From contig JAYWIR010000020.1 of assembly GCA_036172245.1 (NCBI GenBank), forward strand, positions 2,914,001 through 2,978,000: 64,000 nucleotides of DNA, written 5' to 3'. A program made the position numbers and the translations under genes. The notes beneath the pieces are model-generated. The model was not told where the DNA came from, did no database searches, and saw nothing but the letters and a program-made list of their open reading frames with translations. Positions within the stretch are counted from its first letter, which is position 1. The number at the start of each line of letters is the position of its first letter. Below are positions 1 to 64,000 of the stretch, piece after piece. Origin of the DNA: Raillietiella orientalis. Taxonomy: Eukaryota.

Positions 1-1092
1 GCAAAGGGCTAGATGGCCATGCCTGTTGCTTGTTGAAAGCGAAAGTTGGTTATGCAGTGGTTTCCAGGAAACACTGAGGTCAGATGACATGCTGGAAATG
101 ATGTAATGGCCGTCAGTTGATGATGCAGAAATGTTGCATACAATTCTTTAACGAAATGATGCCTTGAAAAGAGCATGCATTTACGAAAGGCTTCAATAAG
201 TGCAAAGTGTGCAACAATTAGGAGAATGGTGTGCAGTGGTTATGCTGACAGGTTGAGGATGCGGTTGTGATGTTCACGAGTTTCCCTACGTGGCAGTTAA
301 GGAATTGCTTGCTCTTGGGGAAATATGGGTAAATCGACTGCTGGTTGTGTATATCTTATGGCCATGGGTAGTTCTGTGCGAGGCTGCATCCATCAGTGCT
401 TTTGGCAGATGCAATTGGGCAAACTGCAATGTGATGCATCGTATGGTGGTCGAATGTAGCAGTTGAGGCGCCTGAAATACATGTTCGTAGTAAAGATTCG
501 TAGATGTTAGCAACCACGTTGCACATAATCTTGTTTCTGGTAACTGACGCGCTTTGAAAAGCGGTCTGGTTGAGCTACAGGGTTTGTGGAAGCCAAAGGG
601 ATTGCTTGACAAGGGAGGAGGTTGTTGGCGGAAGTGAGGAGGAGGTCAGATGGCATAAACCTTTTCATTGCAGAATTGTTTTCACGGAAGAGGGTGCCTG
701 GTGAGCGTTAGTTTTTACATCAAAGCTGCGGAGATCTGTAGGATGATGAAGCGGGTAGAACGTGAGTCGCAATAGAGGTATGTGGACGGAAGTGTTTTTG
801 TGCACAAAAAGATACCGGAATCAGTGGTACATATGCAGGTGTTGTGCATTCGGAGACGATCTGAATTTTCAGTTTATCAGAGAAAGATGACATCAGACTA
901 GTTTGGAATGCCCTTTTCGTTTGGAGACGCATTTGTACCAATTTTCTTGCTTCTCTGATCCTTGAAGAAGAGGGAGTTAGAAATAATTGTGAATCGTGAG
1001 GTGGGAGGGTGTTTTCCGTCACATGGAGCTTCCGCGATCGTTACGAACGGTTTCATGGGGCTAATTGGTTTATTAGCGAATTTCTGAGCAAC

Positions 1093-1277
1093 ATCCCTTA
1101 TCAATAATCTCCCTAACTGTACTAGCATGCATTAACTAATTTCTTAATATAAGCCCTCTCATCAACTGCAACCCCATAATAATCATCATAACATTTCAAC
1201 CCCTAAACATAAAATTCATTATACCCATCAATAATAAACCAATAAAGAGCCCTGCAATCGCTATATATTTCTCCATG
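1093..1277 (-). pseudogene. nad5: NUMT: fragment of mitochondrial NADH dehydrogenase subunit 5 (C-terminal region)
   Basis: Abrupt A+C-rich block on the + strand. Under the invertebrate mitochondrial code the minus strand reads MEKYMAIAGLFIGLLLMGMMNFMFSGWNVMMIIMGLQLMSGLMLSN*LMHASTVSEIIDKG, with TGA as Trp. It is hydrophobic and ends at a D-x-G(W) motif typical of the ND5 C-terminus. Gene identity is inferred from motifs only. Confidence 0.55.
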
Positions 1278-3366
1278 CTGCGGCGAGTGAGCACGCATTC
1301 CGAGAGAGACTTGCATTCCTTACCAGAATGACCTGGAAGCTGTTGTATTTGTATCAGGTGGATGTAAATACGAACGGAAATGGGACATGCAGTAGTTTTT
1401 ACTCTCCTTCAGTGCCATCAATTAGGATGAGGTTTTGTGTACTTGCATTCCCAGCGCCCCGGGTTTTACGGGAAATTACGTACTCGGAACGTGTGTACGC
1501 ATATGGGGATTCGTGGGTTACAATGAGCGGTGCGGGTCTTATGCAGATTAGCCAACGGTCGTGAAGTTTCAACCAATTGGAAGTTTGGGTTCGCTGAAAA
1601 AAATTATCTGGCTGATCGATTAGTTAGCGATGTAGCGGTGTACGAAGCGCACAGAGTTAGCGAGAATCCTGGAACGGACAGAGGAAACACCCTTGTGAAT
1701 AATGATTATAACGGTTTCCGGTTCTTTGAACGTGCCAGTGGTCTGCGAGGTTGCGTTGTGAGCTGTAATTAGATCTGTCGGATGCCTTCTTTTGGCAGCA
1801 AGGGTTCACTATTTGCAAGTTTATAGTGGCAACAGTTGGCGAATTGGTTGCTGTACTCAATTGGTTGAGCGCTTATGGCAAACGGTCTCATGTTGCAGTC
1901 TGGGAGGCTTGTTGGTGACGGCTCCTGTTGCGAAGCAAGTAAGTTTCAGTCTATCCGACGTAGGCAGCTATCGTGATCAACTGAGAACTTGCACAGAGAA
2001 GTGGAATCGGATTGCCTTTTTAAAACGGAGTTTCCTGACGGCTATTGGCGGTGTAGTTACTATCTATAATTGGTTTAGTTACCTTCTATACTTGAGGTTC
2101 GTCCAGGGAAGCATATTGTATTTGATTTACATCAAATGCCACTGCTTTTCCTATACCTAATGTTATGACATCAGAGAAAATATGAGCCGAACTTCCAATA
2201 AATTGTGCCTTAAGCTAAGCTCGATCATCCCAGGAATGTACACATTTGCTCTTATTTGTGGCCTCTTCGGCCGGCACATAATTATCGACATGGTGTGAAC
2301 ATTTGTGGCAGTGGCCATAGCTAAAAGCATGATCTGTAAGCACAGATAAACAATTTGACACCAATACAAATATAGAATTCAACAAATTTATACTAAGGAA
2401 AATGGAAAACTACATAAAAAATTCCAACATTTTGTTTAGGAGTACGATACTACTAATTTTCTGATTTCATACCATCCGGTACTCTCCTGCAGTGTTTCCC
2501 AGTAGCGAAGTGCGCGCACAGTAGGGCTTAGGGGTTTTCTCGCGTGGGCTGCACTGGTAAGGGTGAAACGTTGAGTTAATTTTTCATTTTTAAATTAAAT
2601 GTTTTAATTAATCTGTCCAATTGTTAATAAATGGGCAGATATTGAGACTAAGAAATTAAATTTCCATAGAGTTCAATTGCTTCGAACCAGAAATCCAAAA
2701 ATGGTTTAGTCACATGACCTGTATTGTACTGAGACGGAGACCGATGATCCTCCTTGTTGAATTGTCATTCTTGTTTGCATACTTGTATTCTTTGCTTAAT
2801 AGCTCCTTCGATCTGAAAATGGACAAAAAGTTGAAATATGCTGCGCAGTTTCCTGCATCTCTTCATCTTTTCTGCCTTTGAGATCATCAGTGTTGCCAAT
2901 GGTAGTGTCGTTTAGAAAGTGTATTTTCTCGAAGGAATCTTGGCATTCCAGGCATTATTTGTCACGAGTTGAGACGTACTAGAGATGGGTGCAAGTGAGG
3001 ACCACATTCGTGCGTCTCCATTATCCTTAAGTTCTACTCATAGTGAATGTAATTCGGACGAAAATAGAAGTGGAAGTTATGGAGCACTTGATGAAGAGGC
3101 GAAGTTGTGTCTTGAAGTCATGGTTTTCGTTACTGATCTTCGAGTCTTTCACGAGAAAACGCAGCAGCATATCCGCAGAATACTGGGAAGAGTTCTCTTG
3201 TGGAAGATTGCCTTGTACGCTGGTATTCGTGTGGTGGAGACTGTGGACATAGGTTCTCAAAGGACATGGGTTCTTTGAATACAGTCTCTCATTCTAATGC
3301 TAGTCCGTATATTTGAAAACGAAGGCGCAGTGTTTCTATAAGAGTTTGGGAATTAGGGGTATGTCT

Positions 3367-5462
3367 TAACACCCGGATATGCCGGGGCATTTATTTAGGG
3401 AATAAAAATACAATTCCATTTTCTCATGGTGAACCTAAGGGCTCACCACGTCACAGCAACTTGCAGTTTGTCGGTGCAAAGACCGGCGAGGTCCATCCAC
3501 TGCGCAGGGGTAGGGGAAAAACAAACAAAAACAAAAACTGAAACGTGAAACGTGGGGAGGGAAGAAATCTGTAGGGGTGAGGAGGGCGGGGGAGGGATTA
3601 CATTGTGCGTGGAGCGGTTTTCTAGATCCTGTTCATGATCCAAGCAAGCCGCATCCTTTCTGCACCCATTTGGGGCCACCTGGCGATGTTCCACACAAAG
3701 ATGCGCGTCCAATGGATGGCATACCTGCCATACTGTCCTATTCTGGACGCGTTCCATGCCGCCACGATTGCACGAATGCAAAAACAGCACTGCTATAGAC
3801 GCGGCTGGGGTCAAGGCGGCACGCGAGAAGAGGCGCCTGAAAATGTCCCTGGGGTCGCCTCCGCCAATGTTCAGGATCGTTGCAAGACGATTCTAGAGCG
3901 GACGGAGGGCGATGCAGTCCACGAGAAGGTGCGTGAAAGTCTTTTCCCCCGCACCGCTCACACAGGGCATCCACACTTCCACGTGTCCAGTGAGTGAGGC
4001 GTGGTTTGCATGGGAGTCCCCAATGCAGGACGAACAACGCCACCTCCTGCTACTTCATGGGGAGGGAACCACTGTTCCAACACGCTGAGGGCCACTTCAC
4101 CTCCTCCGGAGGTAATGCGAGTAACTCGCCCCGGTGTACAAGTCCATATTCGGTCGCAGCGTCCGGTAGCTGACGAGATGTCCACGCCTTTATCGGTTTG
4201 GTCCTGCCGTCAATGACGCAGGACACATTACACTCCCTCGTCGCTGTCCCTAGCGTTCACCAGGGAGGGCAGCACTGGGGCAAGAGCCCACAGCAGCTTG
4301 TCGTGGGATTTCACATCTGCAGCGTCCAGCGAGCGTGTCTTCTCAGGCAAGTGTTTTTTGTTCCATACGGATCGTTGCCCACGTAGAAACTGACACCCGC
4401 AGCCATGCGGAACAGTTCGCGGGGAGGCAGAAGGTTCAGGCACTCTCCCAAACCACAATGGCTATGCGACGCAGCTGAGGCCTGCATTGCGTGAGCCTGT
4501 CGTCGATCGTCACCAGAAACGACGAGAGTCCTCAGAAACCTGTGGCTCGTTGGGCCAAGAGGCATGGTGGGACGCACGATGGCGTATCCCACAGTTCGAC
4601 CGCAAGGGCGAGAGCCCGGAATCTGGTGAAGCTCCGTGCGCTCCAACGTAAGGTGGCCCAGTCCACCATCCCTACGTGGAGCACACAAGTGCTTCAATCT
4701 CACGCGGGACTTTCCTGTGCGCCACAGGACTGTCCTTAGGAGGCCCGCTGCTCGCTTTCTGATGATGGGAGGGCGGGACAAAAAAGCAGGGGTGGAGGAA
4801 GGGGGCCGCAAACGCGTTCCACCGCGGCTCGTTCCTGCAAGTAAAACTTGCCTTCTTGGAACGGGCCGATCGGCAACAATGCCTTCTGGAGACGGTCGTA
4901 CCAGGCTTCTGCTAGCAGAAGTCCTCCAATGGAACGCCGAGGTACTTCACGTACCACCCTTGAGGATCCCCAAGCGGATCCAGTCCGACCAGTCTTGCCC
5001 ACGTCGCACCGACCGGCACCAAGGACGACTTTTCCCTGCCCGCCTCCAGGCTTGCTCCCCGACTTGACAACTCAAGAAGCGTTCGAGCGCGGACGTCGGA
5101 GTGGTCCCGGGGAGAAGCAGCAGAAGATCATCTGCATAGGTCGATACTGCAGGAGTGCCCGGGCACGAGCTTGACCAGGTTGCCAGAGTTTCCTTGTATG
5201 CTCTCTGCACCAACTCGAAGTGGATCCAAGGGGCTCAGACTATCTCCCTGCCGGGTGCCGCGGCGAACTGATACGCCGTACACGTGCTGGCCGCTGAAAC
5301 CAATATTGATATATGCGTTGCGCCAGCAGGAGCGCAGGTAGGACTGGAACACGGTCGGCAAACCCATGCGTTCCAGTAGCTCCAGAAGGAGTTCCTGGTC
5401 GACGCAGCAGTCGAAAGCTTTGCGCAGATCGACCGCGACTGCAAGGGCTCCTGCCGAGTCGA
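3367..5462 (-). mobile_element. 5'-truncated Tx1/L1-clade LINE (RT C-terminal half, zinc finger, 3' UTR), frameshifted
   Basis: AVDLRKAFD, RRGTRQGDSLSP, YADDLLLL and LHWGLPC...CERCG motifs across several frames. The family 3' terminal AATAAA plus CCCGG-N5-CCGGG hairpin is at 3370-3395. Confidence 0.93.
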
Positions 5463-5999
5463 GCTCCTTGTATTTTTGGCTATATTTTTTGAGCCTTTGG
5501 ATTATGTCATGGGAGCGAAGTCGAGCAATGGTCTTGATTTGAAGGAGTATCATAAAGTTAAGGATTGTGTCGCTGATAGCAATATCCGTTTGCTGAGAAT
5601 GTGGTTCCTGGTTTGTGGCCTGAGTATTCTAAGCTTTTCTCAACGTTGGATTATTTCAGGCGGAAGCCTGGTTCATTTTATGAAGATAGGTTTTCTCGAG
5701 GTGTGAGGGTGTACTACGTTGTTCGTATGATAGTGAGGACTAATGTGGAAGGTGGTGCTTATAGTAGTCGTCGAAAGTGTCCTTAGTTGGACACGGATTC
5801 TGGTTTGGATATGTAGGTTAAGTTGGAGACTTTGCTTGTGTATACAGTACGGCGCGTTTCCGGTTTTACTCTACCGGATGCTTGGGTGCAGCGTAAAGTT
5901 GGTGAAGCTGATATTTTGTTGAAGAATGCGCCGGTGGTGCGAATTCATCGTTCTGTGTATGCTGTTTTTTCGAAAAACGTTCGAAGTGTCAATTGGTGA
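5463..5999 (+). pseudogene. cap: Endogenous CRESS-DNA virus capsid gene, copy 1 (5'-truncated by the LINE)
   Basis: Broken frames give ...RKCP*LDTDSG...PVVRIHRSVYAVF, which align by eye with AKCPWVDSGEDG...PIYRITQKF of the capsid at 6932-7908. Followed by AATAAA at 6003-6008 and convergent with rep. Confidence 0.65.
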
Positions 6000-6002
6000 G
6001 GA

Positions 6003-6040
6003 AATAAATGTAAAAGTTTCTTTAACTATGTTCCTTTATT
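6003..6040. terminator. Convergent polyadenylation signals of cap1 (+) and rep1 (-)
   Basis: AATAAA on + at 6003-6008 and on - at 6035-6040, between the two convergent stop codons. Confidence 0.65.
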
Positions 6041-6061
6041 GCAGGAGTTATTAGGCCTTCG

Positions 6062-6584
6062 TTAACGGTAAGAGTGGTTGGGTTTCGTTGTGCTTGGAGA
6101 ACAAACCCATGGGCGAATGTCGCCTTCTTCTCCAACCTTGCAATCAGTTTTCTTGGACAACGAGTGACTGGAAATGTTTTGTATGATCCATCTATCTGTG
6201 GACATCTTGGAATAGTCCGGTTCTCAATTCGCAAAGACTATAATATGGGGTGGCTGGAAATATTTGATGGATCCTTGGTATTTCGTTATCTTCTTTACTG
6301 CAGTACCAAATGTTGCTCTGAGATGTGCCTTTGGTTCGCTCTAGGTGAGTTTTGTGGAATGGTTTGCGGTGCGAACCAGGCAAAGTTCTCGGCTCCTTGA
6401 GTTGGATGTACCCTTGCAAGCGCGGAGTTCCGGTTTCGGCTGTTTCGCGTACAATGCAGGCGAAGCAGCAGTTTAGTCGGCACCATTGCTTGATGTCTTT
6501 AAACTCTTGTTCTGTGTAATTGCAAAAAGTCATGCACCAATTGAAATTAAGTGCGTAAGGCATATTGACGTCACTGGAGGTCAT
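6062..6584 (-). pseudogene. rep: Endogenous CRESS-DNA virus Rep, copy 1, with an internal deletion of most of the SF3 helicase
   Basis: HUH motifs I (WCMTFCN), II (TPRLQG) and III (YCSKE). At ~6284 it jumps out of frame to the C-terminus [31 protein letters not shown]. Confidence 0.92.
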
Positions 6585-6623
6585 TCACTGCAGGTAAGAC
6601 TGCGGTTCGGATCCTCTTGGTGG

Positions 6624-6631
6624 TTTATATA
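6624..6631 (-). promoter_or_regulatory. TATA box of rep1
   Basis: TATATAAA on the - strand, 40 nt upstream of the rep ATG and next to the ori hairpin. Confidence 0.6.
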
Positions 6632-6658
6632 CTGGCTAAGTGCGCAGTACTTTCGTTA

Positions 6659-6690
6659 GCGCAATCTGGTCAGTATTATCCAAATTGCGC
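6659..6690 (+). promoter_or_regulatory. CRESS rolling-circle origin stem-loop
   Basis: GCGCAATCTGG / CCAAATTGCGC form an 11-bp stem with one mismatch. The loop holds CAGTATTAT (6671-6679), one change from the NANTATTAC nonamer. It lies between divergent rep and cap. Confidence 0.85.
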
Positions 6691-6931
6691 AGTAATTATC
6701 CGATACCGTAGGAAATTATGTAAGCAGGTTCATTTTGAGTGGCTGGTGTTCTTTTATCCGCAGTCGTGGAAGACTTAGGAATGCGGAAAAGCGACATGCT
6801 TTCCAGCTGATGAGTCTGGTGAAACCCGACCCCGTGGAAGGCTAGTGTAGTCGGGTGGGCCAAGCCCACCAGCTGAAAGTTAACAGGGGTGGGGGGATTG
6901 AAAAATCCTCAGTAGGCTTTCTAGAAGCCGA

Positions 6932-7908
6932 ATGGCGACATTATGTCGTTTTGCTCGTCGAAAAAGGAAAGATGGTTCTGTCGTTGCTGTAGGGAAGCGT
7001 CGTCGACTGACCAGATTGCGCTCTGGTTATGATACGTTTAAAAGGCGTCGTCGTTGGAATCGTCGTAGGAGAAAAGCTCGATTATATCGTAGTCCTCGTT
7101 GGAGAACTGCTTGTTCTCTTCGTGTAGTGGAAAGGGCTGTGTTGGTTGGTGCGGTTCATTATGCTTCTCTGCGGACGGTGGACAATGATGATGTAAACTG
7201 TTCGTGGTTGTTTGCTTACCTGGAGGATTATAAAACTTTGAGCACGTTATTGAGAACATTAAACTTGGAACAGTATGCGCGTTATTATCATTATGTGAAG
7301 ATAAAAGGATGTGCGACGAAGGTGGAGCCAATGTCTTTGGGTTTAACGATAGGGAATATGGCGGAGGAGTTCGGGATGAAAGTATCGTATAGGAATATGA
7401 TTTTGCACCAGTCGGCTGCGCAGGGTTCCGTCGAAGATGATGCCATTTTTGAGATGATGCCATGGTATTGTGGAAGTCGGCGCCGCAAGGGGAGCATTTC
7501 GGAAACATGGGTGGATTGGATTACGATAATGTGAATGATCGTATATTAGCGCCCGAGACGTCTGGTTATTGGGCGAGATATTTTGGAATACGTTGGTATT
7601 CAAAGGTGTACGTGTTGAAACGGGTGGAAATGGCGGGTTTCTAGGTGCATCGCTATGCAAAGTGCCCGTGGGTGGATTCTGGCGAAGATGGAGGCGTGGA
7701 TTCTGAGACGCATGTGCAAATTGGTTTTGGACGTTTCCATGTCCTGAAGCATATGTCTGCAGTGGTCATACCTGACAATCTGAAAGATGGTTGTGTTCAC
7801 GGTGTGTGTCCGAAGAACGGGCAGCTTGTAACAGGTTATCCGATTTATCGTATAACCCAAAAGTTTTGTTATTTAAGCATCTGCGAGATGGATTGTATGG
7901 CTAAATAA
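6932..7908 (+). pseudogene. cap: Endogenous CRESS-DNA virus capsid gene, copy 2 (full length, frameshift ~7530, stop at ~7642)
   Basis: Very Arg-rich N-terminus (KRRRRWNRRRRKARLYRSPR), YARYYHYVKIKG and CPWVDS. Divergent from rep across the ori, with AATAAA at 7904 and 7921. Confidence 0.85.
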
Positions 7909-7937
7909 ACGTTAAGTTGGAATAAATTATTTTTATT
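7904..7937. terminator. Convergent polyadenylation signals of cap2 (+) and rep2 (-)
   Basis: AATAAA on + at 7904-7909 and 7921-7926, and on - at 7932-7937, overlapping the stop codons. Confidence 0.65.
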
Positions 7938-8635
7938 GGTCTACTTCAACGAAAAAGGGAGACAGTGTACTGGCTTGGGAAGAGGCAGGTGACTGCTCTG
8001 GTCTTGTGCTTGAAGAGGCAGTCCACGGGAGGATGTCTCCTACTTTCCAGTCGGTCTTGCGGCTGAGGGTAGAGCTGCCGATGTTGTGTACAATCCATCG
8101 GTCGTTTGATAGTTTTGTGTACTCCGGCTCCCAATTCGCGCAAACGATGATGTGGGGTGGTTGGAAGTACTTATTGGAGCCTTGATATTTGGAATCAAAT
8201 ATGATTCCGTTCTTGAGGCTTTCGATGAAGTCGTATTGGACGTGCTCCATGTTATCTTTTGAAAAGTCGACAACGATGATACTCTCGCCATTGTCAAAAT
8301 GGGCGGCGTCGGCTTTCTTGCAGCTGTGCATGTATATTCCGCCTTTCTTTAGAAATAGAAACTTGGCCCTGGTTGTCTTGCCGGTGTTTCCTATGGTATC
8401 ATAGTACCAGTGGATTTTCCGATCGTTGGGTTTGTGTCGGATGAGGTCGAGTATTCTGAGTTGCTATTCTCTAAGTTGTAGCCCTGCGAGCGGGTTCGGA
8501 TGGAGTCGTGTTCTGGAGAGGCGAAAGCATTCCTTTATCAAATTGATATTCTTTGCATAAAAGTGAGTGTGATTCTTCCGGATGTATAACTCGTCTGTGC
8601 CGTTTTCAATGAGTTGTAATATCTGGAATGGAAAT
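7933..8635 (-). pseudogene. rep: Endogenous CRESS-DNA virus Rep, copy 2 (SF3 helicase half, nanovirus/alphasatellite-like), 5' part replaced by a LINE
   Basis: LRE*Q...DRKIHWYYDTIGNTGKTT (Walker A), IIVVDFSK (Walker B), ESLKNG...SKY, [8 protein letters not shown] (motif C) and LSNDRW. One in-frame stop at 8464. Confidence 0.93.
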
Positions 8636-8639
8636 GTTG

Positions 8640-11600
8640 GCAGTCCGACCACGCTTCGGCTGCGCCGATAGCGCCCAACGGAACGCTAAGGTACTTGAAG
8701 TACCCGCCCGTGGGGATCCCCAGGCGGATCCAGTCGAACTTCCTCTCCCACGACGCACCCACAGGAACGACCACGCTCCTCCCTCTGTTCACGCTCACGC
8801 CCCCTCCCCGACGAATCAGGACAAAGAAATCCTCGACACTGGACGCCTGGTTGGACATGGAGAGCAGAACCAGTTCATCTGCATAGGCAGCCACGGGAGG
8901 CGTTCCCGGGCAAGAGCTAGGCAGGTATTCCAGTGTCGGCATGTACGCCCTCAGCACCAACTCAAAGAAGATGCTAAAGAGCAACGGGCTGAAACTGTCG
9001 CCCTCCCTGATGCCCCTGCGCACGGGAATACCGTACGGCTGTCGTGCGCCACGCACCTCTGCAGCTCGAGCCACGTGCACGCGAAGAACAGGTTCGCCTC
9101 CATGGACCGTCCGGGAACAGCATACGACTGCTCCGGACTTACCACGGATCCGGTGATCCTGCCTAGGCGCGCGACCCAGACCTTGGAGAAGAACTTGACG
9201 TCCGAATTCACGAAGGTGATCGGACGCCAGTTGTTTAATTGGCGCATCTCTCCGCCTTTCGGCAGGAGACGCACCCTTGCTGAGCGAAACGAGGCCGGGA
9301 CATTGCCCGTCTCTCACATCAGCGTAGAAAGGCTCAGCACCTGGGGGATGAGCTCCGCCGCGAAGCACTGGTAGAACTCCGCAGGCAGACCATCCTCACC
9401 TGGCGCCTTTCGCCTCTTTAGGCCCTCCATGGTGGAAGACACTTCTTCCGCCGTGAAGGGCAAGTCCAAATTGGCGCTTTCGTCCTCGTCGACAGCAGGA
9501 GCATCCGGCGGAAGAAGCAGCTCGTAAACACTGAGTTCCGTCGGCTCCCTTGCATACAACGAAGAGTAGTAGCGCTTTAGGAGGCGGCGAACATCGACCG
9601 GTCTCGAGCATTCCAGGCCCTGGTCGTCGAGCAGACAAGCCACTCCTGACTGCCAGACCTGGCGCTCGGCCTTGTCCTTGTACTCCGCAAAGTACCGGAC
9701 GTCCGGGCATCGAGAGAATTGGCGGACCGATGTTTTCAGATCGTCCCAGTCCACGAGCTCCCGTACGACCAAGCTTCGGAGATGCTGGCAGAGGTGCTCC
9801 GCAGCCACCGGATTTCTCAACCAGTTGGCCGGCAGCCTCCAGACGTGCGTCGGAGGGCCCTTGCCAGGCGGCAGTAACTCGAACTCCAGCCTGTGGTGGT
9901 CGGAAAGCTGGGACGGCACGGGTCCTCTTCGACCCACCCAACAATGCAGGTGATCGTCGAGGAACACATGGTCCGGCAAAGCACGCATTCCGGGATCGTC
10001 GGCCAGCAAATTCGAAGCGTGCACGGACGCGCACACCTCGTTCACCAGCCGCTTCTCCCGGCGACGGTGTGTCTCCTCCGATAGCGCATGGACGTTGAAG
10101 TCCCCGGCTACGAGGTGAGCCACGTCGGGGCCGGAGTTGCTGAGCCAGCGGTCGCGCATTCTCTCGAAAAACTCGAGTTTCTCGGTGTGACGCGCGGAGC
10201 CGCTCGGCGCGTACACGTTCGTGACGACAAGGTTGATCGATTCGGACCACTTGAGAACAAGTTGGTCCACACGACCTTCGTCGTCGAAACAAACGCTCCG
10301 CACGCCCCCATCACCCTGCCCCGGACAAGCAATGCCATTCCGCAGGTATTCTGGGAGCCTGACCTCCAATGGAGCGTCCTGCCTGCGCGGACTGCTAGAT
10401 CGGCCGCTTGCTGTTCGGAGAGCGCGTGAATCTCCTGCAGCAGGGCCAGATCAAAGTCCCGCAACACGGTACCTACCAATCGCCTCTTCTCGTTGTCCTG
10501 CAGACCGTTGACGTTCCAACAGGCCACTCGGACGCGACGGGAAGAAGCGAGACCGCGCATTGCTGCTACGGACATGGAGGTGCGTTCCTCGCCCCGTCCG
10601 GCGAGGCATCAGCCGGGAGCACGGCGGATGAGGTAGCGCAAGCGCTTCCTGTCCCCGCCGCGCCGCTCGCGGCCGGCTCGGTGGAGTCGAGGACCATTGC
10701 CTCGGGCTCCGAGGAGCATCGGGAACCGTTCCCGGCATCAGGCTCTTGCCTGGCAAGTTTTGGCTTGCGCGCAGCCCTGGCCTTGACCGGGGCTTGGTGA
10801 GCCTTAGCGCTGCCCTCGGACTCCACCTCGGAGTCCGAATTGGGCGCGTGCGGCGGGCGTTTCGCCCGCCTCTTTGTTTGCTGGCAGCCCGGAGCTGGTC
10901 CAGCACTCTTAGAGGGTGCCTTCGTCGCCGATCCCCCTTTCGGGGTCACGGCTTCGGCAGCTCCCCTCTCTCTGCGGGTGTTTGCGGCGGCGCGCGCGGC
11001 GGCAGCAGAGGCTTTTCCTTGCGCCTTTCTGGGCGCGCGGGGTTGCCTCTTCACTCCGCCTACCTTTTTGATCGGGAAGTGGGAAGGATCGCGCGGTTTG
11101 CGCTCCTTCTTTCCCCCGACGAAGGTTCTGCCATCCTCGCCGCCTTCCTGTTTGCCCCGGTTGGGCGCGAGGGCTTCCAGGGTCCTTCGCATCCTTTCCA
11201 AGGCCTCGGATACGGCGATGGAGGCCAGTGACTCCTTCGCCACGTCTGCCTTCTGCACCTCCTTACTTGGAGGTGCGGGCACAGTGGCGGGATTCTCGGG
11301 TGTCGCGCGAGGCTTTTCAGCCTTTGCTGGCGTTCGGCCCGCCGTGGCCGGCTTGCCTGTCGCGGGCAAAAGGGCGCGCGACCCCTTTTTTGTAGCTTCG
11401 GTGGACTTCCCGGGCGTGCCACCGCTATTTCGCTCCGGAGCAAGAGCGGACGGAAGCGGCGGTGGTTTTGCAGCCTGCCCGATGTTATCGGCGGGCTGGG
11501 TTGCTCGGGGCTTCACTGAAGCAGTCTGGAGAAGCTTCTTGTCCTTTCGCGCGGGTTTTTGTGGAGCATTGCTCCGAGAATTGCCCGCGGAAGCGGACTT

Positions 11601-11916
11601 TTCACTTCTCCGCTGCGAATCCTCGTTCGCGCCTGATTTCTTCCCCGACGACGGGGCGGATGGAGTCGGCGCGGACGGCGATGTTGCGGGGAGGTTTCTC
11701 GCCGTCTTTCGTTTTAGCTCGGCGCACTCGTTAATCGAGTGGCCGAGCAGCTTACAGTATCGGCAACTGCGTGTTGGGCACTTCCGCGGACGGTGGCCCT
11801 CCTTCCCGCAGTTGCCGCAAGCGGGGGTTTGCCCGGCAAACCGGAGATAGATGACGACGTCACCGAGGAGGATCTGCGAAGGCATGAGCCTCCGGTCGTC
11901 CATGGTGACGCGCGCC
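8640..11916 (-). mobile_element. Tx1/L1-clade LINE fragment: ORF1 C-half plus ORF2 (APE endonuclease and partly deleted RT), truncated at both ends
   Basis: ORF1 (10566-11903) has CCHC knuckles CGNCGKEGHRPRKC and CRYCKLLGHSINEC. ORF2 from 10575 has WNVNGL, LLQE, NVYAP, GDFN, SDH, KAPGEDG, WRPI and YADE. Confidence 0.93.
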
Positions 11917-12164
11917 GTCGCAATTCACACCCGGATGTGCCGGGGCATTTATTTCTTTGAAATAAAAATACATGAAATGTCGCAATTGACACCCGGATGT
12001 GCCGGGGCATTTATTTCTTTGAAATAAAAATACATGAAATGTCGCAATTCACACCCGGGTGTGCCGGGGCATTTACTTCTTTGAAATAAAAATACATGAA
12101 ATGTCGCAATTCACACCCGGGTGTGCCGGGGCATTTATTTCTTGGAAATAAAAATACATGGAAT
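11917..12164 (-). repeat. Four tandem 62-bp copies of the LINE 3' terminal unit (AATAAA plus hairpin)
   Basis: Units start at 11917, 11979, 12041 and 12103. Consensus GTCGCAATTCACACCCGGRTGTGCCGGGGCATTTATTTCTTTGAAATAAAAATACATGAAAT, with no spacers. Confidence 0.95.
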
Positions 12165-14947
12165 ATCGCGTGGCGAACTCGAAGGTTCACCACTCCAAAA
12201 CAGCTTGCTGGTTACCGGCTCCATGCCGGAGAGGTCCTTCCGATGCGCGGGGATGGGAAATAAAGAAAAACAAAAAGAAACAAAAAGTTCAAATGTGGGG
12301 GAGGGAACAAATGTTGTAGGGGTGGGAGGGCCGGGAAGGGATCACGGTGCGCGTGGAGAGGTCCTCTAGATCCTATTCAGGATCCGCACAAGCTGAGTCC
12401 TTTCAGCGCCCAAGTGGCGCTACTTGCAGACACTGCGCGCGAAAAGGCGAGTCCAGTGTAAGGCGTTGCCGGTTGGCTGGCGCCTTCTTCTGGTGGCGTT
12501 CCAAGCCGCCACTATTCCTCTGATGCAGCAGAGGACTGCTACACTAGCGGGCGGGGACAAGGCGTCACTACAGAAGAGGCGCCTGAAAACGTCCTTTGGG
12601 CCGCATCCGCGCAAGTCCAGGATCGCCGCGAGACGATCCCACAAAGGGCGGAGGGCGCTTCATTCAAGGAGAAGGTGGGGGAATTTTTGTTTTTCCCCAC
12701 ACCGGTCACAATTGGGATCCACAGCCCCCCGGGTGGTGTGGTGCAGGCGTGCTTTGAATGGTAATCCCCAGAGTACCACAAGCAACGCCACATCCTGCCA
12801 TTTCAGGGGGAGGGATGCACTGTTCCAGGACGCTGGGGGCCACTTCATCTCCTCCGGAGATAGTCCGAGTAGCTCACCCCAGCGTCGAAATCCGTTGGGC
12901 GGGACGCTCGGCGTCGCAGCGTGAGCTAGCTGCCGAGATGTCCACGCCTTTATCGATTGTGTCCTACCGCCTATAGTGCAGGACACGGTCCATTTCCCCT
13001 GCTCGCTACTGTCCCTGGCATTCACAAGGAGGGGCAGCACTGGGGCAAGGGGGGTTATCAAGGCCCACAGAAGCTTGTCGTGGGACTGCACGATCTCCTG
13101 CAGCGTCCAGCGGGCGTGCCTTTTCATACAAGTGTTCCTTGTGCCCGCCGGAACGTGGATCTTTTCCCAGGTGGAGACTGACTCGTGCAACCAGGCGGAG
13201 TAGTTCCCTGGGAGGCAGGAGATCCAGGCGTTCTCCCGGACCGCAACGAATATGCGTCGCAGCATAGAGCCACAGTACGGTCTTCTGCAGACGCGCGCAG
13301 ACAGAAACGACAAAAGTCCGTCGAATCCGCAGGCTCGTTGGGCCAGGAGGCGTGCTGGAACTCACCAAGGCGTGTCCCACAATTCCGCCGCAAGGGCGAG
13401 AGTCCTGAACCTGAGTTGTAGTTCCATGCGCTCCAGCGTAAGAACGCCAAGTCCACCGTCCTTACGTGGAGCGCACAAGTCTTTGAGCCTCACACGGGAC
13501 CTCCCTTTGCCCCAAAGGACTGTCCTCAGGAGGCCCGCTGCTCGTTTTCGGAGAAAATAAGGGGCGGGGCAAACAAAAAGTAGGGGGCGAAGGAGGGGAG
13601 CCGCAAACGCGTTCCACACCGCGGCCCGTTCCTGCAAGTAGAACTTGCCTTCTTGGAACGGACCGATCGCCAACGCTGCCTTTTGGAGACGGTCGGACCA
13701 GGCTTCTGCTGCGCAGAAGTCCCCCATCGGAACGCCTAGGTACTTGAAGCACCTGTCCGTGGGGATCCCCAAGCGGATCCAATCCGACCGTCCAGCCCAC
13801 GCCGAACCGACGAAGACCATGGACGACTTCGCCCTGTTCACCTCCAGGCCCGTCCCGCGGCGCAGCAACTCGAAGTCCTCGAGCGCACTCGCCGGGGTGG
13901 ACCCGGGAAGCAGCAGCAGAAGATCGTCTGCATAGGCCGACACGGCAGGCGTGCCGGCACACGAGCTCGGCAGGGCTGCCAGAGTTACCCTGTATGCCCT
14001 CAGCACCAACTCAAAGTAGATGCTGAAGAGCAAGGGGCTCAGGCTGTCACCCTGCCGGATGCCGCGGCGTACGGGCACGCCGTACACGTGCCGGCCGCTG
14101 AAACCAATATTGATTGAAGCGTTGCGCCAGCAGGAGCGCAGGTAAGATTGAAGCACGGCAGGGAAACCCATGCGTTCCAGGAGCTCCAGAAGGAGATCCT
14201 GGTCGACGCAGTCGAATGCTTTGTGCAAATCGACCGCGACGGCAAAGGCTCCCGCCGAGTCCATCCCACCCTCTGCCCGATCTTCTTGGTCAGAGGGGGG
14301 CGCGAGGCTCCCTTGACCGTCCTGTGCAACGCGTTGTCGCAACGGCCACCATGAGCTGGCGAGGAGCAGGTTGGCCTCCATGGTTCGTCCGGGAACAGCA
14401 TAGGTCTGCTCGGGACTCACCACGGAAGCGGCCACCCGCCCCAAACGCTCAGCCCACAACTTGGCATACAACTTTGCGTCCGCATTCACTACTGTGATGG
14501 GACTCCAGTTGCCAATGTTGCGTAAGTCTCCTGACTTCGGCAGGAGACGTACTTTAGCTGACCGGAACGAGGCGGGAACTTCGCCGTGTTCGCGGATCAG
14601 CGCACTTAACCTGAGCACCAGGGGGGACAGCTCTGGCGCGAAGCGATGGTAAAACTCCGCGGGCAGGCCGTCCTCCCCTGGTGCCTTCCTTCTCTTGAGC
14701 CTGTTGATGGCGGAGATGATCTCTGCCATCGTGAACGGTTCCGCCAATCTGGAACGGTCCTCCTCCTTGAGCGCGGGAGCGCCATCCGGCAGCAGGCGCT
14801 GCGCGAAATGGCGCTCAGGTGTCAGTGGCGCGTACAAGGAGGAATAAAACTCCCGCACGATGCGGCTTACCTGGGCTGGGCTGGAGCGTTCTTGGCCCTG
14901 ATGATCCAGCAGGCTGGCCGAGCCTGACTGCCAGGCCTGCCTCTCCG
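11917..14947 (-). mobile_element. 5'-truncated Tx1/L1-clade LINE (complete RT domain, C-terminal zinc finger, 3' UTR)
   Basis: Begins at ERQAWQSGSASLL. Has KAPGEDG, VDLHKAFD, GIRQGDSLSP, YADD, FKYLG and CDRCGEKQKFPHLLLEC, with frameshifts in the C-terminal part. Confidence 0.95.
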
Positions 14948-15049
14948 GATACCCTTGGCGAGTGGACGTGTGTTTCCTTCGCTCCCGAGTGAGTCGACAG
15001 GAAGCGGTTTTTTCTTTTGTTGTTTGGTGTGGAACATCGTTGGTGTCCG

Positions 15050-16795
15050 ATGGCAGCGATGCCTGAGGACACCACGATGGAGGTAGGTGTGGGGGAGGCT
15101 TGCCCACCCCCACAGCTTACAGAATCAGGGGCGTCCGCCCCGGAATCGCCCTCGCCGCCCAAGACGAGAAGCTGGAGCGCCATGGTGGCCGCGCCGAGCG
15201 CGGAAACCGTGGCCGAGATGGCGGTTTACCGGGCTGCTGGGTACAAGCCCAGCTTGGTATACCAGGTAGGCCCCTTATTTGATGGAAAAACGGCACGCGC
15301 GTTTTCGAAAGCGCTGCAAAACGCCGGAGTAAGAGAACAAGATCTCGACGGTTTGTCCGTTCTCAGCGGAGGTCAGCGAGTCGAGGTGGTGTGCAAGGAG
15401 ATCACCTTGGCTCAGACTCTGATCACCAACCCGCTGAACGTCGACGGCCGCAAGATCTTACCGGTGACGATGGACCGCTCCGTGGTGGTCCATCTCACTG
15501 GAATAACGAGCCGTATGACTCGCTCTGCGGTAGCACAAGAACTGCAAAAGTTCGGCGAGGTGCACGCGCTATGGCCTAAGCCAACAATCTTTGAAGGCTT
15601 CAATAGCCATTTCGGAGGCCAAGTTGCAGCGCGGGTAACCGTGAGTAAGGATTGGGGGCTTCCCCACAAGCTGGAGGTCGCGCAAGAGAGCGCGGACCTC
15701 TGGTACGTGGGAAAGCCCCGGTATTGCGGCTACTGCGATACCGTAGGACACCTTCGCAAGAGGTGTCCTAACATCCAATGCCACATGTGCGGGGAGAAGG
15801 GCCACGTTCGACGTGTGTGCCCAAAACGCCCCACCCCGGATCCTCCTGCCGCGAAAAAGGCGCAGGGGAAACGCGCACTAAAGGTCACAAGACCTACGGC
15901 GGACGCTGGCCGGCAGAAGCTGCCAGATCCTCAACCTCCAAAAGAAAAGACGGAGGGTGAACCTCCCCAAGAGGCGGAAGGTGAAGAGGGCTGGCAACTT
16001 GTAGCAGCCAGAAAAGAGAAAAAATCTCCTTTAAAGGAGAAGAAAGAGAAGCCGGCCGGTAAGGCAAAAAAACCCGTGCCGCGTTCGAAAACCTTACGCG
16101 AGTGCACGGTGGCACTGGAACGTATCGTCGATACGGAAGATGCCACCCGGGGCGATCAGCCTCCCCTCGCCGTTTCCGTCGCGCCCAAAGTTCGCGACGG
16201 CGAACCCTCTGTGCAAACATAGGGTGAGCCGCGTGACGCACCGGTCGACACCGAGGACGCCGCGTTCGCAAAGGCGGCGGAGGAGCTCGCGGCCACGCTG
16301 GCGGAGCGTGAGAACCCCTCACGCAAGGCCGTGCGAAGGCCGGCTCCCGCGAAAAAGGCCCCCACAGGTGAGTCCGATCTGGGGGCCGGAAGTGCATCCT
16401 CCTCCTCGGAGGCACCCCCCAGGAAGTCGGGACGCAAGTCCCAGAAACCCAGGAGGCGAATCCCCTCCACCAGCGAGAAGGAGAAGCAGGAAGCTAGCGG
16501 TAGCGTGGGAATCCCGGAGGTGGAACTCCCACGCTCGGAAGCCGTCGAGCCGCCCACCCCCATGGAGGGTGAGCAGGGGGGCGAAGTCCTCCCTGCAGTC
16601 GCCGAGCCTGAACAGCCCGCCCCCATGGAGGAGGGCCAACCGGCAGGCGCGACCCCACCTGAGGGTGACCCGCTCGACACGCCGTTACCGATGGAGGAGG
16701 GGGACCAGGTGCACGCAGCGCCTGACCCTCCTTCTCCACCTAGCGTCCCGCCCCAACAGGTGGCGGATGCCGCATCGCCATCTTCCCAGGAGTAA
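15050..16795 (+). pseudogene. LINE ORF1 (RRM-like region, two CCHC zinc knuckles, low-complexity tail), premature stop at 16220
   Basis: VVVHLTGIT...LQKFGEV, CGYCDTVGHLRKRC and CHMCGEKGHVRRVC. The paralogue at 21610-23366 has Glu where this copy has TAG. Confidence 0.9.
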
Positions 16796-19700
16796 CACCT
16801 GGGCTCGCCAGTCGCCGTCGGATTCGCGCCGCCTGTTGGAATGTCAACGGGCTGCGCGACGACGGTAACAGGCGAGATACGGCCGACACCCTGCGTGAGC
16901 TCGACCTGGCCCTGCTGCAGGAGATCCACGTGATCACCGCGGCAGACGTCCAGGAGATCCAGACAATCGCGGGGGGTCGGTTGTATTGGCGGTGCGGCCT
17001 CCGCAACACCTGCGCAGTAGCGTTCTTCGTGAAGCCGGCCATTGACGCTGCCGTGAAGGGCGTGCGCATCGATAACGAGGGTCTGGTCGGTCAGCTGATT
17101 CTCAGCTGGTCCGACTCGATCGAACTGATCGTCACGAATGTGTACGCCCCCAGCGGTAAACAGGGATACAGCGACCGTACCAGGCTGCTGATTCCCTGAA
17201 GCGCGACTGGCTGGCGGACACGAACGTGCGGAAGGCTCACCTGATAGCGGGAGATTTCAATCTCCGTCTGCTAACAGGTGAGCCAGAAACACAAGAGAAC
17301 GCGATGAACGAGTTGTGCGCCGCCATGCGTGCGCGCAACTTGTTCGCGGGTGAGAGGGGAATGGTCCGCAGCATCGACCACGTCTTCCTCGACGCTGACC
17401 TGTGTTCACGGGTCGGCAAACGGGGGAGGGTTGCGTCGACGTTGTCCGACCATTCCCGGTTAATTTTCGAGATGCGGCCTCGCGACAAGGGACCGCCATC
17501 CAGGGATTGGCGTCTGCCGGGGGACTGGACGCGACTCTCAGGTGCGAAGGAACACCTTCGCGAATACCTGAGAGGCGTCATGCTCCGGAATCTCCAGGAC
17601 TGGGACCTATTTAAGGAATCGGTCCGCGAGTTCTGTGAGCAGTTCCCCCTGGATCGCCTGCCTTCCGGATTCGGCGAGGGTGCTCGCAACCTTCGGGCCT
17701 ATTTACAGGCTCGTAGGTACGAGAGAACCCCTAATGTCCGTCGCCTGGCCGAGTACCGCGCCGGGGCCCAACGCCAAGCCTGGCAATCGGGGTCGGCCAG
17801 CTTGCTGGACGACCAGGGCCGGGAATCTTCGTCCCCGGCGTCGGTACGGAATCTCGTGCGAAGTTTTCATTCCTCCCTTAATGCCAGGGAGCCACCGAAC
17901 CGAAACGCCTCTCGGCGCTTGCTTCCGGATGGCGCCCCGGCAATAGGGGAGGAGGAGATGGAAAGCCTCGACGAGCCCTTTACCACGGGCGAAATTCTCG
18001 CCGGTATCAAACGGCTCAAGAGGCGTAAAGCTCCAGGGGAAGACGGCTTGCCCGCGGAGTTCTTTCAGAGCTTCAGGGAAGAGCTGGCACCCCTGCTGCT
18101 TAAGTTCATCAGGCTGATCCGAGACGAAGGCGATGTTCCCGCCTCGTTTCGGTCAGCCAGAGTGAGGCTCCTCCCGAAAGGGGGAGACCTCAGAGATTTA
18201 AAGAACTGGCGTCCGATCACGATCGTGAATACGGACGCCAAGTTGATAGCAGGGCTATGGGCTTCGCGTCTGGGGCAGGTGGCAGAATCCGTAATTAGCC
18301 CGAAGCAGACTTATGCTGTTCCCGGGCGAAGTATGGATGCCAACCTCTTCTTCGCAAGCACATGGGTGCACCTGCAGAGAAGAGAAAAGAAAGGGATAGG
18401 GAAAGTCGGCAACCCCACATTGGGGCCTCCAGCCGAGCTGGGAAGGGACCCCCGGGCGGGGAAGGGGGCCCTAGCGCTCGCAGTCGACCTCCACAAGGCG
18501 TTCGACTGTGTAGACCAGGAACTCCTCTTGGAGCTCCTGGGTCGCATGGGCTTCCTACCCTCCCTGATTTCCTACCTGCGTTCTTGCTGGTGGAATGCGA
18601 CGATTACCGTCTCTTTCAGCGGTCACAAGGTATATGGCGTGCCGGTGCGGCGGGGCATAATGCAGCGAGATACCTTCAGCCCCCTGCTCTTCAGCACCTA
18701 CTTTGAGTTTGTGCTGACAGCGTACAGGGTGACTTTGGCTCCCTTGCCGAGCTCGTGCCCCGGCACGCCCGCCGTTGCAGCGTACGCCGATGATCTTCTG
18801 CTCTTGTTGCCAATGTCCACCCCGGCAAAGGCGTTCGTAGACTTCTTCGATCTGCTCAGCCGCGGGACCGGACTGCAGGTTAACAGGGCGAAATCGTCGG
18901 TTGTGCCAATAGGTGCGGCGTGGGGAGGGCAGCAGGACTGGGTCCGTCTGGGGATCCCCACGGCGAGGTGCTTCAAGTACCTTGGTGTGCCGTTGGGGGA
19001 CTACTCCTCTGCGGAAGCTTGGTCCAGCTGCCTCCAAAAAGTTGAGACGGCGATCGGACCGTTCCTGGAAGGCAAGTTTCACTTGCCGGAACGGGCCGCG
19101 GTGTGGAACGCGTTCGCGGCTTCCATCCTCCGCCCCCTGCTTTTTGTTTGCCCCGTCCCGCCGCAGTTGAAATAACGGACGAAGGACACCCTAAGGATCG
19201 CCCTTTGGGGAAGAGGGAGGCCCGAGTCCCGTTGATGGACTTGTGTGCTCCGCGTCTAAATGGTGGTCTCGGCCTCTTGACGCTGGAGCGAGTGGAGACT
19301 CAGCTGCGGTGGCGAACCCTCGCCATCGCAGCGAAGATGTGGAGCACCCCTTGGTGCACTCCGGCCCGCCTCCTGGCCAGCCGTGTGTCCCGGTGCGATG
19401 GACTCGCGTCTTTTCTTCTGAGCCGTGGCCGCAAGATGCGAAGATGCGGCCTACTGCTCGGGCGCATGGCAACATTGGCCAAGGAGAACAGCTGGATGGT
19501 TTGCTGCCCCGCCAACTCCCCCGCCTGGCTGGAGGAGAATATTGGAACGTGGGCAGTAGTTAACCAGAGAAGCCACGAGACGTGGAATCGTCTCCGATGC
19601 AGCCCCTACGCCCGCTGCACGCTGCGGAATCTCCTGGAGAGTCCAGCAAGATGCACGTGCGCAGAGACGACCTGCCTAGCTACGGCGCTGCCCTTCCTAA

Positions 19701-20389
19701 GGAGAGCACTTCACAGCACCCGGACGCCAAGGTGGCAAGTCTCCTGCTGCATCGAGGGACGCGAGAAGTTGATCAGCGGCTGGACAACAGGAGAACTGGC
19801 CGACGCTACGACCCCGAGCGTCCAGCCGCGAGGATTATTAAGATGGGGCGAGCTGCTCGCCATCCCCAGGGATGAGCTGAAGTGGCCCCCGGTGATGAAA
19901 GAATCCAGGATGCTGCCCCTCAAGTGGCAAGAGTCGGCGTTGCTTTTGTTGCACTGGGGTCTACCCTGCAACGCGCGCCGCTTCCACTGGACGAGGGGAG
20001 CTCTGGATCCTGCGTGTGCCAGCTGCGGGGAGCGGGAGTCGCTTCCCCACCTTATTGTGGATTGTGCTGCCCTCCGACCCCTTTGGGAACGGTTCGGGGC
20101 GACCCTGGGGCTCCCTACGGTCAGCACCCCCAGAGACGTTCTTCGGCCCCTCTTCGTGAAGGACGCACTGCAGCCAGCCGCAGCCATCGCAGCCTTGTGC
20201 TGTGTCCGTGGCATCGTGGCGGCATGGAGCGACGCCAATAACGAAGGAGTGGATCCACACGCGAGGGATGTCATCCCCTACGCCCAACGCTTCATGCGGA
20301 GAGCTGTTGGATGGCCCCAACTGGGGAATATACAGACTGACCTCGAGGGCTTCGTTCGACGGAAGGGCCCTCCCTACAGTGACCAGTGA
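16744..20389 (+). pseudogene. LINE ORF2 (APE endonuclease, reverse transcriptase, CCHC zinc finger); frameshifts at ~17190 and ~19225, stop at 19173
   Basis: WNVNGL, LLQE, NVYAP, GDFN, IDHVF, SDH, WRPI, DLHKAFD, YADD, KYLG and CASCGERESLPHLIVDC. Confidence 0.93.
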
Positions 20390-20592
20390 TCCCTTCCCCG
20401 CCCTCCAACTTCTTTTTGTTTGTTTCTTTATATTTTTCTTTTTGTCTTATCCCCATCCCCCTTCGCTGTCGGGTAGTGCCACGCCGGGGTGCGTCCCGGT
20501 GTCCCGACAGGTCGCGTGTTTACGGCCGTAGTGGGGCCTCGTTCCACGCATGTAGAGTTTACAAATAAACGCCCCGGGCGCACCCAGGTGAC

Positions 20593-23454
20593 AACGCCGA
20601 AACCTGGAGGGAGACGCTTCAGGGGAAACTAGTAGAACTCGCGGACTGATTTCTTCAATTCGTCCCAGTCCGCGAGCGACTGCAGATGGAATCCTTGCAG
20701 GAACGAGCGAAGATGTTGCGCTGCTCCTGCGAGGTGCAACCAGTCCCCTGGCAAACGACACGCTGTGGAGGGTTGACCTCTACCGCGCGGGTGTATTTCT
20801 AGCACGACTCGGGGATGGTCGGAAGGTTCGGATGGCACTGCCCTTCGATTTCCCACCCGCGAACATAGGTGGTTGTCGAGGAACATGTGGTCGATCTTCG
20901 TCTCCGTGCCGGCGTCACCGGCCAACAAGTTGCGCGCGTGCATGGCAGCGCACATCTCGTTGAGCAGCTGTGCGCGAATGTCGGGCGCACCTGCCAGCAG
21001 GCGGACGTTAAAGTCCCCGGCAATGAGGTGCGTTTTTCGCATGTCTGCTTCGGCCAGCCAATCTCGCCGCAGGCCTTCGAAGAACGCACAACTCGTTCAT
21101 CGCGTTCTCTTGTGTTTCTGCCTTACCTGTTAGCAGACGGAGATTGAAATCTCCCGCTATCAGCTGAGCCTACCACTCGTTCTTGTCCTCCAGCCAGTCG
21201 CGTTTCAGGGATTCCAGCAACCTGCTGCGGTCGCTGTATCCCTTTTTTCCGCACGGGGCGTACACATTCCTGACGATCAGTTCGATCGAGTCGGACCAGC
21301 TGAGAATCAGCTGACCGACCCTACCATCGTCATCGAAGCGCCCGCCCTTCACGGCAGCGTCGATGGAAGGCTTCACGAAGAACGCGACTCCGCAGGTGTT
21401 GCGGAGGCAGCATCGACAATACAAGCAACCCCCCGCGATCGTCTAGATCTCCTGGGCGTCTGCCGCGGTGATCACGTGGATCTCGTGCGGTAGGGCCAGG
21501 TGGAGCTCACGCAGGGTGTCGGCCGTATCTCGCCTGTTACCGTCGTCGCGCAGCCCGTTTACGTTCCAACAGGCGGCGCGAATCAGACGGCGACTGGCGA
21601 GCCCAGGTGTTACTCCTGGGAAAATGGCGATGCGGCGTCCGTCACCTGTTGGGGCGGGACGCTAGGTGGAGGAGGAGGGTCGGGCGCTGAGTGCACCTGT
21701 TCCTCCTCCTCCATAGGTAACGGCGCGTCGAGCGGGTCACCCTCAGGTGGGTTCGCGCCTATCTGTTGGCCCTCCTCCATGGGGGCGCGCTGTTCAGGCT
21801 CGGCGACTGCAGGGAGGACTTCGCCCCCCTGCTCACCCTTCTCCATGGGGGTGGCCGGCTCGACGGCTTCCGAGCGTGGGAGTTCGCCCTCCGGGATTCC
21901 TATCCTTCCGCTACGTTCCTCCTTCTCCTCCCTGGTGGAGGGGAGGCGCCTCCTGGGTTTCTGCGACTTGCGTCCCGACTTCCTGGGGGGTGCCTCCGAG
22001 GAGGAGAGTGTGCTTCCGGCCTCCAGGTCCAACTCACCTGTGGGGGCCTTTTTCGCGGAAGCCGGCCTTCGGACGGCCTCGCGCGAGGGGTTCTCACGCT
22101 CGGCCAGCGTAACCGCTAGCTCCTCCGCCGCCTGCGCGAACGCGGCCTCCTCGACTTCCACCGTAGCTATTTCGCGCGGCTCACCCTCTGTGTTAACAGA
22201 GGGTTCGCCGTCGCGAACCTCGGGTGCGGCCGAAACGGCGAGGAAAGGCTCCTCGCCCCGGGTGGCAGTCTCGGGAACGGCTATGCGCTCCAGTGGCACC
22301 GTACATTCCCGCATGGTCTTGGAGCGCGTCCCAGGATTTCTGGTTTTGCCGGCTGTCTTTTTGACCGCTTTCGCGGGTTCCGCGTGGGGCACCTTTTTCT
22401 CCTTCCTGGCCTTAACCAGCTGCCAGCGGTCCTGGAATCCCGCGTCTTCGGAAGGTTTTCTTCCGACGCATATGTGGGAGGTACAGGGGCTAGCGGCTGC
22501 TGCCGGCTATTATCTCTCTTTGTTCTTTCGACCAATTTTCCGCGTTTTCCCTGCGCTTTCTTTGCGGCAGGCGGCACCGGAGTGGGGCGTTTAGGGCATA
22601 CGCGGCGCACGTGGCCCTTCTCCCCGCATAAGTGGCACACAATGTTCGGGCACCGCTTGCGCAAGTGTCCTACTGCATTGCAGTAGCCACAAAAGCGGGG
22701 TTTCCCCACGTACCAGAGGTCTACGACTTCGTCATTGACCTCTAGTTTGTGGAAAAGCCCACTCTCCTTGTTCACCGTCACGCGCGCGGCGGCCTACCCT
22801 CCGAAATGGCTATCGTAGCCATCGAAGATTGTGGCATTTGGCCATAACGCGTCAACTTCTCCGTATTTTCGCAGTTGATCACCAACCGCAGACCGCGTCA
22901 TGCGGCTGGTGATGCCAGTAATATGGACCACTACGGCGCGGTCCATCGTGACTGGCAGGATCCTGTGTCCGTCCACGTTCAGCGGGGTAGTAATCAAGCT
23001 TTGCGCCAAGGTGATGTCCTTGCCGACAACCTCGACGCGCTGACCCCCGCTGAGCACGGATAGACCGTCAAGATCCTTTTCTAAAACGTTGGCGTTCTGC
23101 AGCGCCTTCGAAAAAGCGTGTGCAGCTCGCCCGTCAAAGAGATTGCCTACCTGGTACACCAGGCTGGGCTTGTACCCTGCTGCCCGGTAGGCTGCCATCT
23201 CGGCCACGGTTCCCGCGCTCGGCGCGGCCACCATGGCGCTCCAGCTCCTCGCCTTGAGCGGCGAGGGCGATTCCGGGGCGGACGCCCCTGATTCTGTAAG
23301 CTGTGGGGGTGGACAAGCCTCACCAACACCTACCTCCATCGTGGTGTCCTCAGGCATCGCTGCCATCGGACACCACCGATATTCCACACCAAAAACAGCA
23401 CAAGAAAAAACTGCTTTCTGTCGACTAGCTCGGGAGCCCATGAATAACACGTCC
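20593..23454 (-). mobile_element. Inverted 5' half of a Tx1/L1 LINE (5' UTR, ORF1, endonuclease), with an internal subfamily switch/duplication at ~21080
   Basis: Closely similar to 14964-17315 in reverse orientation. The AGDFN segment occurs twice (~21150 and ~21015). Ends at RLPPGFGV. Confidence 0.92.
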
Positions 23455-26358
23455 TTCCGTATCGAAAGAGCGTACTTGTATCCACGTCGTTACGCGAGAA
23501 CGCCCAATGTCCGTCGCCTGGCAGAGTACCGAGCCAGGGCCGAACGTCAAGCCTTGCAATCCGGGTCAGCCAGCTTGCTGGGCGACCAGGGCCGGGAGCA
23601 CTCGGCTCCGGCTAGACTACGGCACCTCGTGCGGAGTTTTTCTTCCACCCTTTACGCCAGGGCGCCCCGGGATCAAGATGCCTCTCAGCTCTTGCTTCCG
23701 GATGGTTCCGCGGCAATACGGGAGGAGGTTTCGTTAAGCCTCGATGAGCCTTTTACCACCGGCGAAATTCTCGCCAGTATCAAAAGGCTCAAGAGGCGGA
23801 AAGCTCCAGGGGAAGACGGTTTACCCGCGGAGTTCTATCAGAGCTTCGCGGAAAAGCTGGCACCCAAGTTGCTTCAGCTGACAAGGCTGATTTGAGACGC
23901 AGGCGATGCACCCGCCTGGATTCTGTCAGCCAGAGTGAGGCTCCTTCCGAAAGGGGGAAACCTTAGAAATTTGAACAACTGGTGTCCAATCACGATTGTG
24001 AATACGGACGCCAAGTTGGTTGCCGGGCTATGGGCTTCGCGTCTGGGGCAGGTGGCAGAATCCGTAATTAGCCCGGAGCAGACATATGCTGTTCCCGGGC
24101 GCAGTATGGATGCCAACCTCTTCTTCGCGAGCACATGGATGTACGCGCAGAGGTGACAGAAGGAAGGGAAAAAAAAAAATCGGCAACCCCACTTTGGGGC
24201 CGCCAGCAGGGCAGGGAATGGACTCCCGGGCGGGGAAAAGGGCCCTAGCGCTCGCAGTCGATCTCCATAAGGCATTCGACTGTGTTGACCAGGAGCTTTT
24301 TTTGGAGCTCCTGGGTCGCATGGGCTTCCCACCCTCTTTGATCAGCTACCTTCGCTGTTGCTGGCGGAATGCGATTATCTGCATCTTTTTCAGCAGTCAG
24401 AAGGCGTATGGCGTGCCGTTGCTGCGGGGCATAAGGCAGGGCGATAGCCTGAGTCCTCTGCTCTTCAGCGCCTACTTTGAGTTGGTGCTGACAGCGTACA
24501 GGGTGACTTTGGCTCCCTTGCCGAGCTCGTGCCCCGGCACGCCCGCCGTAGCAGCCTATGCCGACGAAGTTCTGCTCCTGTTACCTACGTCCACCCCGGC
24601 GAAGGCGGTCGGAGACTTCTTCGATCTGCTCAGCCGCGGGACCGGACTGCAGGTCAACAGGGCGAAGTCGTCGGTGGTGCCAGTAGGTGCGGTGTGGGCA
24701 GGGCAGCAGGACTGGGTCCGTCTGGGGATCCCTACGGCGAGGTGCTTCAAGTACCTTGGTGTGCCGTTGGGGGACTACTCCTCTGCGGAAGCTTGGTCCA
24801 GCTGCCTCCAAAAAGTTGAGACGGCGATCGGCCCGTTCCTGGAAGGCAAGTTTCACTTGCCGGAACGGGCTGCGGTGTGGAACGCGTTCGCGGCTTCCAT
24901 CCTCCGCCCCCTGCTTTTTGTTTGCCCCGTCCCGCCGCAGTTGAAGAAACGGACGAAGGATCTCCTAAGGATCGCCCTTTGGGGAAGAGGGAGGCCCCGA
25001 GTCCCGTTGATGGACTTGTGTGCTCCGCGTCTAAATGGTGGTCGCGGCCTCTTGATGCTGGAGCGAGTGGAGACTCAGCTGCGATTGCGTACCCTGGCCA
25101 TCGCAGCGAAGTTATGGAGCACCCCTTGGTGCATTCAGGCCCGCCTCCTAGCCAGCCGTGTGTCCCGCTGCGATGGATTCGCGTCTTTTCTTCTGCGCCC
25201 AGGCCAGAAGATAAGAAGATGCGGCCTACTGCTCACGCGCATGGCAACATTGGTCAAGGAGAACGTCTGGATGGCATGCAGCCCCGCCAACTCCTCCGCA
25301 TGGCTGGAGAAATCTGTTGGAACGTCGGCGAGGTTAAATGCTCAAGGAGAAGAAAATTACAGCTGGCTGCGTTTCTACAACCGCGCCCGCTGCAGCCTGC
25401 GGACCTTCTTGCAATGTCCCGCCCGGTGCACGTGGGCCGAGACCACGTCCCTAGCTACGGCGATGCCCTTCCTGAGGAGGGCGCTCTCCAGCAGCCGCAC
25501 GCCTAGGTGGCGAGTCTACTGCCGAATCGCAGGCAGAGAGAAGTTAAGCGGCTGGACCAAGGCGCAGCTGGCCGTTGCCACTACCCGAAGTGTGCTCCCG
25601 CGTGGTTTACAGAGATGGGGCGAGCTGCTCGGCATCCCGATGGATGACCTGATGTGGCCCCCGGATTTTATTCAAACGAGGATCCTCCCCCGGAAGTGGC
25701 CGGAGTCGGCGCTTCTGCTGATGCATTGGGGTCTACCCTGCAACGCACGCCGCCACCACTGGACTAGGGGTCCAGTGAATCTCGCGTGCATCAGGTGTGG
25801 GGAGCGGAAAATCCTCCCCCACGTCCTTGTTGATTGTGCTGCCCTCCTACCCCTGTGGGAGCGTCTTGGTACCTCCCTGCGGCTGCAGGAAAGCAGCCAG
25901 CTCAGAGACGTTTTTCGGCTTCTTTTCGTGCGGGATGTCATGCGACCAGCCGCCGCCCTGGCAGCACTCTCCTGCAACGGAGGGATCGTGACGAGCTGGA
26001 GCGATTACAGAAGACCGAGCCACGAGAGGGGTGCCGTCGAACTCGCAGTCCGCTACCTGCGGCTTGCAACCAGATGGCCCCACCTGGGAATCATTCGGAC
26101 GGACCTCGAGGGCATCCTGGAAAAGATGGGCCTTCCCACCAGTAGACCGTGATCCCTTCCCCGCCCTCCAACTTCTTTTTGTTTTTCTATTTTATTTTTC
26201 TTTTTGTTTTTCCCCACCCCCTTCCGCTGCCGAGGAGAGTCGCGCCGGTCTGCGTACCGGCGACCCGGCAGGTCCTGTTGAGTTGGCCGTAGTGGGGCCT
26301 AGTACAACAAATTGTAAAGAGAGTTTACAATAAACGCCCCGGCGTGACCGGGTGGCAA
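23455..26358 (+). mobile_element. 3' half of a Tx1/L1 LINE (linker, RT, zinc finger, 3' UTR)
   Basis: Starts at RIERAYL. RT motifs in ORF 24086-26152 and terminal AATAAA-hairpin at 26329-26352. Confidence 0.95.
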
Positions 26359-27282
26359 CATACAGGGAGGAGTAAAATTTCCTCACTATCCCGCGTTTCT
26401 TCGCGGGAACCGTGTGCTCCCGGCACGGATCGTCAAGCAAGCTGGCCGATCCGGACTGCCAGGCCTCCCTCTCGGCACCCGCTTTGTATTCCGCCAGCCT
26501 GCGGATGTCGGGGGTCCTGGCGTAACGACGGGCCTGCAGAAAGGCTCGTTCGTTACGGACCCCGATCCCAAAACCCGTAGGTAGGCGGTGCAGAAGGAAC
26601 TGGTGGCAGAACTCCTGGACCGACCGCTTGAAGCGGTGCCAATCCTGGAGTGTCCGCAGCGTGAAGCTCCGTATAAACGTGCGATGTTCCGCCGCGTCCG
26701 GGAGCTTCAGCCACTCCCCTGGGAGACGCCACGCTGACGAGGGGGGGCCCCTGTCGCGCGGATGGATCTCGAGGACTAGCTGGCGATGGTCGGACAGCTC
26801 GCACGGTAACTTGCCGCGCCTGCCCACGCGAGGGCACAGGTGCTCGTCAAGAAACACGTGGTCAACGCTGTCTTCCATCCCCGGTGCACTGGCCAACAAA
26901 TTACAGGTGTGCACCGCCATGCACACCTCGTTGACCAGGTCACGCTCGGGATTCTGCCCATCTGATTTCAGGCGAACGTTGAAATCGCCTGCAACCAGAT
27001 GGGCATTCCGCACGCCTGCTTCGGTCAGCCAGTCTCGCCGGAGGGCAAGGAAAAACTCTTTCCTCGCCCTCCTGTTCATCAGGTCCTTGCCGCTCGGTGC
27101 GTACACGTTCGTGACGATCAGATCGATCGAATCGGACCACCTGAGAGTCAGCTGGCCGACACGACCGTGATCGTCGAACCGCACGTCCCGAGCCGCGGCC
27201 TCGACTGCTGGCCGAAGCAGGTAGGCGACACCGCAACTTTTCGGTCTCCCACACCTGTACCAAGACGCCCTCCGGAGATCCG
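26359..27282 (-). mobile_element. Tx1/L1 LINE endonuclease-domain fragment (another subfamily)
   Basis: CGVAYLL, NVYAPSG, AGDFN, VDHVFLD, SDH, AWQSGSASLL and FYSSLY. Confidence 0.92.
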
Positions 27283-27289
27283 TTCGATC

Positions 27290-30200
27290 CCTTGCGCTCG
27301 TACAGTGCAGACGTGTTTCCGCGTCTATCCGCGCTAACGTTCGGGCAACTTTGTGCCTGCGTTTTCCCTCGCACTTGTGTGTTCCTGTGCAATCTGCCAA
27401 GTAGCATAGTGCAACATGTCCAGTACACAGGATAGTGTGGAGGAGGCAAGCCACTGGATGCACTTCAGCTGCACTTGAAGTGGCCGCATCCTCCGTAATG
27501 ATTTCCTCGCCCCCGGTGAGGAGTAACGCCGCCGTTACCTCCCAAAGACCAGGACCCTGCGATGCGGAGTTCCAGGCATATGTGTCATCAGGATACATTC
27601 CTGCACTCCGTTATAAGGTCAGTGGTCCCCTTAACGGGAGAATCCGTAGTGAGCTCAATGATGAGCTCGTCCGGATCGGCGTTCGCGAGGAGGAACTCCT
27701 TGCCATAATGCCTGCTGGCAGGATGGAATATACGAAGATTCGGTGCAAGAACGCAGCACTTGTGCAGCGCCTGCTCAGTACGCCGTTGAATATCACTGGT
27801 AAGGAAGTCCTACCTACCGCGATGGACGACTCTTTTGTCGTTCAATTGTGCGACATCGAACCGGAAATCTCCGACCGGGATGTTGTAAGCGTGCTGGCGA
27901 ATTTCGCCACCGTGCACGCCCTGTGGAGGAGGCCGAACCCTTTGAAGGATTTCTCCTCTGTCCACATCGGACAAGCCTCCGAGCGGATCACCGTCGCGAA
28001 CAGGCGTGTTGTGCCTGAGCATCTGCAGGTGAACGGCACGGTCGTTTACCTTTGGTTCATAGGCCAGACTTGCGCGTGCGAGCAGTGAGGCAATTATATG
28101 CACCGAATTAAAGTGTGCCCCTCTCCAAGATGCCGCTATTGCAAAGATTCCGGGCACGAAATCAAAAAGTGCCCAGTACTCGCCAGAAAAAGAGCCGCAG
28201 CGGAAATTCGTCGAGTTCAAGAGACCACTGCACGAAAAGCCGCAGCGGCAAATAAAAAAAGTCGTCCGCAAAAACTCGGAAAAAACAACGAGCCATGCGC
28301 GGATGAAAAGAAAGCATCCTCGCCCCCAACGCGGTGACTTTCTCCGAAAGGGGCGTAGCCAACAGCAGAGATTTTCTGCAGGCCCGCTTCTTTTCCAGGC
28401 GCACGGACGTTGGTCGATTATCCGAGTAGAAGGCCAAGGCCGAGCGCCAGGTCTGGCAGTCAGGGGCGACAGTTCTGCTCGACGACCAGGACCGGGAATG
28501 CTCGGCTCCAGCCGACGTGCGACGGATAGTCAGGCGCTATTACTCTTCTCTGTATGCAGAGGCACCGACGGAACGCAGCCTCTCCCGGCTGCTTCTGCCG
28601 ATTGATGCACATGTTCTAGACGAGGAGGAACGCGCGCGTCTTGATGAGACCTTCACGGCAGAGGAAATTTCCTCGGCCATCTCGGGGCTCAAGAGACGAA
28701 AAGCGCCAGGCGAAGATGGGCTCCCCGCTGAATTCTTCCAGTGTTTTGCGGCGGAGCTCATCCCCCTGGTGCTCCAACTCTCGTCGCTGATGCGAGACTC
28801 GGGCGATGTCCCCGCCTCGTTTCGCTCAGCGAAGGTGCGTCTACTGCCGAAAAGCGGAGATTTGCGCCAACTGAACAACTGGCGTCCGATCACGTTGGTG
28901 CATTCGGACGTCAAGTTGTTCTCGAAACTTTGGGTGGCGCGGATGGGTAGGATCCCGGAATCCTTGGTAAGTCCGGAGCAGACGTACGCTGTTCCTGGGC
29001 GGTCCATGGACGCGAATCTCTTGTTCATCCGCACATGGCTGCAATTGCAGCATCGTGGCGGTGGATCGTCGTGCGGAAGCGACGCCTTCGATCTCTCACC
29101 GAAGGAGGCGCGGGACGCAAAGGGAGACACCGGGAGCCTTGGCGGTTGCAGTCGATTTGCACAAAGCTTTCGATTGCGTGAACCAAAAGCTTCTTCTTGA
29201 GCTTTTGGAACGTCTGGGTCTTCCAGCATCCCTGTTGGCGTACTTGCGCTCCTGCTGGCGGCACGCGATTACATCCATTGTTTTCAGTGGCTGTCGCGTG
29301 TATGGCGTGCCGGTACGACGAGGAATTAGGCAGGGTGATAGCTTAAGCCCGCTGCTCTTCAGCATCTATTTTGAATTGCTGCTGGAGGCTTACAGGCTGA
29401 CGCTAGCCAACCTGCCGAGCTCCTGTCCAGGTACGCCGGCCGTGGCAGCGTATGCCGACGACCTGCTTCTTCTGTTGCCCTTGTCCACCCCGACGGCGTC
29501 GCTTGAAGATTTCTTTGAGTTGATCCGTCGCGGTGCGGGCGTGAGCGTTAATAGGAGTAAGTGTATGGTTGTTCCGCTGGGTGCGACGTGGGAGGGGCAG
29601 TTCGACTGGATCGGCCTGGGGATCCCCACGGGCGGGTACGTCAAGTACCTTGGCGTTCCGTTGGGCGCTCTCGGCGCAGCCGAAGCGTGGTCGGACTGCC
29701 TTCAGAAAGCAGTTGGCCGTCAGCCCGTTCATTAACGGCAAGCTTACCTTGCAGGAACAGGCGACTATTTGGAGCACCTTTCTGGCCCCCCTCCTCCGCC
29801 CCCTCTTTTTTGTTTTGGACCCCCCCTATGCGGCAAAACAGCGGGCTAAACGCTTGCTTAGGAACGCTCTCAGGGGTCTGGAGAGATCCAGGATCCGCCT
29901 TAAAGACTTGGCTGCTCCACGTCGGGATGTTGGTTTGGGTATCCTGACAATGGAGCGAATCGGACTGCAGGTGCAGTTCCTGCTGGCACCGTGTGCCGAG
30001 CTGTGGACATCCCCCCTGTGTGTGCCTGCACGTATTCTCCTGCGGAGATGCGCCGGCAGCAGAGGACTGCTCTCGCTTTTGCCGGGCACCCAATACAGGA
30101 AGCGAGGTTTCGGGTATCCATTGCGGCAATCGGTCGCACTTCTGGAAGCCCACTCGTGGATCTGCTGCCCAATGAACTTCGACGCTTGGCGGCAGGAGTC

Positions 30201-31357
30201 TGTTGTATCCTGGGCGGCGTTCCAAGGAATACGCCCTGAAGATCTTCGCCCCCTGCGCCAATTTTTTCCGCGATCCTTGGAAGAAGTACTGCAGGACGAG
30301 GTGAAGTTTTGTACCCTGGCTGCCACGCCTCTTGCCGCAGCGCTGTCTGCCCTCAGGGCAAGAAACGACAGTTACCAACCGGCGAGGTGGGAGGTTTCCT
30401 GCACGATAGCGGGAAGAACCAAACTCCTTGGCACCTGGAAGACAAGTGAGTTGGCGGACGCCGCCACTCCTCGTGTTACTGCAAAGGGACTCCTCCGGTG
30501 GGCAGAAGAACTTGCTGTCACCCCCGAAGAACTTGTAGTCCCTCCACAGTGTATTGACAGTTCGCTGCTTCCCCTTGCTTGGAAACAAGCCGTGCTGCTT
30601 TTCGTTCACTGGGGTTTTCAGTGCAACGAGCGTTGGCATCGTGACTCCGGGGGACTTGCGTCTGCGAACTGCGTTCGGTACGGATCGACGGAGTCGATCC
30701 CGCACCTACTTCTGGACTGCGGTGTCCTACAAGGACCGTGGCGTAGGCTGGCAACAGCACTAATGCATCCCGTGGACACCGCAAGAGACTTGCTGCGACG
30801 ATTCTTCACGCCGAGCGGGCTGTCCCTAAGCGCAAGGATTGCAAGCATCGGTTGCATACGCGCGATAGTTTCAGTCCGCCAGGCGTTGGTATTCAACGGG
30901 TAGCACCAAGAGGTAATCGGCAAAGCATCCTTCTACATGGAAGCAGCCGCTAGATGGCCTCATTTGACAGAGGAGTCAAAAAGGAATCTCGCCGAAATAC
31001 ACCGCCGGTTTACACACGCTCAGCAGTGGCCAACCCGGTGATCATTGCCCTACCCTCCATGAACTAATTTTGTATTTTCTTTTCACATCCCCGTCCCCAT
31101 AGGCTCCGGAACATTTCAGGTGCTCCCGGTTTGAATCCCCGTGAGTACGGAGCCTAACCAAAGACCCGTTACCCTTCCCTCCAGTTTTTGTATTTTTGTT
31201 TGTTATCCCCTTATTCCTCCCACGTTGCGAGCGGTTTGTTTACCAGGCCTGCGTGCCAGTAATTTATCTCTGTTCCCTGTCGTTCTGTTGGTTGGGGACA
31301 TTGTCCCTGATTAGTTTCTTATTATTAATAAACGTCCCGGCGTAACCGGGTGACAAA
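27290..31357 (+). mobile_element. Tx1/L1 LINE with an internal deletion of the ORF1 tail and the whole endonuclease
   Basis: 5' GACGTGT motif at ~27310 and ORF1 with CACEQ*GNYMH and CRYCKDSGHEIKKC. Jumps at ~28335 to the ORF2 linker. RT motifs QGDSLSP, YADD and KYLG, with terminal AATAAA-hairpin at 31327-31350. Confidence 0.92.
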
Positions 31358-31591
31358 TTTCAATCTCCGTAAACCAGATAAACGGAAATCCAGTAAACAC
31401 ACTAATAGTATTCCAGGGAATAACATGACATTAGGCCTGATATGCCTTAGCCAGGTAGCCTCCTCAAAACGCATGTGCACGCCAAGCATGTGCGACATGT
31501 ATGGTGCTAGGAGCAATACCAGATACGAGCATGCTATGATGTATGCATGGTGGTTTGGGGTGAATGGGCGACAGATCATGCCTACAATGAA

Positions 31592-31615
31592 TACTAACTG
31601 TCTTTCTTCCTCCAG
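31592..31615 (+). promoter_or_regulatory. Branch point, polypyrimidine tract and 3' splice acceptor upstream of the viral NP-like ORF
   Basis: TACTAAC-TGTCTTTCTTCCTC-CAG, with the AG at 31614-31615, 22 nt before the first ATG. Confidence 0.55.
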
Positions 31616-31656
31616 TGCTATTAGTGACTATTCCGCAATGGCTGCTGCGAGCGAGG

Positions 31657-32829
31657 ATGACGTTGCTAACAACCTTTGAGGAATACAGTTCTAGTTTGCC
31701 CGATCTCGATGGAGACATCGAGATTGGTCTTACGACAAGGACTGATATAGCGTTGCCCGAAGATCGTCGACTCCCTGTATACCAACCGACAAACGCGAGG
31801 GCAACCATAGAGAATATCGCCGCTGTCGCCAACGGTTGGTTATATGCCGCCAAACATTTCAAAGATGCCCAAATATCCTTAATGGTGAACGGGATCTATG
31901 CGTTATTAACGTATGACATGGTCCGTTTCCGATCATTGGACGGTACACTAGTCCCTGATGGTGACTGGAGAGTAACCACTCAGCGTTATGACCTAAGGCA
32001 TACCCAGAGAGCTGCCAGTCAATCTATGCTCAACCAGCAGACGGCGACCAATTTGATGATACCGGTGGTAGCCACTAAGGTTTCTTGGTGGCTAACCAAC
32101 CATCATACTGGCGTCAAGGACAGTTCGAGAGGTGCTGGCTTCCCCCTAAAGGTGTGGCGAGCTCTCTTTGCGCGTTCTCCCCTATCTGAAGAGAAGGGGA
32201 TGGATGTAGCACACACTTTAGGCCACTTCGCCAGTACCTTAAGGATTATGGAATTAGCTGGTTTCACTCAGATTATCCCGTCTGTACCGATCGACATGCA
32301 AGGACCACCGTTTAAACAAGTAACAATCTCTCAGGATGCACTCCTTCGTTTCCTCTCGCCCCCCGCCGGTACTCACAGACACGCTGTGGCGTACCAGGCT
32401 TTTAAGAGGCTTGTGAACTGGGCCCAAGCCGCTAATTGCCCTGAAATCGAGAACATGTTGTTTTTGGGCGAAGTTTATGCGGAAATAATGTTAAACTCCA
32501 AGCACTATCACATCGGTGCGAAATACATAGCGGGGCAACCGAGGACTAACTTCAACGATGCAGATGCGGACTCGACATTGGGAAGACTGGGTTCGTTTAT
32601 TCTAAACGTCTACCCGAAGTCTACTCTTTGTCTCTCCCCGCACATGACACAACAGGCAGTGGAATCGAAGGAGGATTTCTCCCCGGAGTGGGAGGCATTC
32701 CGCGCTAAAGTACCCAAAGAGCTATCACTTAGACCAATTGAAATGATCATCCCTACTCCCGGTGTTGACAAGGTTGCCTCCAGCCCCTCAGCTCACTCGG
32801 ACACGAATTACACGATGACGAACGAATAG
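31657..32829 (+). CDS. Uninterrupted 390-aa ORF, putative endogenous negative-strand RNA virus nucleocapsid protein (Qinviridae-like)
   Basis: Long, intronless, globular-looking ORF unrelated to the LINEs. The motifs ATKVSWWLTNHHTG, SPPAGT, YHIGAKY and STLCLSPH match my recollection of qinvirus segment-2 proteins. The ORF is certain; the family call needs a homology search. Confidence 0.6.
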   Translation: MTLLTTFEEYSSSLPDLDGDIEIGLTTRTDIALPEDRRLPVYQPTNARATIENIAAVANGWLYAAKHFKDAQISLMVNGIYALLTYDMVRFRSLDGTLVPDGDWRVTTQRYDLRHTQRAASQSMLNQQTATNLMIPVVATKVSWWLTNHHTGVKDSSRGAGFPLKVWRALFARSPLSEEKGMDVAHTLGHFASTLRIMELAGFTQIIPSVPIDMQGPPFKQVTISQDALLRFLSPPAGTHRHAVAYQAFKRLVNWAQAANCPEIENMLFLGEVYAEIMLNSKHYHIGAKYIAGQPRTNFNDADADSTLGRLGSFILNVYPKSTLCLSPHMTQQAVESKEDFSPEWEAFRAKVPKELSLRPIEMIIPTPGVDKVASSPSAHSDTNYTMTNE

Positions 32830-34621
32830 TATGCATAAACTCGATGAAATATCCACCCTTGGTCATGTATGTGCATTTACTGTTCACCTCTTTTTGGTGA
32901 ATCTATCCACCCAGAGGCGAAACTATGCATGGACTATTGGCATTCTCATGACTGCAATAGTCGAAATTACTTCCAACTTTAGCTTTTATTGTTTTACGTT
33001 AAATGTCCCACAATAATTTCAAGGAAATATCCACTGCACCTCTCCGAAGCAAAGGTAGTAGAGAAAAAAGCACATTTGCAAAGTACCTCCCGCCAATAGA
33101 AACGCGTCATTTCATCGGTTGTAAAAAGTCGGTCACTGCACAGTCTAGTTCTGTGAATTCATAGTACGCATGGATCTCTTAAGATTCTGGATACAGAACG
33201 ACTTCAGTGAAAACTTAGGAACGATATTTTGTAGGCCAAAAATGACAACTAAGCAATACAATCCTTAAAACAAAGTAGAAAATTGTTTTTGCTAATTGCA
33301 AACCAAACAGCAGAGTTCATGGATAGATGGACAATTAGAAAAATCGCTTATGCAAACGATAAATGGACGAACATCGTCGTGAGAGAAGATAGCCATATGC
33401 TATTCCAGCAATCATTCTCCACTAACAGTTCAGACCAGTGTCAAGTCCCTCAATTGAACCAATGCCATTGAATAAACCATTTATCGAAATCAACACTTCA
33501 ATCAATGTTTTCGGCATCCATGTTCGACGGTACTTCCTCTTGCATCTCCTTTGCCTTCCGAACCAATTGCTTTCACAGAGATTCAAATTCGTTCCTTCAA
33601 ACTGCTTCAAATAGTCCCTCGCTTTTCATGTCCGCATCTACATGATTTTCCATGGAAAACTATGAAACTTAGGCAAGGGGACATCCTCCCACATTTTCTA
33701 TCAACAGTTGCATTATTCAATCAACTTGTAAACAGCTGCAAATTGCAGTAGTATGTGGAAACAAGATACAACCGAAATGTACTTCTCCTACTGCTTTAAA
33801 ACTGTGAAGACCATTCCTCAGGTTTTCTATGGGCAGAATGCCCAAGTCAGCATACAATTGGACATTCCTGTCGTAAAATGCGACAACTCGTTAACATTAA
33901 CAAGCGAGCAACTACCAAAATCCCTAATGAAACGTATTCCAAAAGCACAAACTGGTGATCCAAGATGACTGCAGGAAAGTCTATATTCACAGAATGGTAC
34001 GTAAACTTCCATACAGCAATTTTTTAACCTCCTGTCACTTCATAATAAAACAAGGTATCCAGTTCATACACAAGTTGTCAAACATAGCGTACGAGCGTCC
34101 TTCGAGCACATATACGAAAAATTAAAACTCTAAATTCTCCATCCCACAATCCAATGGATATTGAACTTTTCGACACCAAGCAACCAAAGTATCCGTGAGG
34201 TGCTTAGAAATAAAAGACAAACAACCTCAAGAAAAGTCAATTAGGGTGTAACCATGAATGTGTATCCCTCCACAGCTTTCGGATCCCTCTTCCCATTGTG
34301 AGGGACTACGGTTTGCTCATTGGAAGCATATTCACCGAATGAAACTGAACCACTAGTGCTCGATGGCAATTACCAACGTCCTGACTTGTGAGAAAACTAG
34401 AGTGGTGGTCCTTATCCGAAAGAGACCTTGATGCATATTGTTTCCGCGCGATGCATATGAGTACTGTCTACTGCCCATGCATGATACTGCACTGGGCATG
34501 CTACTTTCTGAGCCAATTTATCCCCAGTGGAGAAGTTGCCATTGCAGAATTATAGGCTCCCAACATGCACGAAGTAGCAATGTCTTCAGTATTTTTTTTT
34601 AACGAAAAGAAAACCTTTCCT

Positions 34622-34655
34622 TATCGGTGCAAGGAAACTTTTCCTTGCACCGATA
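34622..34655. repeat. Perfect 16-bp inverted repeat with a 2-nt spacer
   Basis: TATCGGTGCAAGGAAA-CT-TTTCCTTGCACCGATA. Confidence 0.9.
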
Positions 34656-37600
34656 TTCACAGGATGTCGCACGGTGAATGCCAGTTCAATGTCCTAAACG
34701 ATGCAGCTGTTGAAGTGCTTGACTCATGAATTCTTTGAATAACTGATTCCTGCATACTGCAGCCCTGTGTGCTCTCACCGATTTGGAAATGAAAGCCATA
34801 AGGTATGTCACTCCAATGGTTACAGGTCATTCAAGAACCATTTACCTTCAATATATAACACTCCAAGATAAGAGCAAGAGACCTCAGGATACGGAGTTTC
34901 CTGCCCTATCAACTACAATCCCTTTTAACAGTTTTGCTTTCGAGATGTGACTACCCTTTCCGTGTGCTACAGTAACACAAAACCTTTCAACCTCGGAAAA
35001 AACTAACCCTTGGTATATGACAACGTACTACCCACTGTGAGTGTTCTACGTGCTACATCATTTTTCAGTGTAGCTGCATGACTAGATGCCTCACCGCATG
35101 AACATGCTTAATTTACTTGTACTGTGTTTGTATCTCACCATGATCTACGTAGTCTATTGCAGTATTGCTCACCTGCCTTACTACTGTGAGCAGTGAAAAC
35201 AAAGAAAAGAAAAAAATAACCTCAAGCATTCAAGATGTATTCCTTCGCAAGCTGCTCAACACTGCATACCAACTATTTTTACTTAATACTAAGTTCAAAA
35301 CTTTGGTCACTCTAATATGAAACCTCAGCGATATCTAATGGACAAAAATACTTTATGCCCTAAAGGTGCATATATGAATAAGTCCTCTAAGAGTGCTATT
35401 CAAAGCATAAAGAAACACCAATACAAAAAGCAGCAATGAAGACACCGTTCCTGCTAATCTATGGTCACCTCAGCTTTATTCACAATTCTGGCTTACACTT
35501 GCAACAGTGAATCACCCCCAGTACCAAAAACATTTCGAAGGAAAAAGCAACGATACTTCGTGTTGCCGAACTTCACAACCATAGATCTTCCTAAAGTGCA
35601 GCCTCATATTCCTCCTTTTTAGATTCTCACTAGGAAACTCCGCAATCCACAGTCCTTCTATAAACACAGGAGTACTTATACAGTTATGAACACAGAAGGA
35701 ACTCCAACTCAACACTGAAACACACACCTATTCACTGTGACTGACAGAAGCAATCATGCCAATACGTATCCTTAATTACAGTGATTTGCACTGCAAAAAA
35801 GCTCCTTTAATGACTGAGTACGTCAAATAAAAATAAGATCGGGCATCATCCCTGGAAATAATCACATGTTCTTTCATTACTCTTCGAACAGCCGGATAAG
35901 CTCTCTAACTTCAAGGAGTTCTTCACACTCCACAGGCATTTTTGAAGCATTTCACTTTCTAGGCAAAATACCTCGACAGCATGTTCCGTAGATCGAAATA
36001 TGCCAAGAGGACAAAAAAGACCAAGAGCACAAGATACAACATGGACTAAGGGGAATAAAGACGCATTTTCGAATTAAGAACCCAAGCAATGCATTTTCTC
36101 ACATGCACCCACAAACCATTGGTACCTCAGAACACATGGTCGCTAATCTCGAAATTCACATGCAGGGACCCATAATGTTATTCTGGCCAAGGGTATCCAC
36201 AGTAAAGTCAACAGTCTGTTTCTAAAAACGTAATTCAAGTTACGTAACTCGGTTCGCACTAAGTAGCAGGCCACAGATGGAGAACTTGAAAGTCAGCAGA
36301 CTGAAACTGTGAACCTGGAGAAACATACGGGGAATATCGTGCACGACTAAGTTCCAGGAGGTATAAGATGCAAAAACAAATACTTTCAGCTCAACGAACA
36401 GGAAAACGAGTGCCTAAAACAATGCTTACCAAAAAAAAAAGATATCACAAAGATTCCACTCCGTCAACTGTTCAAGAAAATAATTTCCACTAAATACACC
36501 TGAACCAGTATCACTTAACTTGCATCTTGAATTTGAAACCATGTTTCACCTGGAAATTCTTCCACATAAAAACAACTTTAAGAAAACATGAAAACGATAT
36601 CAACTCAACAAAGATCCTTACTGATGCTGTTCCCAATTGCCCACTGAAATCTGCTTGCATAACACGCTCCCTAAAGAATCAAATGAAAATCCAATTTTTA
36701 CGCACATATCTACATGCCAACATGGCATTGCAAACATAATCAACAACACTGAAATTCCGACTGCATTTCTACTGAAAGCATTCTTGAAAGTTTCATGTGA
36801 GATGACATGATATTTACAGGAACTTGATTCGGATCAGAAAAAGTATTTTCAGTGTTGACTACATTGCAATATTTGCATTGTCTGCTTATCAAAAATGCCT
36901 AAAAATTTCCGATGTTGTCAAACCTCATGAATAATTTGAGCACACATATTTATGACCATGCATATTGAGCAAACATTTATTTATGCAGGTCTGTGCACAC
37001 CAACCCATGCAAGATTACCACCTGCAAGCATACAGGTATGCATTTCAGGAAAAAAGTAAATTGGTTCACCAAATTCACTTATCTTGATGCAACAAAATTC
37101 ACTGCTTTTTCTTGGGGATGGGAAAAGGAACTTATGAAACGAGTACATCAATTTAGCTTACCTGCACCACTTGAGATTGCATTCTACATTCTTAAGAGGA
37201 AATGGAAATGAAATCTTCATCGAATTTCTTTTTCAAATTACCAAATAACCAAACCATGCAAGCATCTCACATTGCATATCAACACAGTGGTCAGCAGAAT
37301 AGCCATCAATGCTGATTACATAGTACAGGATGATCACATCTGACTAGTGACACAGAGAACCTTGCTTGTCAAATGCCAATCCATTGCAATAATTGGTACT
37401 TGCAGGATTCAATGCATCGATTTTGTTCTATTCTCATATGGACACTATATCATATCAAGATTTATTCACAACCAGCATCTTCTCTCAAGTCAGCACAGCA
37501 ATTTCTACAGTTTTCTACTTTTCCCCACCACATATATATGTAGATCAAACAACTTTCCTGTATTCCATCTCTGATCTTTGAACTATGAAAACCCACCCCT

Positions 37601-40600
37601 ATAACAATGCTATCTTAAATATTTTCCTAATGGCAGCCACTTTTTTTTGTTTTGCTTTTTATCTTTCGAAAGTTTCTGGTTAATATTTATCACAATACAT
37701 ACTTCACCTACAGTGATACTATTCCACTGCACTGGGATGAAAAATGTTATCTGATGATGACAGAAAAAATTGTTACATCTTTCAGAAAACACCTGAAGAT
37801 GAACTCGATTGTCTGTGGAATGAAATCACATTTCTTATGTGCTGTGATACAAAACCAGTAATGGGAAATAAAGTAAAGAAAACACGAGCTTTCCAATAAT
37901 TATTAAATTTCATGGCGCTCAAAAAGCACCTAGTACAATCACCTAGTACATTCACTTTCAGTGAATAATGGGCCTTACAAAATTTGCATGCTTTTTTCTG
38001 TGGCAACAACACTTCTACCCCTCTGGGAAACGCTGGCAACATCCAGAACCGACAGACAGACAAATTTGCTCCGCCTTACTCCCAGTGATTGCAAATATGA
38101 TATATTCAGAACATTTCCACATAAATCAAGGGCAGTTCCTTTACACGTAAACCATGCATTATTTTACAATTAGCTGAAGTTTCACCGTACTTTCATAGTC
38201 AATCAGTGAAAGCACAAAACTCGTTCAAATGGTTTGGTTGGCATAAACAACACAAGCACAGCAACAAAATTGCACTTACCACACCCACACAAGGCGGTCG
38301 CTAACACAATGGAGAGTTACCACATTTTGGACGGGTGGATCACACGCACTTCCGTTACCACTTCATGCTAAAGCTTGCTCGTTTCATTTTTGCCTTTCTG
38401 ATCGTACTTTTTCTGCACATGTACACACTGAGTTTGAATCGAAACTATGGAAACGTGTCGGCATCTCCAAGCTTTCTTCAAAATTCTGAAACAGTGGAGA
38501 CAACGAACATGATTCCTACATTCGTTTGGAATTTGAAAACTAATGAAATGCAGCTCTTTCACTAATCACTTTCAGGTTTCAGTCAGCGATTCCCATTGTT
38601 TAATAACATTCTGCATTTCCATGTAATTGCAAATATACAACATTCGCAGCACATGCATTTCATTTAATTCCATGATGCTTCTCGTTTATATTTCAGAAAT
38701 TCTTCCTAAAATTCTTGCTTAGTTGAAGCAGTACATTTATACCCAGGTACCTTGTGAGTTTAGGATTCCGTCTAGAATGGGAAAGGAGAATTTTGTTTTA
38801 ATTTGTCTGTTGATTTTGATTTTCAGTGGTTTTTTGTACTCTTATACATTCATGGCGATGTAGGTTTAATTGCCGGCATGACAATTGGTATCTCTGTTCC
38901 TAATAGTTCCTTATTTTTGCTTCCGATCAAACATCAGCCGCTTTTTTTCACGCAGGCATGATGGGTGTGATATGCAACTCCTTGAGTTCCATGCTAGTTG
39001 TCAAAAACAATTTCGTAAGACTGTGCCGTGCTCAACAGAAGTTCAAAAGAAGAGCATTGCTTTTATGCTCTGGCTACTTCTCTGGACAGAAATCTGCCGT
39101 CTTTGGTGGCTATTCTGCACACTGTTTACACAGTAGACTTTTGCTTGTCCTACGCTGATCTGGTGAATTTTGCAAAGTGTCCTGAGTTACCAGATTTAGA
39201 ATGTAATTGTATGAGGCCTTTATTGATCCACTGGAAGCAAAATACTGTTATTTACTGTGACGCAGAAAATATGATGAACAGCTGGAACGTTGGAAAACGA
39301 GAATGAGAACATCTTTCATGAATCAAAAGCACGAAATTCTGAAAGGATGGTTAAATTTCACGATATGCCGTGGAGGGAAAGATATAAAGCCCGTAGGCTG
39401 ATTATTGTGTTCCATGTGAGTATAAATATGAAAAAGGAACGTATCGCTACATGGCTGGAAGCTGATGACCTGAAATATAAATTTGATATTGTTCATCCTT
39501 AATCTGCAATGTTTGATTCGTGGAGTAACATACATAAATTATAGTAAATACTTTCCTTGAATGTGTCGGTCTGCTCCAAATAGAAACACTGAGACAGAAG
39601 AACATGCACAATTGTGGAGCTTGCAAAAAGAAATGGACAGTACCTTCTCGCTCTTAAAGTTGTGCACTGGATGTACAAAGAAGCAATTTGGTAATTTCTT
39701 TCACTTAATAGATTCCTTCACTCCCTCTTATGTGAATATCACTTCAATGTCCTTGTTTTCGATTCATCTTCGAGAATTACAAGTTTCTGTAAACTCTTTT
39801 GCGATTTCGTGCAGCTACCAGTTTTGGATCTGCATTTCCATCTATGGACAGAAGTCACAAGAGGAGCATTTTTCTCTTGAACATCTGAAACTTTTGAGAG
39901 ATCAAGCTGATTGATGGAATACATGAGGCAATATTTAAAAAAAAAAGCTTGTCCAACCTCGAATGCTTTCATTGCTGAAACTGAATCCTACGCATTTTGT
40001 AGCTTTAAAACCTACCCATGTGGCACTTTCAGATCCCCACTTTGATTCTTCAAAAATTAAGTTTTTAGAGCAAATCGTCTTCAATGTCATCAGGTGTATA
40101 AGATGATTAGCTTCTTATGGCTTCGAGTACGCGAATATCCATTTCTGGATTCTCAATAAGGAAACTTATATACTGAGTCCTCAGTATCTGCAACGTTCTC
40201 AATTGGTATCATAGGAAAGCTATGCTTTCGAGACCGATAGCAGATTGGTGATGGAGATTTTTCTTCCTACGAGAAGTCTCATGACCGAGATGCGACCTCC
40301 AATTATAAAAGGTCATCCTTCATTCCTCTGGAGAGCCATCATAGCTGGCTGGCGACGGCTAAGAAAACGTCCATCAAAACAGGCTGTTGCACACATCTAT
40401 AGCCTTTTATCTGTAATATCAAGGCCACACAGTCGACTATGTTTCGCTTCAAAATCTGTCATTTCATGATATCATGGTACATGTCTTCCTCACAGATGTT
40501 ATCTCCAAAGAGTGCAATGCAGAGTGCGCGTTCTTGCAAGGTAAGTAATCCTTGGCAATCAATATGCAAACCACCGACTCTACTTCTGATTAGTCTCTGT

Positions 40601-41574
40601 TTTGATGCTAATGTTCAAGTGAAAGGAGATCCATCCATATACTTGTACGAGGGAGCATTTGTTACTGAACGACTTCCTTTTGAACCTCGGTTCCGTCAAC
40701 AAAAAATCTGAAGTCATGGCACTTCGACTACCAAATTTCAGCTTCGTTCCCTAAATAGAAGGTTTCACAAACCAACGTTGAATTTATTTCCAGCGAAAAT
40801 AATGAAGTCGGACCAGTGGGCTTAGATGTTTGCCATGTTTCTCATGAAAACTTCCTCCTCTTATACATGGACTTGGTATTTCATCTAACTTGAATTCTCA
40901 CGGTATCTGAATGGACGAAAAGAAATAAATCTGGCAATTTCAACATGTTCGAATGAACAGTTTACAGTGAATGGTGTTGTCAGTAGCGCCACATATGCCA
41001 CATGTGCCGACACATATGGTTCACTTGTTTTCGAATCTTAGAGGGTTTTTCAGTTGACTGGAATCTATGTGCGGAACTAATAAATTCATGAGGATATCTC
41101 GGGTTGGAACTGCAAAAATGCTTTCTTTTTTTGTGTAATTACGGAATGACGAACGCAACCGCAAAATGTGTGCTTGCTGATGATTATGCAATGTTATAGC
41201 CAGCGGGATTTAGTGAATTTGGACTTTACGAAAAGATAAAAAAGGGACATGGACGTTAAGAGAGTTCCGCTTACCGAGCGTAAAAAAGAGCGACACCTGG
41301 AATGCACATCATCTGAATGGAGGTAGTCAGGTTCATCGTTTCCCAATGGTGCGCTTATCATCAAGAGATAGGACGAGAATCAATTATTTTAATCGAGCGT
41401 CATCTTCTGAAGGTGTGTTTGTGCAAGGTTGTAACAGAAGCTCTCATGATGGTTCTATTTTACTCAGGTTTTTGCAAAAGAGCCATGAGAACCAAGCTCA
41501 GTAGTCATCCCGGATTGGCGTTTGGCGTTTCGTTTACCTGTGAACTTTAAAAGTGGGACCATGAATCAGATCTG

Positions 41575-44500
41575 ATGCAAGTGCTGGACACGATTCATTC
41601 GGAATATACCATGTGCAAAGCACACACAAACAGTTGGTATTGTCCAATCTGTGGTCAGTCGCTTCGGATACCAGTGATGCGTAGGAGATTGCAAGCATCC
41701 GGAGCTCTAGGTGCGTGCTCCAGAGTCCGCATGCAGCCGCACCACCTGGGCACCGGCTGCACTCAGATCACTCGATTTCTTGAGCGCCCCGCCTGCAAAT
41801 TAGGTAAATCTCTTGAAGAAGGACGAAGAAGGAGAGGCTCAGGGTACTGGCTACCGCTCTCCTTTCTTCGCCTTTGCAGTGTAGCACGTCGTAGCTCCAG
41901 CATTCTGTACACAGACGACAAGAGGAGGCGATCCTTGGCATCATGACTGGGGAACAAGCAACGGAGTTTCCGCTCTGACTGTCCTCATGCGGCATTTCTC
42001 GGGCAAGTGGAACACATTGCATTTCCCTGGCCCCATCGCACCCGCGTCCTGCCTCTCGTGTGAGGACACCACGCGGATTTCCTCAGACAAAATGGGAATC
42101 TCCATGTTCTCAGAAGCGATGGTGACCACTGAAGGTCTCGTGCCTTTCTGTTTGAGTTTTCGGCTGGCGCCTCCTCGGTGGAAAGCGCGAGCCCTTCCCC
42201 TGTAAGAACGGGCGACTTTCGTTGCTCTTCCTTTCGTTTTCAGGAATCCGCCGGATTGGAAGCAAATCGGAAAGTTTTCCGTCCATAAGTTTTCCAGACC
42301 ATTATCCGAGATCCCTCCCTTGGAAGAAGGAGACGATAGAGGGCTGTTTGTCAACTTGGAAGGACTTATAAGCCCTCTGATCAAAGATCAGATAGAAGAA
42401 AACACCGGAAAGGAGCAATTGCAGCCCGCTATCATTGATTACAAAGTATGGTGTGATTCTCCTCTCCCTAGACCATCCTCCTTTAGCCACAGTTGCTCAT
42501 GGAGAAACTACAAAAGGAACGAGTGAGACGGAAGCTATACAGAAGATATGAAAACCAAAAGGCAGAAAAGGAAAGTGGACATGGAGGACGAACTACGCCT
42601 CCTATAGAGGAGCGAAGCTATCTTCAGAGGATCCTGGAAGAAGGGAATCCTCGCTGGGAGGACTTTCTTGAGATATATCAAAAGGTGAAACTCAAAATCC
42701 AGGAGACACTTAACATAAAAACAGAGAGGGAAGGCGGAAAAAAACTAAGGATTGACCCTAACAACAGATCGTCAATTTAAAAGCTCTAATAACCGATTCT
42801 TCTCATTACACTTCATTCTACCTTCCATCATAGTAATCATTTCCATAATACACCTATTCTTTCTACACAAAACCCTTTCCTCAAACCCCCTAGGCACTAA
42901 AAGAAACCTAGACATACTACCTTTCCGACCATTTTTTATCATTAAAGACCTAACAAGCCTTCTACCACTTATTACACTCCTCCTATTTACATCCACCTTC
43001 TTCCCTTATATATTTATATCCGAAGAAAATTTCATAATCTCTAACCCTCTAATAACTAACGTTAATAGAAGAGGAGCAATTAGAGCGATTCTGGGCCAGC
43101 AGGACGCGACCTGTAAGCTGGAGACCGAGAAAGTTGAAAGGCATTTTGCAAAGGAACTTGAAATGAAGCAGGAAGCGAATAAGGAGCTTCCCAAGAAGAT
43201 AGTGCTAGGAAGTACCCAAGCAGCATCCCCCGTGGATCCATCTCCATTCACTAAGGAGGAGGTAGCTGCAATATTGCTCACTGCAGGGAATTCATCCCCC
43301 GGAGAGGATGTTATTATGTAAGCCAGGTGAAAGAGCATCGATCCAGAAGCTGAAATACTCAGCAATTTTTAATCTGCTAAGAAGTTTTCTGCGGATTCCG
43401 GAAGAGTGGAAATGTACCAGAACGGTACTCAAAGCGAAAAGCCCTGCAGCAGCAGAGGGCATCTCTAGCTGGAGGCCAATATCCATTGGCAATAGTGCCT
43501 ACAGGCTCTATGCCAAATGTTTGGCCTCCCGACTCAGAAGATGGATTCTGGAAAATGAAGTCATCGGCACTCAGCAGAAGGGATTTCTGCCCTTCGATAG
43601 AGTGCTGGAGCAAAACTTCAATCTGTAAGCAAGGTTAGATGCTACACGTCGTCTGTCGAAGGACTTCTGCGAGGTCTTCATCGACTTCGCGAACGTCTTC
43701 GGCACAGTTTCCCACGACATTATGATGGGAACACTGAAGAAAGCAGGTGCTGGAGATGGCATAAGAAATATTGTCACCGACATATATATAAGAAGTTCCA
43801 CCTCCTTTCAACTGGAAAATGCTGAAACCGGGACCTTCTCAGTACAGCGCGGAGTGAAGCAGGGATGTCCCTTAAGCTCACTCCTTTTTACCATATCGAT
43901 CGAACCGATTCTACGCTTGATGAGGCAAATCTACCGGGACGAGGCAACATTAGTCTATGCCGATGACATCGTCACACCGGGGAAGGAGGAAAAGAAAGTC
44001 CAGGAAATGATGGCACATTTCCAGAGGTTATTCGACCAGGCCGGCCTATCCATCAACCCGGCAAAATGCGCATCGATATACTACAGCGGCCGAACCCCTA
44101 AAGGTATGAGGGATGTGGACATCCAGGTTAAGGAATAGAAAATCATTTGTATTGCCTTATCACAGGCATACAAATACCTGGGAAAACCCTTTGGTATGAA
44201 GGTCTTCAACAGACAACCGTCTAAGGAGGACATCTGCCAGAAGGCGAGTGCCATACTTGAGAGTGAACTCTCAGGATGGCAGAAATTAGACGTCATGAAA
44301 ACCTTCTATCCCATCCTAGTTCACTACGAGAGGCTGGGAACTCACTGGAGGAAGGAATGGCAGTATGTCGACGAGCAAGTAAGGAAGAAGATTAAGAAGG
44401 CCCTTACCTTATCACCCTGGACAGCTAACGAGTATCTCTACGGAGAAAGAACGAAAGGCTGCCTAGGACTAATGAAGTTAGCTCAAGAGTTCGATACCAT

Positions 44501-45525
44501 CATCTTGGATAGCTGCTTTAAACTGCTAACGTCGGCACACAAAGCAGTAAGCAAAATTGCAAGAACAACTCTGGATGACATCGTGCAAACACGGATGCAA
44601 GAAGCTCCGACAAATGAAAATCTCTGGGAATTCATGACGGGCAAGAAGATCGCAAGGCCCGGTAGGGATGTTGAGAGCCTCTGGTCGAAAGCAAGGAAGG
44701 TTTCTAGACAAAGAAAGGCATGCTGGGAGTTTCGGCAACAAGAACCCAGTATCACGGTGGAAGGAATACTCTTCACCAGCAGCTCAAGAAGACGGCTCGC
44801 CTCCGACGTAAGAGCATTGCAGCGAGAGCATACATGGCAATGCCTTATTGAAAATCACGTTAGTCAAGGGAAGACCATGCAGTGTGTGAGCATGCATCAC
44901 TCTTCAAGCTTCTTCCAGACAAACGTAATCCACCTAAGATACCAAGACCACTGGTTCATCCATGCGGCAAGACTGAACCTTCTGCCACTAAACGCTGGAC
45001 CAACAAAGAAGGTTTCATGAAAGGATACGTTGGTGTTGTGGAACAGAGGACGAAACATTATCGTATGTGCTGAACAGATGCAAAAAGTACTCGCCTTTGA
45101 CGACGCAGAACCATGATGCTATCCTGTAAATCATCAAGGCCGCAATAGAGGAAGCCAAGTGGACTCTGGTATCAAGCAATCGCAGAGTGCCAGGAACCAC
45201 CTACACTCTAAAACAAGTCCTTGTTTCAGAGAAAAGCGATCGAATATGTGTGCTGGACATCTCCTGCCCATTTGAAAATGGAAAGGAGGCATTCACCACA
45301 TCTAGGAAAATAAAGGAAGCTAGATACCAGGATGCCGTCATGCAACTCGGAAACACTGGGCAAAGTGCAGGCGATCCATGTCAGCTCACTTGGAGCATGG
45401 GATACTGAAAACGACAACGTTCTACAATACATGGGAATTCCGAAAAAGAAGCTGATAAGGATACGTCAGCGGATGGTGGCCACCTGCATCCGCTTATAAA
45501 GCAGCATTTATGCAACGCATATAAG
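41575..45525 (+). mobile_element. Decayed R2-group (Utopia/NeSL-like) non-LTR retrotransposon: N-terminal zinc finger, RT, restriction-like endonuclease
   Basis: YCPICG, SSPGED, WRPISIGN, QQKGF, RGVKQGCPLS, YADDI, YKYLG, WQKLDVMKTF, NEYLYG, WFIHAARLNLLPLN, C-x-x-C...ETL...C and DISCPFEN...K...Y. Many stops and frameshifts; ends are approximate. Confidence 0.88.
42791..43056 (+). pseudogene. cytb: NUMT: mitochondrial cytochrome b fragment inserted in the retrotransposon
   Basis: NRFFSLHFILP...HLFFLHKTLSSNPLG...PFRPFFIIKD...EENFIISNPLIT is a clear cytochrome b signature, with abrupt A+C+T-rich composition. Confidence 0.95.
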
Positions 45526-47204
45526 AAGAAAAAATGCAGCCCAACCAGATGATCTGGACAATGCTCTCACCCCGGAAGAGAGCACCGAGGAACCGTGAAG
45601 AACACGGAGGAAACATCATTCGCGAAGGATTCACCAGAGCCATTCCAGCAATGGTGATTTTAATAACCCAAACGCTCAATGAAAGGAAGGTGGCCTGGTG
45701 TATAGAAGAAGAGTGCAGGGTTACTGCCCTGGGCCATAAACGCCTGCACCTCTGCGTTCGCTGGCGACATCTCTCCACAAGCATGGAGTGGAGGGGGAAA
45801 TTTCTCCTTGCTTCTCTTTGGAGCAATTGCAGGCTCCCTTCTGAGAAGCGGGCTGCTGCACTACTGGCGTGGTGGTAGGCGGATTTGCAGCCGGAGATGA
45901 CTTCCTATTTCGGCAAACCACATTAACCACAAGCACACTGAAACACTAGTATGCACCTTGAAGAGGTGCAACGCACCTTGTGAGTTAACGACCCTTCAGA
46001 AAGGCTGTTCGTCCATCACCGAATCAAAAGAACAAAGGTTCTTTTGAGGAGCACACCGATGTAAAATCACGTCTGCCTCCGCAAAAGGTATTTTTCTTCC
46101 GGGAAATTTGATTTAATTAAAAAAAATAAAACTACAGTGAACAAAGAGCATGGTTCCTTTTGATTCAAAAAAACAAGAAACAAATAGAAGTTCAGTTGGG
46201 AGGGCTCGTCAACTCGCAGGTCAGCTTCGGAAATTTTTTGGAGCATTGGTGGGGACCAGAGGAAATACAAATAAGAAAATTTACTGAAGGACAGTGGTTG
46301 GAGTCGCCGGGATTTCTGCGTCTTTTCTAAAACTACCCGAATATAATGGCGGGAACCCTGCTGTCTTCTATTTCAGATGGAGTCACCTGCAAGTCTTTCT
46401 CATCAAGGAAACAGCAATGCGAATGGCTTCTCGTTGGTGTTGCTATGGTTCGAGCTAGTAGATGCAACATATCTTCGCGTTCAAGGATGCATATCCTGTG
46501 ACTTTTGGGTGGAAGAGCGACTCAGCAGTTCAATCAGAGTATTCTGAGGATGGGAACACTGAAGCCAGGCGATCCCACAAGCGGCATAGGACGCCGCGGT
46601 TCATCAGCAGGTGAGCCATTGAGCCACTCGCCCTGAACCTGTTCGCAACGTGATGCATACGCTCGTTGCAAGGGTGGCCCCAGTGCAAGAGGGGCACCAC
46701 GTTTTATTGCCGCCTGAGAGGGGACACATTCAGCGTTTCAACCCACCGGCGAAGCCCACTGAGGTGAAGGGAAGTCCTTTCTCCTGGAATCAGGGCGTAA
46801 GCGTGTCTGCCGCCACTTTCGCGGTGCACTTGCCTAGGAGTTTCCCCGCCCCTTGGATGGTACAGAACTCCTGCCTCGCAGGTAGACACCTGCTATTGCT
46901 TTCCCACAGGGAAAACAGCGCTGCAGCCAAAGATGTGGCAGCTATGGGAGCCCACTTCGTTGGTTCTCGACAGACCTCTTCAGGGACGTCCTGAGGAATC
47001 TCTGGTGTCTGTTGTTGAACAACTGTGCTCAGCTATCTGCGGACTCCTGTCGCTACAGTCGGGTACTGGTACGTGGGTACCGAGATATGTGGGCCCGTAC
47101 AATGAGGGTTAACTTTACTGGGAACTAGTGAAGAGTGTTAGAGAAGGGAGGGAGAATAAGAAGTGAATAAATAGGGAGTAGGATAAACCGGCTTCATGAT
47201 GCAA

Positions 47205-47434
47205 TTTCTCATGTCGAGAAAGCTCAGGACCGCAGCGTTATTGGGGTGCCAACTTCCCAGCGACCCAATAACGAGCGCATCTCTTCTGACCGGGAAACCC
47301 TGTGATTCGTAGTCCTGCTTCATGAGTTGGTATTTGGTGATCTTCCTGGTCCTAGCAGCGTCGAGGGACTCCTTCCTGTTTTCATAAGGGATCGTTACAT
47401 TGGTGATGAGGGCACGCTGCCCATCGGAAGCCAA
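47205..47434 (-). mobile_element. Fragment of a second Utopia/NeSL-like element (restriction-like endonuclease domain)
   Basis: ALITNVTIPYENRKESLDAARTRKITKYQ...DALVIGSLGSWHPNN. Confidence 0.85.
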
Positions 47435-48776
47435 GTCTACTTCGTACGGAAACGAAAGGGAAATGCGTTCACTAGTATCGGGTCAGTTTGCCCATAATCT
47501 TTTGAAGGTCCCCTTGAACTGGTCTTCCTGAATCGAATCATTTTCTCTCCCTCCGCAAGTAGGCGATTGCGATTGCAAGTGGTTCTCAAAGATGTTCTCC
47601 GAACTTTTCCTTTACTTTCTCATTCACTGCTACTCGCACGGGACAGAGAATCGTTATCGATGAGGCAGCCGGTGAACCTGGGGGAGAAAACACTGTCTCA
47701 GCAGGTCTTCAGAGGCGACACTGTTGAACTGAATTGTTTTTGCGATGTCTTTTGCTCCCTGACTCAGCCTACCACGTGTCAACAGCACGTCTGAAGACAC
47801 GCGTTGGGCACTTTCCTCGCTGAGTCTCGATGACATTCCTCATTTCAGGGGATAACTTAGTGCACCAACAAGATGGAGGTCTGTTGGCAACAGAGGGCAG
47901 ATGGAGTTCACTAGGAAGTTCGGGATTTTGAAGTTTTTGCCGGAAATGCCGAGTAACTTCATCGATCTTTGCGGTTTTTTGGGCAGATCTTTTGGCATAG
48001 CTTCATTTGCTAGCCAAGACGTCTTCCATTGTTCGATAGCCTTGGTGATCCCGGAGATGCGGCAAAGCATCCTTTTTTCTTCTGATCCCAACGATAAAGC
48101 AGCAAATTCATGATGCTTTAAATGTCGCACTCTGAAATTTGGGAAGTAGGCTAACATCGTCTGGTATCCCTGCAGGGGAGAGTTTTCCCAGATGACTAAT
48201 GCAAGTTGTTATGGAGGATTTCACTTTCAACGTGCATCCCCGTTTCCAATGATTCCTGTAGTCAGGGATTCCTATTCAGTGGGTGGTAGGATGTCCACTC
48301 GTGTTCCTCCAGCAGCAACGCAATCGGACGAAGTGAGTGACCCCGAACCTTGCCCTGTCCAGCAGTTGCATGAGCAGATGCATGCCTTAGTTGCTGATGT
48401 GTAATATGCTTCGTATGAGACAGAACAAAATGGTGAAAACCATCTTGCATTCGAACTTTCCAGAAGCCCGGTTACCTTGCTACAGCCACGATAAGGCTTT
48501 TCTTTATAAAATGCGAAAGGTATGAGTCTACTGAGTTGGCGAACACTAAAGGATTCTTTTCCTATCATTCTCAAATCCTTAACGACGGTTAGCTAGTCTT
48601 AAATTCGACATAAAATTTCTGTATTTTTTTTCGTTGAAGTTCTCCTTTTGTGTTTCTCTTTTTTCTTTTTCTTTAGCTGAGGAGCATGACGTGCAGCCCA
48701 ATTCCTAAATAAGTTTTAGATATCTTCCTCTTGTATGAATGCATATATATATACATGTTTTGAAATTTGTTTTAGA

Positions 48777-48800
48777 AATAAATGCCCCGAAAATCTCGGA
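48777..48800 (+). repeat. Solo remnant of the LINE 3' terminal motif
   Basis: AATAAATGCC-CCGA-AAATC-TCGG, preceded by a T-rich tract resembling the LINE 3' UTRs. Confidence 0.5.
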
Positions 48801-51800
48801 TAAGAATTTTATTATTTGGTTCAAAGCAAAATTCTGGGTTTTACTAGTTTGAGAGCACTTTGTGATTTTTATTTTTGTAGTTGATCAGTGGATTAAAATT
48901 CTCCCGTGTGCTTCTCTTATTGGATCTTCAACGCTGTCCTACACAGGAACTTTGCTGTGATTTTGATTGCTCAACTGATAAAATTATATATTACATACTT
49001 CAGTAACTTCATTAACCTGCTTCACTTCAGATTCATGCTTTGCTCCATATTGAAAATCACGCATGAAACACTTAAAGGGAACCTTGAGAATGATGGCTAG
49101 AACTCGATAAGTGAACAGCTCATTCGAATTGGTGAAATGGAACATGATGATTGGCAGTAGGATCATAGTTTGTTTATGCTGTCAGCAGTGCTTATGTTCA
49201 CAAAAAGGTGAGTAGTGTGAAGCAAAGTAGGCCACAAAATGTATACGTAGTAATTATAAATACATATTTTAACTCCAAATTATTTTAGAATAAATTAAAT
49301 AAATAAACTTTCACTACTACATAAAAATAGCTAACCAATATTTGAACTCCCGAAGAGTATCTAATTAGGAGACCTTCAGCTGTTACCAACTGCAATATTT
49401 TCATTTGCACCCGTAACGTTAGAACCATTCTGATGACTGATTAAGCAGAAGCAGCTACCTATGGTTAGATAATGTAGCAAACGCATGTGAACAGAATAAA
49501 ATTCTGCGACTTTATCAACATGTACAACTCATCATGTTGCAGTTTTGTATGTTACTTCTGATTATCGTATTCTTGGCATAAGCACAGCTGTGATCTCCAC
49601 CTTCCTCGAAGTATTAAGAATTTCTGTTCATCTTACACATTTTCCTACTGAGAGCGGTAAAGAAGCTAATCTCACATTGTCAAAAGCATGTCGATCTATT
49701 GAATGATGTGAAATGCATTGTCCAAACACCGAATTTCCGGACACTTAATGTTTTTGTGTTCCTTGCCTACAGCCATCTTATAATGATGACATTGTGATAG
49801 TGTCTTTGAGCTAGGTTCGGTTTTGCTTCGAAAATCATCCGCTCTGGTTTCTCTGTGTAATGGAAAGGATAGCTGATAGATTTTCATCGTGATCTCCTGT
49901 TCAGCTTTTTCAAGAAGGAATGTGAAATGATGATAACTGAGATGATGCTTGACAATTTACTGTGTAGTTGGCTTTTCGGTAATGAGTTCTGTTGTTTTGT
50001 GTTACGTTTTGGGTACATGCAATTTGATAATGCAGTGAATGGTTATAATGTCTGTAGAACCGACATGTCAGTTGGTATTTGTTATTGCTCTTTTTGGTTG
50101 CCTTTACTGCTTGCATAAGTATTGAATACAGAATGCATGTGCATGATGTCACTGAACGTTTACACAACCTATTCTTAAGTCAGTGCACGGAAGTATTGCT
50201 ATGTATGATATATACCATAGACAAACATGCAAAAGTGCAATACTTGCCTGTAGATGTGACTTATTCGTTTGTAGTGTGCTACAGATTCGTTAATTCGAAT
50301 CGTCTAAAGACTTCAAGAGTTATGTCCTTAAAGCTTATTTCATCAGGATTTCTGATATAGTATGATTATCACGAAACTCCTCAGGAGTTATGACTCAGGA
50401 GTCAGTGACTTCTTTCATAATGGTACAGTAGATCCATGTTCAAGTTCCGTTTGTAATGGTACTACACATTCCTTCTGCTTTAACTTTTAGCTGCTTGGGG
50501 GAATTTGCTTATTTACCTGTTTCGTGTTTAAAAAGGTATAAGGCAATCCTGTGTTGTTGGTAAAATTTTGTAAATGTTTTGTGCATGCAGTGCTATTAAT
50601 GTATGTTGGTTGCAAATTTGTATGTATTCCAAATAAGCTTCATCCACTTTTAATATAAACAACGTTTTTTTAAAACAAGGGTTGTTTTTCATTTTGAACG
50701 ATCATTAAAGCCGCTAATTCAGATTCAAAATTTTCTATCAATTTTTAAAGCATGCGTGCTGCTTTAAAGCAACTTAATTTATGTTGAAGAAAAAAAAAAA
50801 GAATTTTGAACAAAAAAAAAACCTGCTTACGACAGTAGAGTATCTAACCCTATAACCGTGGAAGAATGAAGAATTGCAGTGACGCTAAGAGGATTTCAGT
50901 TGGATTGGGCATCAATGATGCTTGAAAGTATACTGACAATTCATTTCAACATTATGCATTTCAAGTTACTTCCTGGCTCGTCAGTTAGACCAACACAATG
51001 GATTTACAGCGTTTGTGTTGGAACAATAATGTAGTGCACTAAGAATTATCAAATTAACACCTGTTACATTGAGCTGCATGTTTTTGGTAATACACAATGA
51101 TCTGAAATTCATATAGACTTCTCTCGAAGGGAAACCTAAAAGGTTTGCTGTTGCTTATGTTTCACTTAAAGAATTTAAAATTTGTTTATTTAGTTATATG
51201 CTTCCTGTAAGACCAAAGTATGACTGATGTTCCTTATTAAAGTCCAGAGACTTTATCCACCTCATACATTCAAGTTAATCATTGCATCTGTTCCTTTTTC
51301 TAACTGAATGCAAAATAACTTGTTTTAAACGCAGGTGTCTCACAGGTTGCTAATTCTATTAGGAGAGGGAAGAAAAATAAAAACATCAATAGTTGCATGA
51401 TTTTACAGCAAGCCCTTCAGAAAGTTTCAAAAGTCAAGTTGAAGTAAAACCTTCTATTGAAAGAGACAGCTAGCATATTATCATGGTATATCAGAATGAA
51501 AAAGTAAAATTATCTTACCAGAAGTTGTGTCCTTAACAGAGACTTTACCTGTGATTTGAAGGTAGGCATCAAACATGCCTACAAGACAAGTTTTGTTGTA
51601 CTCAGGATTTCTGGATCAACTATAGAATGCTAAATTTAAACCTTAGTGTCTGGTCATGCAGCACTTGTGTCTGTACATGCTGAAGTTATATAAACATGCA
51701 AGATTACAAGAAAGTAGAAACCTGAAGAATCAGTTGTAAAGTCTTTCTTACAGAATAACACCAGAATGTTTCCTTATATAAAAGAAATTACCAGTTTCTA

Positions 51801-54800
51801 GAATTCAGGATATGGTTGTGCCTGTGCTGCTTGGAACTTCTGACCATTTAAGGCTGTCATACTTTGGTTTCTTGTTTGTCCTTTTGAAGGATATGATTAT
51901 GTGTTAACAACTAAGCTAATGCAAACTTCTCTTGGAAGATCCTAGATCTTTCCTTGCTACAGTTGGAAAGATATATTCTTAGGAAATAATTAATAGAACT
52001 CTGTGTCATCGTTTTTAGATTTTCATCTATCATCCATTTTTCCTAAAAATTTTTAAAATACTCTCAGAATGTAGTTTTTGGTTGAGTTTGTGGTGAAAAA
52101 ATAAGTTATTCATTTTGCCTTTTTTTTCTCTCACTCTCTCTTCTTCTAGTTGATACATTTTGCATCAGCTCATCAGTACTCGCACCTATTCATGAACAGT
52201 GATTTTTTTGGTAATCAACTAAAAAAGCATTTCAGTTACTTGGTTAGCAACTGCATGTCTAAGCATTGTGAGTTGCAATTTAGTTGCATAATTAGATATG
52301 TAGATATTGTATAAACAAATGTCAGCCCCCAATTAAATGGAAAGTTTAATCCAATGTAATATAATGCGGTGTAAATGTATGCAAAGTAATTTGTGTATCA
52401 CCTTGTATATATAAACAGGGGCAGATTCCTGATACGAAAAAAAAGGCCCTTGCATTTGTTTTCTTTTGTTTGTCAAATTGTAGTTAGACTAAAGTTGGGA
52501 TTATGACCATGTTATTTTAACAACTTTTACCCTGATACTGTAGTTTTGCAAATGAGAAGTCGTTTTCTTTCCTGAATCTTTTTTTTTTCCTGAATGTTTT
52601 CCCCCATTTTCCATTATAACTATCAACCAAAAGCTTGTCACAGATTTTGTTTCATCATTAGTGGTGTCCCCATATCAAAGTGTCATGCAAGTGCATTCTC
52701 GAAGGGTCCTTGCTGTTAATTGCGTTTTCAAATATACATTTCGAAAATATATGACTATGGAAGATAACTTGGAATTTGTATATCCTTAATACAATGTTGA
52801 CATTATTGTTTTTGTAGCTACACAGAAGAATCTTCAAAGAGTGTAGTCAAAGCATAATGCATTAAATCTCAAGAACCTTAGAAACCATCAGCATCTGGTG
52901 CACTGTAAGGAATCTGCAAAAAAGAAACGCGAAGATTGAATCAAAACCAAGAGGTTGTTGTTACCCAGTGATAATAAACATCTGAGTAGTAAGACTTCAC
53001 ATGTTGCCCCTTTCTAGGCCTTGCAGGACGAGGTCATAAAGCAAGAAAAAGAATGAGAGTGAAGCATGAGCATAAAAGGAGCATGAAACGTTTTGTGAAA
53101 TGCTTCATTCTCTTTTTATATTTCAGAGAAAACAATTACATTTTATAGAAAGGCTATCATGCACTATGAAGATTACAGTCCCTGTTGTAAAGTGAGTTGT
53201 AGCCTTTACAGTAACGAATAAGGCAGCACTTGCTTTACAGAGAGCATGTAGAAAAAACTATTGTGTAACTTATTCCTTTTAATTTTCTGAGCATTTCGTA
53301 ATCAGTTTGCTTAATCATCTAATCAGTCTGGAAGTGCTGGTGAACTTTGACTCTTAATTTTGTCGAATGAAGCAGTTCATGTTTCAGTCTTGCTGAGTAA
53401 AGAACCAGAGACAGGAACATGAAATGGAAGGATATTCTTTATGCATATCTTAGGACTTATTTATAAGTAACTTTCCTGGTTGAGGGATTTTTCCGCATCT
53501 TATAAGAGATGCTAAAAAATCCTACAACAGGTTGCAAGAACTTTATAGTTTGCATATATCAAGAAAATCTACAACGCCCAATGGCTATATTATGGTGACC
53601 ACACCATCCTGCAAGCGAAATCCATACGCTTTAGAAGTTTCAAGTATGAACACTAAGAAAACTCAAAAAGCTAGTTTTGCAAATCACGAATACAGCTTTC
53701 TTTGAAATTGTTAAAATCAGGTAATTTGAAGGATCGCTCCAAAAGATAGAAAAATAACCATGTTTACACCGAGCTGTTATCTGGTGCAGAATACTCAGCA
53801 GAGGAGTCTTTTATGTGCTGGAGAAAAATCTTAGTATTTAGAAGAAATCAGTTCGATGAGAATTTAAGGATCGCAAAAGTTTATGAAAAGGGATACATGA
53901 TCACGGCTGCGGTCTATGCATAATATCTAAATTTATTTGCGTTGAAGAACAAGACATTTTTTGTAAAATGAAGTGGAGACAAAGATTGGTTAAATGGTGC
54001 AGAGGGGTTTCATGGATTTCGGATGGGTAATTTTCGTTGGAAGATATAAAGGTATGAGTATCCATAGGGAGCAAAAGGATCTATTGGATTATTTGTGACG
54101 ATAATTCTATCCAGCAAACACCAAAAACAAATGTAGCGAGAATATGAAGATCTGTTCTCCACTAAAAAGCATCACGAGTTGAAACAAGGAGCGAAATTCA
54201 AGCTTACTCGTATGGAACCCTAAACTTGCGTTCCTGAAGTCAAGATGAAAGAAATCGACACTCCTGCAAGGCAATAAGTTGGAAATAAATAGTACGACAT
54301 ATCAAAAAGAAAATGATGAATTCCTAAAGTTACTACAAACAAGGAAAGGTATTCTAAAAAATACGCCAGCAAAAGCCGTGAACTACTCCTACATCCTTAC
54401 ATAACAGATAAACTGAAATGGACCAATTGGTCCAGCTTCTCGCATCAGCAAATCGTGAAATGAAATTTAGTCGGAAGTATGGCTACAAACTAAAGCTTCA
54501 AACAAAATTACCAATACCCTTAAAAAGTAAAGATAAATCAAAATTATTGATCTTCAGTGCCAAACATCTACGTGATACATTAACCAAGGTTTGTGACTGC
54601 TTGTTAAATATGAAATACGAAAGGAATAACATACAGAAAAAACTGATGTAATAACCTAGGGATCAGATTTCTTCCTTTTCAGGAAACATGTACATTAAAA
54701 TATTCAACTTCAATCGACCGAACAAGATTGCCGGTTGCCTGCCATTTCTTGTTTTTGTTGATTTGGTACGACTCGTTGCAGCTACAGCGCCCGGTACAGA

Positions 54801-57800
54801 ATACAAGAATAGAGTGTTTTCTAAAGAGTTCTATTTGGCATTGGAGCCTCAAATTAAGGTGGTACGCAACAAGGCAGATGAGAATGAAAACACAGGTGCT
54901 TCAAGTGCAGGAAACTATGAAAAAGTTTCCCCTTAAATAACCTGAATTGGTAGTGTTGCTGATTCAAGAAAAGTTTCGGTCACACTGCAGGTCAGCCGTC
55001 TTCTTTACCCGATTCCATAGTGTTCTGGAATATCTCAGTACAGTTCAGGATAAGAACCTTCGTAAACGGAAAAAAAAGTCCCATTGGGACTCGTCCTTAA
55101 GTAAGCGTTTGTACTTCGGTTTGAAAGCTGCAAGTGGCCAGGGTTGTCAGTGAGCTCATCTTGCTCCCCATTTCATGTACGAGAGAAGAGAATGTCTCTC
55201 AAGTCGATCCATACAACTTTTTGTCGTAGCAGCATCTTTACGCCAGATCAGTGTGCGACTTGCGAAGTGTTTCGATTTTAGGAAAGGCCAAAAACGGAAA
55301 AATCGAAAGCAGTGCGTAAAATGTAGATTTTGCACCCGCGTGCTTTTAGCTGAGGTTTCTCAACTTGCTAATGGGTTTTCACATCAGTTGCGGGTAGGTC
55401 ATGAATAAGACGTCTTTTTTATACAAACAGTAATGACTGATTACCAAAATCCGTATCCCGGGTTCTTTTCAGGAATAAATTCTTTCCATAAGCCAATTAC
55501 AGTCTTATCATTTCTCTGTAGTTGAATTTTCGTTTTATTTTGGCATTTAGTGGTTACAGCATCGACAAATCATACATGTGAATACAGTGTTGTTTTCTCA
55601 TCTCATATGGAAAAGATGTCAGATGAACAAAAACTGATCCTCTTTTCAAAGGAAAGATTCTTGTTTCATTGCACATGCGTAGTAAGACATGTAAGACAAG
55701 TTTTTTTTTTTGCCTAAAGAAGAACTCTTGCTTTCTGTTTCGGAGCAGCTCGGAATGTTATCGGCATTATTCTTATTGTGGCGTCGTTTTCGCTTTGCTG
55801 ACTTATTAAAGACGACCATGTTCATCAACCTAGGATTTGGCGTGTTGAAGATAGTCCTCTCGTCGGCAAACTGAGCTCTAGACAGAATGGGATAGAATTG
55901 GTTTTTTCTCCAGGTGATCTCTTTGCACTCATACAACTTCCACATGACGTCGCCGTTAAGAAAACCGAACTCCTGTGCAAATCACAAGAACATGCAATTA
56001 GATGCGCGATGCAAGTCACAGTGATGATCACTTAGGCTACTGTGCTTAAGATTAAGATCAAGATAAGTGAAGCATGCACCAAATGGAAAAATCATACATC
56101 ATCCACAGCTTGCAGAACTTTCTCTGGGAAACTTACTTGCTAAAGAGTCTCAGAACGAAGCATATGATGAGAAACATGAAGAAGAGAGCTATTAATATAC
56201 TGATCACGGAAGCGTCAACGAATGCGTGATTCTGGAGGAAGGCACCTGGAAAGGTCACAAAACTGATGACAGGTTACATGAACAGAAGGAACAGAATTCA
56301 TTGAAATTTATGTACTTTTTGGATACTGCGTCTGAAGTAGCGTGCTTTGCATTTGAGATTGGTCTCAATTTTTGACTGTCAAAATGAATTTGTTCTCATA
56401 AGCAACGAGCCAATTCCTGAAACCAAAATCGAAAGATGGGAAAAGAGTAATGTTGGACCAAATTGTTTCCGATCCATTTGATTTCGAAGATCAGTGCATC
56501 TTCCTATGTGCATTCTTCTTTCGTTGCTAGCAAGTACAAACTTAACATGCTTACTTATCAAGCTGAACCGAAACATGAAAATGAGCCACAATCTATTAGG
56601 TGGAAGTAGAATAAATCAATAGGGAACGTATGATGTCTACGTGCCCTATGAAAAGCAGCCATCTTCCATGAGGGCCACAAAAGTAGGTCGGTATGGCAAA
56701 CGCATATGGATCAAGTTCCTTTTGGGTGCAACCGAAGTTAGAAAACTCTAGAGTGGACAGCAAGCTGCGTGCAAGGACAAATATTAATGGATAAATTCTG
56801 AAGTCGTGACCGCCGTAATAGCAGAGTGAACAGTAAATGCTGTTCGCTCGACAGCTGTTTTTCCCCTAAAAACTGGTAGGGTGCAAAAATGACACAGAGT
56901 GCATTTGGGGCGGGTGTGCAAGAACGGACTTTCCTTGGCAGCACTCGCATGTCCGAATGGACGTCCGTGAACTCATAACAAAAAGATTGCATCTTTGCAA
57001 ATCAAAGCTGGCCAATGATTCAAACAGTTATTTTTGTAAGGAAACTAGCCGATCCTTCTGAAGACCCAATCTTCAGATAAGAGTGCATTTCCTGATTTCT
57101 GCATTATTTTTTCCCAACGGAGAAAAAACGCCATGATCCATTTTCGCTATTCGGAGCATTTTTCTTCCTTTTCCTGTTACTGCATTTGGAAAGCAACCAT
57201 ACCATAGCATCAAGGAGCTTTCTTTTTAAAAACAGTTTGTATTTCTGTAGTACGTATTTATGGTTTCTATGGCTGTTCACTTCGTATGGCTGCTTTCCTT
57301 TGTAGTATTATTATTTTCAAGTATCTGAATAAAGGAAGAACAAGCCAAGCCTTGTAAAGGAAAACATCAAAGACAGCGAGCAGATTCCGCCTTTCAAAGT
57401 ACTTGGAGGAATGACTCTCGTGAACGCAGTCGCATATCTCTGACCCAAAGTATGTACTGGAAGCTGCTTAAGGCAACAGCTTTCTTTGCGTTTCTTGGTG
57501 CAGCGTGGAACTCGAGTCATCCAACGATAATGCTTCATGAGTGAAATATGGATTTTCTTCGTACAAGTTAGGGAAAAAAGAAATGCAGAAGAATAAAATC
57601 ACAGTTTTCTTTTTTATATAGTAAGCATTTGGTTTAAAAGCAACTGGGTAGAATTACTTAGCAAACAACGATAGCAGTGTTTTTTTTTTGTTTTTTTGTT
57701 TTTGTATGAGAATATCTTTACTTTTGGGCAACATGCCCGAAACGGTTCATGCAAGAGTTAGCTCGTATTATAATGCGTTAATCATTCACAAATTCAAGCA

Positions 57801-60800
57801 GTTTCAGAAAGACACACGTTCCCCCTTAATAGTTTGAGGCACTTTCAGTGGACCACAGGGCATAAGATTCAAGTCACTGTGAAGCATCTCCCCAAAAATC
57901 CCCCAAAAATACATTTGGAAAAGACCACGTTTTCAGACTGATGGAATCATTCGATGCACTTCGATATTGAAGAAGCGAACTTCCAGTTAGAATGCATGCT
58001 GATCTGAATTATCCAGATGCACGGCATTTCGAATGCGTGCTGCCAAATGCTGCTGCAAGTAAACAAGTGGCCATCACACGAAAGGGCGCGAAACCGAACT
58101 ATTCGCCCAGATTCTTGATTAGAAATTCAAATTATTTGATCATCGTGAAAGCACGAACTTGAATCAAAAGGAAGTGCTTTCTAAAACAGCGTATGAAAGC
58201 ACCGAGACATTCAGAACTATCGAAAATCAAGACATTAACCGACTTACGTCGGATAGCCTGCGGTGATTCTGGAAACTAGGCAAGCTAATACGAGCATTCC
58301 TCAAGAGAAATAGGCATTATCTGCAAACGCTCACTAATCGTGAGGCTAAAAACCACTTTTGTCAAAGAAACCCGCTGAGTATTTTCATCCTCCCGTTGCA
58401 CCTCGAAGGTCTGATTTCGCTTGAAGTGGGATTAACTGAATCAGCATCCGTCAGAGGGTCTGCGAAAATTCTACTGATTGAGAGGGTGATCAAGAGTATC
58501 TCCACAGTAATAATCCGCAAAAGGAATGCAGATGTCCGATTGGCAGATCTTAGTCGCTAGTTCTTTGGACCACTTTTGTTGGTGCTGTTCGCAAAGAACG
58601 AAAGCCACGTGAGTCCCAGGCTATTTTCTTCTCCTCAGGTTTTCTTTAGAGATGTTAATTCCCGGGTCTGTTCCTTAAAAAAGGATTTCAAGGCTGCCAG
58701 ACTCTGATTTAAGCAACAAATAGAGCTGGTTCTGTCGAAAAGGCTGCTGTTTCCGGCTGCTCCTCATTTCCAAACTGGCGGAAGAATGGACAGTGTTCAG
58801 ATTGGGGTGAGCGACACGGGGATGTAACCCCTGCCTGCCCACGAAATTTCGCGAAACACATCGCTCGCTCAAGGGGTAGAGAAGTCTCATGATTAGCAAC
58901 AGGGAAGAAGAAGAAAGGAAAAAAAGGAAATGCTCTGCTTGTTATGCAACGTGCTGGATTCACATCTTGGGCGCAAGACGTTGTTGCTCTTCAGGCTCGC
59001 CTAGGTTGGCACCGCTGATCCTTGGGAATAAGTTCGACGAGGAAAAAAAGGGTTTCTCTCTCCCTACGACACGCCGATCGCGCAAGATGGCAGCAAAGGT
59101 CGGAACAAAAAATGCAATTTTCTTTGCACAGGAAATACTGGAAATCAGAAAACTAGGGAGCATTCTGATTTCTTCTGGCTTCCGCTTGCCATCTCCGCTC
59201 AAGGATGATCCTAAGAACAGTTGATGTGGAGATATCTAGAAAGCATAGAACTCTCTGGCAGCCTGAAAATGATCAGCTTGAGTCCCCCACTGCTCAATCT
59301 TGAATTTTATCTCAAAATTCCTTCCCATGAAAGCATCTGAGCAGAAAGAACTGACAACAGAAAAGTGCAACACTGGAAAAGAAATTCTGCTTGTGAAAGA
59401 GAATCTGGAAGAAGAAAGAATCACTCGTTGCATTCCTCGTCCTCGGACATACCCATTGAGCGTCTTTTCGGATAAAAAGGGTATGTGGAAGCTTTCGATA
59501 AGCCAAACGAAGCCTTTAACTCCAAACGACTCTCGGTGGCTGCATCAGATTGCTGGCTGCAGTACTTTTGACGAAAAATCGTCCCAGACAATTCAGAATG
59601 TCTTAGTTTTGAGGATCATGCTAAGCTGGTCCTTGGATGCGGAGGAGGTGGCACGTATTCTCGTCGTCGCGCGTATCGCCATCTCTTTTACTTGTTACCT
59701 CTCTCTCTTCTCCTTCCCCCTCCACCCATCCCTCCGGCACAGCCTCATGCTTGAGCTAAGAGGAAGAACCACCGATCTGGACCGCGTTTTCCGTCATTGT
59801 ATTGGAGTATTCTGAGGCGGCTGGTTATCCATGGAAACAAGCTCCCTTGATTCTTGGTACTCGCCTCGCTGCTTCCCACTTTAGATGTTTCATTCGATGC
59901 TAGAAGAAGGGACATCGCAGCGGGAGAACTTCAAGGAACACCGGCGCTCCGGAAAACGAGCAGAGCTCCAGAAATTGCAGACGAAACTTGTCTTTGTGCT
60001 TTGAGTTTCACTGCTACAGAGAAGAGTGCAAGCACTCTACAAGCAGCTTCTAAAGCGGATGGAAAGCATTGCACTCATGCCAGGAACCTCAACTTTGAAT
60101 CGGAAAACTCGTGATGATGACAGGTGGATGGAACGAAGTCAACAAATCTGCAGACAGAACAGCATCTCTATAGTTCTTCTAAGACAGATCAAGAATGGAA
60201 AGAAAAAAGGACCCACTTGGAGGAGGGGGATGCAAAAGCAAATGTGTAACATGGTGCGGACAGGTTGGCTTATGTCCGTAAGAGCGGCAAACTAGAGCAG
60301 ACAGGAAATCAGAAACGGATTTGGATCATTGAGAATTGCGCCATCAACTGTGCCTCAGAACGCACGTAGCCTTGATGGACCACGTAGAGAAGGCCAAGCA
60401 GAGAAAATCTAGGAGAACCTGGATCCAAAAATCAAGAGATACATGGCTAAAAATCGTCGTTGGGACCTGGACTTGTCCTGAAAAGTGGGAACACGTTATG
60501 ATCGTTAACGCATACTGTCCCTCTGAAAGCAGAAGATTCGCGTTCCAGCATTCCAGAATATTTGTGAAGAAAGAAAATGTTGAAGTAGCGAGCTCTTTCT
60601 TTTACACTCAGTAACCCAATTATAAGTTTGGACGATTGTCATATGTAATTGGGACCATGACATCGTATCCTGGCATAGAGCTGGAAACTTCAGGAACGCT
60701 CGCGGACCAGCTCAGCAACGCAGTGATGATGCATCCAGTACAGGTCGGGACACAAAACACAATCGGACGTAACAGATGTACCGTATGCACCGTCCGGGAC

Positions 60801-63800
60801 ATTCTAGAAGCGAACCACTACATAGTCGACTCTGGGGAGGGCTACCAACTTTTTAAATCCTTGCAACGCCGAAAACCATGTCAGCAGACTTGGTCCAGAG
60901 TCGGAAACCCACGGTGCCTCCAGGAAGGCTAAGGATTCGAATTGCAACCTTCTGAACCTCGTAAAGAAGCCCTATGTTGCCAAGAAACACCAGCACTCTT
61001 GAAGAATTCGTCGGCAAGTCGGCAGCCACAACGAATGACCAGAAAGCCCTCAAGTCGAGGAAAGGGTAGCAAATCCCCTTCTCTTGTATTTCCTCATGTA
61101 ATGTCGAATCTTTCAGACAAAGCATGTGCCAATCTGCAGGAAACCTCGTATGCCGCCACCAGGCAGTGATCCAGGAGCCGATGCTCGCGAAAAAGAAGCG
61201 CGGGAAAAGAGTCAATCCGAGCCAATGGAAGGAACAATGTATGGTGCACTCCGTCGTCACGTCAGAGTTCGGAGATCATGTGCTTGATCAAGTGCTGACT
61301 GCCAGCAAAATTCTAAAACCCTCTTGTTTTGTCTCTGACCGGAGAAGGAAAAGAACCATCTTTGCTTCTAGCTAATTGTGTGGACGCGTGTACCCAAGGC
61401 GGCACAATTAGCTAGGAGCAGTGCTCCTGCTATCCATGAGCTACGAAAGTCGATTCCAGACGCTGATTTTTCGCCCGCCATCTTCATGGTTCCAGGCACA
61501 TAAAGCGCCATAAACAAGCATGATTAGGGGCATTACGGAGAGCCACGTGCGTAGCGGATAATTCCTGAATACCACTGGTGTTGTGCATCCATGCAGGAGC
61601 AGGAGGAACACACGAAACCACGTGTTCTTATTAATCATCGCGTAGTTGTTTCGAACCAGCACTTCCGGACTCTCTGATTGCTATCCTCGAATGGGTTTGT
61701 GCAAATAAAGGATGCCGCGCTTTCGGGACCGACAGAGATTGAAATCCGCGAAACGCTTCCATGATGGTAAAAACTGTCTCTGCTTACGCAGTCCGGAAAG
61801 CATCCAACATTTGAATACAACAAGTACGAGGATACAAGTTGTGCATTAATGGTGCGGGCATATCAACCGCGTTCCTTCTTCGCGTGGAAACATCGCTCAA
61901 TGCAAAGGAAAAAAAAAAAAAACGTGCTCCGGATTACATTTTGTGCGTGTTCCCTATGCACACAGGAATACATGGGACCTTCGATCTAATTTTGCCTTCC
62001 TGTTTCGAAGGGGAGCGTGTGGTTTGTTTTCTGATCAGATTTCGACAGACCAAGGAGAAGGAGATTCCAGCCGAAGGCGGAAAAACCGTGGTGCTCGAAT
62101 GATCTGGCCGTTCCTTTTTCGAGTGGATTCTTCGCTCGTGCACTGGAGCTGGTGTTGGGAAATCGTCGCATTTATCATAGTGAACACTCTGTCACATGCA
62201 GTGTGGAGCTTCTCGCCCCAATAGGGAGATTGCATGCTAGAAACATGGGCATGCAATCTTGGCGCACTCGTTTGCAGTGGAGACTCCGAAATCGAGTTTT
62301 TGGCCTGGTCAAGTGCAGCTGTCTTTCCTTACGCCTCGTTCCTGCATCTGGGCCTCCTTCCGGGATCAGGCAGCTCTCGAGCAATCCTTGAAGACGTTCC
62401 TATGGGCAGCTGATGTCTGGGGGAGGATCATGGTTTCCTTGGAAATCCCGAAGATGGCTCCAACAAGTTTATCTTGAACTTGGAGAATCACAGCACTTGA
62501 GATAGTTACCTTGGATTCACGGACTTTTTAGATCCACCTTCGGAGATAATCCCATTCTGTGAGCTGGATAGTCTTCCAGAACGCCGCCTGCTCTGCTCGT
62601 ATTCATAGGAAGCCTACTACGAACGATTTTCGCTCGTTCGTTTCGCGATTTTTCGTGCGTTCTCAGCGCGCATTCTCATTTTGAAGATTGGTTCCCCATT
62701 GGCGAGAATGATGGCGCATTCTAGATGAGATGTGCTGTCTCCTTCGAGCAGCTGGACAGTATGAGACGGGTTAACCGGGGAGATTGGAACCCTGAGCTGA
62801 ACGGGAACCGTCCTCGAGCGAGTCATGCTGCAGGTCATCGTCATATCGTCAGTTGCGCCAGCTGTGGTGGATGGCGTGTGAGCCGAACGGCGTTATAAAG
62901 CGAGTGCGCTGATTGGTACGAAATCTGCAACTCCATTCTTTGGACACCGTACGATTGCACCGTCTGAGAGCACCGAACGATTCACCAGGAAAACCGACCA
63001 GGATCATCTGGTTTCATGAGTCCCTTTGCTTCTGAAAAAATCGACCAGGCCATTCCTCCATATCTCTTCGGTCAGCATTCATTAACTGGCTCTCTCTATC
63101 AACTGGCCCACAGCTGCCTAACGAGTTTGCGCCCATGAAACCAGCAACCGTTCAAAGAAGGAAGAAGGCACAGATTTCAAAAAGCAGGGAAACGCTTGCT
63201 TGCTTGGGATTTTGCTTCATATGTGTCAGCGACGGGTCATTCGGGTTTGGAATTCCAAAATTTCGAGGATCCCATTCTTTTTATGAAGGCATCCTTGCTG
63301 CGCTTTTCTTGATCCCTAAGCAGGCAGCTTCAGACCTCGTTCGGTACGAAGGGAAGAATTTGCACGAAAACGCGTTTCATGAAGGTTCAGCTTACACAAG
63401 ATACAGTTCCAAGTGCTACGCACTGAGCGCTTATTGAAAATCACCACTTTGGTTTTCAGCACTTTGAGGGGTGAGATGAGGAACTCTTGGATTTGGGAAC
63501 ACCTTTCGAGAGGACTCTTCGCTCGAAACGTGTGCTGAAGATGTTAGCAGTTTCAGTGTGACACACCCTGACCCTCTCCAGTGCCTGCGAATCTCATGCA
63601 ACGTGGCCATCACAGATTAGCCATTGCTGTGGATGCCCAGATGGCCTTGCTTTACTGACGCCAGCAATCTTGCTTTGTGATGAACGATTCTGTGACTTTA
63701 GCTGGGGATTCTCGGAGTTTTGGGAGCGTTCGTCTAGGAAAGCTCTCTTCAGTCTGCTCTCCCATATCACAAGGTCGCGGAACGAACAGAAGTGGGGACA

Positions 63801-64000
63801 AATTCGTACAATTTCCCTCTGATTAGCATGTGAGTTTTTTTTTCTTCTGGGAGAGGAATCAGGTCCCCGTCCGTGTAAAGTCACCTGAATTGCGTGTCAT
63901 GTGCAGGGTTTAATGGATCATTCATAAGCAGCCTGCACATCGAGAAGCGCTTACATCCATACCATGACTTCCCATCGTCATGAGGTAGATGGGATGCAAG

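Follow-up and report, generated by a model that had tools for sequence, protein, structure and literature searches.

A decayed endogenous viral element derived from two related CRESS-DNA viruses

Endogenous circovirus-like and CRESS-DNA elements are known in animal and protist genomes. In the sections consulted of two surveys, Rep sequences outnumber capsid sequences 302 to 3 (PMC3198968), and no new cap is listed (PMC6069186). Like the locus described here, the elements in those sections are integrated, decayed, Rep bearing and often found within transposons, and several insertions of related viruses are possible per host. The surveyed elements are almost only rep, however, whereas this locus has an origin hairpin, a full-length (although broken) cap, a rep that would lack only about 13 to 21 codons, and a piece of a second virus. 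A cyclovirus-like element of the tapeworm Hymenolepis microstoma likewise has rep-derived and cap-derived sequence in an invertebrate locus, but in the excerpt consulted it falls within a named genus (PMC6186406), and the nearest Reps to ours are 33 to 47% identical. The endogenous geminiviral sequences of Nicotiana and Dioscorea are likewise integrated head-to-tail copies of Rep-encoding circular single-stranded DNA viruses, with more than one viral lineage possible per host. They differ, as far as the consulted part of that account goes, in their plant hosts, their family and their one-unit repeat arrays, whereas here two diverged viruses make up about 1.35 units (PMC7758297). Finally, Dragonfly larvae associated circular virus-10 and metagenomic CRESS genomes share the ambisense rep and cap, a size of 2.0 to 2.8 kb, the Rep domain order and the position of the nonamer hairpin on the strand opposite rep. 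Rep identity to these genomes is only 30 to 47%, however, no cap similarity was detectable among 326 ORFs, and the final base of the nonamer is T here rather than C. In the literature searched, we found no account of two CRESS viruses joined at one locus, and a search on the name of Dragonfly larvae associated circular virus-10 gave no classification.

The window analyzed here is a stretch of 64,000 nucleotides, and the exact bounds of the viral insert within it are 5461 and 8638, close to the 5463 to 8635 originally predicted. Read from left to right, the insert consists of a cap fragment and a rep that converge, an origin hairpin, and a second cap and rep that converge, which is the order, on the same strands, that had been predicted. 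The TATA element, the nonamer hairpin (6659 to 6690) and an AATAAA-bearing poly(A) region at each of the two convergent junctions were also where they had been said to be. The features are as follows.

3604 to 5460, minus strand: LINE-A, a 5'-truncated retrotransposon fragment from reverse transcriptase to 3' end; left flank.
5461 to 5999, plus strand: cap1, the 3' part of the putative virus A capsid gene, with the gene stop at 5997 to 5999.
6003 to 6040: convergent poly(A) signals of unit 1, AATAAA at 6003 to 6008 (plus) and 6035 to 6040 (minus).
6062 to 6283, minus strand: C-terminal rep fragment of virus A, from KYQGS to the stop at 6062 to 6064.
6284 to 6287, no strand: breakpoint inside rep, where the endonuclease-domain frame meets the C-terminal frame with a one-base shift.
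6285 to 6584, minus strand: Rep endonuclease (HUH) domain, ATG at 6582 to 6584, 100 codons without a stop.
6625 to 6631: TATA element, TATATAA on the minus strand, with the rep ATG about 40 nt downstream.
6641 to 6694, plus strand: origin of replication, with TGCGCAGTA repeats at 6641 to 6649 and 6686 to 6694 around the hairpin.
6659 to 6665 with 6684 to 6690: origin hairpin, a 7-bp stem with the nonamer CAGTATTAT at 6671 to 6679 in the loop, on the cap-sense strand.
6658 to 6674 with 7006 to 7022: 17-nt perfect inverted repeat, the 5' hairpin arm and part of the loop against the Arg-rich 5' end of cap2.
6932 to 7908, plus strand: cap2, a putative capsid gene of about 325 codons with an Arg/Lys-rich N-terminus.
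7904 to 7937: convergent poly(A) signals of unit 2, AATAAA at 7904 to 7909 and 7921 to 7926 (plus) and 7932 to 7937 (minus).
7933 to 8638, minus strand: rep2, consisting of linker, superfamily-3 helicase and C-terminal tail, with an in-frame TAG at 8464 to 8466.
8639 to 11924, minus strand: LINE-B, a 3'-truncated retrotransposon with endonuclease and reverse transcriptase, outer end approximate; right flank.

The insert is flanked by fragments of two different LINE retrotransposons in the same orientation, and viral sequence is contiguous with LINE sequence on both sides as assembled. There is no N in the window, and the host junctions (5460/5461 and 8638/8639) are single and sharp, with no poly(A) tract seen at either. 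LINE-A aligns at 75.5% with a second copy in the window (12348 to 14261), and the homology stops exactly at 5460; its RVT_1 match (E 1.7e-5) lies under the Pfam cut-off. Homology of LINE-B to copies at 29700, 19032, 24806 and 13692 begins at 8639, and LINE-B matches Exo_endo_phos and RVT_1 in Pfam. The two flanks are 67% identical over an alignment of about 360 nt within a common stretch of about 570 bp. Thus, a single clean insertion does not explain the locus, and at least one further event, either a LINE insertion or a deletion, occurred there. The nearest LINE reverse transcriptase was a metagenome protein (68%), followed by a tick protein (28%), and the protein atlas pointed to a mixture of taxa. 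Outside the insert, tblastn detected no further viral pieces in the window, and the sole match of a six-frame profile search had an E-value of 0.83; the window gave no Rfam matches and no tRNAs. The window also contains a piece of mitochondrial cytochrome b in which a serine position is encoded by AGA, a hint of an invertebrate animal. We conclude that 5461 to 8638, judged by its sequence, is an endogenous viral element that is chromosomally integrated, presumably in the germline, and dead.

The 5' ends of rep and cap flank the origin hairpin. AGTATTA occurs at four sites in the window, and only the one in this hairpin is enclosed in the loop of a stem of at least 7 bp, compared with 0.045 expected from shuffled windows. 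The origin folds at -14 kcal/mol (z -2.61), and 4 of 200 shuffles fold equally well. As here, the nonamer is on the strand opposite Rep in 55 of the 59 relatives with a detectable hairpin. The 17-nt inverted repeat is unexplained; by our own arithmetic, only about 3e-4 such pairs are expected in 3.2 kb. It does not look like a trait of the lineage, since a match of at least 12 nt was found in 2 of 59 relatives, inside their control range.

Both capsid genes are broken. Only the 3' 55% or so of a cap gene is present in cap1, which has in-frame TAG codons at 5784 to 5786 and 5814 to 5816 and an unclear frame upstream of 5580, while cap2 is interrupted by an in-frame TAG (7642 to 7644) and, somewhere from about 7450 to 7470, by a frameshift. 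An absence of capsid homology in 5463 to 5999 would have spoken against the original prediction, and homology was found: 5580 to 5996 of cap1 aligned with 7453 to 7905 of cap2 at a Smith-Waterman score of 59, compared with 27.3 +/- 4.7 for shuffles, none of 1,000 of which reached 59. The alignment is colinear at 21% identity, and cap1 is a genuine but distant homolog of the C-terminal half of cap2. We call cap2 a putative capsid gene because of where it lies, because its N-terminus is basic and because of a language-model lead. In the protein atlas, its nearest clusters are Cressdnaviricota proteins (score 0.95, 202 of 256 features in common, a lead only), and the Circo_capsid family is found on 29 to 31% of the members of those clusters. 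Pfam returned nothing credible for the capsid genes, a word-based search returned none of 347 candidates at an E-value of 0.01 or less, and phmmer against 326 ORFs of 79 relatives returned no match at an E-value of 10 or less. Ten cap-like profiles built from relatives gave a best E-value of 0.024 with four queries, which is not significant, and a single-sequence AlphaFold model of cap2 frame A (pLDDT 36, pTM 0.20) was too weak for a fold search.

No single reading frame at the locus carries both the endonuclease and the helicase domain of Rep. The N-terminal piece (6285 to 6584) has motif I (CMTFCNY) and motif III (YCSK), with RLQ at motif II where relatives have HLQ, and it matches both Pfam Viral_Rep (E 8.1e-11; 42.5 bits, cut-off 26) and positions 26 to 114 of a profile of 64 full-length Reps (E 1.5e-25). 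Its frame continues out of register to a stop at 6192 to 6194. In rep1, a frameshifted jump leads from three codons past motif III to KYQGS, and thus about 150 to 165 codons, Walker A and B included, are absent; DNA similarity to unit 2 ends at 6283. Beyond the jump, the virus A fragment, which comprises the final 75 or so codons of rep, has an in-frame TGA (6224 to 6226) where Rep2 has Trp, and it matches profile positions 228 to 274 (E 6.4e-21). The original prediction had described the Rep C-termini as related, and indeed, both strings that it quoted are in the sequence and the fragment is 63.9% identical to Rep2 over 72 residues (E 1e-23). Rep2 (7936 to 8638, minus strand) has Walker A (GNTGKT), Walker B (IIVVDF) and motif C (IIVCAN) and lacks an endonuclease domain because it is cut off at 8638. 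It had 6,625 matches at an E-value of 1e-3 or less in a library of 1.84 billion proteins (best 7.1e-59) and matched profile positions 105 to 275 (E 4.1e-55). Its Pfam match to RNA_helicase was under the cut-off (E 0.017), and a sequence search of the PDB gave unrelated matches only (E of at least 0.34).

The Rep seems to represent an unnamed CRESS-DNA virus lineage that is closer to circovirus-type than to nanovirus-type Reps. In the PDB, the endonuclease domain matched 7kii (E 3.3e-9) and 2hw0, 5xor, 6wdz and 7lar (1.5e-6 to 7e-6) better than 2hwt and 6h8o (3.5e-3), and a profile search favored the former side over the latter by 7.7e-29 to 2.8e-12. The better-matching chains are deposited as "ATP-dependent helicase Rep" and are, we take it, from circoviruses, and 2hwt and 6h8o from a nanovirus. 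Moreover, Nanoviridae and Alphasatellitidae have components of about 1 kb with one gene each, in one sense, unlike the single unit of about 2.4 kb here, on which rep and cap diverge from one origin. Neither the layout nor the E-values support the nanovirus- or alphasatellite-like Rep originally proposed. Circoviridae genomes are about 1.7 to 2.1 kb, and membership is decided by grouping of Rep with reference sequences; the genome here is estimated at about 2.4 kb and its PDB E-values are weak, both of which speak against placing it in that family. The sources of the nearest Reps are mostly unnamed (17 of the 18 records looked up). Closer relatives were sought by a word-based search, which gave one match, and by a single-protein scan of viral contigs and a search of genome contigs with P0003, which gave none; a lineage-specific pattern matched 131 stretches in metagenome contigs, none of which was confirmed. 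An animal host is supported only weakly.

The insert comes from two related but distinct viruses, A and B, rather than from a single-genome concatemer or a neutral duplication. DNA similarity between the units is confined to 6174 to 6283 versus 8081 to 8190 (73%) and 6088 to 6129 versus 8004 to 8045 (74%). Over the 72 aligned codons of the Rep C-termini, differences number 19 at first, 17 at second and 51 at third positions (chi-square of about 42, 2 degrees of freedom, our own calculation), and pN is 0.26 and pS is 0.94, which is saturated. Because the differences are concentrated at third positions, divergence took place under selection in viruses and not after a duplication of integrated DNA. 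A and B are also mutual closest relatives, at 64 to 67% identity versus at most 47% to anything else. A rolling-circle concatemer of one genome was rejected, as the units are neither identical nor uniformly diverged. That one virus integrated in tandem or was later duplicated, with copies drifting apart neutrally, is hardly credible: head-to-tail order and colinear Rep C-terminal similarity at a spacing of 1907 to 1916 nt would be accounted for, but not the third-position excess (51/72 versus 19/72 and 17/72) or a similarity so uneven that the rep 3' end is 73% identical in DNA and cap has none detectable. The same synonymous and non-synonymous comparison disposes of the old duplication with fast capsid divergence that had been offered earlier. 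Two related viruses at one locus, as originally predicted, held up; two genomes did not, because neither unit is a whole genome and both are partial.

We lean modestly toward a reading in which 6284 to 8638 is one near unit-length genome, that of B, and 5461 to 6283 is a fragment of the related virus A. A circular double-stranded form of B (2355 nt) would have broken inside rep just past endonuclease motif III, with a loss of about 40 to 65 nt, such that the rep 5' third (6285 to 6584) and 3' two-thirds (7933 to 8638) ended up on either side of the origin and cap2, one at each end. The A piece (0.82 kb), comprising the 3' half of cap and the rep 3' end, would have attached to the broken end of B, with both in one orientation. 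Both DNAs would have been together in one nucleus, presumably by co-infection, and end-joining would have inserted them where a chromosome had broken in a region rich in LINEs. Rep1N ends 3 residues past YCSK when aligned with seven full-length Reps, and Rep2 starts 4 residues before the linker helix, which lies 20 to 28 residues past YCSK in four relatives (P0008, P0010, P0015 and P0025); thus, only about 13 to 21 residues would be absent between the pieces. Independent breaks within about 65 nt on a circle of about 2.4 kb have a chance of about 5% by our own arithmetic, and the coincidence is therefore only a one-in-twenty argument. A profile alignment put Rep2 residues 18 to 27 (LYIRKNHTHF) on motif III, such that the pieces would overlap rather than abut, but the pairwise pattern with P0010 and P0015 is much better, and we therefore regard that placement as a weak local extension. 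The length of B fits its relatives, as 62 of 79 fetched contigs are 2.0 to 2.8 kb. Third-position GC is 0.55 in the rep 5' piece, 0.56 in rep2 and 0.49 in the A rep fragment, a difference that is not significant, and the rep 5' piece is not assignable to A or B by sequence.

Alternatively, and with distinctly less probability, the insert may be two units of convergent cap and rep joined head to tail in or near the origin, with the rep 5' piece and origin contributed by A. A heterodimer of this kind could arise, for example, when Rep terminated on the origin of a co-infecting relative; about 500 nt would later have been lost within rep1, and the host junction would have cut unit B at 8638. In rolling-circle replicons, recombination is concentrated at origins, and the gene layout, the same TGCGCAGTA repeat on each side of the hairpin and, equally well, the two-virus evidence fit such an event. 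It requires one breakpoint more than a single cut genome, however, and gives no reason for the rep1 deletion to begin within some 13 to 21 codons of the rep2 cut-off; moreover, no shift of sequence character is visible in 6585 to 6931. The breakpoints are better explained by a near-complete genome that was cut in rep and a fragment of a second virus than by the two genomes first proposed. LINE reverse transcriptase could instead have moved by template switching from LINE-A RNA onto viral transcripts and then onto LINE-B RNA, leaving a chimeric retrocopy, and both flanks are indeed LINE fragments in one orientation, the left one 5' truncated exactly at the junction. A retrocopy is very unlikely, as the insert holds genes in both senses, an origin that is not transcribed and two regions of convergent poly(A) signals, would demand a read-through transcript longer than a genome, and has no poly(A) tract at either junction. 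It is also quite unlikely that the insert is an assembly artifact, with a contaminant or free viral DNA built into a scaffold full of repeats: repeats like those on the flanks are where assemblers err, but stops, a frameshift and large truncations are unexpected in a replicating virus, and the junctions are single, sharp and without N.

No viral function is left in the element, the genes of which, as read here, have stops, a frameshift and truncations. The lesions are stops at 5784, 5814, 6224, 7642 and 8464 plus the cap2 frameshift, and the rep1 N-terminal piece is the only gene piece free of both kinds. Lesion load is 3 in about 215 codons for A and 3 in about 660 for B (binomial p of about 0.16), and thus serial and simultaneous integration of A and B are indistinguishable. 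Perhaps the locus is a frozen recombination intermediate of two co-infecting species from an undescribed invertebrate CRESS-DNA family, in which the one intact piece, a 130-codon open frame beginning with the Rep endonuclease domain and having its own TATA and origin repeats, was retained because its product binds origins and protects the host as a dominant-negative antiviral protein. Or perhaps the locus as a whole, lying among dead LINEs, feeds antiviral small RNAs. We consider this unlikely.

The locus is a well-preserved viral fossil of an already known kind, a good specimen that carries no new principle and overturns no current view. Almost all endogenous CRESS-DNA elements are fragments of rep; this one, with its origin, full-length cap and nearly complete rep, connects a Rep lineage otherwise seen only in unnamed metagenomic contigs with a capsid, an origin and a cellular host. 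Ultimately, the second-virus fragment would be direct evidence that two related species were present in one host nucleus and underwent illegitimate recombination.

The virus-derived insert at 5461-8638 carries pieces of circular, Rep-encoding single-stranded DNA (CRESS-DNA) viruses in the following order.

5461-5999, + strand, cap fragment (cap1) with two in-frame TAG stops
6062-6283, - strand, rep C-terminal fragment with one in-frame TGA
6285-6584, - strand, Rep endonuclease domain with an ATG start, unbroken
between the rep endonuclease piece and cap2, intergenic region, in which a TATA element and the origin hairpin lie
6932-7908, + strand, cap2, ~325 codons long, interrupted once by a frameshift and once by a TAG
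7933-8638, - strand, rep2 (linker, helicase, and tail), interrupted by a single TAG

The insert has a G+C content of ~45%, and AATAAA signals are present at both convergent gene ends. Gene order and strands, as read from the sequence, agree with the head-to-tail layout of the original prediction. The two genomes it claimed are not there, however, as rep1 (the two left rep pieces) lacks its middle, rep2 begins at the linker, and cap1 is a fragment. Further Rep-like or Cap-like pieces were found nowhere else in the window by tblastn and a six-frame profile search.

How the pieces fit together is best seen on the Rep map. The rep1 frame runs three codons past motif III (YCSKEDN) and then directly into KYQGS, shifted by one base, and thus skips ~150-165 codons. 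Rep2 starts four residues ahead of the linker helix, which lies 20 to 28 residues past motif III in the four related Rep proteins that were read (P0008, P0010, P0015, and P0025), leaving only ~13-21 codons between the rep 5' piece and the beginning of rep2. Were the two breaks unrelated, such closeness would arise by chance in ~5% of cases by our arithmetic. The simplest reading is one genome plus a fragment, and we lean toward it: 6284-8638 would be a single ~2.4-kb genome (virus B) that broke open within rep and lost a short stretch there, and 5461-6283 would be a separate fragment of a related virus (virus A) attached to one end of it. A profile alignment speaks against this by placing Rep2 residues 18-27 on motif III positions, but we regard that placement as a weak extension. 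Third-position G+C (0.55 in the rep 5' piece, 0.56 in rep2, and 0.49 in the A fragment) leans toward the single genome, though not significantly. A second point against the single genome is that the rep 5' piece is not assignable to A or B by sequence, the two being each other's nearest relatives. The original parse, in which two units meet at the origin and rep1 subsequently lost ~500 nt, seems to us less likely but plausible.

That two viruses contributed is shown by both genes. The left and right units are recognizably similar in DNA over no more than the final ~200 nt of rep (73-74%), and over 72 aligned codons the Rep C-termini show 19, 17, and 51 differences at first, second, and third codon positions, respectively (pN, 0.26; pS, 0.94, saturated). 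Neutral decay after a duplication would strike all three positions alike, and thus the third-position excess indicates divergence under selection. The Rep C-termini diverged while both genes were under selection, i.e., in two virus lineages; uniform neutral divergence was not seen, and the old duplication offered as an alternative in the original prediction is ruled out by the codon-position pattern. Moreover, cap1 aligns colinearly with the C-terminal half of cap2 at 21% identity, with one cap1 stop opposite a cap2 Trp, and the local alignment score of 59 was reached by 0 of 1,000 shuffles (27.3 +/- 4.7). Judged by sequence, cap1 is a true homologue of that half, in keeping with the capsid homology originally predicted.

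The flanks are LINE sequences. Sequence homology with the window's other LINE copies stops exactly at 5460 on the left (LINE-A) and resumes exactly at 8639 on the right (LINE-B). Relative to the copy at 12348-15100, LINE-A spans 12348-14261 and LINE-B begins at 13692, and therefore ~570 bp are common to both; within this overlap the flanks are 67% identical over a ~360-nt alignment. LINE-A and LINE-B are not halves of a single element. No N occurs anywhere in the window, and the stops, frameshift, and truncations of the insert argue against a free virus or contaminant. The + strand of the insert (the nonamer strand and cap sense) is C-poor (0.12-0.20) and G- and T-rich throughout, whatever the gene direction. 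Damage to a packaged single strand could be the cause, and a similar skew is seen in parts of 1-3600, outside the insert.

The surroundings are rich in mobile DNA. At least six fragments of related GC-rich LINEs (58-66% G+C) in both orientations form a dense cluster at ~3600-31000, a block of 55-66% G+C that encloses the insert, against a background of 34-47% G+C; their nearest database reverse transcriptase is a metagenome protein (68%), and the next matches are at ≤28%. Just beyond lies a 412-codon open frame (31591-32829, +) with no Pfam match. A fragment of mitochondrial cytochrome b copied into the nuclear genome (42794-43063, +; residues 177-264; E 7e-19), with an AGA codon aligned with serine as in invertebrate mitochondrial codes, continues in frame (to ~45020) toward a second, different reverse-transcriptase element (43266-45020) with a YADD motif. 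This fragment is the sole hint of the host, and it makes an animal plausible.

How the insert arose may be pictured as follows. Two related viruses would have been present in one nucleus as double-stranded replicative DNA, both viral DNAs would have broken, and end-joining would have sealed them into a break in the chromosome among LINEs. As the LINEs on the two sides differ, another event, either a further LINE insertion or a deletion, would have had to occur alongside or after the joining. Construction through RNA, by LINE template switching, is unlikely, as the insert carries both gene senses, includes the origin, and has internal poly(A) regions.

Viral ancestry shows in Rep and the origin. 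The endonuclease piece exceeds the Pfam Viral_Rep cut-off (E 8.1e-11) and matches solved Rep nuclease domains. Its motif II (6408-6416, -) reads RLQ, the first position being H in 7/7 aligned relatives, which reflects post-integration decay or else a trait of the lineage. Searched against 1.84 billion representative proteins, Rep2 had 6625 matches at E≤1e-3, including 3469 at E≤1e-10 and 6 at E≤1e-30, with 33-47% identity among the 150 matches listed. Dragonfly larvae associated circular virus-10 was the only virus name among 18 relatives looked up for source (17 of those 150 plus P0002, from a separate search). The best match (P0003; E 7.1e-59) is labelled a hypothetical protein from a bacterial metagenome bin, a 354-residue ORF on a 3.9-kb contig with two tandem linker-plus-helicase units and without endonuclease; this ORF could represent a further CRESS element, integrated or rearranged, that was misbinned. 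The origin hairpin has a 7-bp stem and a loop carrying CAGTATTAT, and it holds the only one of four AGTATTA sites in the window to sit in such a loop (shuffled windows, 0.045). Of 79 related viral contigs fetched, 62 were ≤3 kb, and 59 of these had a comparable hairpin, with the nonamer opposite the rep strand in 55/59, as in the insert. A 17-nt perfect inverted repeat pairs 6658-6674 (hairpin 5' arm with some of the loop) with 7006-7022 (where the Arg-rich 5' end of cap2 lies). In single-stranded DNA this pairing could prevail over the 7-bp origin stem. The repeat is not shared by relatives (match ≥12 nt in 2/59, within the control range).

The genome plan, a ~2.4-kb unit on which rep and cap run in opposite directions away from a single origin, differs from that of nanoviruses and alphasatellites. 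In a comparison with solved structures, the endonuclease domain matched "ATP-dependent helicase Rep" chains and identical-domain entries, which we take to be circoviruses, at E 3.3e-9 to 7e-6, versus 3.5e-3 for 2hwt/6h8o, presumably nanovirus; with a profile, the values were 7.7e-29 and 2.8e-12. Layout and scores alike thus fail to uphold the nanovirus label. Pfam, a word-based protein search, and the ORFs and cap-like profiles of the fetched relatives yielded no sequence homologue of cap2, and a single-sequence structure model was unusable. Its designation as a putative capsid rests on its position in the unit, an Arg/Lys-rich N-terminus, and a language-model lead to Cressdnaviricota clusters (score 0.95; 202/256 features in common).

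Endogenous sequences of circular single-stranded DNA viruses are almost exclusively rep in two surveys, one counting 302 Rep versus 3 capsid sequences (PMC3198968) and the other adding no new cap (PMC6069186). Transposons as insertion sites and multiple insertions within one host are noted in PMC3198968 and PMC6186406, the latter also describing a locus in a tapeworm that holds rep as well as cap, and tandem endogenous geminiviral arrays of plants are summarized in PMC7758297. In the literature searched, the coverage of which was incomplete, we found no description of a locus joining two different CRESS viruses. As assembled, the locus is a real, well-preserved endogenous CRESS-DNA virus element, built from two related viruses.

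Follow-up and report, generated by a model that had tools for sequence, protein, structure and literature searches.

The 64-kb window, that is, the whole stretch of DNA analysed here, carries on its forward strand a full-length open reading frame for a qinvirid-like nucleocapsid protein, called N below (31657..32829). It begins with an ATG at 31657, ends with a stop codon at 32827-32829 and comprises 390 codons plus stop that are interrupted neither by stops nor by frameshifts, as the earlier note had claimed. The family profile aligned with it over positions 2-369 of 370, and N is present as a single copy in the window. Upstream, the frame stays open as far as 31591, next to a TGA at 31588-31590, and the 22 in-frame codons separating this TGA from the ATG (31591..31656, + strand) are without homology to the relatives. 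The long frame does extend back to a putative splice acceptor, as had also been proposed, and an exon starting at 31616 would be read in phase 1.

This acceptor-like motif (31592..31615, + strand) is composed of TACTAAC at 31592-98, a pyrimidine tract at 31601-13 and an AG at 31614-15, so the combination of TACTAAC, pyrimidines and CAG described earlier ahead of the ORF is indeed read there. An exon spliced at the motif would begin at 31616, 41 nt before the N ATG. When the combination was defined as TACTAAC at most 40 nt upstream of a YAG with at least 13 pyrimidines among the 15 nucleotides before the YAG, it was found once on both strands of the window, whereas 300 block-shuffled windows contained it 0.037 times on average. 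TACTAAC itself has its sole occurrence in the window at this place. Small introns running to the acceptor from GTATGG (31499, 117 nt) or GTATGC (31541, 75 nt), the only two GTATG-type donors checked, with the frames worked by hand, are not supported; neither joins an ATG-bearing frame to N, and no in-frame upstream exon was obtained from these two donors.

Between the acceptor-like motif and the N start lies an out-of-frame ATG at 31638 in good context (a purine at -3 and G at +4), opening an upstream ORF of 13 codons plus stop (31638..31679, + strand) that overlaps the N start and whose frame is open back to 31350. The resulting 109-codon frame (31350-31679) had no homologue among 168 family proteins (best E 9.4). 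There is no need to suppose that this ATG was the original viral start and that a 1-nt indel separated it from the long frame: homologues begin 5-8 residues ahead of the conserved LP-x-(I/L)-(N/D)-G motif, and the ATG at 31657, 13 residues ahead of it, already fits as a start.

Further upstream is a 5'-truncated LINE, copy C (28352..31357, + strand), whose ORF2 homology is spread over three frames and thus implies at least two frameshifts. Its 3' UTR, with an AATAAA at 31327, ends in a hairpin motif and has no poly(A); the end motif is common to three copies and stops at about 31357, 300 nt before the N ATG, in line with the distance given previously. The spacer that follows (31358..31590, + strand) is unique in the window and may represent either a viral 5' UTR or host or filler DNA. 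It holds 14 ATG triplets, making 15 upstream of the N start together with the one at 31638, whereas no upstream ATG occurs in the 5' UTRs of two viral segments, L001 and L002. On the other side of N, the downstream flank (32830..33122, + strand) has a GC content of 39.6%, like the background, an A6 run at 33064-33069 and a weak motif resembling a viral terminus at 33110-33121. No poly(A) tail was found after N, only the A6 run 234 nt past the stop, and the first AATAAA is at 33471, 640 nt past the stop.

The window as a whole is rich in foreign sequences. At least six LINE copies are nested in both orientations, and the 23 kb upstream of N form a LINE nest. A fragment of a CRESS-DNA Viral_Rep gene (6195-6584) constitutes a second EVE, unrelated to N, and a cytochrome b fragment (42623-43066) is fused to a 5'-truncated LINE, the two parts standing in the classical chimera order. 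The best protein matches of the cytochrome b fragment reach at most 53% identity, and one LINE ORF2 has 66% identity to a JGI protein. Atlas clusters matching the LINE are labelled Chordata and Basidiomycota, but on so few members that the labels are not reliable. The statement that all other viral and transposon genes identified in the window are broken holds broadly for those examined, copy C being frameshifted and the CRESS Rep and cytochrome b being fragments, but LINE ORFs of 583-688 aa are open elsewhere in the window. No viral RNA polymerase was detected among 157 translated pieces of the window scanned against Pfam, and no host exon or gene was recognised anywhere in the 64 kb. The Rfam scan of the window gave neither a spliced-leader RNA nor any other family, the tRNA scan of the window gave none, and the 30-36 kb region contains no tandem repeats.

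The guess that N is a Qinviridae-like nucleoprotein was borne out both by BLASTP and by Foldseek, two of the homology comparisons that the earlier note had proposed: viral homologues are present, and qinvirus nucleoproteins come top in BFVD. In BLASTP, the S-segment protein of Wuhan insect virus 15 (YP_009342457.1) aligns with N over 355 aa at 33% identity (E 1e-53). A protein search returned 10 homologues with E values from 6e-60 to 4e-26, and a profile search found 714 cluster representatives with E <= 1e-3, including 219 with E <= 1e-30; by tblastn, N also matched the 1601-nt IMG/VR locus L001 (E 4e-54). Among predicted models, that of N (pLDDT 71, pTM 0.74) was matched by Foldseek in BFVD to those of Wenzhou qinvirus-like virus 1 (E 2.7e-19, TM 0.71) and of the Sanxia qinvirus-like virus 1 nucleoprotein (E 3.6e-19, TM 0.74), and all top seven matches, with E from 2.7e-19 to 7.7e-11, are qinvirus or qin-like N proteins or unnamed relatives. 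Comparison with solved chains by VIA-align placed mononegaviral nucleoproteins at 9 of the 12 best matches, but with Z scores of only 4.3-6.0; the best was hPIV3 N (Z 6.0, 218 residues aligned, rmsd 5.5), and in a Foldseek search of the PDB it was RSV N with an E of only 0.13. The mononegaviral matches in VIA-align agree with the ICTV profile, according to which the qinvirid S segment encodes a nucleocapsid protein that is a relative of paramyxovirid N (PMC10721934). The N ORF had no hits when its sequence was searched against Pfam, in which this family has no model, and against the PDB; the ESM Atlas gave only unrelated short phage-protein clusters with scores of at most 0.89.

N has kept 28 of the 31 family-conserved residues, and the three changes are all conservative. 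A position counted as conserved if at least 85% of 99 homologues agreed on it; these homologues, 340-480 aa long, were selected from the 168 family proteins, the other 69 being left out for length. In conservation, N ranks 41st from the bottom among 100 rows, and in a 100-row tree it sits on a long terminal branch of 1.1 changes per column, the median being 0.77, as a deep lineage without a close sister. The highest identity of N to any sequence in the collections searched is 38%, and no near-identical protein, locus or orthologue was found in the protein and locus collections searched. The source of the EVE is, judged from its sequence, an unsampled qinvirid lineage, because identity is at most 38% and the branch is long.

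Compared with the S-segment N proteins of Qinviridae (genus Yingvirus), the window N belongs to the same family by sequence (E 1e-53) and predicted structure (TM 0.71-0.74), falls in the same length class of about 360-450 aa and has motifs in common around ATK..WWLTNHHTG, PAGTH and HIGA.Y. It differs in residing in chromosomal DNA, whereas theirs is carried on an RNA segment of 1.6-1.9 kb, and in the C-terminal 40 residues, which do not contain the motif common to the relatives. A hidden frameshift near the C-terminus was considered and rejected; nothing in the other frames resembles the tail of the relatives. Segment termini at the window copy are likewise indistinguishable from chance matches. 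EVEs of this virus clade are already on record: a qinvirus-clade EVE in Machilis hrabei (PMC6955108) and, in Camponotus floridanus, EVE7, a fragment of a qinvirus-type RdRp (PMC6540820). Moreover, full-length homologues of N annotated as hypothetical proteins are borne by the genomes of Formica fusca, Bemisia tabaci and Popillia japonica. The same clade has thus been endogenised in invertebrate-type genomes, and several of the N-like copies are full-length open frames, as here. The present copy differs from the known ones in representing a different, deep lineage and in adjoining a LINE 3' end; for the EVEs of basal hexapods, retroposons are reported to be absent from their vicinity (PMC6955108). 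It is a viral fossil of a known type.

That an endogenised nucleoprotein gene lies beside a LINE, as claimed before, agrees with the assembly: N is contiguous with the frameshifted copy C upstream and with 31 kb of non-viral DNA downstream, in a window without any N base. The preferred reading, which we hold to be probable, is that the locus is a non-retroviral EVE from the small-segment N gene of a qinvirid (order Muvirales), young, copied by a LINE reverse transcriptase and most likely inert as a protein, with the acceptor-like motif idle. It would be fixed in the chromosome of its host, probably an invertebrate, or is at any rate assembled into it. The viral N RNA would have been copied into DNA by the LINE enzyme, and the nature of the adjacent LINE family, itself without poly(A) and ending in a 3' hairpin, may account for the absent poly(A) tail. 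A search for a target-site duplication between 27500-28500 and 33050-33300 gave a single shared word of at least 9 nt, a 9-mer (28256/33123) where about one is expected, and its upstream copy sits about 90 nt from the start of LINE homology. Motifs common to the flanks (TATGCATGG, CATGTATG) do not exceed what chance would give (E 0.5-2). It was also considered whether the insert is a whole S segment (31371-33121) with both panhandle termini and with an A-run placed as in L001, L002, L006 and L007, where it precedes the 3' end by 50-85 nt. The motifs are plausibly located, but as evidence the terminus matches were rejected, being within chance: the scores of the motifs at 31371-31383 and 33110-33121 were reached by 65 to 998 of 1000 shuffles, and the complementarity of the 5' and 3' termini was reached in 638 of 2000.

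Two known systems can be set beside this arrangement. In chimeric LINE retrocopies of the U6-L1 type, which arise by template switching of the reverse transcriptase, a copy of a foreign RNA likewise stands directly beside a LINE end. However, the foreign RNA is classically 5' of the LINE, whereas here the order is LINE then virus, the reverse of the classical chimeras, with a 300-nt spacer between. The other comparison is with EBLNs and other EVEs derived from N genes of negative-strand RNA viruses, reportedly treated by Katzourakis and Gifford in 2010 (PMC2987831). As in the window, a haploviricotine nucleoprotein gene has been copied, presumably by LINE machinery, and its frame is open; the predicted fold of N may be of the mononegaviral kind, Borna disease virus N matching at Z 4.7 in VIA-align. 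EBLNs have poly(A) tails, target-site duplications, orthology across species and expression, whereas N has neither a poly(A) tail nor a convincing target-site duplication.

The intactness of N need not imply selection. Under a neutral model with an indel to substitution ratio of 0.1, the frame would survive intact with a probability of 0.29 after 1% divergence, 0.08 after 2% and 0.02 after 3%, so that the open frame is compatible with neutrality if divergence since integration is below about 2-3%; the copy would then be evolutionarily young and its frame open without selection. Material for dating is scarce, as N has no close exogenous relative (best identity 38%, at which synonymous sites are saturated) and no second copy in the window. 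The decay of copy C, with two frameshifts and one or two possible stops in about 2.6 kb, predicts 0.9-1.8 hits in N, and the probability of no hits is about 0.17-0.41, which is not significant. If copy C and N entered together, the broken LINE beside an intact N leans weakly to preservation. Other points that weigh against the preferred reading are the long terminal branch of N, the reversed order of LINE and virus, the lack of a poly(A) tail, and the chance-level 9-mer and terminus matches.

Preservation is the core of an alternative which we regard as unlikely, namely that N is kept by selection, transcribed from an upstream promoter or with a spliced leader joined at 31616, and that its protein would interfere with related viruses in the manner of EBLNs, for which it is claimed that bornavirus-derived proteins interfere with related viruses. 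In its favour are the unbroken frame of 390 codons, in which 28 of 31 conserved residues persist beside a frameshifted LINE, the open full-length homologues in several insect genomes and the acceptor-like motif, with its textbook branch point, pyrimidine tract and AG. This motif was found once in the window against 0.037 expected, lies 41 nt ahead of the N ATG, where a host-driven transcript needs an acceptor, and is followed by an open frame as far as that ATG. Yet the intactness also fits neutrality up to about 2% divergence, the spliced mRNA would still carry the ATG at 31638 in good context, with its short frame overlapping the N start, and the first AATAAA is 640 nt past the stop. Moreover, no host exon was recognised in the window, the upstream 23 kb being a LINE nest, and no spliced-leader RNA or other Rfam family is present in the window. 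The more elaborate form, in which an invertebrate host would have domesticated a qinvirus N by adding an exon or spliced leader at 31616, and the N-like protein would poison the ribonucleoprotein assembly of related viruses, we consider quite unlikely. On the preferred reading of a young and inert EVE, the acceptor-like motif would not be in use and would be a coincidence that this reading does not explain, although it is not expected by chance.

A copy that is inert as a protein may still act otherwise, and if N is active, it would more likely be as a small-RNA template. The locus is dense in transposon fragments and other EVEs, as piRNA clusters are, and arthropod EVEs are enriched in such clusters. 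The nrEVEs of Aedes have been the subject of separate work (PMC8048955). Nested LINEs in both directions, the CRESS Rep and the organelle-derived fragment within 64 kb, together with the lack of a recognisable host gene, would suit an N copy that acts, if at all, through small RNAs against the cognate virus, its open frame being incidental. The mixed orientations of the elements speak against this, since the direction of a single cluster transcript is not readable from them, and we see this role as possible but rather unlikely; it overlaps with the preferred reading rather than opposing it. An artefact, in which RNA or cDNA of an exogenous virus was joined to host DNA by misassembly without any integration, is in our view highly improbable. 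The ORF is as undecayed as that of a live virus, but RNA-virus sequence is normally absent from DNA assemblies, the window is free of N bases and the gene stands between unique flanks, followed by the LINE on one side and 31 kb more DNA on the other. Furthermore, the 300 nt before the N ATG contain 15 ATG triplets, whereas in L001 and L002 the 5' UTRs are free of them.

If N is not functional, as the preferred reading of a young, inert EVE has it, the locus is another young EVE among discarded transposons, still useful as a warning when viruses are sought in this organism's transcriptomes. If the frame is selected and spliced, it would be an invertebrate, non-bornaviral case of a nucleoprotein turned into a host gene. 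In either event, the copy samples missing diversity, as its lineage shows no more than 38% identity to any sequence in those collections that were searched.

Qinviridae are known almost solely from metatranscriptomes. Their virion, replication and translation are listed as unknown in the ICTV profile (PMC10721934), and the only confirmed hosts, according to one paper, are trypanosomatids (PMC11108086). Domestication of N, if true, would provide the first functional gene derived from this family, of which little is known as regards virion, replication and true hosts. If inherited through the germ line, the N copy would show directly that a qinvirid at one time replicated in germ cells of the host lineage, and such evidence would help to settle the host range of the Qinviridae.

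Beside the end of a LINE, in a locus rich in transposons and endogenous viral elements (EVEs), we have identified a full-length, intact endogenous gene for a qinvirid-like nucleocapsid of an unsampled lineage. This N gene is an open reading frame of 390 codons, from ATG to stop, at 31657–32829 on the forward strand, and the window holds one copy of it. Sequence searches of Pfam and PDB gave no matches; a large protein collection yielded 10 homologues (E 6e-60 to 4e-26, identity 30–40%), mostly on contigs of 1.3–2.9 kb, which match a small RNA-virus segment in size, and among 1.84 billion representatives a profile search returned 714 proteins with E ≤ 1e-3, 219 of them with E ≤ 1e-30. Homologues include the hypothetical protein YP_009342457.1 of Wuhan insect virus 15 (a 1601-nt record), which BLASTP aligns with the window protein over 355 residues (33% identity, E 1e-53), and annotated hypothetical proteins of the Formica fusca, Bemisia tabaci and Popillia japonica genomes. 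An AlphaFold model built from an 11-row alignment (pTM 0.74, pLDDT 71) was matched by Foldseek in BFVD best to Wenzhou qinvirus-like virus 1 (TM 0.71, E 2.7e-19) and next to the nucleoprotein of Sanxia qinvirus-like virus 1 (TM 0.74, E 3.6e-19), followed by a Frankliniella qin-like putative nucleocapsid, a Shahe qinvirus-like nucleocapsid, Beihai sesarmid crab virus 4 and Xinzhou nematode virus 3. The guess of a Qinviridae-like nucleoprotein, made from raw sequence alone, was correct. Against solved structures, Foldseek found nothing significant (best RSV N, E 0.13); nine of the 12 best rows of VIA-align, which is independent of Foldseek, are mononegaviral nucleoproteins, with hPIV3 N at the top (rmsd 5.5 over 218 aligned residues, a modest Z of 6.0).

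The gene is full length, since the family profile aligns with the protein over positions 2–369 of 370. The conserved LP-x-(I/L)-(N/D)-G motif lies 13 residues after the in-frame ATG and 5–8 after the starts of relatives; the start at 31657 therefore fits the family, and there is no need for the proposal that the ATG at 31638 was the original start, split off by a 1-nt indel. In an alignment with 99 homologues of 340–480 aa (from the 168 homologous proteins P0002–P0169, 69 being dropped for length), the window protein retains 28 of the 31 positions conserved at 85% or more, the three changes being W to F, L to M and L to I, and its conservation ranks 41st from the bottom of the 100 rows, an unremarkable place in this family. 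The short tail motif of the relatives is absent from its last ~40 residues and from the other frames. In a tree of 100 rows no close sister groups with it, its end branch measures 1.1 changes per column (median 0.77), and the smallest well-supported set containing it comprises 47 rows; by path, Wuhan insect virus 15 and the Formica copy are among its nearest rows. In the collections searched, no sequence exceeds 38% identity to it. Elsewhere, six N-like proteins of 140–423 aa, at least 90% identical (the cluster of homologue P0011), all lie on one 433-kb ENA contig, so qinvirid-like N copies are clustered locally in another genome.

Upstream, from ~8.5 to 31.4 kb (8500–31357), extends a nest of at least six GC-rich (57–63%) LINE copies in both orientations, 68–92% identical among themselves, in which RVT_1, Exo_endo_phos and zinc-knuckle ORF1 domains occur. 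Three copies have in common a 3′ motif of AATAAA, a short hairpin and then GGTGACAA, the 3′ ends in the nest reading AATAAA, the hairpin CCCGG-CGTAA-CCGGG and TGACAA without poly(A). Bordering a LINE ORF1 region, a 62-nt unit occurs in four tandem copies at 11917–12226 (63–97% identical over 124-nt registers). A second, unrelated endogenous viral fragment is a 130-aa open piece matching a CRESS-DNA/circovirus Rep at 6195–6584 on the reverse strand (PF02407 Viral_Rep, E 8e-11, profile 3–82 of 82); the pieces scanned include no helicase part. On the other side, a cytochrome b fragment at 42623–43066 (+), ~36–46% identical to cytochrome b proteins, runs on without a break of frame into the region before the RT of a 5′-truncated LINE of a different, AT-richer family at 43067–45017 (+; RVT_1 E 2e-21), and cytochrome b is not resumed elsewhere in the window; this looks like a template-switch chimera of organelle RNA and LINE, or a LINE that landed at the edge of a NUMT. 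None of 157 translated pieces scanned (only 22 of 56 in 1–8500, of at least 100 aa, and only 14 long ORFs in the LINE nest) had a match to an RNA polymerase of a virus or to any evident host gene. With LINE nest, Rep and cytochrome b fragments together, the locus is a dump of retroelements and foreign fragments, a common setting of non-retroviral EVEs.

A LINE reverse transcriptase is the expected agent of integration, and the cytochrome b–LINE junction is consistent with the RT of this genome having switched to another RNA as template. At the N gene itself, the hallmarks of LINE integration are absent or weak: the insert has no poly(A) tail beyond an A6 run at 33064–33069, the flanking direct repeats amount to one 9-mer (about one expected by chance), and classical LINE chimeras have the opposite order to the LINE-then-virus arrangement seen here. 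The resemblance of the insert to a whole S segment was dropped as evidence, since terminus look-alikes at 31371–31383 and 33110–33121, the latter 40-odd nt after the A6 run, are within chance on shuffling (scores matched by 65 to 998 of 1000 shuffles, 5′/3′ complementarity by 638 of 2000). Two IMG/VR qin-like S-segment loci (L001, L002) and two metagenome contigs of the same kind (L006, L007) have the common terminal motifs AACCACGA... and ...TCGTGGTT, or variants. They also have an A6–8 run, 50–85 nt before the 3′ end, which is a candidate signal for transcription termination/polyadenylation of the N mRNA.

The earlier note had described an intact 390-codon ORF some 300 nt past a LINE 3′ end, behind TACTAAC, a pyrimidine tract and CAG, with an out-of-frame ATG and a long frame open back to the acceptor. 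Since motif, frame, ATG and LINE end were all located, every observed element is in the sequence: the LINE 3′ motif stops at ~31357, 300 nt before the N ATG; TACTAAC (31592–31598), a run of 13 pyrimidines (31601–31613) and AG (31614–31615) follow on the forward strand; the N frame is open to 31591, after a TGA at 31588–31590; and the ATG at 31638 heads a 13-codon frame (+) closing at 31679, 20 nt beyond the N ATG. The 300 nt between LINE and N ATG contain 15 ATG triplets; the 5′ UTRs of L001 and L002 contain none. The frame of the 13-codon ORF is open for 109 codons (31350–31679, +), reaching back to the LINE end, and holds nine of the 15 ATGs within a CATG-rich stretch; no family protein is homologous to it (best E 9.4), and it is probably due to chance, though unexplained.

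Defined as TACTAAC at most 40 nt upstream of a YAG preceded by at least 13 of 15 pyrimidines, the acceptor-like motif has a single occurrence over the two strands of the window, ahead of the N ORF, against 0.037 per shuffled window, and TACTAAC itself is found nowhere else in the window; the motif exceeds chance expectation and is not explained away. Splice signals are not unthinkable in this virus group, although the paper that describes introns does so only for the yue-like viruses. A transcript spliced at 31616 would keep the ATG at 31638, which has G at both −3 and +4 and opens a frame overlapping the start of N. By a hand check of frames, the two upstream GTATG-type donors at 31499 and 31541 link no ATG-bearing frame to N, and neither a spliced-leader gene nor a host exon is visible in the window.

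As to selection, 3.9% of single-base changes would create a stop in the N ORF, and under neutrality (indel:substitution ratio 0.1) the chance of an open frame falls from 0.29 at 1% divergence to 0.08 at 2% and 0.02 at 3%; the copy is therefore younger than ~2–3% divergence, or selected. The LINE directly upstream (28352–31357) is 5′-truncated, and its ORF2 homology runs across three frames, that is, at least two frameshifts; its lesions come to two frameshifts and one or two possible stops in ~2.6 kb. If both entered together, 0.9–1.8 disruptions are predicted in N, with a probability of none of ~0.17–0.41, a weak lean towards preservation that is not significant. The CpG observed/expected ratio of the N ORF (0.94; LINEs 0.99, downstream AT-rich background 0.65) is compatible with youth and not diagnostic of it. 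The evidence decides neither for nor against co-option and splicing of this copy, which are rather unlikely.

Qinvirus-clade EVEs are on record in Machilis (PMC6955108) and, as an RdRp fragment, in Camponotus (PMC6540820). Open N-like genes are moreover annotated in several insect genomes; searches of open-access papers and preprints turned up no intact qinvirid N EVE for which expression or selection had been demonstrated. The N copy thus belongs to an already known kind, and the most likely account, which we consider reasonably probable, is a young, unselected insertion that possibly feeds small RNAs.
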